Assembly (NCBI GenBank): GCA_964035545.1
Contig: OZ037771.1
Location: forward strand, 13,267,133 to 13,331,132
Reading direction: 5' to 3'
DNA: 64,000 bases
DNA from: Bugula neritina
Taxonomy: Eukaryota; Animalia; Bryozoa
In this document: piece by piece, positions 1 to 64,000 of the stretch
Layout: the number at the start of each line of letters is the position of its first letter
Numbering within the stretch: position 1 is the stretch's first letter
The notes under the pieces: model-generated
What the model was told of the DNA's origin: nothing
What the model saw: the letters and a program-made list of their open reading frames with translations, nothing else
Database searches by the model: none
Translations under genes and position numbers: made by a program

Positions 1-333
1 TGTTATACACTGTATTACTACACTCTGTTATACTCTGTATTACTATACTCTGTTATACTCTGTATTACTATACTCTGTTATACTCTGTATTACTATACTC
101 TGTTATACTCTGTATTACTATACTCTGTTATACTCTGTATTACTATACTCTGTTATACTCTGTATTACTATACTCTGTTATACACTGTATTACTACACTC
201 TGTTATACACTGTATTACTACACTCTGTTATACATTGTATTACTATACTCTGTTATACACTGTATTACTATACTCTGTTATACACTGTATTACTATACTC
301 TGTTATACACTGTATTACTATACTCTGTTATAC
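1..333. repeat. 25-bp tandem minisatellite (TGTATTACTATACTCTGTTATACTC)n, intronic
   Basis: About 13 near-identical copies visible from the window start. Confidence 0.95.
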
Positions 334-612
334 ATGGCACAGAGTCTTACTGAATTAACCTAACACAAAGCCATGTGCATAGCAAACACTTATGCTATAA
401 TATAAAAGGGTTCGCTGGTATACTGTGTATTATAATTGATGTAAACAGATTTTTGCCCTCTTATATTGAAGGCCATACATTTGCAGTACATATTTAAACT
501 TTATTTTGTGAAACTAAGTTGTTCAATAATAGCAACTCTCAAAACCTGGTTTTGTGGGTGAAATTTTAAAAATCTTGATTTCTTCATCTTGTTATATTCT
601 CTCGATGCGTAG

Positions 613-1758
613 GCCAACAGTTTAGATCTGGCCACTGACCTCTACACGTACGAGATAGAGTACGACGTGATGGAAGACGACAGCACGGTATGCAAGATGG
701 AGCAGGCATACGCCAAACTTCTTGAGCAGAACACAGCTTTGTCCGAGAAAGTCAACACTCAGGCGCAGAAACTTCACAATCAGGTGAGACGTGAGCTCTC
801 TGAAGTGAAGAGGGAGAAATCTCCCAGTTACACCCCTTAGACTTGAAGAGAAGCACATGCTGCTGATGTCAATGTGTAGAGCACATGTTGTCAGTGTCAA
901 TGTGTAGAGCACATGCTGTTGGTGTCAATGTTTGGTTTGGTTTGGTTTATTTCATTTCATCAAAGGTATTTAATAACACAAGGACATTAGTAAATGCCAA
1001 GGAGGCGATGATGAGGCCCATTGCGCTATAGCCTAGCTAGTCATGCGCGGGCCAACACGAGCTGACAGCGACTCTATCCAGAAAAATACAAAAAAAATAC
1101 AACTATTCTAACAGATAAAGCCTCAACTTCCTCCCAAATTCATTAGGGTTGCTAATTGACCGTAAAGGGATTGTGTTGAGCACATGTTGGTGTCAATGTG
1201 TAGAGCACATGCTGTTGGTGTCAATGTGTAGAGCACATACTGTTGGTGTCAATGTGTAGAGCACATGTCAGTGTCAATGTGTAGAGTATATGCCGTCGGT
1301 GTCAATGTGTAGAGCACATGCTGTTGGTGTTAATGTGTAGAGCACATGTCAGTGTCAATGTGTAGAGCACATGTTGTTGGTGTCAATGTGTAGAGCACAT
1401 GCTGTTGGTGTCAATGTGTAGAGCACATGCTGTCGGTGTCAATGTGTAGAGTACATGCTGTTGGTGTCAATGTGTAGAGCGCATGCTGTCCGTATCAACA
1501 TTGAGTAATTAACAGAGGCTGTACAAATGCTGCTCTTTGTTATAGGAGATAATGATAGATGCCCTACAACAGTCACACACGAAGCTAAGTAAACGAGTCC
1601 GAGACATGGAGCTGGAGAGAGCTAAGCACCTCACTATGATAGATACACTCAAAGAGTTTGTACCTCAACACATGCTTCAGCAATTTACTTCAACCTTTTC
1701 TTCCTGTGGCAGCAGCGCCACCCACAACGGCAGCATTACTCATCAGTCTGTTGGTTAA
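613..1758 (+). CDS. Last two coding exons of a TBC1D1/TBC1D4 (AS160/pollux)-family RabGAP, C-terminal coiled coil; 5' part lies outside the window
   Basis: Exons 613-783 (ANSLDLATDLYTYEIEYDVMEDD...KLHNQ) and 1546-1758 (EIMIDALQQSHTKLSKRVRDMELERAKHL...stop), phase 0 with AG/GT ends. YEIEYDV and MELER resemble the YEVEYHV and LELER segments of the TBC1D1/4 C-terminus as recalled. Confidence 0.75.
855..1495. repeat. ~28-bp tandem minisatellite (GTCAATGTGTAGAGCACATGCTGTTGGT)n, interrupted by an insertion at ~931-1172
   Basis: Copies at ~855-930 and ~1172-1495. Confidence 0.9.
931..1172 (-). mobile_element. 5'-truncated non-LTR retrotransposon 3' end (L2/CR1-like)
   Basis: Minus strand encodes ...PLRSISNPNEFGRKLRLYLLE*, resembling a LINE ORF2 C-terminus, then a GC-rich stem-loop (GGCCCGCGC...GCGCAATGGGCC) and an AATAA(ACCAA)n tail. 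Confidence 0.6.
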
Positions 1759-2834
1759 GATCAAATTGGTGAAAACTTTACCAATTAGTTCGGACAGCAT
1801 ATGTTAATTGTGGTCTTTAATTTTAGTAACTACTGCTGAATCTTCCATCATATGGTGACTCATTATTTTACCCTAGTAACAATATTTTTACACAATGTAA
1901 ATTAATCAAATTTTTTGCTTGACTACTGCTACCCAATTTATATTCTCTTTTGCCATGCACATGCAATGCAATGTACTGTCCCTTGCTCTGGGCAGTGTAC
2001 ATGTACAGATATTATATTTCTTTACCCCCTCCTTCCGATTACTCCATTATTTTTATGACAGGCCCTGAAACATTTGGTTGTGTACGCATTTTCTAGTCAT
2101 GGCTGTTTTGTACTTTACCAAATCAAATCTAAATTACGTTTTGTATAGCTATCTTTTCTTTGAAACTGGCATAATTTCTTTCAAAAAAAGTGGGCAACTC
2201 CTAATCTTCACAAAATTGTGACTATGTCTATACTAGTTGTCGTTTTTGAATAACTGCTTATTTTTGTGCCTACACTGCTTGTGAATTCATACAATCAAAC
2301 TGATTTATGCATATTTTATTAAACTCTAATATTTTCATTGCATTTTAAAAATGATTATTTGAAATACAAGATATATAATGTATAATTTATTATAGTAAAG
2401 TTTAAATAAACTCTAACTGAAAATTACTTATGAATCTTTGATTTGAATAAAACAATCAGTAAGACTCTAATAACTGTGCAATACAATTACATAAGAAAAT
2501 AAATCTCAATATAAATTCTCTACACTAGCTAAGTTTTGAAGAAGATCTTGATAAACGGAAAAGATTGCCTTATTGGACGGATGAATAACATATGTTGGCT
2601 ACTTCCGTGTAAAACTATGTAAGGAGTATAGTGATATGCAACCTGGCTGATGGCGGAATAGACTAGCGTGTAACCTACGTGATATCTATCTAGAACAGAC
2701 TGGCTAACAGATACTTCAGTGTTCAAATAGTAGACCAGAATCTTTAAAATCTCTTTCCAAGGCTAAAACTGCCAAATAAGTGATCAACTCTTAATCTAAA
2801 TACTGCAGAAGATGACTGGATCAGTGAGTCACTA

Positions 2835-4401
2835 TCAGAACTCAAAGTCATCGTCATCGTCACTCCAGTTGACCGTTTCAACGGCATCGTTGATTGGGAA
2901 ATCTTTCTCAATATCATACTGGAAATCAGCGTCTGTTGGCTTTTTATGGTTCTTCAAAAACGTTTCTTCCATTGCGGCTTTTTTTCTAACCAGAGTTTCT
3001 TGGTCAGCCTAAAGAGTAACATACTAGTTGGGAGTAACAGACTAGTAGAGAGTAACATACTAGTAGAGAGTAACACACTAGTAGAGAGTAACACACTAGT
3101 AGAGAGTAACACACTAGTAGAGAGTAACACACTAGTAGAGAGTAACAGACTAGTAGAGAGTAACATACTAGTAGAGAGTAACACACTAGTAGAGAGTAAC
3201 ATACTAGTAGAGAGTAACATACTAGTAGAGAGTAACATACTAGTAGAGAGTAACATACTAGTAGAGAGTAACATACTAGTAGAGAGTAACATACTAGTAG
3301 AGAGTAACATACTAGTAGAGAGTAACATACTAGTAGAGAGTAACATACTAGTAGAGAGTAACACACTAGTAGAGTAACATACTAGTAGAGAGTAACATAC
3401 TAGTAGAGAGTAACACATTAGTAGAGAGTAACAGACTAGTAGAGAGTAACATACTAGTAGAGAGTAACATACTAGTAGAGAGTAACATACTAGTAGAGAG
3501 TAACATACTAGTAGAGAGTAACATACTAGTAGAGAGTAACACACTAGTAGAGTAACATACTAGTAGAGAGTAACACACTAGTAGAGAGTAACATACTAGT
3601 AGAGAGTAACATACCAGTTAAGGTGTATAATAGTAGACACAGTGTAGCAGAGCACATTACTTGTACCCTACTGCACTGTACTCTCTAACAACCAAGTTTT
3701 GGCTTGTACCTTATTTAAATCCTCATTGGGGTCAATGGTATCTAGATTTTTACTCCTGGTGATACTTTCGTCCAATGACAAACCATTTAAATTATCCTTT
3801 ATAAATGTCAACATCTTCATTAGCTGCAGCTTAGACAGTTGGCTGATGAATCTACATATAAAATAAAATATATATTACAGCATTGTCAGCAGTCACATGC
3901 AGGTATCATGAACAGGCATTAATGATGGCAACCAATAGTTTACGCATTGAGCAGCTGTAAATATATTTTTATCATATTACAAAACACCGCCAGGACGTAA
4001 CATACATGAGGCTTTGCGCAGTGCACTTTTCAGCAGGTATGTTAGAGGTCACTACCAGTGAAGCATGCATGCACTTGATTCGAAACTGATCAAGCTTTCA
4101 AAACATTAGCTGAACCTTCAGTAACCATTTTTAGGACAATAATTATTGTAAAGATGTCTTGTTATTGCAGAATGTGACTTTCATAGCTACCACATCTACC
4201 ACTTGGTATACAGACAGTTCTTTACCGGGAATGCTGCTTTAGGCATCTCATTTCTGAAGCTAAGTTTTCGATGTCACTATCTTTGTTAATGTTTCTCACA
4301 GGAATGCAACGTCTTCGGATAGATGAATCTTCGGAATATGTCATAACCAGTGCAGCTGGTCTAAACTTCACCCCAACTTTTCTCACAGTTAATGTTTCCA
4401 T
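2835..4401 (-). CDS. CEP19: Centrosomal protein of 19 kDa, 3 coding exons, 163 aa
   Basis: Exons 4401-4226, 3851-3710, 3008-2835 join in phase: METLTVRKVGVKFRPAALVMTY...RRRCIPVRN...TIDPNEDLNK...KKPTDADFQYDIEKDFP...WSDDDDDFEF*. Matches recalled CEP19 hallmarks (GIRFQPPA, IDPEEDLNK, FVYDIEVEF). Confidence 0.95.
3014..3615. repeat. 18-bp tandem minisatellite (GAGTAACATACTAGTAGA)n in the last CEP19 intron
   Basis: About 33 copies; abuts the 3' splice site at 3009-3010. Confidence 0.97.
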
Positions 4402-5399
4402 CTTAATTTTTGAAAGAGAAATCACAGTCATGATTTAGTAAAGCATGGAGTCTAATATTCGCTCATGCAGTGAAAGGCATCAAATTTCATGCAGATAACT
4501 GATTTTTTAGTCTTAAGGACACAGTAATAAGGAGCTAACCTTATTATATGATAACTGCTATTCCGCAATAAAACCAAATACTTGAAGATAAAAAATATAA
4601 CTATAAGTTTTTTCAGAAGATACTGAAAAAACATGATCCTATTATTATTTTTCAAGAACAAAAGCTAACAGCTATGTCACATTTCCTAACAATTATATTA
4701 ATTCTCATCATGATATAATAAACTTTCAAACCATTATGATTATACTTACAGCAAGTACGGCCATATGCCTGTGTTAAAGCTCATACATTAATTCATGTCA
4801 ATATTATGATTGTTCTTTAACCTTTTTTTTTACAAAAATATGATTATATTAAAAGTAATACTGTTACTATATAGTAATAATGACAATATCAATATATACT
4901 TATTATCACAGATGTGCCATGCTCACTTACTAATAATTGCTCTTAGATTGCTAGATTTCGAGTAACCATAAAGTTTATACAAGTTACCAAGTTACTTCTC
5001 ATTATAGTTTCATCTCAGTTAGACACTATTTTTTTATTTTGGTACTATATATAGTAATACTAATATACATTTATATATTTATATAACTGTTGTATTGATT
5101 GCTAAATAGCTAATAGGCTAATAGCTATAATAGCTAACATGAATTATCTGAAATAATATTTCAGATTTCACGGATTTGTGCGGGACAAAAAACAGACATT
5201 ATCTTTATTGAATACTTATTAACTAAATATATTTTCAAACAACAAGAAGTATAAAATATGCAAAATTAATAAGTTGATGCAGATCAAAGAAATTTATCTA
5301 TGTGCTAAATAATAAACAATTGATCCAAGTTTATTTAAATTTAAATATTATTGAAAAAGTTCAAAATAAAGCATTGTGTTTTATTTTTTCTATAAGATC

Positions 5400-5720
5400 A
5401 TAAGTAAGCTACAGCAATCTGTGAGAAGCCACAGGAATTAAATCCATGAAAGACCGTCGAAAAGAATTGCGACAAAAACTATTTTTCAAATGTATAAAAA
5501 ATAATTTAATAAATCAAGGATATGTCGCTCCACAACCTCCAATTAATACCAGAGAACACTTGAAGTTTCTCTTGCCTGCAATATCTTCAAAAGTATATTT
5601 TCACTCTTTTTATCCTCGAACTACTAGAGAGTTGAGAGATGGAATTTAGACTAGAGTGTTGGTTTTTAAATTTTTTTACTTACATTTTACTACGAAACCC
5701 TATAACTAAAAAAAAAGAAA
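5400..5720 (+). mobile_element. Degraded LINE ORF2 3' fragment
   Basis: ORF 5446-5649 reads DRRKELR...TREHLKFLLPAISSKVYFHSFYPRTTRE, resembling the RR...TR...P...Y..SFFPRT.R motif at non-LTR RT C-termini; A-rich run follows near 5708. Confidence 0.6.
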
Positions 5721-8026
5721 ATAAAATAAATGAACGATCTAATATAAAAAAAGAGTATATACGTATTATATGCATATATTATGTATATGCATATATCGAG
5801 TTCCCATGCATTCACCCTCCAGGGGTTCTTAGTGGGAAACTCCCCCAAACTGAAACTGAAATATATTTCAATAATATTCAAATAAATTGTACATAAAATA
5901 TATATTGTACCAAAATAAATAAATAGCGTCTAACTGGGGTGACACCATTACTATTAGTAATTACTGATAATTCATTACATACTACTCATTAGACTTAGTG
6001 TTATAACTATTACTATAACAATTACAGTTACTATTAGTAATACTATTACTTATAGTTATACTAAGTATAATAGACAATAGTATTAAATTTATCATGGTAA
6101 TTATTATAATTTTTACAACTGTTGCATAACCTTATAATTATACTTTATACTTGTAATAATTTATTAAACAACAAATATAATAGTATTAAATTTACTATAA
6201 GTATAGGTATAAAATTAAATGTTTGTTTATTAAATTTATCAACACTTATTTTTAATTTTATCTTATGATTTAATTTCATATCTTAAACTTGAAGTTGATT
6301 ATTAATTTTGTAATAATTATAATACCAATACTTACACTAATACTAATAATGTTAATTTTAAATTAGCACATACAAAAAATCAATCTTATATATTAATATT
6401 CATATTTTTGATGATGATAATGAATAATGATTATCAATACCATTATGATTATGATCAATCATTATGATAATCATAATGATAACTTATAGTTATATCAATC
6501 ATGTTAATCATTACTACGTCTATAATAATAATGATAATCAATATGATATCAATATCATTACCATCATTCAACTTCATCACATTCTGATTCTGTTTCACTT
6601 GAAGTTGACATGAACTTGAAGAACAAAAACACTAATGACTAAAGGCAAAGTCAGAGGACGAGGTGAGAGGGGTACGCTTGATACGCTTGTTGTGGTTATT
6701 TTGTTAAAAACAGCCTGTTTTTTACAGTTAAAAGTTTATATATTTCGATGAAGTTGTCAGGAAATGACCGCAATTCTCTCTAAGTAAATTAATAAAAACT
6801 ATTAAATTAGTAAAGCTAGTAAAACTAAAACTAAGTATTAATGATTAATCTAATCACTAATTTACTAATCTTTGTTTATGCCGGATGTAGAATGTACGTT
6901 GTCAATAATGCTCCTAGAAGTTTTTTTTATGTAAATGACAATACTCCTAAACATGTTTTGAAGTACGTTTTATTAATAAAAAAATTTAAATTTTTATTTT
7001 TTAAAGAGTTTCAACAATAAAAAATTACTCTCAGTACTTTCAACTAATTATTTGACTTTTGTTAAAAAGGTCTAGAGAGGTCGCTTCGCAAACATGGTGG
7101 TCAAGGGACCTTTTTTGCATGTTGAGTGTTGTTAGCTAAAATAAAAAGACAATTGTGGTAGTGTAGATTTGGTTTATACAGCTATTAGATTTCTTGCAAG
7201 AAATAGAAACATCAATTTTTGCCTCAAAGGTAATTATTTTATTTATTTTTACAGAAGGAAGCTGGCGCGAGTCACATTAATTGAAATGTTCAATTCAAAT
7301 TTAACATAAAATTAAAAGTTTTGAAAATAAATAAAGCTGAAATTCTAATAAATTGAAGTTCACTCGTATTTCAAATGTTTAATACTTGATTTTTGGTTAT
7401 GTTTCTTATTAGATCTCATGCATGTTTACTTGAAATAAGAATTTTCGTAGTAGTATACGTGGGACTTAATAGTAAAGTTATTGTATCTATTTCTAAAAGT
7501 AAAAGTAAATTCAAATTGATTTTAAAATTCATTCGGATTCTCACAGGGAATGTAACGGTCTCTTACAGTTGCTCTCAATTATATTCATATCAATATTGTT
7601 TTTGTTTGTCATTTGCTTCAAAATTGATAGACAGTTTCATTTTATAAATTGTATTTGTAATAATTAAATGACATAATTTATGATTCACTATTTTCAGTTT
7701 GTCAGTGTTACATCATTCAACTTTGACGTCTTTATAGACAAAGTATTATTACACCTTTATAGCACATGTTTTTCATCAACTGTTAGCTTTAGAAAATTGT
7801 GTTAAATCTGTTGCTATAAGGTAGTTTGATTGCTTTAGTTGGTGAGATGCATCAGTTTATCTTTCTGCTTTACAGTTCTTCAATGGCAACTAGGCAGGCC
7901 AGATTTGTTGGTACAAAATAGAAATCTGTCAAATAAAGAGTCATTGCATACAGTTTAGCCAATTGAATTTTATTATCGCCATCCTTCACTGACCAGCATT
8001 GAGTGGCAGTACCTTCTCTATTAATC

Positions 8027-11000
8027 ATGTCTGGTACTCAATGGCCACGGGTGCTAGACATGACTGAGGATGACTCAAAGAAGGCCTTACGGAGCATAGA
8101 ACTTGTAGCTTACTCATCTGTTGTCTCAGCATTTAGAGCTCAAGGCGATCTTACTGACCAGAAGAATAAATTACTTACGCATCTACGGGAGTTGTTAGGG
8201 TAGTTATCTTATCTAGTTTCTCACTGGAGTTCAATCAGTGACTTTTTCAAAGGCTTCTTTACTGACATATTCAGTTTGTTCATGCAGTCTATCTATATAG
8301 GGTAAAACAACTTTTTTTGGCTATTAAATATTTGACTTTATTTTAGTTCTTGTTTCAACAATAAATCAACTCTTTACATAAATAATTTATCAACTAACAA
8401 TGAGTTTGCATCTTGTAGGATTTCTGGAGACAGACACAGGGCTGAGGTTCGCCGCTCAGTCAATGATGAGAAACTATCCACTATTGCATTCCAGTGAGCT
8501 CTACTCTCTCTCTGTTGATTTACTCTCTAGAATTAGTGTCATTTGTCTTTTCAGCTAGTTAGGAATAATCACTTATAATATTTCATGATGCATGAAATAA
8601 AAATAAGGTCCATGATTGGAATGCACTAAATAGCTAAGAAAATGTTTAATGTTTTATCAATATGAACACGCCGTCCTAACAAGACCTGTCTTACTTTTTT
8701 TTGTAATGGTAAATATCCATAGAACCATTAAATGGCTCTTTTACATTGAATCTGAAAATTTTTTGTTGTTTTGTACTTGTTAATAGAAAATTTTTTGATT
8801 CATTCATACTACCCAACATTCAGCTGAGTGTGCTGCAAGAATGAGTTATTGAAAGGCAGGTGTATCAGAAATGATATTAATTACACCCTCAAATGATGTC
8901 TCTAGCGGGCATTTTCATCCTATTACATCATAGATTTTACGTTTACAGGCCTCGTACATTTTCATCAAATTTTGTCTAGTTTTTTACGAGAAAGTTTGAA
9001 GTAGCAGAACATCTTTCAACATTTTCACGTGTTTTCTAGTCTGACTGGCCAAAGCCATGAAGGGCAGTGGATAGTTGAGGGGCGTCGACTAGCCCCCCTA
9101 TCTGAACGACTGACCCTTCACACGGCATACTCTAGTCTAGCTCAGCAATCGGCAAATGTGCAGGTAGGAACATATCATATAGCATATTTTATACGACAAC
9201 AGTAAACTCAAATGGTTGTCTGTATTTGAATTTGATAAGTTTAAAGATACTCTCTACATGCTCCTCTCACTAATACCTCTCTCACTAGTGCCCCTCCCTC
9301 TATGTACTCTCTTACCAGTACCCTCTCACTAGTACCCTCTCACTAGTATCCTCTCACTAATCCCCCTCTCACTAGTATCCTCTCACTAGTACACTCACTA
9401 GTGCCCCTCTCACTATTGCCTCTCCCTCTATGTACCCTCTCACTAGTACCCCTGTTACTAGTTGCCCTGTGTAGTATCATATATATACTTAAACATTTGA
9501 ATTTGTCTTCTCTGTATTCCAGGCGAATAAGAATGCATTGTTGCCACAGCCTAGCCTCACGGGTAACAAGGAACAGATGGCAAAGCCGGGCATCCTCTCC
9601 AACCCACCCGCAGTCCCACAGCCCATGACACCCGCCAACACAACCTCTAGTATAATCTCACCAGCTCTCTCTTCCAACTGCGCCTCAGGCACCCCGTCTG
9701 CTCCTGTCACCAAGTTCAGCCGATCTCGCAGTCCCAACACTAACATTGTGCTGCTACCCAGTGGCACTTCTATACATATCAAAGGTAGTGTAGACAGCTT
9801 GTCGAATATGTGTATACAGTGTGTGTAGACCAAGTGTAGAGGGAGTGTAGACAGTGTATAGACTAAGTGTAGACAGTTTGTATAGACTATATATAGATAG
9901 TGTATAGACTATATATAGACAGTGTATAGACTAAATGTAGACAGTTTGTATATACTATATATAGACAGTGCATAGACTAAATGTAAACAGTTTGTAGAAT
10001 ATATATAGACAGTGTACTTCGTGTAAATGTAAAGATGATTTGCATAAACTCATACCACTGAGCTCTCGCTCTATTCAAGATTATTCAGAAGGTTGTAAAT
10101 GATTACTTAAGTGTATGTGACTGAAAGCTGTTTGTAGAAGTCACTGCCATGTGAATAGAGTGTATGCTCTATACCGAACACCTGGAGGCTTGATCTTTCT
10201 CTCTGAGTGTAGAAATCGTTCAACTCTACTAATCGCTCTGTTAGTCAATATAGTTTGTGGCCATCAGTTTAAGTGCAAGTTCTCGTCTGTAGGAGGACTG
10301 AATCTAGATGAAGACGAGGATATCACCGGTGCAAAGAGAAGGCGAATCGCATCGACTGACGCAGTCGTAGCGACGAGCAAGCAGATAGTCGGCCGAGGTG
10401 GGCAGATAACTCCTATGAAGCTGACTCTCAGTAAGGCCAGCTCGACGTCTGCGGGGGCTCAGCAGAAGGTGGGAAGTTTACAGTATTACTATAGTGTAAT
10501 ACAGTATTACTATAGTATAATACAGTATTACTATAGTATAGTACAGTATTACTATAGTATAGTACAGTATTACTATAGTATAGTACAGTATTACTATAGT
10601 ATAGTACAGTATTACTATAGTATAATACAGTATTACTATAGTGTAATACTGTATTATACTATAGTATAATACCGTATTACTATAGTATAGTACGGTATTA
10701 CTATAGTATAATACAGTATTACTATAGTGTAATACAGTATTACTATAGTATAGTACAGTATTACTATAGTATAGTACAGTATTACTATAGTATAGTACAG
10801 TATTACTATAGTATAGTACAGTATTACTATAGTATAATACAGTATTACTATAGTGTAATACTGTATTATACTATAGTATAATACCGTATTACTATAGTAT
10901 AGTACGGTATTACTATAGTATAATACAGTATTACTATGATGTATAATACAGTATTACTATGATGTATTGTGTAGTGTCTTGTTGATATGATATAGTAAGT

Positions 11001-14000
11001 TGTGTGTAGGTATGATATTGCTATAGTATAGCACAGCACTAACACACTGTAACATCGTATTACCCTGGTATATTACTTTATTACACTGGTATATTACTGT
11101 ATTACACTGGTATATTACTGTATTACACTGGTGTATTACTAATAATACTGCAGGTATTACTGGTACAGTCCCCCAGCACTCAGAAGTCATCTGTGACTCT
11201 CACCAGTTCTTCCATAACCACTACAGTCACTACTACTAAGACCACCGTACCCATAGTCAAGTCCATCACTCCTGCTTCGTCTCACTCCCCTATCGTATAT
11301 CCTCTCACTTCTTCGACTAGTTCCACTCTGCACACTGAGTCCTCAGTCAGTACAGGTAAGTCACACCGCAGACGCACAGACAGATGTAGGTACCTACACA
11401 GTCACTCATACTTTTTGGTGTTGAAAACTCAGAAAATAATTGAATTTCTTAGAATTTGAGTATTTATATTTCAGCATGTAAATATTGTATGTGACTTGTG
11501 TGTGTATATCACAGCTGATACGGTTGTAGGGCCGCGTATTCACACCCAGCAAGCTCTCACAATACAGAAACCCCGCACCAAGGCTACTATCACCACCTCT
11601 CTCTCCCCGGCCAGACTTCCCGGACACAAAACTCCCATCACAGTGAGTCGTCATGGAGTGGTACTTCCTGTACCGGTAGAACCTGCTAGCCCCGGCATTG
11701 CCACGGCACGCACGGGTGTTCACGTCAAACAAGAGGGGGGTAAGTTACTTCCACAGCGTCACAAACCTACTAGTGGTTGAGTCTAAGTTCGAGAGAACTG
11801 AATAGGCGGGAATCGTGTTGTCACGTAACCTGTTGTTTTGATTGCAATCGTATTAAACAGTTTGCTGCGCATGTTTTATCTGTCAAGTAAAAGTAAAAAG
11901 TTGTCATTTCTTGTACTCAGACTACTTCCACACTTTCTCAGACTACTTCTTCTCTATGACTATCCCGTAGGGCTAGTCTATGCATGTGTTCTGTTGAGTC
12001 AGCCGTGAGATGCTGACTAGCATGTGTTGACAGCTGATGTGAATATGTAATCTAGAACATTCTATACAACTGTCTGTTATGTAACTTATGTGGTTGCAGC
12101 AATGAAAATCATCACATCTAGTAACAGCAAGCTACTGCCGAAGCCAAACTATGCTGTCAGCTCGTCCGTAGTGGTGGTAACGTCAGCGGTGTCCAGCAAC
12201 ACGCTGGCTGCACCCCAGAGGAACACAGTCATCACCCGTCCCGGCAGCACCGCCGCCGTGGCCATCAACAATAACAAAGTCATCAGCATACACACCGGAG
12301 GGAAGGTTCTTAGCAGCGGCCACGTCTCATCGGCGAATACCCTGAAAACTCACAAGTCTCCTGGATCCACCACTACTTACAGGGGTGTGAGTCTCACTAG
12401 TACCTCCACCACTGCCAGCACTTCTGGTAAGGCCGGTGAGTTGTTTTCCATGTCAATAACTTCTAAGTGGTTTTGTCATGTGCCTGTTCTTCTGTATCCT
12501 AACAGGTGGTGGATAAAGTCACAGGTGGTGTAACGGGATGTTGTGTCACTTGTTAATATCAACTCTATGACTGTTTACAGCTAGCGTGTCCTTTGCAGGG
12601 AGTGTGGTGATAGTACAGCAACCTGGTCAGGTGATGCGAGGGGGCAACTTCAAGCCTAGCAGGCAAATCATATCTACTGTGAGCAATCCACCACTGGAGA
12701 AGGAGGTGGTCGGTCTGATGCAGAAGCAGGGGGTGTCCCTAGACACCAACAGTCTGGTGAAAACTATCACTAAAGCTACTTCTCTGCCCACGACTATAAA
12801 GACTATCACTGCCAGCCCCGTGGGTGTTGGTGTGAAGGTAATCTGTCTGTCTGTGTGTCTGTCTGTATATCTCTCTGTCTGTGTGTCTGTTAGTCTTGAG
12901 TAAGTTACACTGTATGGTATCTCTCTCTTACACTTACAGAGTACCGACTCTTACAAAGTAAAGACCGACGGGAAAGTCATGTCACCGTACATAAATCAGC
13001 TGCAGCAGAGCGTATCCAGCCAGTCACACAGTCACATCATTGTGACATCACTTCCTTCCACTCAGACGCTGCCGTCGCCGTCTCCCGGCAGCAGCAAGTC
13101 TAGCACCTCCCCATCTCAGCACGGCACAGGTATTATATATACTGTATTATATACTATGTTATATATACTGTATTGTATATACTGTATTATATACTATATT
13201 ATAAACACTGTAATATATTCTGTATTATATATGCTGTATTATATACTCTGTATTGTATACTCTGTATTATATATACTGTATTATATACTTTGTATTATAT
13301 ATACTGTATTATATACAAACGGCAGGGTGTTATGAGGCTGTTTCTTTTGTCAGATGACCAGTGACATTAAACATCTCATTCGCCCTGTGCAGCCAATCAA
13401 ATTCACTCACATTTGTTCTTGTGTTTGCTAAGCTGACGTGTCTGTTGTTTCTATGGTAACGTTTTCTTTCTGACTGTTGCAGCTGCCAAAACTATTCCTA
13501 GCTCCACCCTTTGGCTCCAATCTTCCAGCTACCCCCTGTATACTACGGTTGACAGTGAGTACCCTTCCCAGCGTGCCCCAGCGCTCTCTGGAACTCAGAC
13601 TACGTTGGCGACCGGTAAACCAGTCACCACCTCCACGTCAAGCGTATCCACTTCTGAGTCTGTTACCACCGTCCCCCCTAAGATGGGTGAGTTTTGATTT
13701 AGTATAGTAACTAGTCACTCTAACTACTAACTCTCTAGTACTAACTACTAACTCACTAGTACTAATTACTAACTCTAGTACTAACTACTAACTCTCCAGT
13801 ACTAACTACTAACTCTCTAGTACTAACTACTAACTCACTAGTACTAATTACTAACTCTCTGATACTAACTACTAACTCTCTAATACTAACTACTAACTCT
13901 CTAATACTAACTCTCTAATACTTACTACTAACTCTCTAGTACTAACTACTAACTCTCTAGTACTTACTACTAACTCTCTAGTACTTACTACTAACTCTCT

Positions 14001-17000
14001 AGTACTAACTACTGACTCTCTAGTACTAACTACTAACTCTCTAATACTAACTACTAACTCTCTAGTACTAACTACTAACTCTCTAGTACTTACTACTAAC
14101 TCTCTAGTACTAACTACTAACTCTCTAATACTAACTACTAACTCTCTAGTACTAACTACTGACTCTCTAGTACTAACTACTAACTCTCTAGTACTAACTA
14201 CTGACTCTCTAGTACTAACTACTAACTCTCTAGTACTAACTACTGACTCTCTAGTACTAACTACTAACTCTCTAGTACTAACTACTAACTCTCTAGTACT
14301 TACTACTAACTCTCTAGTACTAACTACTGACTCTAGTACTAACTACTAACTGTCTAATACTAACTACTAACTCTCTAGTACTAACTACTGACTCTCTAGT
14401 ACTAACTACTAACTCTCTAGTACTAACTACTGACTCTCTAGTACTAACTACTAACTCTCTAGTACTAACTACGGATTTCTGTCTTCTCTGTAGACATATT
14501 CTCCAGTGCACTCGCAGAAGCTGAAATATTTCTCGATCCTTACGAGTTTATTGACGAGGAAGATTCAGCAACAGCTACCACATTGACCTCTCCTGTAGAA
14601 ACTGCAAATGTGCTGCCTTTGTGGCCGAGCGCTCCTGTAGACAGCAGTGCTGTGATGCCTCTGGCGGAGGAAGGAGGAGAGACAAATCCCGCTGTCTATC
14701 ATCTCTCTCAAGGTCAGAGTCGTGTTACACTATTGGCTGGACTAGCATGGCGCTGGGGCTTCTCTATGTTGATATACTTGATATGAAATATTCTTACTTC
14801 AAGTTATTCCACTGTTACTATAGTGATACTCATTCCTAGCAATACACTGCACTAAATTCTATTCTCTACACTAAGCACTAGATACTAGAGGTTAGCACTC
14901 TCTTACTAGATACTAAGGGTTGGTACTCTCTCACTAGACACTAGGAGTTAGTACTCTCTCACTAGATACTAGGGGTTAGTACTCTCTCACTAGATACTAG
15001 AGGTTAGTCATCATTCCCTAATATTACACATTGAGTTTTGTTGTTACCAGGTGCTGCCATTTTGAGTGGAGATCTTCCATTTATCACTCAGCCAGTTGTC
15101 ACGACAGCGTCCTATGACCTGCCAGACGACTTGCTCAACACAAGTCATAGATTCTCAGTGATTGGCTCTACTCTTGACCAATCAGCCACAGCAATTTCCA
15201 CCATCGGCAGCGTCAGCAGTATTGGTAATAACACAAGCACCGTCAGTGGCTCCAATCAAATCATACTTCCTAAAGGTAAAGAAGCTATTAGGATAGTAAC
15301 AGGTGCATCAGCTACCACTACTGGTCTAGCAGGACTAACTGTGGCCAACAGAGCACAACTCTCTCAATTAGGCGGGGTGGATGCATCTAGTCCCCGTACT
15401 GTAGATATACAACCGAAACAATCTCATGCTACACCTATTAGCTATGTTAGTGGGGGCCTGGCACACACCTCCCCTACTATTGACACTAAGATATTGATAC
15501 TGCCCCCTGGCATAGGGCAGCCCCCCACCCCGGTATCTGCCCCTACATCTGCTTCAGAACTTTTTCTACCCACAACTCATGTAGAGACCAAAAACTTCAA
15601 TCCTTTTATACCATCATCTCAGTCGGTAAGTTTGGCCGCCGAATGTGTAGGAGCAGATCTGGAAAAGAGCAGAGCTTCTTCGTTGCAGACTTTAGATTCT
15701 AATATTCGATCCTTAGCAACGGATAAACAACCAGAAGACACTCAGGTAACTTGTTTCTCTTCCTTGTCGATCTTCTAGCTAGCCTTAGTTTTTGTAGCAA
15801 ATTTCCAGATAGATGTTGGTTGTGGATGAGTTTGAATCATATTATTTGTTGTAGATAATATCTTCTGCTGTCACAGCCTTGTTGGAACTCAATCAAGAAC
15901 CGATCGCCGATTCAGCACATATCTCAGCCGATAATACGGTGGTTATGACTATGGAAAATCTTTTACCTACACGCCAGTCCACCATTTCGTCCAGTGCTGC
16001 GACCTCATCCAGTGTAGGATCTGAAATCAAGCAAGATACGAATGAGTCTCAAAATAAACATTTGCAAGCAACCGTCGTTAGTTCTGCTCAAATCACGAGC
16101 AGCACGGTTATGGCCAGCGCTGTTTCAGATACCTTTAGTTGTGCACCTATAGTTGACACTAGTAAGCTTACTGTTGTAACGACCGCTGATCTTTGTGTTC
16201 TCTCCAATACACAGCCAGTGGTAACCACCACTAGCACCTCTAGTTCGATCACTATTCTACCCTCATCTCATAGTCATTCTTCTTTAAAAGACTCTTCAGT
16301 CACCTCTACTAGTCACTCTTCAGTACGTTCATCTGATGGCTGTCTGACTGAATCTGAAGGTCAAACCTCATATCAAAGAATATCGGAGGCGGTTCCTATT
16401 CCAAAGATTGAATCAGAAACATTAACAATGTCCAAAGTAATAGCAGCGCCAGATACAGCGACTACATCCAAAGCAATAATAGAGTCAGAAGATGCTACTC
16501 TGTCCAAAGCAATAGCAGAGTCAGGAGAAGCGACTACGTCCAAAGCAATAGCGGAGTCAGAAGTAGTTGCGTCCAAAGCAGTAGCGGAGTCAAAAGAGGT
16601 AACAATGTCAAAGAAGGTGGACGAAAAGTCAACAGACAAATCATCTAATGATGAAGTTGGAATGGCCAGTAATAAAGATAATATCGATCAGAAGTACTCA
16701 TCTACAGATGACACGATGGATCTTGACTTTGAAGCTGAAGATGATGACCTGATGAATGATCAAGATGCTAAAGTCATAGATAAGCTGACAATTGTTGGAC
16801 CAGAAGGCAATCTAACAATGCTAGAATATGAAAAAGGCTTGTATATAGAGAAGACCGTGGTTACAGATAATACCAAGAACACAGTTGCCAAGTCAGCTGT
16901 CATCGAAGATGAGCATGCAAGTCAGGCACCAGTTGAATCGTCCAACAGTGGTTCTAGTGTGTTAACAGATGTGTCGGAGAAATGTGATACTAGTACCAGA

Positions 17001-20000
17001 GTTGAAAAGAATGGTGACTGCGAAATGATCACCGAATCTCCGGAGGTAGGTAACCATGAGATGGATGCTGAGGTCGCTTGTGCCAGCGTATCAAGTGATA
17101 TCCTAAATAAAGCGCAAGGGGTAATTGCTGATAAGTCTAGCGATTCCAATGATAACTATAGCTTAGCGGTTGAGAACACATCAACAGACACCAGTCAAAC
17201 TGTGACCAACACACAGGAGTGTAGTACTTCTGTATCAGACCAGCAGATATATCCTGCCTATTCTCAAACTCTAATATCTGTCCAAAATGATTCATTACTT
17301 GAAGGCCAGGTTCAGTGTGATCCGAATTCTTCCAACAGCAATGCAGCTCAAATACAAGATTGCTCTATAGCACCATTTTTTTCAACTGAAAACCACAATT
17401 TTTCTGTTTCAAAAGATATTGGTGAGCCAAAGACAGATACTATATTGAACGAGTCAGTGCATTTATCCGAACAGTTAGAACCAATAGATGTTAAGAAATG
17501 CGAAGATGTAAAATTAACTACAAAAACAATGGCACCAATAGAGTCTTCAATTTCTAGCATTTTAGAGAAATTGGAGCAACCTGTTGTTACTCCGACACAA
17601 CAGTTGACCTCAACTTCTCTCAGTCCTGCAGGGTGTGTTGACCCAACTATTTCTGGTGAATCAGAAATTGAGGAGTCTAAGGTTTGCAATGTTGTTGAGG
17701 AACTCCAGTCAGTAGTTCCCCAAATTTCAGACAAGGTAACACTTGCCATTCATAATGTTTTTGAGAAAGTGGAGCAAACTGCTGTTACACTGAGCAATGA
17801 ACAACCATTAACTACTCACATCACAGAAAAAGCAGAAGCCATAATTTCTGACTGTTTACATCAGGTTGAACCCGTAATTATTAGCAATTCTAAACAAATG
17901 GAACCAGTAGTTGGTGACAATGCAAAGCAGGTGGAACCAGTAACTGCTGACACTTCAGAGCAGGTTGAATCAGTAAGTCCTGGTGTTTCAGAGAAAGTGG
18001 AACCTGTACTTGGTGAAAGTCTCGAACAGGTGGAACAAGTAATTGCTGACCATCCAGAGCAGGTTGATGCGGTAATTGCCGACAATCTAGAGCAAGTGGA
18101 GCCAGTAATTGCTGGCGAGTCAGAACAAGTTGATCCAGCTAATAATTCAAAGCAGATAGAACCAGTGAGTGCTGGTGTTTCAGAGAAAGTGGCACCTGTA
18201 ATTGCTGGTGCTTCTGAGAAAGTAAAGCATGTGGTTAGCAATGTAGAAAAAACAGAGTCAGCAATTGACAATTTAGAAAAGGTAGAGTCACCCATCATTG
18301 ATGTCTTAGAAAAACCTGAGCCGTTAGTCGCTAGTGATATAAAAATGTCAGAGTCAGTAGATGTCAGTGACTTAGAAAAGGTTCAGCAAACAGTTGCGGG
18401 CAGTCTAGAGAAGGCAGAGTCAGTAGTTGCTAGTGACATCACAAAGGTAGAGTCCGGAGTTGTGGAGTTGACAAACATAGATTCAAAATTCACTGATCAA
18501 CAACTTCATTTATCACATTCAGAAAATGAGAATTCGGTTAGCAACTTGAATGATTCTGCATCTGTCTCTGAGTCTAGTTCATCAGAAAATCACTCCTTGT
18601 TTGGTGATGATACGATAAATTTAAAACTAGTGAAAGCTAACGCACCAGGTCATAAGGATGTGTCACAAAATAAAAGTACAAACAGTGCTGAACTTGTCTC
18701 TCCTACTCCATTAGCTTCAGCTGTTTCAGAAGATACTAGAAATTCTTCTGAGTCCTCTCCTCCTCCTCTTAGACCAAAGCACTTTGAAAAAGTATACCGC
18801 CCACGCAAGTCTGTAGGCAACAGTAATGATGTTAGTAAACACACCTCAACAAACAATGATATTTCAGTAAATTCAGCTGCTGAGAGCGATTCGCAAAACA
18901 TGCAACCAAATCAAATTTACAGCGTCGCCCGAAGGGAAAACTTTAACTCTGATAATATTTCCGCTAAACTTGACTGTGAAACCAGAACACCTCTCTTAAT
19001 TCTCCAAAGAACTCCAACCAAAGATGTACCATCTTCAATAGTGAACGGCACTTCTCAACTTGTGCATTTAGAGAAGAACTCTATTGGGAAGCTGGAGGAA
19101 ATGGATGGAAACTCGGATTACCTGGCCGACAGCTGTAATTCAGTGTCCAATGGCCCAAACACCTCTACAACAGTAAGTTTTTATTCTCTTTCGTATACTA
19201 AAGGATTGAATATGCCAGTGCATTCTCAAGAGCATGCTCGAGTTTTCGCGAGTTTTGCATAAACCTTGTTTCTGTTGATACAGATGAGTCAAGGAGAGGA
19301 AAGTGATGACGAAGACGCCACAGTTAAGTCAGACGGCAGTACTCCAACTCACAGAAGTAATGTGAATACAGAGGGGCATGTTTCTCATCTCTCCCACGGG
19401 AGAAAACGACGTAGAAAGTCTGATCACAGTCCTTTCTGGTTCAAAGGTGCTCTCGGGTATGTTTGATTGCCTATGACTCATACTTCTACAGAATTGAATA
19501 ATTACCACAGTGAAGATTTCACAGTGGTGTGTAAGTAAACAAGACTCTTCTGTGAAACATCAGATTTGCTGTTATTTGCCTTGAGCAGTATTGAACAGTC
19601 TGCTGTTTTCATCGCTCCACTAACCGTTGTGCAAATTGTATTTGTAGTTTACTGAAAAGGGTGATGATGTACAGGGGAATTAATCGACCTAAGGGTGAAC
19701 ACGGGGCCGCTGCCTGGTTCCTCAAACCGGTTTCTGATGATGAGGCCCCAGGCTATTCGGCCATCATATCTCAACCCATGGATCTGAGTACAGTGAAACG
19801 TAAATTAGAGGTCGGTTGAGTACAAATTGCTAATCACTGCTCAATCTTTCTAGATTGCTATTTGAATTTAAAACTTTAATGACGCTTTAGCATTTTTCAG
19901 CTGCGAGTTTTCAGTTATTAAGCTTTTATTTCTACTTGTCTTAATATTTGAAGTGATACTGAGAACTGACAGCTATGTCCGTGCCATGTTATTAGTTGTT

Positions 20001-20676
20001 TTCTATCGACCAATCAGCACTTTTGTTTAGTATTATTGGCTATTTCTAGACCAATCAGTACCCGACTCTTGAAGATTTCAAATCGGACATGATGCTCATT
20101 TACTCTAACTGCTGTGTTTACAACCCGCCAGAACACAACGTCAGGAGAGACTGTGAACTCGTGTTTGTCTACTTCCGACAGGAGTACGAGAAACTGGTCA
20201 ACAAGCTTCACCAGCAGGTAAGTTTCTATCTCCAGCTGTCCACTAAGCTTCTTCTTACTGATAATAAATTGTAACTCTAGCAGTTGAGTTGTAAGTAACC
20301 TTTCAAGCCCTTCTAGTATAAAAGTTAAGTCCCCATCCCTGTGAGAACGAACCCCTGAAGTTGTAAATAGTGTCTCAACATGCTGTCAACGTAATTAGAG
20401 GGTTTCTGCTTGGAGCAGTTATGATCAGATGCCTTTCCCGGCATCATCAATGGCTTTGCCGGGATTCAAACCTGAAACCTATTGCTTACTCTGCCAGGGG
20501 TCAAACCTGCAGACTGTATATTCCTGAATACTTGTGTATATTCTCCTTCTGGAATCTTCTAGTCTGTTCTGCAGACATGTGTTCATGCTGTCTTCATGCT
20601 TTATATTCAGGCAACCGGAGAGGCTGAGAGAAAGAAAATAAAGATGGAGGCCAACACAACAGTCCCGCCCACATAG
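8027..20676 (+). CDS. EMSY: EMSY-like protein: N-terminal ENT domain, long S/T-rich and acidic disordered region, C-terminal bromodomain; 18 coding exons, ~2335 aa
   Basis: Exons 8027-8199, 8419-8493, 9040-9163, 9523-9784, 10293-10468, 11154-11355, 11515-11739, 12100-12435, 12599-12837, 12940-13129, 13483-13686, 14494-14712, 15051-15745, 15855-19172, 19284-19456, 19648-19810, 20050-20217, 20611-20676; all GT-AG and phase-compatible (7008 nt). N-terminus WPRVLDM...ELVAYSSVVSAFRAQGDLT...RHRAEVRRSVNDEKL...WIVEGRRL is an ENT domain. C-terminus WFLKPV..EAPGY..II..PMDL.TV..KLE...Y...DF..DM.LI..NC..YN is a bromodomain. Confidence 0.9.
9255..9462. repeat. Degenerate ~14-16-bp minisatellite (CCCTCTCACTAGTA)n
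   Basis: Visible in EMSY intron 3. Confidence 0.8.
9812..10015. repeat. Degenerate minisatellite (AGTGTATAGACTATATATAGAC-like)
   Basis: Visible in EMSY intron 4. Confidence 0.75.
10478..10962. repeat. 21-bp tandem minisatellite (ACAGTATTACTATAGTATAGT)n
   Basis: About 23 copies starting ~10 bp after the donor at 10469. Confidence 0.95.
11055..11142. repeat. 21-bp tandem repeat (TATTACACTGGTATATTACTG)n
   Basis: About 4 copies just before the acceptor at 11152-11153. Confidence 0.85.
13130..13316. repeat. AT-rich degenerate minisatellite (TGTATTATATATAC)n
   Basis: Begins at the donor GT at 13130. Confidence 0.85.
13447..13460. promoter_or_regulatory. RFX X-box-like motif GTTTCTATGGTAAC
   Basis: Matches the 14-bp imperfect palindrome GTTNCYATRGNAAC; intronic, function untested. 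Confidence 0.3.
13705..14472. repeat. 21-bp tandem minisatellite (TACTAACTACTAACTCTCTAG)n
   Basis: About 36 copies filling nearly all of EMSY intron 11. Confidence 0.97.
14870..15008. repeat. ~28-bp tandem repeat (CACTAGATACTAGGGGTTAGTACTCTCT)n
   Basis: About 5 degenerate copies. Confidence 0.8.
20380..20510 (-). mobile_element. Probable tRNA-derived SINE fragment
   Basis: GCCGGGATTCAAACCT at ~20458-20473 is the reverse complement of a Pol III B-box-like GGTTTGAATCCC; last EMSY intron. Boundaries are uncertain. Confidence 0.4.
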
Positions 20677-21405
20677 CAGTGTGAGAGTACAGTCTACTTA
20701 CCCATGAGTCATTGTGTATATAGTGTACATATTATATCATAGTGTATATAACTATGTTACGTATAATATCTGTGCCTTTGCTGTTCCACCCGGGGATACA
20801 GTACCCACAGTAACGCCAGTATAAATGCAAGCCATGCTCATTTGTCATAATTCAGATGTTAATTTTTAAACTGTGTGCCACTTCTATATATCTATAGCTG
20901 TTACAGATAAATTTCCTACTTATTTTATTACCAATAATTGTTTTTTATTGTTGTAATTTTACTGGTTGTTGTATTATAAACAAGAGACTATGACTTTACT
21001 GTTCATGTTCGATTGTATCTACTTATGTATGATGCAGTCATATATTATGGTCTCTTGTAAGTTCACTATCATGATGTTACAATATAATGTAGTCTTTATG
21101 TAGCAGTAAAGTTCGTTGATATTAAGTTTTGTGAACTTGCAATATCCTTTCGACAGGATCTGCTATGGATACAGAATAAAGATAATATAATTTATTATTT
21201 TTTCTAATTTTCCTCAAATTATAAAAATTTCAACAACGCAGGATATTCAGGTACAAACAAATATTTATTAGTAAATAAATAAATAGAATAAAATAAACAA
21301 TTTTTATAGGACTTCACATAGAAGTGCTGCTAGATGAAATGAATCACTAGAACTCTATCAAAGTTATCACAATTGATGCTGTTTGGTGTTGATATGACAC
21401 TGTTC

Positions 21406-24400
21406 CTAAAACTTTCCACTTCTCTTGGACGTTGTTGAACTTTTAGAAGAGGTACTCCTGGCTGATGCTACAAGAGAAAATCCATCATTTGTTTTCTGTC
21501 AGCAAATAAGTTATGTGTTGTGAGAACAGATTCCCAAGGGAGTCACAGTACATTGACTTCATATTGTCTAAAAATAACTTGAACAAGTCTGCTTTAATAA
21601 CCTGCAGCGGTGTTTTTGATCAAACCCGAGGAGTTAACTAACTATCCCTGTGTTAAATAACGTATTTTGGTAAAATTGTCCTTCCCAAACATCCAACTAT
21701 TGCAATATCTGGCAGCGCTATTAACCAACCAATGAGATAAAACTGCTGCTGCTTACTCACATGGAACAAAAGTGGCGCCGATGTTGATTGAAGCAGCCTT
21801 AGCACTCTCCCTGCTTCTAACCGACTCTAAACTCCTGACAGAAGAACCTGAACTCCTCGCACTGGAAGGTCTGGAACTGAATCTACTGCCGGCTGTGCCT
21901 GAAAAACATACCGGCGAGGAGATAACTTCCATACCACATGTAATTCAGGGTAACAAATCAGTATCAGTAATATTGTAGTATCTATTGTTAATATAAGTTT
22001 CCCGCTACCCGAACAGGACAAAGCGGAGATAGGTGAGAATAGACAAAAATTGTTACTATAAGTTTACTAAAACAGTGACTTCAACGTAAAGTTGATCCAC
22101 ACAAAGTTGAAAAGTTACACACATCATATATATAAAAGCCGAGGCATATTCAGATATATCATAATAAAAAAGGCTAGTGTTGAAACATGTAATTTAGCAA
22201 AATACCAACAATTTTTTTTTAATCTAAGCGTGCCTAAAAATTCTTAAACACTTCATTAATCCATGCAAACAAAGTAATGACTTGAACTGGGTGAATTATG
22301 TTTTTCCTAGTTTTTGCCAGGGTTCCACAAAAATTTTACCTGGACTTGGAGGAGGAGGCAAGTCAGCCTGCTGAAAATACATGTTGACTACTTGCGACAT
22401 ATCTGGATAGTTGGCTACGACTTCGCCAATATTCTTTACAGCTGTCTTGTTGAACTCTTTCAACTCTCGTAAATCTAGATCTTTCTGCAAGTGAAATAAC
22501 ATATAAATATTATTCCCATTTGCTTATGTGACGTAAAAATTGTTCCTATATGGTAATAGCTATAACAATATAATAAATATTTTCCTATTTGGTAATAATT
22601 AACAAATTTAGCTTCTAAGTTAGCATTGGCAGAATTAATTATTAGAAGTAGTATTCATTTCATAAAGAATTGAATACTAGAATGAACGTTGAACCACAAA
22701 AGTGTTGGTTGCTACTTTTAACAAAAATGTTGAAGTAGAAACAGAATCCAAGAGTGAAAATGAGATAATGGCAGAATTTTCTAGAAGACTGAAATGACCC
22801 TGACCTCCTCAGGAAGTTCTCCTTTACTCCCGGCAGCTAGTCGCACTTCCCGGGACAGCTTGGCATTCTGTCGCTGAGCTCTGTCCAGTTTGTTCTTCTG
22901 CTCGTCCAGTTCCTTCTGTATCTGCAACACTTTGTTCTTCTTCTCCTCCAGCAGATCAGTGTATGCTGCGTCGTCTCTCTCTAATAGACCATAATGCAGT
23001 TTTAAATAGAAATTTTACTTATTTACAATATAAAAGATTTCTTAAACAGAATTCGATTTCATTCATTTAAAATAGTTGAAGCATTTTTGTAACCTTTTAT
23101 TTGCAAAGTGTGCTGTGAACTTTTAAAAAATTAAACTTGTTTATTAGCTTTCAATCAATAATTTTCTAACGGCCAATTAGTAAAACACAAATTACTACGT
23201 TAGGTTATTTAGAAGCAAAAGCAATGTGATTTCATTTTATTGACTTTTTCACCTCAAAAATCGATAATTATGCACAAAGGTCAGAAAATATTACTAGATA
23301 TATTTATAGTTACCACCCACCAAGATTGTCCATAGTTCTGCCCATCGTCTGCAGATCTTCCTGTAACTCACGGATTTGTCTTCTCTTATACTTATACTTG
23401 TCCATAACTGCCCTCAGCTGTTCCTCGAGTTGAGCTTTTTCTTCCATCTCTTCACTAGTGTCTGTAACCTAGCAACACAATCACAAACTAAACAATCACA
23501 TGTTGAACTAGAGCTTAATGATCAACTGAAAGGTAGACAACTCTCGAATGTTGATTAAAACCAGAAAGGGAAGTTAGTAAATAATACTAGATATAGACTG
23601 AGTACCTTGTTGAAACTCTTTCTGTACGTCTCGTTACGATTGTTCATAAGTCTCAACGTATTTTCTAAAGCCCGGATTTCTTTCTCAGCCTTCCTTATTT
23701 TTGCATCAAGGTCATCTCCCGTTCTCTGTAACTCCTCCTTTTCTTGTGCAGCCTGAAAATATCCATTCGTACATTTCATTTAATACATTATTTGACATGC
23801 ACAATTATTAGTAGAACTAAAAACGCATTGCTATTCAAAATAGAAATAAAACTGTTTACACACATTATTTGATAATTGAAGTAAAATGCCACAGATAAAA
23901 CTAATAACAATTTACTTACAGAATACTAATTGTTCAATAGTATGTAGTAAATAGGTAAGCCAAGTACACATAAATTTGTGACATAATACGTAACATTTCT
24001 AAGTTTGGATGACATGTATACATGATGTATAAACTTTAAACAAAGATAATGAAAGAAAATGGCCTATGATTATACACATATTATTTGATTGTTTTAGCCA
24101 GAATATAAGCACATATTTTAGTGACATAATAAGATTATGTGTGCATACTTTGATGACATAGTAAGCTTGGGATTTTTCCTCTTCCCCTTCGGGAGGTGCC
24201 ATGGCCACCATAAGTATTTCATATCTCTTTCTCAGTTTATCAATCTTAGTTATCCTCTCGTGCAACTCCGCGCTGATCTGCTGCCGTTCATCGTCAGCGG
24301 CTCTTATTTGAGCTCTCAGCATGTCTGTGTGAATGTTTATTTCATTTCTTCGCTCTTTCATTGCCTGCCAATACATTTGATCAATTTGAACTTATATGGT

Positions 24401-27400
24401 AGACAGAAATTCTTTATAGGTTACATTATAATAAGTACACTATAATAAATTTATAAATGTTGTTTTTAGTCTTAAAATTAATTAAAATTAAATTTTAATT
24501 AATTTACTAAACTATAACTAGTAATCAATTAAATTAGAAACAGGAAATAAATTCACCGTCTGCAGTTGAAGTTTGCGTTTTTCAAGTGACAAGACGTCAT
24601 CGGCCTTCATGTTGAGCATTCCGCGCAGTCTCTTGATCTCTAACTTGAGTAAGTTGTCATCCACCATGAGCTCTTGCTTAGAGTGAGTTATAGTAGTTAG
24701 TTCTCTTTGAGAGTTCTCATTGTAGAGGCTGAGTTCATTTATCTTGACCTGCGGAACAGCAGAAGATTAAAAACCACGCGACGATTATTTACCTTCATAA
24801 AAGATTCCTTTAAAATGGCTAACAGAGAAATCAACTGACTTCAAGGAAAAAGTGTACAAGGAGCTGTCAAATTATGAACAAAACTACAATTAAACAAATC
24901 AAATTAAAAAATATAGTTGAAAATCAGATCCTGATGTCACTCACAGTCAAGTCAGCCATTTCGACATTCGACTTCTCCAAATCTCTCTTGGCTCTTCTTA
25001 TGTCATCTTGTAACCTCTTCAACTGTGCATTCAATAGGGTGTGGGATTGCTGACGCTCCTCTAAATGCTCTGTCAGCTCTTTTATTCTGATCTCCAAGGC
25101 TACTTTCTCCTCGTTGCTATGCTCACCTTGCATCCTGTTGATTCGTCTTTCCAGTTGTTGAATAGAAAAGTCCTGAAGGCAAAACATTGAAAGATTTGAA
25201 AAGTTACTTTACACAGACATGATGCATACATGCTAACTTACCTACCATGAATATTGCCAATGAACTTCAGTTAAATGCACCAAAGTTCAACTTTATAGTT
25301 CAGAAAAATTAGTTTTCTATTCAAAAGACACTAAATATGTAGACTAAATGAAATCCCATGCTAAAGTCACCATTGTAGTTAACTCGTTTAAACAGTCACA
25401 GAATTATACTTGAACGCATAAATTAAAATTAGTCACATGCTTTCAGTTGATTGGCTAATACTTCACACCTGATTGTATATAATCTCGAGCTGTTTTAGTG
25501 AGTCATGGTCCAGTTTGTTTATTTTACTATCGAGATTTCTTATGGCTGCGCGCGTTCCTTGAATTTCTGCATTTGTGTCTTTCTCAGCCTTTTTAGCTGT
25601 GAAGTATTCTTGACCCTTCTTGAATTTTATGTCTCTCAGGTGTTTCAGGTCTTGCTCTATTTGCTACAAAACATCATCAACATTTAATAAACAAATGAAT
25701 ATTTTTGACTTATTGATTTTTGACATGCAAAATATTATGAATTCACTTAATAAAAGTCTGACATCTCTAGTCATACTTTCTGTCTTCTCTCTTCAGCTTC
25801 CATCATCTCGTCCATTCTAGCTGCTAGCTCCTCGGCACTCAACTGTGCTTCCGTCGCCATCTTTAATTTGTCATTCAGGCTTTCTCGAATCTCCACCATT
25901 TCCCGCAGCTTTCCCTGTTTGTCCATGATGTCTTTCTTCAACTGCGATACTTGTGTTCGGGTGATTTCTAAATCCTGATTGGTTCGATCTACTGTCCTTT
26001 TCAACGCATCCAACTGTACAAATATACATACTTTCAGTCGTGAAAAGCTTATAGAATAGTTCTACTAATAATTGAAAGCTAAATTACACAATCCTACTAT
26101 AAAAATATTCTGGTTCATGAAACCAGAACAAGATTTTAAGCTGTATCAAATTTTGTTGTGTCATACCTCGTCAGCAAATCTAACTCTGTCAGAGTCAGCT
26201 TCTTGGTATTCCAGTCTCAGTCTGGCAGCATTTCTCTCGGCTACGGATATTTTCTTCTCCATCTCTTCATTGTTGTTTTCTTGACTCTCCAAAAATTGCC
26301 GTTTCTCTCGGATGGTCTCTTCACGTTTATTTACTTCAAGACGAAGTTTAGCTAACTCCTACAAAATGATTGCTGCTGTTACAAGTTTCTATTACATTCT
26401 TTCTTTTAATTAAACAATCTTGCATCTAGAAAAGAAAACATGATTTTCAAACCAAAATATCAATTAGAAAAGTTATGTGATATAAATAATATGCTTATTA
26501 AATGTGGTTTTTACAGACAAGCAGCTGAGCCATAAAAATAAATTATGAGAAGTTGGATGTACAATTAGGTGTGCAGGCTTCAATATTTTAGCATTGATAA
26601 CTGATGCAGATTTATCAACATCATTTGCGAGGCTGCTAGTTGTTCAATGCATAAAATACGAACTAACATGGGCCAGCAAGTCCATTTCCCGGTCTCTCCT
26701 TTGCATCTGCTCAATAGTGTGCTCCCACTGTTTTATCAACTGCTGCCGTTCAGCGTGGGCAGCTCTGAATTCTTCGGCAGCTTTATCCAACTCAATCTAG
26801 ACAAGTAAGATAATTGCTATAATATGATTCACTATCATATAAACAAATCCTAGATATTACAACATTTAACAAACCTAGAACTAACATTATCACATAGTAT
26901 AAAACTTTTAAACCAAAACCAAGTATACCCAGTCTAAACTGATTACAATTATAAAAGAGTGAAACTGCACATATGGCCGCAGGTAATAATCAGTCTTAAA
27001 ACATCAGATTGTGTTCTCCTACTGCAGCATCTTACACAACCAACCTGCGTTGTCTGAGTATCCATCATTTCATTGTTTAACTTCTTCTTGCGATCTGCGG
27101 CTTCATCTGTTAGTCTGCCTAATCTTAGAGTGAGTTCCTTAATTTTACCCTCATCCTCTCTGGCGTACTTGGCTAGCGTCATCGCATCCTCGTCTTTCCT
27201 CGCCGACTCTTCCAACCACAACTCTAAGGCTTGCTGATCCCAATTCATTTGAGACTTGAGCTCTTCAAGCTTCTGGGTTTGCTTGAATATATTATTCTAC
27301 AACAGAGCAAAATGGAATCAGCTGCAATGCTGTATTAGAACAATAAGTATGGAGATGACGGCTGAAACTTCTGTTAAATTACCTCATAGATATTTTTCTG

Positions 27401-27837
27401 TTCCTTAAGCTCTTGTTGTTCTTTATTCAATCGATCTATTTCCTGTTTCAGTCTTCCTTCTTCCCGATCAGCAATCTTTAAGAGATGATCTTCGGTGTCG
27501 ATCTCTCGTTGACGAGCTCCAACAATGTTCTACAGAACAAACTGGCAGTTAGTTTCATGACTCACACTCTGCATGTATTACAAGTTATGACATTACAGCA
27601 GCACACTGGGCAGCGCCAAGTTACCTGTGTGTGTTTGAGTTCTTGTCTGACATTTTTCAAATGTTCCGAGATGTGATGCACTCGATCTTCATTTAGTCTG
27701 AGCTCTTGTTGATTTTTAACAATAGATTTTTCCTTTTCAGTTACTAAACTCTCGAGTTTTCTGTTTTCAGCATTTGCCACAGGCATAGAAAAACCTTCAT
27801 CCCATTCTATTTCAGATAATATGCTGCTCGTAGGCAT
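21406..27837 (-). CDS. CCDC39: Coiled-coil domain-containing protein 39 (axonemal 96-nm ruler subunit), multi-exon
   Basis: N-terminus [29 protein letters not shown]...[13 protein letters not shown]; internal [73 protein letters not shown]; S/R-rich tail ending at TAG 21406-21408. Not every internal exon boundary was resolved. Confidence 0.96.
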
Positions 27838-30800
27838 CTTGACTGTTTATCTGCAATTATGTAACCATGTGCTAAAGACCTAATATAAACATAGTAAAAT
27901 ATCTAAATGCCAAATGTGTTACCATTTATGTTACTAAATAGAAAATATAAAAAAGTAAGTAAAATATGAAAGTCAAGATTTGTTGCTTTTACAAGTTACA
28001 CATATTTTGCATAATGATAATAGATTCAAATACTTTGAAGCAACTATTGCAGAAAGTGTTGAAGATACTTGCAAGTTATTCAGATAGACCACAATAATCT
28101 TTCAATGTATTTAACACAACATGCTTCATAATCAAAATACTAGTACTAGTTTGAAAAACTTGAGTCAAGAATCAAAATATGCATTATTTTCTAATTTCTC
28201 AGAACAGCTGATGGTTACTTTTCAACAACACATGCATGAAGTTAAAGTTAGACCAAAAATATAATACTTTTAAAATTAAAGGTTGAATCATAATAATAAT
28301 CATAATGATAATGATGATAATAATCACTTTATGATTACGATATCATAATCATTAATCATGATCATAATGATTATCATTACCATCACGGTACAAAATTAAG
28401 ATCATGCCATTCTTGCTTTTTGTCTAATGTAGAAAATGTAATGTTAAAACTAAATAAAATCTCACTTTACCTATAATTTAAAACTTTCTATAAGTTAGTT
28501 ATTATAATGGTAAATATTATTTACACTGCCAATAATGGTTGTTCAATGAGGTCTTTTCTTATCGCTGTGTGTTAGTTACCGTTTCCCGGATGTATGCGAA
28601 GTGCATCTGCGGCGTAATCCCTCTTTTTTACGATACTACAACGCAGATAAGCGTTTTATTATTAAACCAATCAAAATGCTTTAATCTTATATTACTAGGT
28701 AGCCAAAAGCGCAAGCACGTGTCCAATGTAGCCATTATTCTGAAGACCAGCTGCAGTTCACCGAAGTTGTTTTCATTTGCTCGTTATTTACCTCACATGG
28801 CAGCCTGATCAGTAACTCTCATCAATTATATGTAATTCAGTAATTATTAAATAGTAATATGAAATTATTCATATTAAGATGAAGAATGTTGTTGCCAACC
28901 ATAAGCATAGTAACAAAAATAATGACATGCAAATGTAGTCTATGTACTTAACTCGCCATTGTTCTATTTTAATTACTAGTTAACTTAGCCCATCTCTCTG
29001 AATATTTTTGACATGTTTTATAGAATACTGATGAGCCAGTAGCTGCCAAAGCCCTTCATATTGTGAGCTTCAGCTATTGACAAAAATATGCAGTCAGCTT
29101 GTAAAACTTGTTGAACATTGGTTATAAATAAATTGTATAAATTATGTCAAAACTGTCATAAATTAATTAATGTTATTGAGAATGCATATTATGTATACAA
29201 GTCCATAAGCAAAAAGAAATACTGTTCAAGTTGTTAAACTTTTATAAGGCCTTTGTGTGAAATAATAAGTACCTCTGCCTAGTCATCATTATTCACACCT
29301 TGAAGCATTCTACTTGCAGTTAGTGAGGATATGGTAGTTTGACACTCTATTGCGAGCGCTTAGATTGTAGTGAGTTATAAAAAATTTCTCCTTCAAATTG
29401 AAAACCGAAAATACAACCGATTAGAATAACATGAGTCAATATTTTTCCCATTCACCATGAATAGCTAATTTATTGCAAATTTAAATCATGATGAAATTTA
29501 TTTTGCAGTGTTTAATATAAATTCATATACTAATACTTAACTGCATGCATAAACTAACCTCTTTGGCTGCTATCTAGATATGTGTAGAGTATTATAGATG
29601 TCTAAAGAAAGCTGCGTAGAATCTCATAGTAATTCTTTTAGATTTCATTTTCTACAAGGTGTATTTGTTATGCATTCTAGCAGTATAAACAGTTATAGAT
29701 TAAAGGAGTCATGTAGCAGAGTTACCTTCTCATACATCATACCTGTGCTGCATCAAGTTAGAGGAATACAATATAGAAAGTTAAACAAGACTTTTCTACT
29801 GGTATTAAGAAAAGCCAATTGAAGAAACTTTGAATCTTAATTTTATCAATTTTCAAGCCTTTTCGTTTTATTTTAATGGCTAAATTAATAACAATTTTGT
29901 TGGAAAGACTTTCATTGGAACAACATTTTTAAAAAAAATTTCTATCAGACAAAATAAAACTTTGCTTTTGCTTCAAGAGGTACAGCACTGAATATATTGA
30001 GCAGACTAGAGTGTGCAAGTTGCTTCATTTTAACCTATTGTTTCCTGTGTTTCCACTTTACACATTTAAAGTACAAACGGCCTACATACAAGAGAAGCCA
30101 ACTTCAAAGTTATGATTCATTACAAAGCTGACCAATCAGCATGCCCCCTCAAGTAACTTTCGAATGACATCACAGTATTATAAGAACGTGTGGGATGGCT
30201 TGAAGTGATGACATCATCACCTGACTTTATTTCTTTAAACAATATTTGCAATAGCACCATATAAATATTATTATACTAAATTACAAGACTACAACTATTA
30301 CATCACAACAGGTTTAACTTGAGTAATTTTCAGTTCATTTGCCAAGTTCACTGAGGCAAAATATAAAAGATTACCCTAGTTACTGGAAGAGAGATAACAC
30401 CAGATATATTAGAATACCTTAGATAACAGCTCTTCACTATGAATAACTGTAAATTAATACATATTTTACTTATCATTCTGAAATTTAAAATTATAATAAA
30501 TTTGAGGACTGCGAAAGCCTAAAGTATAAAAGCTAAAGCAATGAAATTTAGTAACTTTAGTTTTTAATAAATAACTTATTCAACTGACGGTTTTTATATA
30601 ACAGTAGAAAATAGTATTTGTCAATATTCTAAATAGAATAAGACTAATTGTGATTCATAGTCAATACTGCTGACACAGATAATTAAAGAGCCCATTGTTA
30701 ACTGTCACATGCACTCATGACACTGGCTCAAGGTGTTGGCAGGTAGGTGTGACAGACAACTCCCACTACTGTCACATGCCCCACAAGCCTTTGTCTATTT

Positions 30801-31105
30801 GTTAAGTACAAGTGGATAACAATAGAATGTAAAAAATAAAATCACACTCATAACAAGTATGAGCTGTCAAGTATTATATACAAGTGCTGATTGCAGGGGG
30901 CGATGAGCACCACCCTTAGTATTTCAGACTAATTTGTGATTTGCTGGAGTTGTCTTCTAAATATAAGTATTAGGAGAATCTGTCAGCCTTCAGTCTGGTC
31001 TGTAGAAGAGTCCTGAACTGCCCAGTGATGTGCACAAATCATAGACTGACGTTATCCCCATAAATTACTCGGAAGTTTAGAATACAAGGTGTTGCTGCCG
31101 GTAGT

Positions 31106-32473
31106 TCAATGATTTTGCTGCCGATTGAGAATGTTGAGCTGAGCCATAGTTTCAGGGGTGGCTGACATTTTCAGCAGTTTGTTTTCTTGTTCCAGCAGAT
31201 TATTTCTCTCTAAGAGTTTGGTTATTTGTAACTTCAAATCTTCCACTTCTTCTCTAACCGCCAACATCAGGTGACTCTTGACCAGGTCCTGAAAGAGAAC
31301 AGAAAGCTGTCTTAGTAACGCACATAAAGATTAGACAACTCTAACAAATATGCAAACAATGTCCTAATTTTAACCAAACTATACTATAGTTCTTGTATTT
31401 ACTTGACTTTACACAGTTTCATATGAATAGAAAAACCCTTTTGAGGTAACATATGCAACACTTGCCACTTTATTAAACTAAAATTAAAGGACATTGCATA
31501 ATCAGCAAGCCAACGAAAGCTACACATTACAACTTTTCAACACAGCTATTGTGGTACACAACTACGCGATAAAACACAAGGGACTGGAAGAAAAGTGTTA
31601 TACCAGATCTATTATCTCAATGAATAAAATTACTAGAAACAAAACACCTCCTGAAATGCTACAATAGCTCCACACAGTCCAGCTGTGAAAAAACAGGCCA
31701 GCTTAAGCAAATATGAAATGGAGCTGATTACATAACCAATATAATTCACAATCAGCGCTTTGTTGGCCATAGAAATCCCTGATCAATACTTTATTGTATT
31801 GTAGAACTGTATAGTGGAAAATAACTGAACTTTCCATGGCCAACATTCATATGATTGCAGGGAGCTAAAAGAAGCTAGCTTGAGAATCAAGCAAATGGCT
31901 TGAGAAATGGTTCAGCATTAAGATAAACCCACAGAAACTCAAAGCCTGCCTATGATATGTTACTCTGGCAACTACTAGAACCCCTCTATCCCTCAAAGAC
32001 TTGAGTAGCAGAGTTTAGAGTATTTTTAGAACAAAAAGCAAGTCTAGAAACAAACTATTTTTTATTAAAATTTTCACATAAATAACTCAGAAGTGATCCT
32101 TTAGCTTCCCTGATACACCAATACAACACGCAACTCACACAATACGTCAAAAGTCCTCAACAAGAACCCAAAAAGACATCAAAAGCAGGATTCCACTGCC
32201 CACTATCTCTACACACAGCAGTTAACACAGAGACTAACGGAATACAAACACAATTCAAAGAAGCCTCAATTATTTCTGGATTGAGTTGAGAATTGGCTAG
32301 ATTTTCTCACAGAGTTTAGTATTTCAACACAATTAGAAACTACAAAGCATTATTAAAACTAGTAAAATGAAAGTGCGCTAGTTATAATAAAAAACCATCG
32401 AGACAAATTGATAGTTTACAAAAAGTAGCAGAGGTAGTAGTAGTAGTAATAGTAGTAGTGGTAGTAGTAGTAC

Positions 32474-32524
<51 letters not shown>

Positions 32525-32546
32525 CAGTAGTAGCAGTGGTAGCAGC

Positions 32547-32580
<34 letters not shown>

Positions 32581-32728
32581 CTAGTAGTAGCAGTGGTAGC
32601 AGTAGTAGTAGTAGCAGTGGTAGCAGTAGTAGTAGTAGCAGTAGTAGTAGTAGTAGAAGTACTAGTAGTAGTAGTACTAGTAGTAGTAGTACTAGTAGTA
32701 GTAGTACTAGTAGTAGCAGTAGGAGTAT

Positions 32729-32764
<36 letters not shown>

Positions 32765-32787
32765 GGTAGTAGTAGTAGTAGTAGTAC

Positions 32788-32835
<48 letters not shown>

Positions 32836-35800
32836 CAGTAGCAGTAGTAGCACAGTATCAATACAGCAGGTAAACTTTCTACTTACCATTGCCTGCTCTA
32901 TTTTATTGTCTATGGCCACGCCAGTTGCTGCAGCACTACAAAACATAACAATTGCATGTGAAAGATGGTATTTTCAATATTTACATATTAACTAGGAAAA
33001 TTGAGTTGAACCTGTAAGGAGAAACTGGTTCATGAGAAGTCAAAGGTTTGGTGGTCTTTGCCTTGAGCACATTGTAGCACATTGTAGCACATTGTAGCAC
33101 GTAGTAGAGTAGATAACTGCAACTAGTTGACCCAAACAAGTGGTGATGGAAAATTCCATATTAGGCATATTATTGCACAGGAATAACCAGCGGGACAAGC
33201 TGTCCACTATTGGTAACTACTAGAGGCAGACCCTGAGAAATTACTTCGACTAGCGATTACTACGAGATATGGCTGGTCGTCGACCTACAATTATCCTAGT
33301 ATTGCCTCTAGTTTCTGCAGGCACTCAGACAACACGCAGCCAACAACCTCACTTTTCTGTTCTACTTATACAATTCCTACCCTGGGACTCAACAAGCATC
33401 GCCATGAGATACTTCGGGAGTGTTTGGTTTTCAACAGAAGAAAATTCCTACATACTTCTTAGTTGAACCAAACACGAGGTGGTGAAATTGTAAAAAGCAA
33501 TATTTAAGTTACAAGCAGTCTGATGATTTTCAAAAATTTAAAAAAATTTCAACTAAAAGCCAAGTAAATGAATATTAACTATGAAGGTAAAGATTAGAAT
33601 AGAGCTCTACTCACTTTATAGAATGCATATTGAGATAAATTCCTAACAGTGACAAATAACGCAAAATTATTTTTCAAAACATTTTAAAACCTAGCAGTCT
33701 GTAAGAACATTCCCAACTGAAACTTATTCAAAGCGTTTCCACCTGAACAGATTTTAATATGCTAAAGAATTTCCTCTACAAAAACTATATGCATATATCA
33801 TTTCTTCCCACATACCTGTCCTTAAAACAAGAATATTGGTTAACATGGGCAAGTAGCAAACCCAGCCTGAAATTAGTAGATCAACAGAAATAAAGAGGGG
33901 GGAATAACACGTACTCACAAATTTTTAACAAATACTAGGCTGAGCAAGGGCAATAGCAAGAAGTAGGAGAGACTGAATAAGTCCGACATTGCCGCTGCAC
34001 AATGGAGTATAACTACCTTTCACTGTGGCTAGGAGAGGTGGGAGAATTTAACACAGAGTCAAGACCGAGAAAGAAAGCGTGAGAACTGTCAGCATCTCCT
34101 ATGCCGCTGTCGACAGACCTGGCTCGGTACGACACTGATGTCTTCTCCTTGGGCGACAAGATCGCTCTAGAGGTCGATGGTTGCAGAGAGAACATTAAAA
34201 CACTAGTAGTTGTAGTCACAGGTTTGTTGGTATGACAGAATTGGGGAGGCACCATTTCTGCCCCCAACTTTGACTAGTAAATGAGCAGGAAGAACGCTAG
34301 TTTACGGTTCCATGAAGTACGCTCCTTCTTAGTACGATGGTGCGTGTATAATATTAATATTTTCAGCAATCAGCTGTTATTATCTAAGCAAGCAGGGAAT
34401 TATTGAAATCAATAGCCAATGAAAACAGTTGACACAACGACACCTTCAAATCTAAATCCATACAGTCGTATCGTGGTGATGGATTATATATAAGTTATTA
34501 ATACACGATCAATCAGAAAGAATGTTTAATGTGTAAACGCAACAGCAGAGCATGGAGGTTCAAATACACATTCATTGCATAATAGAAACAAAAGAAATCA
34601 ATAAAACACTTCAGGCCATTTCGTAATAGCAATAGCAACGACAGGGCAGCAAGGGCAGCAAACACCATTACTCTACAGCACTACTCTGAACTTGAGATAT
34701 TGATTACAGTGTTGAATGAGTAAGCAAAAAGATACCTGCCAGCTCTAGCTCAGAGTAATCAATATGAGGAGAGACTACGCCTAAACATGACACATACATA
34801 GATAGAACTAGTGGTGCCAGGCCCAGCTGCCAGGCCCAGCTGACAGGCCCAGCTGACAACATGGCTGGTTAGAACCCCTAGATGTGTAGAATTAGCTGCT
34901 TATCGCAGCAAGTCTTTAGAAAAACCCCCCTCCCCCCACCAGCCCTGCTTTCCACTCTAAAACCGCGCTAAGGGTTACTAGATTACTATATCTGTTAGAT
35001 TGCTAAATGGAAGTTTCCAAGTAATCAAGAGGCAACTTAGAAGCCACCGAATTGCTTGCATATGACTCCATAACTTTAGATAGCACAATATTACTTAAAT
35101 GCTTATGAAAGGATGTTTGGCTGTGAAGTACAGAGCGAGTTGAGCTTAAAACCAGTCTGATGCTGTCAACTGTGTGAAGGTGCTGCCAACTTACCCGTGA
35201 GTGAAATGCCTGGTGACACAACTCCACCGCCTCGCCATTTGAGGAGAGGAGACGGACAGCGAGTTTGACAGCGTCATGTTGCAGATACAGACAGACAGAC
35301 AGACAGACAGACCAGAACAGAATGAAGAGTCAGCACTGAAGTGACACATAAGACTAGACATGGAGGGGGTGACACTTGACAGGGGTGTAGTAAAAAGGGG
35401 CAAGGGGATGTGGATCCAGTAGGGTCAAAAGAGAGATGATTACAATTTCTCACTCATGAATAACAGCAACAGACAAACTGGGTGACAAAGGCAAGCAAAA
35501 CCTCAACAAAGAAACATTCTCAAAGTGAAGGGGGCTCATTCCCCCAAGCATATCAACACATACTGGATCCACCACTTTTAGTGGAGAGGGAAATCAGAAG
35601 TACATCTAAGATAGGCTGAGAACTAGGTTGCTGTAAGCTCTTGAGATTAGTGAAGTACCCCATGTGGGCAACTAGCTGGGTGTGCCTTTCTTATACTCTC
35701 GCAACTGGGAGGTAAAATGCTGCCCCAGTAATTTCACAGCAGAGCAAATTGACCTCTAGGGCAGAGTGAAGGCCGCACACTGCAGGTAACATAAACACAT

Positions 35801-38800
35801 TGACCCTCTGTTACCTGAAGTTCACCTTAAACGCTGACCCAAGGAGGTATATTTACAGCGTGCTGAGTAGATTACAGTTGAATATCTCCAGGAATGATAA
35901 TATTGTGAAAAGAAAAACACTCATCGTGCTGTCTATTGATTAATTCAGAAGAAAAGGAGATTTAATGCAATTACCAGGTCGAAGTACTTGCTCAATAACT
36001 CATAATTAAATGTATGCAAATATTATTAAATATGTACTCAAAAGCAGTGTGAAGAAATTAAATTAATAAAAGCCTAATGATTGACAGGTTACAGTGAAAA
36101 CTAACTTACACATATTAACTGCACACGGGTTCAACTACCTCCACCATGCATGAAGAAAAAGAAAAACAACTTTAAAAAAGTTTGTGCAAAAAACCTTCTT
36201 AAAAGTAAGCAACACCAACATGATTCAGCACATTTATGTTGAATATAGGTCTTACCATATATTGAGAATGAACAGAACTTCATGCTGCATGTATGTGAAA
36301 AGGACAGATAACTTACAAATACTGATACAGTAGAAATAATAAGAAGTTATCATTCCTTGGCAGTTAGAGTTCAGTCAGGTCACATGCTGATAATATAATG
36401 TATGTACGAATGGGAAGACAGAGGGCAGTATAGATAAGATTGAGAGGGACATGTGATATTATGTTACAATTTGAATAAGTTTATATCTCAGATGTAGAGA
36501 GCAGTAGCTTCTAGTTTCTAGACTGCAGTCAACACACCTTAGTTTACACTGTAATAAATATTTAGTCAGTTTCTAAAATACACTGGATAGAATTAAAATC
36601 ACTTTATAAGGACACAATTCCAGACCATAGCATAGCAAGACAAAAGGAACGGCCGAGTAGAGAGGAAGTGAACCCACAATGCAACTCTTAAAGAATGTCA
36701 ACAGAGTAATGACAGTGGAACCAGTAATATTTCTGTTCTACATGGCGTTTGCTATCGGAGTGGTGGCATTCCAGCAGACTCTCTACCTCAAACTCTGCTA
36801 CAAGGAATACAGAAACCTGAGTCTCTGCAGCGACAGCGCCTGGCAGCAGCAGCACCCCGGAGTTCAGTCTGACACCTCTACCTGGATCTTATACTCCACA
36901 ATAACCAACCTCGTACCTCTGGTTGTATGCATCATCATGCTCAGTGGATACAGCGACAAGAACGGCATCGCCTTAGCCTTAGTTCTGCCTAACATTGGCA
37001 GCCTCATAGCGGTGGGTTGGGCGATAGTTCTTACTGTATACATAGAGTGGGATCCTGTTTTACTCCTACTGACTAATTTCATAGGCGGGGCGACTGGGTA
37101 CTACCCGACCATGACAATGGCGTGCATGACCTACGTAATCAGAGACCCGGATGTTAGCAATCTCGGACTACGCATGGCCGTGATAGAGGGCCTACAGGCT
37201 TTCTCCACTGCTCTGGGAACAATGGTAGCTGGTCCTCTCATAGAGCTGCCTGACGGGCTGACCTACGCCTGGGCTGTGGCAGCAGGGTGCTACGTGCTGT
37301 CAATACTAGATCTGACCTTCAGGGTCAAGCGACTGTCGGCCCCGGGGCAGCAAGGAGAAGAGAGAGAGGGGAGATGCGTTGCACTGCGCAGCTGCTTTGA
37401 CCTGGACACCATCAAGAAATACTTTGTGGTCATCTTAAGGAGTAGAGAACAGAGCAAACGTCTCCACCTGTACGTGGTGCTGGCTGGAGCTATGATAAGT
37501 TTCCTAGCCTACTCCGGTCTAGTCAACGTCATATTCCTCTACCTCACCAAGGAGTACGGGCAGAGTTTGACTCAGTACAGCGTATACGTGGGACTCGGCT
37601 GTATCGCTGCTCTGTTCGGCAGCACCGTCCTCGTACGAGTGTTCACCGTCAACTACCCTCTGAGTGACATGTCCTTCGCTGTGGTTGGCTCAGCCGTAAC
37701 CACCATATACTACATACTACTCGGCTACGCCGACCAGCCCGGGGCCTATTGGGCGGCCCCCGTATTCAACATCTTCCTGGGATACGTGGCGATTGGGAGC
37801 CGACTCTACATATCTCACACCCTAGAGAGCCACGAGCAGGCGGGGGGCATGGGATTCTTCTCTCTAGTCCAGTCGGTGGTGGGGCTGGCGGCGAGTGCTC
37901 TATATAACACAGTCTACCCGCTGTCCCTCCACTTCTGGCCAGGAGTCTGCTGCACGCTGTCTGCCTTCCTGTCCATCATCACCATACCCATGTTCACCCT
38001 AGTGCGCTGCCGTGACATCAGAAATGGCGCTGACTCGCCGGCAGCAGAACACAACCAAACAGCAGACAGAAAGACTGAGTTTTATTCCTCTTATAACAAA
38101 GCGAGTGAAACCACAAGACTGCTGAGTTAAGGCCAAAACCAAGTGGCAACGTGGGACATGGTGGGATACAGAGTAAACTCCTAAGGGGGAAACATGGTTC
38201 TATATAGTGTACCCAGTACTGTGATATTTTAATACTTTATACAACATTATATTCTGAAACTTATATATTATTTATTTTTGGTATCTGCTATTCTATGTTC
38301 GTTATACTTCTCACTCTTTATTGTTCCGTCCACCTAGACTTGACAATAATCAAATACATTGAGCCAGAGCTACTTTCCAGTGTTTTATTAGAGGAGGTGG
38401 GGGGGGGGGGTTGCTATAACTTCCCTGTATACCCAATATTATGGCATATTGTTTATTCAACTGACCACAGGCTAGACTTAGGCTAAACACTGAGCAACTC
38501 TGTTTATATAAAAGTTACATTAAACAGAAGTCCTAAATACCAACCCACAACTTTCCTAATCTAGTAAAACAGATGAGCTAGGAACTGATTGTGAAATTAA
38601 TGTGAACCTGAGGTCATGTGTACTTGATGATAATGAGTGGTTATCAGCAGAAAACATGACCAAAGATTATCCCACACCATACTCTTTGACTACCCATATT
38701 GACAGGCGGAGTAAACAGTGTATGAGCAAGACACAGGGAAGAAATACACCATCTAATTTATGTCCCAATAAAAGCACTACTAGAGAGTTGTCTGTCCCAA

Positions 38801-41800
38801 AACAGCATACTGAAGAGAGAGCATAACTCCGAATTATAAAAAACCAAACGCAGCAATGCTGAGTGAATTAGTTTTACATGATACATGATTGTATCTACAA
38901 ACTATTGCAAATAATACACTACTCTAGTAACGTAACTAATAAAAACTCTGTTAACTTACACATTTGCTTGTAATCTACACTCACACACACTACTCTGTCA
39001 ACTTACTCCTGTGATATACACTTACTCCTGTGATATACACTTACTCTTGTGACATACACTTACTTCTGTGACATACACTTACTCTTGTGACATACACTTA
39101 CTCCTGTGATATACACTCACTCCTGTGATATACACTTACTCTGCATCGGCCTGCTCTCCGTCACTTCCTGTGATACTGGCAGCGGCAGCAGGGTCCACCA
39201 ACTCTGTCAGATTTGCTGCCAAGTCTTTCACCCCTCCAAACGGTTCCTGCGTCTCTGGAATATTCTCCGCATCCTGCCGCTCCTTGACGATGCCGCTAGG
39301 AGTTGAAGCAGAGGTGGCTGCCGGCTTTGCTCCGACATCTGCGAGAAAACCAGGTGATGTCAGAGAAGAAATGGCATCAGCTGCGTGAACCAGGCCACTT
39401 ATTAGCTTAACAGACAAAGTAGGTGCAGTAATTGAGAATAGCCTGTGTTCTAGATTAGAAATGTAGCATAAGAAGTGATGTTTCAGCAAGAATTTCAAAC
39501 CAAAATTTATTAATAAAATTAAAGAACTTAGGCTATCTCAGTTTCTCCACTACTGCTCCTAAATGAAACAGACAGACATTGCCTGGAATTCACCACAACC
39601 AGACAACCACCCATCAATCTGACAGGACAGCCAGGGCCCAGAACACTAAATATATTTTAGATGATTCCAGGGAACAACTTATTGGATGCTTGTGGTTGTC
39701 ACAACTTAACTAGAGGCTACAGTTTGCTAACAAACAACTATTTGCAACACAGCAATCTTAGACATGAAGAGTTGCCTGACCTTGGATAGAGCTAAAGTAC
39801 AGCCTAAGCTCCACAGCAGAGATAGGGGCACTAGTGAAGCCCCCCACACTAAAGCAGGTGACTAGCAGAAACCCTCTCCCAATGGGCCACACAGATAGTA
39901 AAATATAACATCTGCACAGGAAGTAACCTGTTTCCATAGCAACATGTCAACATAACTTCCTTAGTTTCTCCCACTAATATGTAGTTATATTTTGACCCTC
40001 GTTACACAATCTTTTTGTAAACCCAAACCAATAACTACTGTTCAATAGCTCCATAGCATTTCAATTGACCTAAATTACTGCATCTTCACTAGATAGAGCA
40101 GGGAGGAGACAACTTCAGTTACCTGCTGCTTTCAGCTTGTCTTTGATTAGGGATTGACTATCAGGGTTGTTGGCGGCTGAAAGGGGGGCAACTCCGGGTA
40201 CTGTGTTAACTGCGTGGGGTACAGAAGTCTACAATAAGCAAGAACAGACGTGTTGGCAGTAAATATTTAGATATCATAGCATGCAGTAGCAGATATTTAA
40301 GGGCCAAAAGTTTACTATTGGAATAGATATACTAATAGTGCAAGAAATCGCTGCATCTCTAAAAGGCTAATCTATTCACACAGTTTACGATACAACTTGA
40401 ATTCAACACAGGGCAGCCTTGATTGTAAATATCACCACTGAGTGAGGGGGAAACAACAGCAACTCTGAACAAGTGTTGGCACGGCCAACTCTTCTCCCAA
40501 ACCAACAGCCGTAGATACCTAACTAAGGCTACTTGATAACTACACACTCGCCATTGGCTGTTATACTGGAGTGAGTTTGACATATGAATGCTTCACGTTA
40601 CCACAGCTGATAATTATATGCTGTGTGATGTAAGAGCCAAGAGGAAGAGAGAATTATAATTACATAGAAAAGTACACCCAGCAAACTGCTCTGGGCTTCC
40701 ATCAGCTCCCCACGTGACAAGCTAATATGACCCAGATTAGACTGTAGGCCTGAGCGGCGCAACAATACTATCCTTACATAGTCATGTACTTTCAGACTGT
40801 GGCAGTGCGAGTTTATTACCAGTAAACACATTCCTGGAATAGCTGCAACCACCAGATGGCCTCATCAATATCTGGTTAGACATGGCAACTTTTGACTTGC
40901 ATTGAGTTAGTTGAACTATGACCACCCATACATAATGTGAAATATAGAACATTCAACATTCCAGTAGTAGCTGCAGTATTGGAAAACCAAAACATTTTAT
41001 AATGTAGCAAACCTACTTCCTAGTGATTTCAAACCAATTTTTTTACAAACTCAATTGATTCTGAACTAAATGATCAGAGGAAGTGGTCTCTGTGAACTGG
41101 TGGCAGTAAGAGTCAGCAGATGGCTAAGTGAGTCGCTGCGGCAGCAGCTAGCAGACTACTGTGGCTAATATAAACAGCAGTTCAACAGAACAAGCCACAT
41201 CTAATAGCCACCAAAGGGCTTACATTTTTGAAATATTGGAAAAGTTTACTAGTATAGGCAGCTTTTAAATGAGAAGATGAACACCAGGCTGAGTTAGAGC
41301 TGCAGTGACTAATAGTTTGAATGAATGCACTGTTTGTAATCTACTGCAGTTTACTGTGTCTGCTGCAGTTATCTGTGTCTGCTGTACTTTTGTATCTTGC
41401 AATTTAACAAACTAGGCAATTACTAACCAAAACTGATTTAAGTAGACACTTGCACGCATCTGTCACAAGGTCAAGAGTTCACAAACATCTGCAGAGTTGA
41501 AAGACCTCCAGAAATCTCTCAACAAACTGTGGCAATATGAACCAGAGAGCAACACCATGTTATATACAAAAGTACAGCTGAGATAGCTATCTGCAGCAGA
41601 TATAGCAAATTGCAGCGGACACAGTACACTGTAGCAGACACAGTAAACTGTAGCAGATTGCAAACAGTGCATTTATTCAAACCATTAGTCACTGCAGCTC
41701 TAACTCAGCCTGGTGTTCATAGGTTCACCTCAGATCCTACAAACTGCAGCCTATCAAGCACAGCCAACTGACAAGCTGGTAGTAATAGAGAGCAAAGGCT

Positions 41801-42894
41801 ATGGGATAGAATATGGCATTAGTAAGGCAAGAAGCTAAGCCTACCTGAGTATTGAGAGGTGTGGTGGTAGCAGGGTCTACGTTAGCAACATGCTGTGGCC
41901 CATGAGCGGCCAGCGTGACAGATTGTTGGGCCGCTGTCGGGGCTACTCTATTTACAACTGCGGCAGCATTGGCTAGTTGGTTAGCAGCATTACCTACGTT
42001 GACAATAGTACTGTGTCCATCAGCAGTCACAATCTTATCTCCGGCCGTCATATCGTGTTTGTCATTTGTGCTATTGTAAGTGTTCAAGTGTGAATTGGTG
42101 TTTACAGTAGGTGTGTTTCTGTCCACGTGACCAGACGCAACGTCCTGCGCAGACACGTGGCTGTAGCCCCCACCGGACACGTGGTGTGGCGGGTGAGGCT
42201 GAATACTGACTTGTGGTTGGTTGGGCAGCGCGCTGCTGACGCTAGTGGTGTTGGCGACACCGGCCAGGGGGTTTTTGGAGGGGTCGTCCACACCGTGCAC
42301 GTAGTGTGTAGAACTGGCTCGGCTTGAGTTGCCACTTTCTGACGATGGCTTCTTGTGATTGTTCAAATCTGTGTTAATCTTAGTACTGTGAGCTAAGTCC
42401 GAGTGCGCGGACGTGTAGTCCGACACTTTCCACCTGCCGACCGTGTACGGCTCCCGCTTCTGAATCTTAACGACCTTGAACCTACTCCCTGAGTCGACCT
42501 TCTCCTGGCGCTGCTCGGTACGAGGCGGCACCGGCTGCGTCTTTACGACTGTGGATATATTCGACAGTGGAGAAGGGCTGTCCTCCACATCTGTCTGAAC
42601 CAGCGAGTCCTCTACCGCACTCTCGTCGTCCTCCTCGCCAAAACTGTGACGGCCATCCTGGCTGCTGCCCTTCTGCGTGTGCAAGGTCACGCTGGTTATT
42701 TTAAATGTACTCTGCTTTGGTTTCTGCTCCACCGACTCGGATGAGTCCCGTCTACCCAGCTCCGAGACGTTCGATCTCACGCCGTTCACCTTCTCCACGG
42801 GAGCGGTGGCAGTGCCTGCAATCTGGTCTAAGTGGTTAGTCATGGTTCGTTCGACCCTGTCGGGGTTTACATCGGCACCCTCGTTACCTGACAT
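31106..42894 (-). CDS. TSC22 domain family protein (bunched/TSC22D), long isoform, ~528 aa
   Basis: Exons 42894-41845, 40228-40123, 39338-39140, 32935-32887, 31288-31106 in phase (1587 nt). Contains long-isoform motif 1 (STFKITSV), motif 2 ([24 protein letters not shown]) and the TSC box plus leucine zipper ([47 protein letters not shown]). Confidence 0.93.
32425..32852. repeat. (GTA)n/(TAC)n microsatellite with GCA/GTG/CTA interruptions
   Basis: About 140 triplets in the last TSC22D intron. Confidence 0.98.
33919..33989 (-). CDS. Candidate alternative TSC22D first coding segment ([23 protein letters not shown])
   Basis: ATG at 33989, donor GTGAGT at 33918, phase 2, compatible with the 32935 acceptor. 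Confidence 0.45.
34017..34255 (-). CDS. Alternative first coding exon of a short TSC22D isoform
   Basis: MVPPQFCH...[13 protein letters not shown]...SPTSPSHSE, phase-2 donor AG|GTAGTT compatible with the TSC-box exon; TATA-like element at ~34345-34352. Confidence 0.65.
35195..35277 (-). CDS. Candidate alternative TSC22D first coding exon ([27 protein letters not shown])
   Basis: Consensus donor GG|GTAAGT at 35195/35194, phase 2, compatible with the 32935 acceptor; start codon uncertain. Confidence 0.55.
36679..38130 (+). CDS. SLC46 (PCFT/HCP1-like) major facilitator superfamily transporter, 483 aa, single coding exon, nested antisense in a TSC22D intron
   Basis: About 12 hydrophobic segments; N-terminal TVEPVIFL, extracellular Cys pair (KLC...LC..), [16 protein letters not shown] (degenerate MFS motif A) and RMAVIE, all typical of SLC46. 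Confidence 0.88.
   Translation: MQLLKNVNRVMTVEPVIFLFYMAFAIGVVAFQQTLYLKLCYKEYRNLSLCSDSAWQQQHPGVQSDTSTWILYSTITNLVPLVVCIIMLSGYSDKNGIALALVLPNIGSLIAVGWAIVLTVYIEWDPVLLLLTNFIGGATGYYPTMTMACMTYVIRDPDVSNLGLRMAVIEGLQAFSTALGTMVAGPLIELPDGLTYAWAVAAGCYVLSILDLTFRVKRLSAPGQQGEEREGRCVALRSCFDLDTIKKYFVVILRSREQSKRLHLYVVLAGAMISFLAYSGLVNVIFLYLTKEYGQSLTQYSVYVGLGCIAALFGSTVLVRVFTVNYPLSDMSFAVVGSAVTTIYYILLGYADQPGAYWAAPVFNIFLGYVAIGSRLYISHTLESHEQAGGMGFFSLVQSVVGLAASALYNTVYPLSLHFWPGVCCTLSAFLSIITIPMFTLVRCRDIRNGADSPAAEHNQTADRKTEFYSSYNKASETTRLLS
39001..39141. repeat. 19-bp tandem repeat (ACTTACTCCTGTGATATAC)n that includes the TSC22D splice donor
   Basis: Seven copies plus the true donor at 39134-39141. Confidence 0.9.
39444..39568 (+). 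repeat. Interspersed repeat, copy 1 (copy 2 at ~52014-52128)
   Basis: Shared TAGAAATGTAGCATAAGAAGT...CAAACCAAAATTTA.TAATAAAATTAAAGAAC.TAGGCT.TCTCA.TTTCTCCACTACTGCTCCTAAATGAAA. Confidence 0.85.
39930..39943. promoter_or_regulatory. RFX X-box-like motif GTTTCCATAGCAAC
   Basis: Near-perfect X-box consensus in a TSC22D intron, next to an ETS-like CAGGAAGT. Confidence 0.35.
40577..40780 (+). repeat. Interspersed repeat, copy 1 (copy 2 at ~45461-45671)
   Basis: About 200 bp of high identity: TTGACATATGAAT.CTTCACGTTACCACAGCTGATAATTA...CAATACTATCCTTACATA. Confidence 0.92.
41277..41720. mobile_element. Foldback/MITE-like element with ~110-bp terminal inverted repeats
   Basis: ATGAACACCAGGCTGAGTTAGAGCTGCAGTGACTAAT... 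at 41277 is the reverse complement of ...ATTAGTCACTGCAGCTCTAACTCAGCCTGGTGTTCAT ending at 41720; AG on both flanks. Confidence 0.85.
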
Positions 42895-43169
42895 TAACCT
42901 CAGAGACAGGCTCGCATTCGGTAGACACCAACTGTCAACCTGTAAATCACATAACTCATTAGAAACTTTTACAGACATGAAATACAGTTGAAGAGAAATG
43001 GGCAAAGTTTGAAGAATAAATCTATCAAGTTTTCTTAATGAATCACATGAATGTTGATTAACTTCTTAAGATGGTGGGCAGAAAGTTTAGTATGTGCTTT
43101 CTCATACATTAAAACTGCACTAATTGCATTGCAATAGAATAGCAGTTGATTGGCAAATAAACGATCTAA

Positions 43170-43328
43170 ATAGTGAGTATACAGAGTAGTGAGTAGACAG
43201 AGTAGTGAGTAGACAGAGTAGTGAGTTTACAGAGTAGTAAGTATACAGAGTAGTAAGTATACAGAGTAGTGAGTAGACAGAGTAGTGAGTAGACAGAGTA
43301 GTGAGTAGACAGAGTAGTGAGTAGACAA
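43170..43328. repeat. 16-bp tandem repeat (AGAGTAGTGAGTAGAC)n
   Basis: About 10 copies. Confidence 0.92.
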
Positions 43329-44639
43329 AGTGTTACAACGTGGATATTATAATGATTGAAACACAAAACCCCAACATCGAATAAAATTTGTCTTAAGGCA
43401 ATTAATGATGAACTGCACAATAAATCTTACGATCACAAAGTTAGCCATACAAAGTTGAAGCAGATGCAACCCATGAAATATGTATAGAAGTATTCCACAT
43501 GACACTTGAACCCAAACTCATGGTCACAACCATAGGTTAGGCGGAGTTATAGAAGTTTAAAAAACTAAAATGTATTAAAAAACAGCTTATCAATTTACAA
43601 TTGTTACTGATTCAAGCTATGAAGCATAAAATCTAAATTACCACTATTAGTAAATCACTAAATGTACAGCAAAACTTAACTTTTTAGCTAACTCTTACTA
43701 ACTCCAATACTATTTCCAACATCAATGTGAATGCCAATACGAAGAATAATATGATTTAGGAGACTATGAGTATCAGTATGACTATGACTATCAGTATCAC
43801 TATCAGTATGTCTACAGTTAATACTCTTAGTTTTACTTTTAGCTCTAATTCTTACTTCCGAGTCTAGTTGATCATCACCACGATCATCATCATCATGCAC
43901 TTGCAGCTTTGCTGATTAAACTTGGTTACTTGACCTAATAATACACTATGATTATTACTATTAGTATTAGTTATTATACTGATACTCAAGGTCATGCTCA
44001 TACTGATATTGATACTAATAATATCAATAGTGTATTAGTTAGACTGTTAAACTAGAGCACTAATTATTACTTATAGTTATTCACACTAAATTATTGAATT
44101 AATATTAATAATAAATTATAATTGCGAGTTAAAACAAATAATGGGCCCTATTTACTTGTAAGTTGTAACACTAACTCTAAGCCCCTAAATCTAGGTCTTC
44201 TACTTTTGCTCTTCACTCTTCAGCTATAAGCATAAGTATTACTATTAGTATAATAATTCAAATTGTAATACTAATAATATTAATTACTCATTTACTATTG
44301 GTATTAATAGTTATATTTTTATTTTTTATTAATAATATTAATATTTAATAACAATTTATAATAATAATATTATGATTAATAATAATATTATTAATCACTT
44401 TCAATTTCAACTTGAACTTGAGTTCAATTGCCATTCAACTTCAGCATTAACCGCCGTAATTGTCGTTTTTATAGCAACTTCAATTCAGATTTTTGATCAT
44501 TCATTAAAATAAATTGAACTTAGCAAATGAGTGGATAATTCACAAATGTTAAATTTAATTGACCTCTTTGAGTTGGGCTTTTGCGGCCCACTTACTGAAC
44601 AATTCTAAAGCTAGCACACGTAACAAACGAAAATTATAA

Positions 44640-45031
44640 TTACCACGGACTCTGTTTTTGTAGATATGTCAACCAGTTTGCATCTAAAACCATTAGTTTA
44701 TCCTTAATTATGTGTTTTAAGAATGCTTCAAAAAGCCATTTTATTGATACTTGGTATAGGATGAAATATGGTTGCCGGAAACGAACTAAGCTTGTTTAGG
44801 ATTGTGGGTAATTATCTTATGGCCATTATAAGGGCGACTTATCAAAGGTTCTCTTTAGTCTTAACATTGAAAAAAAAACACGAATCGACTATGTCAAGGA
44901 TGCGCTATTAGTATTACTTCTTAGATCTTGTAAATTTGAAACGTGTGCAATTCTCTGAGTGTTAACCCCAAAGTTGCGATTCTTAATTGATTAAATATAT
45001 TTATTGGTTATATATTTTTATTGTTTCAGCT
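44640..45031. promoter_or_regulatory. Probable bidirectional promoter region between TSC22D (-) and ALG5 (+)
   Basis: Head-to-head genes; candidate TSC22D 5'UTR donor at ~44643; GTTGCCGGAAAC (X-box/ETS-like) at 44771-44782. Confidence 0.45.
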
Positions 45032-48000
45032 ATGGATTTAATGTGGAAATTGTTTTTTATTTTGGTGAGCTTGGCAATTTTAGCTTTGCTGCTGGTAAGT
45101 AGTAAAATTAAGTCATAAATTAAGATAAAGATAGTTAAGTTTACAGTTTGTGTTACACTTACTCTTACTCTTACTCTTAGAGTTAGAGTTACTGTAACTG
45201 TTAGTGTTAGTCTTACAGTTACAGAGTTACAGTTTGGGTTACAGTATGAGTATGACTATGACTGTATTAGTATCACATTCATTATCAGTATGAGTATGAC
45301 TATCACTACTAGTAGTAGTACTACTAAATCTAATTGCAGTTTATTACTAAGTCTAATACTAATAGTAATAGTAATACTAAATAGTAATATTACATTTACT
45401 GTAATAGTTATAAATACTGAAATAGTAATACTAATACTTCAAGCTCATGAATTCACGTGTTTGACATATGAATACTTCACGTTACCACAGCTGATAATTA
45501 TTATTATATGCTGCGTGATGTAAGAGCCAAGAGGAAGAGGGAATTATAATTACATAGAAAAGTACACCCAGCAAACTGCTGTGAGGCTTCCATCAGCTCC
45601 CCACGTAACAAGCTAATATGACCCAGATTAAACTGTAGGCCTGAGTGGCACAGCAATACTATCCTTACATAATCATCATTATCTTCAAGTTCATCTCATG
45701 CTTAATCTTAGACTAGTACTTATAGTTATACTTCTATTTAATCTTATAGTTAAACTTAATGTTGTTACCTAGCTCCATTAAGTTGGAATAAAAAGCCGTG
45801 CATGGTATGGCTTTCCTTATTTCAGCATTTAATCAATATCTAATTTTCCTCTGCTGTTCTAAATCAAATAATCTAAAAGAATGAAAAATAACCATCAAGT
45901 GCAAACTTAAACTGCGGTATTCTCTTGCGTCATCACCCTTCATTTATGCAAGCCAGTTACTGTTATGCCCCCAACACTAACAGCTTTTCAAACATCTTTG
46001 GTATTACGCATAAAGTCCATGCAACAAAGATGTTCAGAGTTGTGTTTGGAGGGCTAATGAATGCCATAATCATACTGATAGTCTTATCACTATTGTGAAA
46101 AAATTCAAATTGAAATGGTATGGGCATGTCACAAGATAACATGACTATCGTGCAAGACATGGTACAAGACCAAAGACAAGGAAGGCAGAAGAAATGCAAG
46201 AAAGATTACTGGAATGGACTAGGTTACCTCTCAATACTGAATTGAGGAAAGTGAAAGACCGACAATTGTAGAAGGAGATTATTAATTTGTCTGTGATGCC
46301 CCTACAGTCTCCCATTGGCTTTGGGACATGAATTGCTCTAAATTTTTTAGTGAAAATCTGTCCATTTATATTCTAGTGCAGGGGTGTCCAATCTTTTCAG
46401 ACCGAGGGCCACTGAAAGGGGATATTCTGGTGGTGTGGGCCACGTTGTAAACTTCATTTTGAGCTGGAGGGGGGGGGGGGTGGGATATCATCAGTGTTTT
46501 TCAAATTACTTTATTCCAAAAATTTCATAAATCATTACACAATTAAGTCCCAATAGTTACCGCAGGCTGCATGTTTTGCAGCATGTGTAGAAATAATAAA
46601 TTTAAAAAGTGGGTTTTCCGCTCTAATTCATGTATCAGTGTGAAAGCTAATTTTAGCTTCATGCCTTTGAAGGCCACATAAATGTAGGATGGGGGCCACA
46701 TTCGGCCCTGGGGCCGCCTGTTGGACAGCCCTGTTCTAGTTCAAGTAACTTGAGAAGTTGAGTAGTTTTACTTTGGTCACAGTAAGTGTCACTTAGCTGC
46801 TACACAAAAACATTCTTCTGCAAAACCCATATTGTTTCTGATTGAATAATTATTATCAATGTGTTTTAACTGATACTTACCTTGTGGCTTGAACAGTTGT
46901 AATGGTGTTTGGCATAATGAAGTATTGCTACTAGAATAGACTAATCTAAATGTGTTCTGTAATTAATAAAGTTACAAGATTTCGTGGCGGTGTTTTACAT
47001 TGAAATAAACTGCACAACGTAGTATATTAGTACATCATTTATATATCTTTGGTCACTCTTTATATATGTTTTTTATCGCTACAACCTTATATTTGCTATC
47101 TGTTTTTTTCTCAGACCTTCAGTATATTTTCACAATCCTATGTGGATTAGAATCAGCCAGTTTCCAGCTTTTCTAAAAAGTGTTGACTAGTAGACAACTT
47201 ACAATACAATTTGCTGTGGAGTGCTTATTCATGATATTAGATGTTTGAAAAATTGTAGTTGGTAGTGTACATGTACCTTACGACAATACCCAAGCCAAAC
47301 AACACCCGATTGAAAGATGAGAAGTCATTTACCGACCCTTCTAGCAATAAAAAAGTGTTATTTCCATCTATACTCCATCATCCAACGGTGGACTTGAGTG
47401 TAGTTGTGCCAGCCTACAATGAAACTGAGCGATGTAAGAATTCTAAGATTATACAATTTTTAAAAAAATCTTGTCACAATTTTTGAGACAAATATCATGC
47501 TGTTCTATAAGAAAAGTCGATAAAAATGTTAAATTTGATATTCTTTTAAAAAATTCATAGTTCAACATTATTTATTTTGGTGCAAATTTTACATGATTTT
47601 TTAAGCTAAAGTTCCTATGATATTATAACTTTATATTTTCCTCTTTGTCACCTCATCTATGTCACTCTATGAAAAATGCCTTTGGATAGTTGAAACGTAA
47701 TCGTGTATCTGAAATATTTTTCAAATATGATATTTTTTGCCATGATGAGGGCTAAATTTGGGTAAACTTAGACATTGCACTATTTGAATAATCAGATGGA
47801 ACTGCTTTGTTGTGTTACAGTGCCAGCTATGCTGAATGAAGCTCTAGAATATTTAGAGAACAAACAAAAAGAGAATCCTAGGTACAAATATGAGATAATA
47901 GTGGTAGATGATGGCAGTAAGGATGAGACCAGCTCGGTGAGTATGTCAGAGTTTGTTCAATCCACAGTTTTCACTGTGTTTTTTTACCATTTGGAAAGAC

Positions 48001-50973
48001 AACTCTTGATTTTTTATAGCCTTTCCTTAGATTTCATATGGGCTGCTTTCTTGGCCGATGTAATACGTTGTTTCTGTATTACTTTCAGGTAGCCCTGCTT
48101 TATTCTCAGAAATATGGTACTGATAAGGTCAGGGTGTTAACATTGGTGAAGAATAGAGGTAAAGGGGGAGCTGTAAAAATGGTTAGTATATATGTAACCC
48201 TCTTGAAAAATTGCTTGAAACATCTGCAGTTGTTTATAGAAATACTAAGGAGTCATCTCCACCTGAGTATATACAGATTGCCTTTGCTTCACGTATTAAG
48301 TATAATATTATTTTCACTTGAAGAGTTTCTATAGGCAGTTCCGAGTTGAGAGTGACTGAGTGCAGTAGTTTGCGGTTCTCGAGTTTGGGTTTTGGAGTGG
48401 GGGGGGGGTTGGAGCTTTAAACCCACAACTCTAAACTCAATACCCCTAATTAATCACTCAGTCACCCCAACTCAATGCTGCTTATAGCAAATTTCTTTCA
48501 CTTGTTTGTGTATTGAAATAGTCTTCAGTGAAGTTTTCATATATAAATGAGTAAAAAGGCAATTTTAAGAACTATACATAGGAGTTATCTTCACATGAAC
48601 ATCATATATGAAATATGCAAGTATATGCATATCACCTGTCCTGACTAAACGGCCATATTTCTATTCCAGGGAGTTCTGAGTAGCAGAGGAAAGTTGATTC
48701 TCTTTGCTGACGCTGACGGTGCTACTAAATTTGAAGATCTGGAGAAACTAGAAGTTGAAATGGCAAAATGTCTGAAAAATGTGTGTTTTGTGTTCCATGT
48801 AGTTCATTGTAATCTTACACTAATACTCTGTATACTTACACTAATACTCTGTATACTTACACTAATACTCTGTATACTTACACTAGTACTCTGTATACTT
48901 ACACTACTACTCTGTATACTTACACTAGTACTCTGTATACTTACACTATTACTCTGTATACTTACACTATTACTCTGTATACTTACACTAGTACTCTGTA
49001 TACTTACACTACTACTCTGTATACTTACACTAGTACTCTGTATACTTACACTATTACTCTGTATACTTACACTATTACTCTGTATACTTACACTAGTACT
49101 CTGTATACTTACACTATTACTCTGTATACTTACACTAGTACTCTGTATACTTACACTAGTACTCTGTATACTTACACTAGTACTCTGTATACTTACACTA
49201 TTACTCTGTATACTTACACTAGTACTCTGTATACTTACACTATTACTCTGTATACTTACACTGGTACTCTGTATACTTACACTGGTACTCTGTATACTTA
49301 CACTGGTACTCTGTATACTTACACTAGTACTCTGTATACTTACACTAGTACTCTGTATACTTACACTAGTACTCTGTATACTTACACTAGTACTCTGTAT
49401 ACTTACACTAGTACTCTGTATACTTACACTAGTACTCTGTATACTTACACTAGTACTCTGTATACTTACACTAGTACCCTGTGTACTTACACTAGTACTC
49501 TGTATACTTACACTAGTACCCTGTGTACTTACACTAGTACTCTGTATACTTACACTAGTATCCTGTATACTTACACTAGTACTCTGTATACTTACACTAC
49601 TACTCTGTATACTTACACTAGTACTCTGTATACTTACACTAACACTCTGTATACTTACACTATTACCCTGTATATTTACACTAGTACTCTGTATACTTAC
49701 ACTAATACTCTGTATACTTACACTAGTACTCTGTATACTTACACTAATAGTCTATGTATTATAAATAAGTTAATAATCTGTCTCCAATGATGTCTCCTCA
49801 TGTTTTAGCATGATGACGTTGTTGTGTGCGGCTCTAGAGCTCATTTGGAAGAGGAGGCAATTGCTGAGGTAGTTACACTCTCTCATTACTACTGACTGAA
49901 GTACTATAATTGTTAGAACTGCTTCAATACACAACTTTCCAACCTTAATGCGAATGGATTTTATATTAGATGTTCGGAAACAGTTGCATCAATGAAACCA
50001 CACCCACGGGCTCATTGTACGAGCATTCATTTGTATAATACAAATGTAATGGAAACGCAGTGATAGGAGACAATGCGCTTCTATATTCTAGAGATCTTTG
50101 AATGTTGCATGTATTGTAGAGGTCTATGTTCAGGACACTCTTAATGAAGGGGTTCCACTTTCTGGTGTGGTTTCTGTGCGTACGCGGAGTAAAGGACACT
50201 CAGTGCGGCTTCAAGCTGCTGAGTAGGTCCGCTGCCGCTGCCCTCTTTGTCAGCCTTCACGTGGAGAGATGGGCCTTCGACGTAGAGCTGCTTTACATAG
50301 CCCAGTGTCTGGGGATGCAACTCCGAGAAGTTGCCGTTAGATGGCAGGAAATTGAAGGTAAGAATCAGCTAGTCATGTTCCGGGAATCGTCCCGCCCTCA
50401 GTAACTATAGCCCACAGGGCTATGGGCGAGACTAGTGTTTTCCTCAAAGCTATTTACTTAAAATATTGTGTTGGTTCAAGCCACTCCATGTCTTACATAA
50501 TGCAAACAACTTGAATGGGTATGTTGAGAATACTCAATCACCCACTATGCACTGCTGGGTGGTGTAGTATATACATGTGAATAGTGCATAAAGGTTAGCC
50601 TCAGGGTTAAAGAGAGCCCATCTCAAACTAGGGGGGGGGGTTGTGGCTCCATCATTTAGTAAAATCGTAAATGAATTTGTTGCACTACAAGTTGTTTCCT
50701 GTGTCTGTCTGTGTGTCTGTCTGTAGGCGGGTGTGTCTGTCTGTCTGTGCGAATGTGTCTGTCTGTGTGTCTGTCTGTGTGTCTCTCTGTAGGCGGGTGT
50801 GTATGCTGTGTGTATATATTAGAATGAACAGACTTGATTATGTCGCACTGTTTCGTACAGGGTCTAAGATAGTACCCTTCTGGAGCTGGGCACAGATGGG
50901 TCGGGATCTTCTCTTCATCAGACTTCGCTATACCTTCTCTCTCTGGAAGATTTCTGACGGAAAACTAGACTGA
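45032..50973 (+). CDS. ALG5: Dolichyl-phosphate beta-glucosyltransferase, 8 coding exons, 322 aa
   Basis: Exons 45032-45094, 47259-47433, 47821-47936, 48089-48181, 48670-48780, 49809-49868, 50120-50357, 50861-50973 in phase. N-terminal TM segment, [72 protein letters not shown]. Confidence 0.97.
45461..45671 (+). repeat. Interspersed repeat, copy 2 of the 40577-40780 element
   Basis: Direct sequence similarity to 40577-40780. Confidence 0.92.
46075..46330 (+). mobile_element. Degraded RTE-clade LINE 3' fragment
   Basis: TTGAAATGGTATGGGCATGTCACAAGA encodes LKWYGHVTR, followed by frameshifted TIVQ...GRQKK...EWT, the typical RTE ORF C-terminus. Confidence 0.75.
46379..46733. mobile_element. 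Non-autonomous hAT (Charlie-type) DNA transposon, 355 bp
   Basis: TIRs CAGGGGTGTCCAA / TTGGACAGCCCTG, subterminal GGGCC motifs, 8-bp TSD TTCTAGTG / TTCTAGTT. Confidence 0.9.
48329..48487. mobile_element. Small MITE-like inverted-repeat element
   Basis: CTATAGGCAG..GAGTTGAGAGTGACTGAGTG pairs with CACTCAGTCACCCCAACTC..CTGCTTATAG. Confidence 0.65.
48812..49750. repeat. 21-bp tandem minisatellite (CTGTATACTTACACTAGTACT)n in ALG5 intron 5
   Basis: About 44 copies; source of the spurious (CILTLVL)n ORF. Confidence 0.98.
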
Positions 50974-52013
50974 GTTCTATGTTTATATATTCTGGAACAA
51001 GCTGCTAGTCAAGCGACAGCCTTACTGATGAAACTTAGCGCTGCAATGTAGAAATTAGTCGCTCAGCTTCTCGCCGCATTTAGATGACTCAATTTTTTAC
51101 CTGTTTGTACTATACAAGGCAATCAATTTATTCATACCTGACCCCAGGTACTCTTTAGTCCAGTCATTGATATATTGATCAGCCCTCTGGCAATCCTCAG
51201 CTTCTAAATTAGCTGACACCTTTACTGACTCAATCTAGCTGACTGTATGACACCTTTACTGGCTTGTAACTAGCTGACTGACACCTTTACTGACTCACGG
51301 TTGGCTAACCGACACTTATACTCATTCACTAACTGGCCTCTTAAACTCCTTAAGTTAGATCTCGCTGGTACTATTAACTAGAGCCTGTGCACATAGTACT
51401 GTGTTTATGTTATTCTATATTATGCTTTTTATGTCAAGTGGGCTATTTCAAGCTGGCTTATTTATGATAATACAAGCACCTTTCATTGAAATGAATTCAT
51501 CATTTCTATATGCTCTTTGTTAGAATGAGTTCTTTATACAGGTTTTGACTTGAACAAACTTCTCCTTTCACCATATCACCTTGAAACAAACAAAATATGT
51601 AAGATGACATGCGACTTTCTAGTACCTAAAGTAGAGCCAGTGCTGTTTGACAGTTTATAAATGCTCAAAGAGAAATAATCCAGCCCTGGTGTGTAGCTCA
51701 GGCATGGTGATGAACCATCAGAAAGACTTTTGCTCCCTTTGAATGTTGATTTTCATATTACATCAGCAGTTGTGATGAGTCGTGCTATATTGGCAAGATA
51801 TTGAACTTAGGCATATAGTAAGCAAATAGTGAGAATAAATAAAACACTAAAGTAGCAGTATTAAAACTTATAACATAAATGCGATTTTTCATGTTTCTAC
51901 TGATTTAATACTGATCGAATCTTAGCTTTAGTAGTGTGTTATACACCAGCTGCATATTGTAGAATATCAAATATTCAGGTAGGTGCGGTATAAAAGAGAA
52001 ATTGTGAAAAGCT

Positions 52014-52128
52014 TGTGTTCTAGAAATGTAGCATAAGAAGTTTCAACCTGCATCTCAAACCAAAATTTAATAATAAAATTAAAGAACCTAGGCTTTCTCA
52101 CTTTCTCCACTACTGCTCCTAAATGAAA
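52014..52128 (+). repeat. Interspersed repeat, copy 2 of the 39444-39568 element
   Basis: Direct sequence similarity. Confidence 0.85.
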
Positions 52129-53179
52129 TGTACTCAAAGTGTAAATATGTTTTCTAATGAACTGTTTTGTTGGAATAGAGAATTCATATCAATACACAAA
52201 TACACTTGCTAGCCAATCATGTGCTGAGGTTAAAGATAAAGCTCAGGCCTATTGAAATGTTACCCCATAGAGTTGATAAAATATCAGCAACGAGGAAGTT
52301 AGGCACTTGGCAGTAGTCTTAGTTGACCTCAAGTGTTTAGTATCACTTCACTGGCGTTGAGTATTATGATGATATACTTGCTAAGAAGGCAAACCAGCGC
52401 TGGTGGGTGAATCTTCCTTGCCATAGTCTTCAAAGGTAAGAGCTTAGATCTCCGTGCAATCCTGGCTTGCAATTATATAAAAACATTTGTTTACAAAAGT
52501 TGACTTTTCTATCAGTAAAAATATAGCTGAGTGCTGTTGATGGATGGTATTGTGCAGGTTTTGCTACTTCTCTCATCCTGCAAGCAGCTGATCTCGTTGG
52601 CTATTAGATATGGTTGTCTGTTTATGTTGTATTTTATGGCTTTCCATGCCACTACCTTTGACTTTAGGGGACAAACTTCTTACCTATGTATCATGCTATA
52701 TTTATAATGGTTTTACAAAACTTTCTTTGACTTATTAAGTCACTTTCCTCATGTCACTGAAATTTGAACAAGTTGCTTTAAAACCTTTGCAAGAAAATAG
52801 TAGAGTCTCACATTGCAAGGTTATATGAACTGTGAATAAAACGTTAATGTTTAAGTCATGTAACCAAAAGTAAGTGCTAAAAGTTTACACTTGATAAACT
52901 ATTAAAATGGCAGCAATTTTGATTATGTTGAAGTTATAATTACAGCGCTTGCAATACTTGAGTTGTTCATTATTATTACGGCAGGAATCATGAGAGGAAC
53001 TCCGTGTTTTACTGACGTTATGTAGTTCAGAAACATGCAGCTATTATAATAATTAAATTATATTGAATTTTCTACGACAGGTTGGTACCACAAATCGCTA
53101 TACAGAAGTACTAATGCAACTATATGTGACTATATGCGTAGCTTTCTGGTAAATAGGTGACCTTGAACTCAGTCCCTTG

Positions 53180-56100
53180 ATGTTGAAGATGTTGAGAAAG
53201 TCCCGATCTAAGGGGGAAGCGCACCGTCCCTTACCACTGCCACCAGAAGACCCCACAGATGGTTGGTCATTCCTTCCGTTAACTAATAAATATATTAGAT
53301 AGTTGTATACTATAGAAAAAAACTCGTCAGTGTTTATAGTATTCAAATCAAGTTTTCTATTGAATCTAGTTCTACAGTAATAAGATTTATATTGACTGCA
53401 CCTTTTGTAATGTGTTGTGATATTTCATATGATGCATTATATGGAATTAGTTAATAGTCTAGTCACTAGTGTGTTGATCACCTTTTCTTCTATAAACATG
53501 CTTGTTTCTGCAATATATTATTAAGTGATTCATATTTCTATAATATTATATTACTAAACACTGCGTATTGCTGTAATTTCTTTTACTAAACACTGCATAT
53601 TTCTATAATAATAATATTATATTACTAAACACTGCATATTTCTATAATAATAATATTATATTACTAAACACTGCATATTGCTGTATTTTTATGTTACTAA
53701 ATAATGCATATTGCTACATTACACCTACAATATATTTCTCTTGCAGTGTATGAATATTTAGATGTTGCCAAGATTCCCCTAACATCTCCTAGGTCAGTCA
53801 ATGGGGCAGCAGCTGCTGCCTCTCCCCTCGCTGACTCTAGAGACCCTCAAACTGAGATCCAACAACTCTCCAACGCTCTTCAGTTAGGTACGTACCCCTC
53901 TTTAATTAGCTACTCCACCCCTGTTCAGTTGTCTACTCCACCCCTGTTCAGTTGCCTACTACACCCCTGTTCAGTTGTCTACTCCACCCCTGTTCAGTTG
54001 TCTACTCCACCCCTGTTCAGTTGCCTACTACACCCCTGTTAAGCTGTCTACTACACCCCTGTTTAGTTGTCTACTCCACCCCTGTTCAGTTGTCTACTCC
54101 ACCCCTGTTCAGTTGTCTACTCCACCCCTGTTCAGTTGTCTACTACACCCTTGTTAAGCTGTCTACTCCACCCCTGTTTAGTTGTCTACTCCACCCCTGT
54201 TCAGTTGTCTACTCCACCCCTGTTAAGCTGTCTACTACACCCCTGTTTAGTTGTCTACTTCACCCCTGTTCAGTTGTCTACTACACCCCTGTTCAGCTGG
54301 CTACTACACCCCTGTTCAGTTGTCTACCACACCCCTGTTCAGTTGTCTACTACACCCCTGTTCAGTTGTCTACCACACCCCTGTTCAGTTGTCTACTACA
54401 CCCCTGTTCAGCTGGCTACTACACCCCTGTTCAGTTGTCTACTACACCCTTGTTCAGCTGTCTACTACACCCCTATTCAGCTGTCTATTGGGTTGTCTTG
54501 GTGCTCTATAAATAGCATTTAATGTCAATCCTTTTCTACCTATCACTATATTTGTTATATAATATAATATAATATTATTAACTTACTGAAATGAAGTTTT
54601 GATTAGGCATTGGAATTTCTGCTAATTTAATAGAATCCAGACATGATAAAGTGCCTCACAATAATATAAGTATAATGTGTATATAATATTATTACATATA
54701 ATATGTGTATATATAGTATATAATATACAAAACATTATTGTACAATGTAATAATAGAATATATATATATGATAATATTATAAACATATTATACATTGTGT
54801 GTGAGCTCGTATATTACCAAGTAGTTTGCTTTGTTAATAGTTTTCTCTCTGGAAAGGCAATTGTATAGAGTAATTTTTAAATTCTTCTTAAAGTTCACTA
54901 GAATTTCTGATTCAAGTGGTTTTTTGTCATTTACATCATTTCTATATTATATAATCTGCGACAGCAGCATCTAGTTTGCTGTGATATTATTGTGAGGCAC
55001 TTCATAATGTCTGGATTCGATTGTAAGCAGGAATTCCAATATCTAATCAAAGCCTAATTTCAGCAATTCAATATATTTAGGCTGTTCTTTCAAGACTGTT
55101 TTTTTTTGTTCTAAAAATTAGCTTAAGTTTCTAATATCATTAACCTAGGTAGTACATTATATCTAAAAGATGGCTTCACTATTCCTAGTAGCACTTTCAT
55201 TCTGTTTTTTAGACTCCAAAGCTGAAGTATGTCAAATTGATAATTGTGAGAAAGAAATAGACGGTTATTGCACCAAATGCAATCAGCTTACGTGTTACCG
55301 GTCAGTATCTCCTGTGACAGCATCAATCATTGGCTGTAATTTGAGTGAAACAAGCATCCTTATTGGCTGAACATGTAATTGGATGATTGCCTTTGTGTTG
55401 CACATATAATACGTTAATTTTCAGTTCTGAGAAGATTTTGATTTTATGAACAACTGGTGGAGTTAACAATGCCATTAAGTGAGTGTATCGGTTTTGTGTC
55501 AGTGTCTGGGTGACTTAGAGTGTAATATTGTTATCTATTAGCCAACTTGGCAACAGGTTCTCAAATTTATTGACTCTCAAATCGTACCCTGGAAAAATGG
55601 GAAAAATAGAAATTGCATAAACTGCTATAAGTAACAATATAAATCAAAAGTTAGAGAAACACCATGAAAACAGCACAGATCCAAACAAAATGACATTAGC
55701 TATTATAATCCAAGTAAAACTTACAATATTGATGCATAGATAAAATTCTGTGCCATCACAATGCCAAAACTGATGGTCTATTCAGAGTGTATAATTGTGT
55801 GCTCATATGATGTTATAAATGCACCTCTCTGGCTGTTTGATTAGAACACACTGCCTGTGCTGTGCTAAGGACAGTAAACTATAGCAACAGCACTGTCAGC
55901 TAATAATAGCTTTTGATGAATGTGTTAAAGCAAGAAAGCTTTAATGATTGGTGGCATACCAATACAGTGAGGAGATAAATTTACGTTCAACTTTAGATGC
56001 AGTAAAAAGACGAAATGCAGGATGGATAGTGAGCATGAGTTTGCTGATATTGACCAATACAAAGCTGCCAAGCAAGCTATGTATGACATGTGGTACACTG

Positions 56101-59100
56101 GGAAGAAGAACCACACTATAGCTTTAGATCAGGAGGTATATTACGCAACGCTTTGTGTGATTAGTAATATATGAGTCATACAGTTTGAGATTTTAAGGTT
56201 AATATTATATACAATGGATGAATATATGTTATCATTGTGACTCTGTGCTCATATCTATTGACCTTTTCTTGATATCATTGTTGGCGTTGCTAAAGACAAA
56301 TGGTTTTATCTACCATGTTCACTTATCCTGTGGCATGTTACATAGTTCCTGGTGTAACTGTGAGAGTTAATGTTGGTACTCAGGCTATTTGGTACCACTC
56401 ATTAAACTCTAAGGCTTTCTCTCTCGGTCTGTGCACTCAGCGTGTGATGTGGTTACAAATTTAGAACATTCTATTACAGATGCGTGCGTTGGCTCTTTCC
56501 GTGCAGAAAGAAGCGTCCAGATTAGCCAATGATTCTCTCTCGGGAATTGTGTCCTCCCTCAGTAAAACTATCGCCACCCTCACAAACAAGCAGAACGAGC
56601 TTAGGATCCTCTCCTATAAACTGTCAGAGGTTCAGTCAGTCATCACTTACTACACAGATAACGTTGGAAAACTGTCCAGTCCGGGCTTCGTCAAACTCGT
56701 CAACACGCTCGTTATGCCTGGTATGTATTGAACACACACCCACATGCACAAACACATGCACACATGCACACAGGTGCATTTACTATAAGATGTGAATACA
56801 ATTAGAAGGTACTTGTTATATATTTGTCTCTCAACTCTCTACTTGCACTGCCTTGTATGAAACTAATCTTGGGTCCAATGTTGCATTTAGCCAAGGGCCA
56901 CCCTGTGCGAACATTTAAACCATGAGTAGCAAAGGTGTCTACTGTATGCGTTGAGAAAACATTCACACTTGTCGCTCAGCATTCTGAACGCAAGTGCGAA
57001 TCGTCTCTGTCGTCGTCACCTAATTGGCTGGTAGTTATTTAGCGAGTCCAATTCTTTTATTTTAGTGCTATATTTCAGTAAATTGTGTTTTATTAAAAGC
57101 GAAAACGATTTAAAAATGAATGCTTTATTTATCACGCATCGCTGACGCTACAGTGGACACCTTTGCTACCCGCGATTTCAATTTTCGCATGCGAAAATAC
57201 GCACAGTGTGGCCCTAGGCTTAGTGTTTTATGTGCCATGAGGTCCCTCCCTATTAACATAGCAGCTATAGATTGGCACCCAGCCAATATATAACTATAGT
57301 TCAATAATACCCTCAGCAACTAATAGCATGTGATGCGACGTTTAAAGGAGGTAGCAGTATGATGTTGTGTTAACCTCAACACGTCATTTAGTAACTTGAA
57401 ACCTCTAAGTTCCTCGTATTCAACAGTTCTTAGCATGATTAGAAAGCTGATTAGAATCTACTGACTCTAGTTAGTACAATAACGTATGATGCAGATATAA
57501 TGTACAGTTTAAGGAAACAAAAAAAATTGAAATGATTACTATTTGACCCACATGTGTCCACAAAGCAAAATCACACACTAATTGTCTTGCTCCAGCACAG
57601 AATTTGTTTGTCTGATGCGCAAATCCTTATTAAATCAATTATTCTTGGTTTTTTTATCATGTAGAAAAGTGCTACACAGTAAATGAGATCTTAATCAATT
57701 CTTCTACCAACAAAATGAAAATTGCTTTTGTGAATTGAAAGGTACAAGTGGTGATATTTTACATGCATGTGTAAATGTAAAAAGGTGTTCATGTTTTATT
57801 TCTCCCCCCCCCCCCATGTCAAATTTGTTCATTAGCTGCAGCATCAAAGATATTATAGTTGTCCGAGTTAATAATTAGTCTTATATGTGCAAATTTATTT
57901 ATAATAAGTAATGACTGAAGGTATATAAATTCAACTGTGTTAAGAAAATCAAGTTATTATATTATAGCTGAAACAATTTACGAAAGCATTAAAATAGTTT
58001 CAAGCATTTTCCGAGTCCTTGAAATTGGCAATTCTCAGTACAAAAGAACTTATTTACCAGATGTTTTATTCTATTGTTAAGTAAAAAACCGCCTTGAAAA
58101 ATTGCAACCACTGGGATTAAAAGCAAGTTGTACATAATTATTATGCACATATGTAGTATATAACTTGTAATTTCATGCCAGTAACACTGTACTTAAAATA
58201 CATTTGCCAAAGACAGTTACAAATATTTTTGAGAAAGAATTAAGGCAGCACCAGTCTCAAAAGTCTATCCTATTTTATATTCTATTACTTGTGCGGCAGC
58301 GGTCCTGCTATGACAGCAGCTCATCATAACACCAGCTACGTGCACCTCATTGCACTATTATCTGAATTACAAGCTATTTTGACATTGATTGCAGAGAGTG
58401 GAAAGGTAAAGAAGTACAATGTTGGCAGAGTGGATTCCCTAGTAGCCAGATCCTGTGAATACATGGCATTAACCAAAGACAAGAATGTGATAGCTAGCAG
58501 TAACAATTCAGTAGAGTTATTCTCCCCTACCTCTAACACGCCTCTCAGCAGTCAGCTGCCTATTCCCGGCCACGTGTGCGGCATGCAGTGGTCCAATAAC
58601 AGGCTCTACGCTATGGAGGAGTTAGGCGACACCGGGGCCAAAGTTCACATATATGACGAACACTACGCCCAGTGGGGTAGCTGGTTGGTGCGTAAAAAGG
58701 TGTGTGATTTGGCGGTGAACAACGAACAGGTATACCTGTGCACCGCAATGTGCAACATTCTTGTCTTTTCCACTGATGGACATTTCCAGTACGAGATTGA
58801 GGGAGACCTCGGTCAGCGAATCACACATCACTCCAAAGCAGACATGCTCGTCATAACTAATCATAGCAGCAATACCGTAACTTTCCTTAATGGTAGGACC
58901 AAGGAGGTGACGTGGACGGTAGAGGTGGAGAAGCCGTGGGGAGCTTATGTTGATGAGTACGAGGCTATATGGGTGTGGTCTGAATTCAATCAGGAGTTTG
59001 AAATTTATGACAGCAAAGGTGAAGGTCAAGCTAGTTATCAATTCAGTCGTATATTATTGTGGTTAGAGTTTGCAAACCTAAAATATCCCAGTTGAATTTT

Positions 59101-59510
59101 AGATGGTAAGCTCTTTGGTGTGATGGAAGCATTACTGAGCTTAGAGTTATGTTGAATATGAGATGTTACGAGGTTTTATACTATGTACTTCACTGATAGT
59201 ATAGATGAGTAATATTAATTTACTCAATTGTGTAAAAATTATATTGTGTTTATTTGATACCGTATTGCGATGAATTTTCTGCTATGTAACAAATTTTGCC
59301 TCATCTTATTTCCATGCGACAAAGTGGTTGTTGGAGTTGTGACATCGCATACAAAATTTAACATCCTATACTTTAGGTGAATTTGTCCAGAGTGCTGGAC
59401 ACCCAAAGATGATTGGAATTGGTGAAATCAACACCTGCTGTGTGCACAGCGGTTACCTGTGGATTGGGTATGATGGGGGAATTCATCGTTTCGCTGTCGG
59501 ATTTAACTAA
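53180..59510 (+). CDS. RING-less TRIM-like protein: B-box-type zinc finger, coiled coil and NHL-like beta-propeller; 7 coding exons, ~482 aa
   Basis: Exons 53180-53261, 53747-53887, 55213-55300, 55997-56135, 56480-56720, 58395-59018, 59377-59510 in phase (1449 nt). CQIDNCEKEIDGYCTKCNQLTCYRCSKKTKCRMDSEH is B-box-like; a helical heptad region follows; C-terminal blades such as DLAVNNEQVYLC, ILVFSTDGHFQYEI and PWGAYVDEYEAIWV. Start codon is the least certain part. Confidence 0.75.
53905..54490. repeat. 23-bp tandem minisatellite (CAGTTGTCTACTCCACCCCTGTT)n
   Basis: About 25 copies starting just after the donor at 53888. Confidence 0.97.
54584..55065. mobile_element. MITE-like element with ~85-bp imperfect terminal inverted repeats
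   Basis: CTGAAAT...GATTAG...TTGGAATT...GAATCCAGACAT...AAGTGCCTCACAATAATAT (54584-54668) mirrors 54984-55065; AT-rich interior. Confidence 0.8.
56890..57219. mobile_element. PIF/Harbinger-type MITE, 330 bp
   Basis: TIRs GCCAAGGGCCACCCTGTGCG / CGCACAGTGTGGCCCTAGGC flanked by a TTA duplication (56887-56889, 57220-57222). Confidence 0.8.
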
Positions 59511-61554
59511 TGATGACGTTCTACAAATTTGCTGATTCCACATATCATATATTCAAGTGCAGTTTTTAAATACTATGCTGTGTAAATATTATATTATTTA
59601 TATATAATATATATGCTATTAAAACTACATTAACCTGTGTGTACTATGTTAGTGTTTTACCTCAGATTTTACTTTCAACAAATCACTGTTTATTCCTCCA
59701 TTACTACTGTGACTTTTGAGAATTATGCCTTATAACCAATTTGATATGAAATCATAAGGCATTACCAGTTGCCAACTTTTGCATAGCTTGAGCTCATAGT
59801 TTTGAGCTTGTAGTTTGGGACGCGGCTCCCTAAATAGTAAGTGAACACTTAAATTTTGTTGCAAGTGTTTGTTAAACTTTTGCTAAAACATGATAGGTAC
59901 TTTTAATGTCAACCTATATGTTTTGTTTTGAAAATGTGTTAAGTAGTTATCTCAAAAAGTAATTATAGGTTCACAAATTACCAGATTCAGTGTTAACACT
60001 TTTTTTTAGTACATGAGTCCAAGAATAGCCTGTCATTACTTATTGGCTAACAAAAAACAAGTTTAGTTTCACTCCGCGCCTAGCTTTTCATTCAAAGTGA
60101 TTGGTTATGGGGTTTATTTTCCAATTCAACAGATAATGGGAGTTTTCAACTTGCAATTTATTTTTATAACATATTATAATAATATATATTAACATTGAGG
60201 CAACATTTTTTTCACATTTGTTATACTTAATCGAATGTTAATAGGTTTTTCTACATGATGCACTTTGCTGATATTATAGAAGAGGGCTATTGTATTTCTT
60301 TTTAAATATACTGCAGTGCCATTGATGATTTTAATGCCATTGGCTAATAAAATAAAATTTTAAAGAAGTAAACAGTCTAAATATGCAAACTAATAAATAA
60401 ATATAAATAAGTAATTTAATAATTGTATATAAACAGAAAATATTTCAACTATTTCAAATAACTTTTTTATCCATAAAAATACACAAAAGAAGTTGAAGTA
60501 CAATGCTTTGACATGAATATAAGCAGTTTATGACTTGTGATCGTCAATTATGAGAGCAAATTAATAAAAATTCGATCTGCTGTCTATACAAAACCGCTCA
60601 ATATTCACCGCTTTGCTTTGTTGCACAATTCTATATCTTATTAATTGAGATGTTGATCAATACTGAGTAGCAGACAACTCCTGAATATTGCCATCAAAGC
60701 AGTTTTCTGCCACGTGGCACTTTTACACCCTTAAAGAGCTTGAAACTCATAGTTTCTGATTAGAATAATACGCACTGCCTTTCCCACCGTGCAAGCACAT
60801 TATACATTACATGAAGAAAGATGCATCTAAAGCAGGCATCCCTAAGATATCAAATTTATCCTTGCATTACAGATTGTAAATATGATAGATTTCCCTACTA
60901 TATAATTAACATTATCAATAAGTTTCAAAACTCCTTAACGATGTAAAAAGTGCTAGAAGTAAATGAAAACGAATTTGAAATTTGTTCCACAGTTGTTTTA
61001 GACAACTCAAGTAATTTTCTAAACTTGTGCCCAAAATTTATAGATTGTGTAGTGTATCTAGTAACAGTGACAGTTATAGACAAAACTATACATTTATTTT
61101 GTAGAAAGAAATTTAATTGTGTAATAACAACAAAAATACTAATAAAACTAAAAAAGGATTTTGGCTCTCAAACATTAATCCAACTTAATAGAAATAGATA
61201 AAGTAATCACTTGTACAAAACAAGCCATGGCCAGACAAAACTATTCAATTAATAAATGTCAGTAAATAACCTGATTATAAAACAGACCATGTTCTAGAAG
61301 TTTCTACGTGCTGCTTCTAAATGCACCACAACTAAAAGTAAAATATTATGAGAAGCACCGAATTCAAACTTATAATCGTATAAAACTATCAACAGAACAG
61401 AACATCTTTGCACAGCCTAAAGTGAGTGACAATATTTCAGAAATAAATAAGGGCTCAGCGAAAGTAATTTTTTATTTATAAGAGTTACCATAAAAAAGTC
61501 TATGAAAACTGCAACTGAGAAACTGTAGTAGCTTTTTTGTTTCCATGCTTAATC

Positions 61555-61662
61555 AGTTACTGTTACCATAGCTACTGTTACCATAGCTACTGTTACCATA
61601 GCTACTGTTACCATAGTTACTGTCACCATAGCTACTGCTACCATAGTTACTGTCACCTTAGT
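61555..61662. repeat. 15-bp tandem repeat (TGTTACCATAGCTAC)n at the start of the myotubularin 3'UTR
   Basis: About 7 copies, ~12 bp beyond the stop codon. Confidence 0.9.
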
Positions 61663-61672
61663 CGTCATTCAA

Positions 61673-63604
61673 TCATCTAATCTGCAGACGTTTTTTTGTT
61701 TTTACTTCCGAGCGCTTTTCTTCCAACGTGTCTCTCAGGCTGTTTCGGAGCAACAACAGTTCTTTATTCTTCAAGCTGATTGGCTCCTGTAAACACAAAC
61801 CAATGTGAGGTACTACATTCTATTTACCAGGATTAATAGAGAGCATTCTATCCAATACAAAGTTATCTACATAGTAAAACCCATTCTATAATATAAAACT
61901 GACATGACTAAAACTGGCGTTTATTAGACTAATATTCATTAAACCTTCTTTTCTTCCCACGTCATGATAGATTAACTCATTCAAGTGCACACAACTACAT
62001 GCTAGGTAGAACCATTAAAATTTCAACACTGTAAAGAGGCCAATTGAGGAGGTATGCAAATTGCCTACCTGAGGCCTCATCTTGGGATTCCAACGGAGAT
62101 AGTAGCCTTTCCAGAGTTTGATTCTACGTAGACTGACCACCGGGTACAGGACATGCGAGTGGAGGTAATCCACGTACAGCGGGTTCTTATAATCGTCAAT
62201 GTGACTATTAATCATGGACCACAGGCTTTGCGTTTCCTGTCTAATCATCTGTACAAAGTGACAATTTCAGTTAATGGCCAGAGTTATCCGCTCTCTGACA
62301 TTACAAGCAGCTCTGTGTAGCTCTAACCATCTCAAACAGGCAAAGATGATCGCATGTGCATTGTTTAAATCATATTCATATAAATTTTCCAATAGTGTTT
62401 TAGAAAAACTCAAATATATATATACTAGAGCATATTGACTGTTACAGTGACATCTGCGTGTTACTATGGTAACAAAAACAACTGCATAATAATTCAGAGG
62501 GATAAGCTGCAGATAAAATTAGGTTCAAATACAGCCGTAGTTAAAATGGAACCATAGAGTTCCTATCACATCCAATGAGCTGGAAAACCAGTTATATTAG
62601 GGTAAAACATGAGCTAGGAGAGAGGTTTTACATAACCATGAGTCATAACTGTATGACTCACCTCGTTTTGCCGCCATTGCTCGCTGTTGCCAAGGAAGGT
62701 ACCGAAGAGGCAGCTGTACAAGTGGTCCAGTATTGTTATCAGCATATGTTCATTGAACTCAAATGCCGTGGGAAACTGTAACACATCGCATCATGCATGG
62801 TGCTACACAAACAGTCTAAATGTATATTACTGTAATACACCTGGCCAGGTGAAGAGATATTCCAGCTTGTCAATTCTTTAGTTTTTATATGAGATCAGGT
62901 CGAAAGTATAAAAAAGTGCACAACGTCATTTCTGACGTGATTTTTAAAATTAAATTTTGATTAGAAATCTTAAAATAAACTCTAAAAACTTTGCTCTTTA
63001 ATATTCATTACATTCCGTTATGCAGGTAATACGCTATGCAGTTGAAAAGAAAATGGTAGATGGTATGTAACAATGTGGAATTCAGATAATTATGCAACTA
63101 CTTTTAACAGAAGCTTTAAAAATGAATCTATATTGGTTTAAGTTGATAAAAGCTGATATCAGCACTGGTATATAACTGTACAAATAAACCCTTAAGTAGA
63201 TGACACCTGATACATGGTAGATGACACATGATACATGGTAGATGACACATAGTATATGACACATGATAGATGACACATGGTAGATGACACATGGTACATG
63301 GTGCATGTAACATAGTATATAGTACATGGCACCTGATACATGGTAGATGACACCTGATACATGGTATATGACACCTGATACATGGTGTATGACACCTGAT
63401 ACATGGTACTTGACACATGTTACATAGTATATAGTACTTGACACATGTCACATACCTGAATTGTAACTTGCCAAACACAGTCTATAAACTGTAAAAAGAC
63501 GGGTGATCTCTCAGAGTCCCCGTGTTTATCTTCCCCATGTCCAATTCTGTGGTTGAACTTATGGCCAAAACTTATCCATTCTTTTTCAATCAGAACTTCA
63601 AAGC
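61673..63604 (-). CDS. Myotubularin-family phosphoinositide phosphatase (MTM1/MTMR1/MTMR2 type), last four coding exons; 5' part outside the window
   Basis: Exons 63604-63456 ([22 protein letters not shown]...[14 protein letters not shown]), 62775-62662 ([29 protein letters not shown]), 62248-62069 (SLWS.IN....YKNPLY...[15 protein letters not shown]), 61786-61673 (coiled coil, stop). Confidence 0.95.
62460..62473. promoter_or_regulatory. RFX X-box-like motif GTTACTATGGTAAC
   Basis: Consensus match in a myotubularin intron. Confidence 0.3.
63195..63452. repeat. ~21-bp degenerate minisatellite (GATGACACCTGATACATGGTA)n
   Basis: Begins directly after the myotubularin donor at 63455; source of the overlapping C/H/Y-rich ORFs. 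Confidence 0.9.
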
Positions 63605-64000
63605 CTAAAAAAATTAAGCCATTTTTAAAAATAATGCGTTTTGTTGACTAGCTACATACAAGAAACATATGTGTTCATAATAGATTATACAGAAAAACTA
63701 AAATTTTTAACTTCTTTTGTAAATTTAAATTGGAAACTATGAAAACAAACAATTTATTATGTTTTAAAAATGCTATGAGCTGTAACAAGCACGAAGTACT
63801 TTCATTATGTGCAAACTTGATTATAAAGTTGAGTCTATAAATAATTAAATAAAATGATCGGCTTTGAAAAGCATTTAGGTTATTCCCTGTAAGTTGGTGG
63901 TAAAATCTGCTACTTTAAACTTAACAAAACAACTTTATTCACCCAATAAATATTACATACATATTATAGTAGTTATATTTATTTCCCCAAATGTTTTTTA

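Follow-up and report, generated by a model that had tools for sequence, protein, structure and literature searches.

An EMSY-like gene of Bugula neritina with an N-terminal ENT domain and a C-terminal bromodomain

The window analysed here, a stretch of 64,000 nucleotides of Bugula neritina DNA, contains a chain of exons that starts with an EMSY-type ENT domain and ends with a bromodomain. The locus raises the question whether both domains are made as one protein and, if so, whether this is a new combination and what it could do. A preliminary description had read it as an EMSY protein with its own histone-acetyl reader, perhaps of an architecture not catalogued in invertebrates. We consider it highly probable that the locus is a single-copy-looking EMSY orthologue in the ancestral metazoan form, transcribed and spliced into a single message with 18 coding exons, and encoding a proposed acetyl-lysine-reading scaffold of the SIN3/HDAC-KDM5 type.

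Gene structure and splicing

The gene lies on the + strand at 8027-20676, from an ATG at 8027 to a stop codon ending at 20676 (Table 1). An exon-by-exon check gave canonical GT..AG at all junctions of the 18-exon chain and no internal stops, and the exons sum to a spliced coding sequence of 6978 nt, or 2325 codons plus the stop; continuity of the frame was judged from exon lengths and single split codons. The in-frame chain from ENT to bromodomain given in the preliminary description is thereby borne out. All domain and homology searches of the locus were also done exon by exon, and a Pfam scan of the 18 exons returned ENT and Bromodomain and no other family. The protein begins with the ENT domain, continues through a long, disordered region rich in Ser and Thr and a basic NLS-like stretch, and ends in a canonical bromodomain.

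The gene is an orthologue of EMSY. With a tblastn query set comprising all fetched relatives, two human EMSY isoforms included, at least 25 orthologues matched exons 1, 2, 3, 4, 5, 7, 8 and 12 in protein order, and the collinearity extends to exons 16 and 17. Conserved blocks after the ENT domain (SEW..EGRRL, VLPSG..IHIK, KRRR, MKIIT and an acidic LDP..F block) are present, and the best-matching orthologues, at 50-63% identity, are lophotrochozoans (a nemertean, pectinid and solemyid bivalves, a brachiopod and an annelid). The boundaries of exons 5-11 are predictions, chosen as the best-scoring in-frame GT/AG pairs together with collinear tblastn matches, and alternatives differing by a few codons exist. 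Exon 6 gave no orthologue match by tblastn; its donor (CAG/GTAAGT) matches 7 of 7 scored consensus positions. The donor of exon 16 is placed at 19810/19811 (GAG/GTCGGT), not past the next Gly codon, because RNA joints and reading frame both demand that position.

Table 1. Exons and sequence features of the EMSY-like gene (positions in the window)
Feature	Position	Strand	Content and evidence
Exon 1	8027..8199	+	Start codon and first part of ENT; tblastn 52-64% identity to 15+ orthologues; GT donor
Exon 2	8419..8493	+	Second part of ENT (ISGDRHRAEVRRSVNDEKLSTIAF); 73-83% identity to orthologues
Exon 3	9040..9163	+	Conserved SEW..EGRRL block; tblastn 38-52% identity; APLSERLTLHTAY in place of PLMPRLVPQTAF
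Exon 4	9523..9784	+	Ser/Pro-rich, ends with conserved NIVLLPSGTSIHIK block; tblastn matches 9517-9822
Exon 5	10293..10468	+	Acidic stretch and first basic cluster (DEDEDITGAKRRRIAS); bivalve orthologue tblastn matches 10292-10471; boundaries sequence-only
Exon 6	11184..11355	+	Ser/Thr-rich; in-frame GT/AG pair; acceptor uncertain (alternative 11154)
Exon 7	11515..11739	+	Ends ...HVKQEGG, the family KQEGG block (consensus KPTIQIKQEGGMKIIT); weak tblastn match 11538-11732
Exon 8	12100..12435	+	Begins MKIITSS...; tblastn 12099-12440, 31-36% identity, several orthologues
Exon 9	12599..12837	+	In-frame GT/AG chain only
Exon 10	12940..13129	+	In-frame GT/AG chain only; alternative acceptor 13066
Exon 11	13483..13686	+	In-frame GT/AG chain only
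Exon 12	14494..14712	+	Conserved acidic block (…LDPYEFIDEEDS…); tblastn 14487-14675, 40-73% identity; contig loose ends
Exon 13	15051..15745	+	Covered by transcript contigs; joint to exon 14 in 4 runs
Exon 14	15855..19172	+	1106 codons in one open frame; Ser/Val/Glu/Thr-rich; coding tandem repeats; tiled by contigs
Tandem repeat	16430..16597		Coding, in exon 14; 36 nt unit
Tandem repeat	17893..18143		Coding, in exon 14; 33 nt unit
Exon 15	19284..19456	+	Acidic stretch, NLS-like GRKRRRK, start of helix Z (WFKGALG); joint 19172/19284
GRKRRRK	19398..19418		Basic stretch before the bromodomain
Exon 16	19648..19810	+	Bromodomain helix Z, ZA loop and helix A (WF shelf, Tyr, PMDL); joints 19456/19648 and 19810/20050
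WFLKPV	19715..19732		Pocket motif
Tyr of APGY	19754..19756		Pocket motif
PMDL	19775..19786		Pocket motif
Exon 17	20050..20217	+	Bromodomain helices B and C, BC-loop YNPPEHNV; Pfam, BRD4 BD2 and family alignments
Asn of NCCVYN	20122..20124		Anchoring Asn
Exon 18	20611..20676	+	Basic tail of 21 residues and TAG stop; joint 20217/20611

Logan transcript contigs from four runs of four studies were compared over 15000-20700. The runs are labelled RNA by guess, but the absence of introns at the GT..AG joints shows that the contigs come from spliced RNA; they give no information on where transcription starts or ends, on strand or on isoform ratios. Because the contigs are only 90-99% alike to the genome, their source is probably a diverged allele or a close relative or sibling species, not the sequenced individual. 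Each of the four runs has contigs with the joints 15745/15855, 19172/19284, 19456/19648, 19810/20050 and 20217/20611. Individual contigs, 1.9-2.5 kb long, cross from the very long exon 14 to exon 15 and have 770-830 letters more than those itemised, and each listed joint past exon 14/15 is represented by one contig per run, at the depth of the contig that bridges these two exons. Contig indels relative to the genome within exon 14 are all multiples of 3, and 22 of the 40 listed contig-genome differences in exon 13 fall at third codon positions. A contig loose end before 15049 consists of the last bases of exon 12. Spliced contigs join exon 12 to the stop, and exons 1-11 are joined by frame and collinear orthology. 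Contigs extend 244-255 nt past 20696, with a consensus of the first letters shown that agrees with the genome, and the 3' UTR is collinear with the genome after the stop. A putative AATAAA lies at 21175, downstream of the stop.

These contigs bear on the possibility of two neighbouring genes: an ENT-only EMSY with its end in exon 14 or beyond, and a small bromodomain gene with its start at the ATG of 19284. The joined model would then result from read-through or from a chimeric assembly. Exon 15 does begin with this ATG, and the contigs prove neither a single transcript nor start sites, which leaves room for a minor bromodomain-only or bromodomain-less isoform. However, 19172/19284, the junction that had been singled out for checking, is a canonical in-frame GT..AG splice present in all four runs compared. 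Exon 15 contains the basic stretch and the beginning of helix Z, with non-bromodomain sequence immediately before them, an arrangement shared with the orthologues. About 70 database orthologues from at least nine phyla have ENT and bromodomain together in a single protein, 1050-1870 aa long. Since single contigs bridge exon 14 to exon 15 and the later joints lie in one contig per run, a separate bromodomain gene is very unlikely, and we give it hardly any weight.

ENT end, exon 14 and bromodomain

The Pfam ENT profile (PF03735) matches exon 1 (8027-8197 scanned) with E 1.8e-12 and a score of 47.6 bits, the cutoff being 28.5, and exon 2 with E 3e-4 over profile positions 43-65. The exon 3 motif that follows is degenerate. 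All 14 bromodomain-bearing orthologues compared, from octocoral to amphioxus, have PLMPRLVPQTAF at this site after EGRRL, except the millipede with PLLPRLVPQTAF, and the motif is nearly invariant in the family alignment, whereas the Bugula neritina copy reads APLSERLTLHTAY. The motif is retained in the caecilian protein and altered in the tsetse copy as well. The PXLXP-type site contained in PLMPRLVPQTAF is presumably the HP1/BS69-binding segment of human EMSY, and partner binding through the degenerate site may differ from that of the relatives. EMSY-like membership stands nonetheless, since the motif is a conserved feature of the family and not a defining one.

With 2325 aa the protein is about twice as long as its orthologues, which have 1050-1870 aa (1050-1500 for most), because of the repeat-bearing exon 14. 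This exon is specific to the lineage of this copy.

The Pfam Bromodomain profile (PF00439; cutoff 21.7 bits) matches exon 16 (19649-19810 scanned; E 2.8e-11, 43.7 bits, profile 10-47) and exon 17 (E 7.7e-7, 29.4 bits, profile 49-83). In phmmer searches against the ENT-hit set these exons gave E 5.6e-20 and 5e-17, respectively, with matches that were always C-terminal. Exon 15 belongs to the same unit because the intron 19456/19648 interrupts helix Z, and its tail, WFKGALG, resembles by eye the family sequence SWxRAALG. The basic GRKRRRK, described earlier as NLS-like, is indeed found ahead of the bromodomain and corresponds to the family consensus SKRKRKAP. The pocket motifs reported earlier (WFLKPV, APGY, PMDL and NCCVYN) were all located, with the Asn kept, and in a HMMER alignment to BRD4 BD2 the Tyr of APGY, PMD and YN (YNPPxH-V) fall on matching pocket residues. 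Across complete orthologues neither PMD nor the Tyr of the ZA loop or of the BC loop varies, and at least 90% have the anchoring Asn. In the Pinctada orthologue the C-terminus is disrupted. The Bugula neritina copy has PMDL where EMSY-like orthologues have PMDF. Exon 16 is 63% identical to the Owenia orthologue, whose domain model (pLDDT 91.2) is a standard four-helix bromodomain with target-normalised TM values of 0.8-0.93 to BAZ2A, BRD2-BD2 and CREBBP (up to 0.93 to BAZ2A); the four-helix fold is read from this orthologue model, not from the joined domain of the window. The domain is an intact-looking, putative acetyl-lysine reader.

Placement in a known bromodomain subfamily was tried by half-domain phmmer against the PDB, by a family profile against the PDB and by Foldseek of the Owenia model. 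These searches gave nearly equal scores at about 32% identity for PBRM1, BET BD2, TAF1, RSC4, GCN5, BPTF, BAZ2A and CREBBP, and no subfamily stands out. GCN5 and BPTF are among the bromodomains that the preliminary description proposed for comparison. An initial idea of a likeness to BRD8 was dropped, as the PDB matches included no BRD8 chain. BET membership is ruled out, as the Pfam scan of the 18 exons found a single bromodomain and no ET domain, against the tandem pair plus ET of BET proteins.

The unplaced position of the family has to be weighed in considering whether the bromodomain of this one gene is not an acetyl-lysine reader at all but a structural or protein-protein module, or one that recognises a non-histone or other acyl mark, in an EMSY-like protein that acts outside SIN3/KDM5. 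The shelf could point the same way, being WF instead of the usual WPF in the Bugula neritina copy and in every aligned orthologue, and complex membership is established for the ENT-only EMSY of flies and mammals only. On the other hand, the Owenia model is a standard bromodomain, and the anchoring Asn, the Tyr preceding it, the ZA-loop Tyr and PMD are kept from octocoral to amphioxus (Pinctada excepted), which fits a working pocket under long purifying selection. We regard a non-reading bromodomain as improbable and prefer the acetyl-lysine reader.

Distribution and origin of the layout

Among the 120 best database relatives, precomputed Pfam annotation shows ENT together with a C-terminal bromodomain in about 70, which come from at least nine phyla and are mostly named "BRCA2-interacting transcriptional repressor EMSY-like". 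Holders include molluscs, annelids, nemerteans, a brachiopod, echinoderms, hemichordates, amphioxus, myriapods, a tick and an octocoral. Of the 150 best ENT representatives, 15 likewise end in this bromodomain. The earlier suggestion that the architecture might be uncatalogued in invertebrates is thus not upheld: it is already annotated in databases, and only the literature search returned no paper on an animal EMSY bromodomain. The idea of an EMSY with its own bromodomain in cis holds as a one-gene structure and fails as a special fusion. The Bugula neritina gene is a divergent and unusually long member of the known EMSY-like family, not a new fusion.

According to the Pfam layouts, all listed vertebrates, from sharks to human, and the three sampled insects have ENT only, which for vertebrates agrees with the preliminary description. 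A cryptic or degenerate bromodomain was sought in ENT-only EMSY proteins with an HMM built from the family's last 200 residues (--max), and its best E against the 135 other ENT representatives was 0.7. BLASTP of the caecilian protein against those of amphioxus and a hemichordate gave no C-terminal match beyond a weak one (E 0.027) just upstream of the bromodomain, and the caecilian protein stops about where the hemichordate bromodomain starts. Because the layout is annotated across at least nine phyla, from Cnidaria to Cephalochordata, ENT plus bromodomain is the original condition of eumetazoans, and vertebrates and insects have a derived, ENT-only form.

Proposed function and comparison with known systems

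The most likely function would be that of a SIN3/HDAC-KDM5 scaffold that carries an acetyl-lysine reader of its own. In flies and mammals EMSY belongs to the SIN3-HDAC1-KDM5/LID complex, so that the bromodomain would be expected to dock this complex on acetylated nucleosomes. The ENT end would dimerise and hold partners, and the bromodomain would bring the deacetylase/demethylase assembly to acetylated nucleosomes, the assembly's own substrate chromatin. Vertebrates and insects would have dropped the cis reader later.

A wider scenario is possible but doubtful. In the last cnidarian-bilaterian ancestor EMSY would already have been an acetyl-lysine-reading SIN3/HDAC-KDM5 subunit, vertebrates and insects would have lost the reader independently, the job perhaps passing to trans partners, and the plant GTE4-EML and kinetoplastid BDF5-ENT associations would be the same partnership unfused (a Rosetta-stone pair). 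BS69/ZMYND11 is a bromodomain-PWWP protein that binds EMSY, and it may be a candidate for the trans partner that took over the reader job. In the Bugula neritina lineage, which retains the cis bromodomain but has a degenerate PXLXP-type motif, the partnership may have moved further still. The literature search found no mention of an ancestral acetyl-reader EMSY with later handover in trans. To our knowledge, the functional work on EMSY (BRCA2 binding, HP1/BS69 binding, the SIN3B-KDM5A complex) has all been done in two lineages without the bromodomain. For the Bugula neritina genome the result is ordinary gene annotation, and the wider point is modest but real: according to the databases most animal phyla keep the EMSY bromodomain, which no paper that we found states. 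A conserved cis acetyl-lysine reader on a deacetylase/demethylase subunit suggests how the complex finds active chromatin, and the cis form offers a reason for the co-purification of ENT and bromodomain proteins in plants and trypanosomatids.

Among characterised bromodomains, those of BAZ2A/B, BET BD2 (BRD2/3/4), CREBBP and GCN5 share the four-helix bundle (by the Owenia orthologue model), and BET BD2 also the BC-loop YNPPxHxV. The EMSY domain differs from them in being single, with WF for WPF and without ET, PHD or HAT. In kinetoplastids the ENT-domain protein LmxM.24.0530 is found in the BDF5 proximal proteome (PMC9279504). There, too, ENT and bromodomain proteins co-occur at acetylated chromatin, but the association is in trans, was seen by proximity labelling only and belongs to a distant lineage. 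The plant proteins EML1/2 (ENT plus Agenet/Tudor) form a complex with the BET protein GTE4 (bioRxiv 10.1101/2024.07.25.605061). An ENT protein is again coupled to chromatin-mark readers that include a bromodomain, whereas here the bromodomain resides in trans on GTE4, the cis reader is an Agenet domain that binds H3K4me3, and orthology is limited to the ENT domain.

Vertebrate EMSY (human C11orf30/EMSY) and insect EMSY (Drosophila CG15356 and those of Glossina, Ceratitis and Anabrus) are orthologous over the N-terminal 130-300 residues or so and some middle blocks, and share ENT, SEW..EGRRL and VLPSG..IK with the bromodomain-bearing form, but are without the bromodomain. In Drosophila, EMSY (CG15356) is a component of the SIN3 220/LID/HDAC1 complex and is needed for viability, and the ENT-only EMSY of Drosophila and human associates with SIN3, HDAC1 and KDM5 (PMC6242963). 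The invertebrate EMSY-like proteins are exemplified by those of Branchiostoma floridae (XP_035692520.1), Lingula anatina, Magallana gigas, Strongylocentrotus purpuratus (XP_791645.3), Lineus longissimus and Dendronephthya gigantea (XP_028412808.1). Unlike these, the Bugula neritina copy is about twice as long and has the altered exon 3 motif and PMDL. They have the same domain order, with ENT at residues ~14-82 and the bromodomain within the last ~130 residues, and agree with it in the collinear blocks, the basic stretch, the WF, PGY or PDY, PMD and YNPP..H motifs, and 50-63% identity in the ENT and bromodomain exons.

Gene model and composition of the locus

The EMSY-like gene at 8027-20676 (+) consists of an 18-exon chain with GT..AG at all junctions and no in-frame internal stop, which supports the gene model of the preliminary description. 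The 18 exons sum to a coding length of 6978 nt, equal to 2325 codons plus TAG, and frame continuity was assessed from exon lengths and split codons. All searches at the locus were run with single exons as queries. The boundaries of exons 5 to 11 could shift by a few codons, since sequence is their sole basis.

Exons of the EMSY-like gene (all joined in an in-frame GT..AG chain) and further evidence for each
Exon	Positions	Strand	Further evidence
E1	8027-8199	+	Pfam ENT
E2	8419-8493	+	Pfam ENT continued
E3	9040-9163	+	collinear orthologue match
E4	9523-9784	+	collinear orthologue match
E5	10293-10468	+	collinear orthologue match; boundaries from sequence
E6	11184-11355	+	boundaries from sequence
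E7	11515-11739	+	collinear orthologue match; boundaries from sequence
E8	12100-12435	+	collinear orthologue match; boundaries from sequence
E9	12599-12837	+	boundaries from sequence
E10	12940-13129	+	boundaries from sequence
E11	13483-13686	+	boundaries from sequence
E12	14494-14712	+	collinear orthologue match; contig overhang reads exon end
E13	15051-15745	+	transcript contigs
E14	15855-19172	+	transcript contigs
E15	19284-19456	+	transcript contigs
E16	19648-19810	+	transcript contigs; Pfam Bromodomain
E17	20050-20217	+	transcript contigs; Pfam Bromodomain
E18	20611-20676	+	transcript joint 20217/20611

The protein is about twice as long as its orthologues because of exon 14, a single exon of 1106 codons (Ser 16%, Val 10%, Glu 9%, Thr 8%). 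It contains two coding tandem repeats, with a 36-nt unit (12 residues) at 16430-16597 and a 33-nt unit (11 residues) at 17893-18143. Transcript contigs and window have different copy numbers of these repeats, through in-frame indels of 30, 33 and 48 nt.

The window consists of AT-rich eukaryotic DNA (G+C 26-47%), and minisatellite-rich gaps lie between its short open stretches. Minisatellites also abound in the introns of the gene (10479-10960, 13720-14472, 9263-9451, 9846-10016, 13130-13316, 14876-15008), with 21-nt units in 23 and 36 copies (91-92% matches) and further arrays of 14-, 22- and 28-nt units; their translations give long spurious ORFs (YYYSIVQ..., LVLTTNS...). Elsewhere, a 483-aa ORF at 36679-38130 (+), free of introns and rich in hydrophobic segments, looks like a multi-pass membrane transporter, and ORFs of 422 aa (Ser/Asn/Thr-rich) and 268 aa are found at 41737-43005 (-) and 58289-59095 (+). 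Low-complexity Ser/Thr/Pro-type stretches on both strands at 32390-32960 and 48800-49760 cross-match the disordered middle of EMSY-like proteins in tblastn; homology was rejected, the matches being compositional only. A long LCILTL-type tandem array occupies 48694-49764.

Transcript evidence for a single gene

The main concern of the preliminary description was that the bromodomain exons could form a separate gene starting at the ATG at 19284. Transcript contigs from four runs of four studies (X1, X2, X5 and X11), aligned to 15000-20700, cover the exons and omit the introns, with joints at 15745/15855, 19172/19284, 19456/19648, 19810/20050 and 20217/20611 that show GT..AG after stated cut shifts. 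The first of these was read across one differing letter with the reported cut moved one base leftwards, and the second, present in the contigs of four runs, across two differing letters. Individual contigs 1.9-2.5 kb long (X1 record 4, X2 record 13, X5 record 18) extend from mid-exon 14 through 19284-19455 and carry 770-830 more letters of non-itemised placement. The joints further downstream are each found in one contig per run, at a depth equal to that of the 1.9-2.5 kb contigs. Contig letters that overhang upstream of 15049 match the last part of exon 12, in agreement with a junction 14712/15051. The joining of exons 1-11 to the rest of the gene is predicted from orthology.

The domain itself also bears on the ATG. 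Exon 15 contains the start of bromodomain helix Z: its tail WFKGALG, followed by LLKRVMMYRG of exon 16, resembles the family sequence SWxRAALGLLQRVSRFRG when matched by eye to the consensus. The ATG at 19284 thus encodes a Met inside the protein, in an exon that flanks the domain, and is not likely to be a translation start.

The 'RNA' label of the runs is a guess; intronless DNA as the contig source is not reasonable, given that introns are missing at canonical splice sites. Contigs and window differ in length only by multiples of three (3, 3, 3, 18, 30, 33 and a 48-nt repeat gain); the 30-nt difference is made up of eight neighbouring insertions in X11 at 16524-16534. Of the 40 substitutions listed for exon 13, 22 affect the third codon position and 23 leave the amino acid unchanged. 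Together these patterns indicate that the long exons are coding and under constraint. Contig identity to the window is only 90-99%, which points to a diverged allele, or to a sibling species recorded under one organism name. The four studies share their differences from the assembly in coding exons, an indication that the RNA samples and the individual used for the assembly come from diverged lineages or from cryptic species. The archive lists two of the runs as 'symbiont metagenome' RNA-Seq.

Domain architecture and its distribution in animals

In single-exon Pfam scans, exon 1 matches ENT (PF03735; E 1.8e-12, 47.6 bits against a cutoff of 28.5) and exon 2 extends the profile over positions 43-65, while exons 16 and 17 match Bromodomain (PF00439) positions 10-47 (E 2.8e-11) and 49-83 (E 7.7e-7). 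The remaining 14 exons, scanned singly, gave no Pfam family match. The bromodomain motifs and NLS-like stretch claimed earlier were all found: GRKRRRK (19398-19418), WFLKPV (19715-19732), APGY with the ZA-loop Tyr (19754-19756), PMDL (19775-19786) and NCCVYN with the anchoring Asn (20122-20124). In HMMER alignments the bromodomain motifs correspond to the Trp/Phe shelf, Tyr, PMD motif and YNPPxHxV BC loop of BRD4 BD2. The protein is of nuclear type; from its ENT domain a very long low-complexity middle leads to a basic stretch and then to a bromodomain with intact pocket residues. The orthologous Owenia domain (63% identical) gives a confident four-helix model (pLDDT 91.2) that superposes on the bromodomains of BAZ2A, BRD2/4 BD2, CREBBP and GCN5 with target-normalised TM of 0.8-0.93. 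Sequence, profile and fold comparisons placed the domain in no characterised subfamily. Family-wide, the sole visible departure from the norm is WF instead of WPF.

Exon 1, searched with HMMER against 1.84 billion cluster representatives, returned 172 ENT proteins, and 15 of the best 150 carry at their extreme C-terminus a bromodomain matching exons 16 and 17 (best E within the set 5.6e-20 and 5e-17). All eight of those scanned with Pfam have ENT at about 14-82 and Bromodomain within the last ~130 residues. Bromodomain-bearing proteins are named 'BRCA2-interacting transcriptional repressor EMSY-like' in Branchiostoma, Ptychodera, Acanthaster, Lytechinus, Antedon, Haliotis, Liolophura and the octocoral Dendronephthya, and 'EMSY-like protein' in Mya; those of Owenia, Pinctada, Plakobranchus, Bulinus, Tubulanus and the millipede Chamberlinius are unnamed or hypothetical. 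Orthologues align collinearly, in protein order, to exons 1, 2, 3, 4, 5, 7, 8, 12, 16 and 17, so both ends of the locus belong to one ancestral gene; the best-matching are lophotrochozoans (50-63% identity).

A profile of 14 full-length members was compared with a 5.8-billion-protein collection. About 70 of the best 120 matches have a precomputed PF03735+PF00439 layout, and the idea that the architecture was uncatalogued has to be abandoned. Among the matches listed, the layout occurs in many animal phyla: in molluscs (oysters, mussels, scallops, Dreissena, Solemya, Aplysia, Biomphalaria), in Lingula, Capitella, Paralvinella, Lineus, Saccoglossus and Glandiceps, and in Strongylocentrotus, Patiria, Asterias, sea cucumbers, Strigamia and the tick Ornithodoros. 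UniProt titles entries from Strigamia, Capitella, Elysia, Batillaria and Mytilus 'Bromo domain-containing protein'. The locus is supported as a divergent new member of this known, already annotated family. Database models from Solemya velum and Elysia crispata look mis-joined with neighbours; one has a PF00246 peptidase domain before ENT, another a PF13843 transposase-derived domain after ENT and no bromodomain.

The vertebrates among the matches listed (skates, sharks, teleosts, frogs, turtles, birds, mammals including human) all have PF03735 only, as the preliminary description had stated for vertebrate EMSY. The insect (Glossina, Ceratitis, Anabrus) and caecilian representatives likewise lack the bromodomain, and an HMM of the family C-terminus found no match in them (best E 0.7). 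The caecilian alignment to hemichordate EMSY-like ends just before the hemichordate bromodomain. The spread across phyla shows that the layout is not a new fusion. By sequence comparison, EMSY with ENT and bromodomain is the ancestral eumetazoan form, retained in Bugula neritina and most phyla, with at least two losses of the bromodomain, one in vertebrates and one in insects or a broader set of Pancrustacea; the vertebrate form is a derived state. The literature searched contained no mention of a bromodomain in animal EMSY, and the interest of the locus is that this ancestral domain seems to have gone unremarked.

Partner binding and possible function

The segment after EGRRL is presumably the part of EMSY that binds HP1-beta and BS69. 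It reads PLMPRLVPQTAF in the bromodomain-bearing orthologues compared (n=14, octocoral to amphioxus; PLLPRLVPQTAF in the millipede), and caecilian EMSY retains PLMPRLVPQTAF. Exon 3 of the window has APLSERLTLHTAY, which lacks both prolines of PRLVP and so no longer contains a PXLXP-type site; an altered motif also occurs in the tsetse copy. Binding of HP1 or BS69-type partners could therefore differ in the Bugula neritina lineage. Human EMSY binds HP1-beta and BS69/ZMYND11 (PMC3122151), and the BS69 MYND domain recognises PXLXP motifs (PMC6638984).

In Drosophila, EMSY (CG15356) belongs to the SIN3 220-HDAC1-LID/KDM5 complex and is required for viability (PMC6242963); that paper's reference 38, as cited there, reports human EMSY with KDM5A and SIN3B. 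By orthology, the bromodomain-bearing protein probably has a similar SIN3/HDAC-KDM5 role. An acetyl-lysine reader acting in cis on the EMSY-like scaffold would then dock a deacetylase/H3K4-demethylase assembly onto acetylated, active chromatin. In the literature searched, ENT and bromodomain were found together only in trans, in two systems: in Arabidopsis the BET protein GTE4 pairs with EML1/2 (bioRxiv 10.1101/2024.07.25.605061), and in Leishmania an ENT protein occurs in the BDF5 proximal proteome (PMC9279504).
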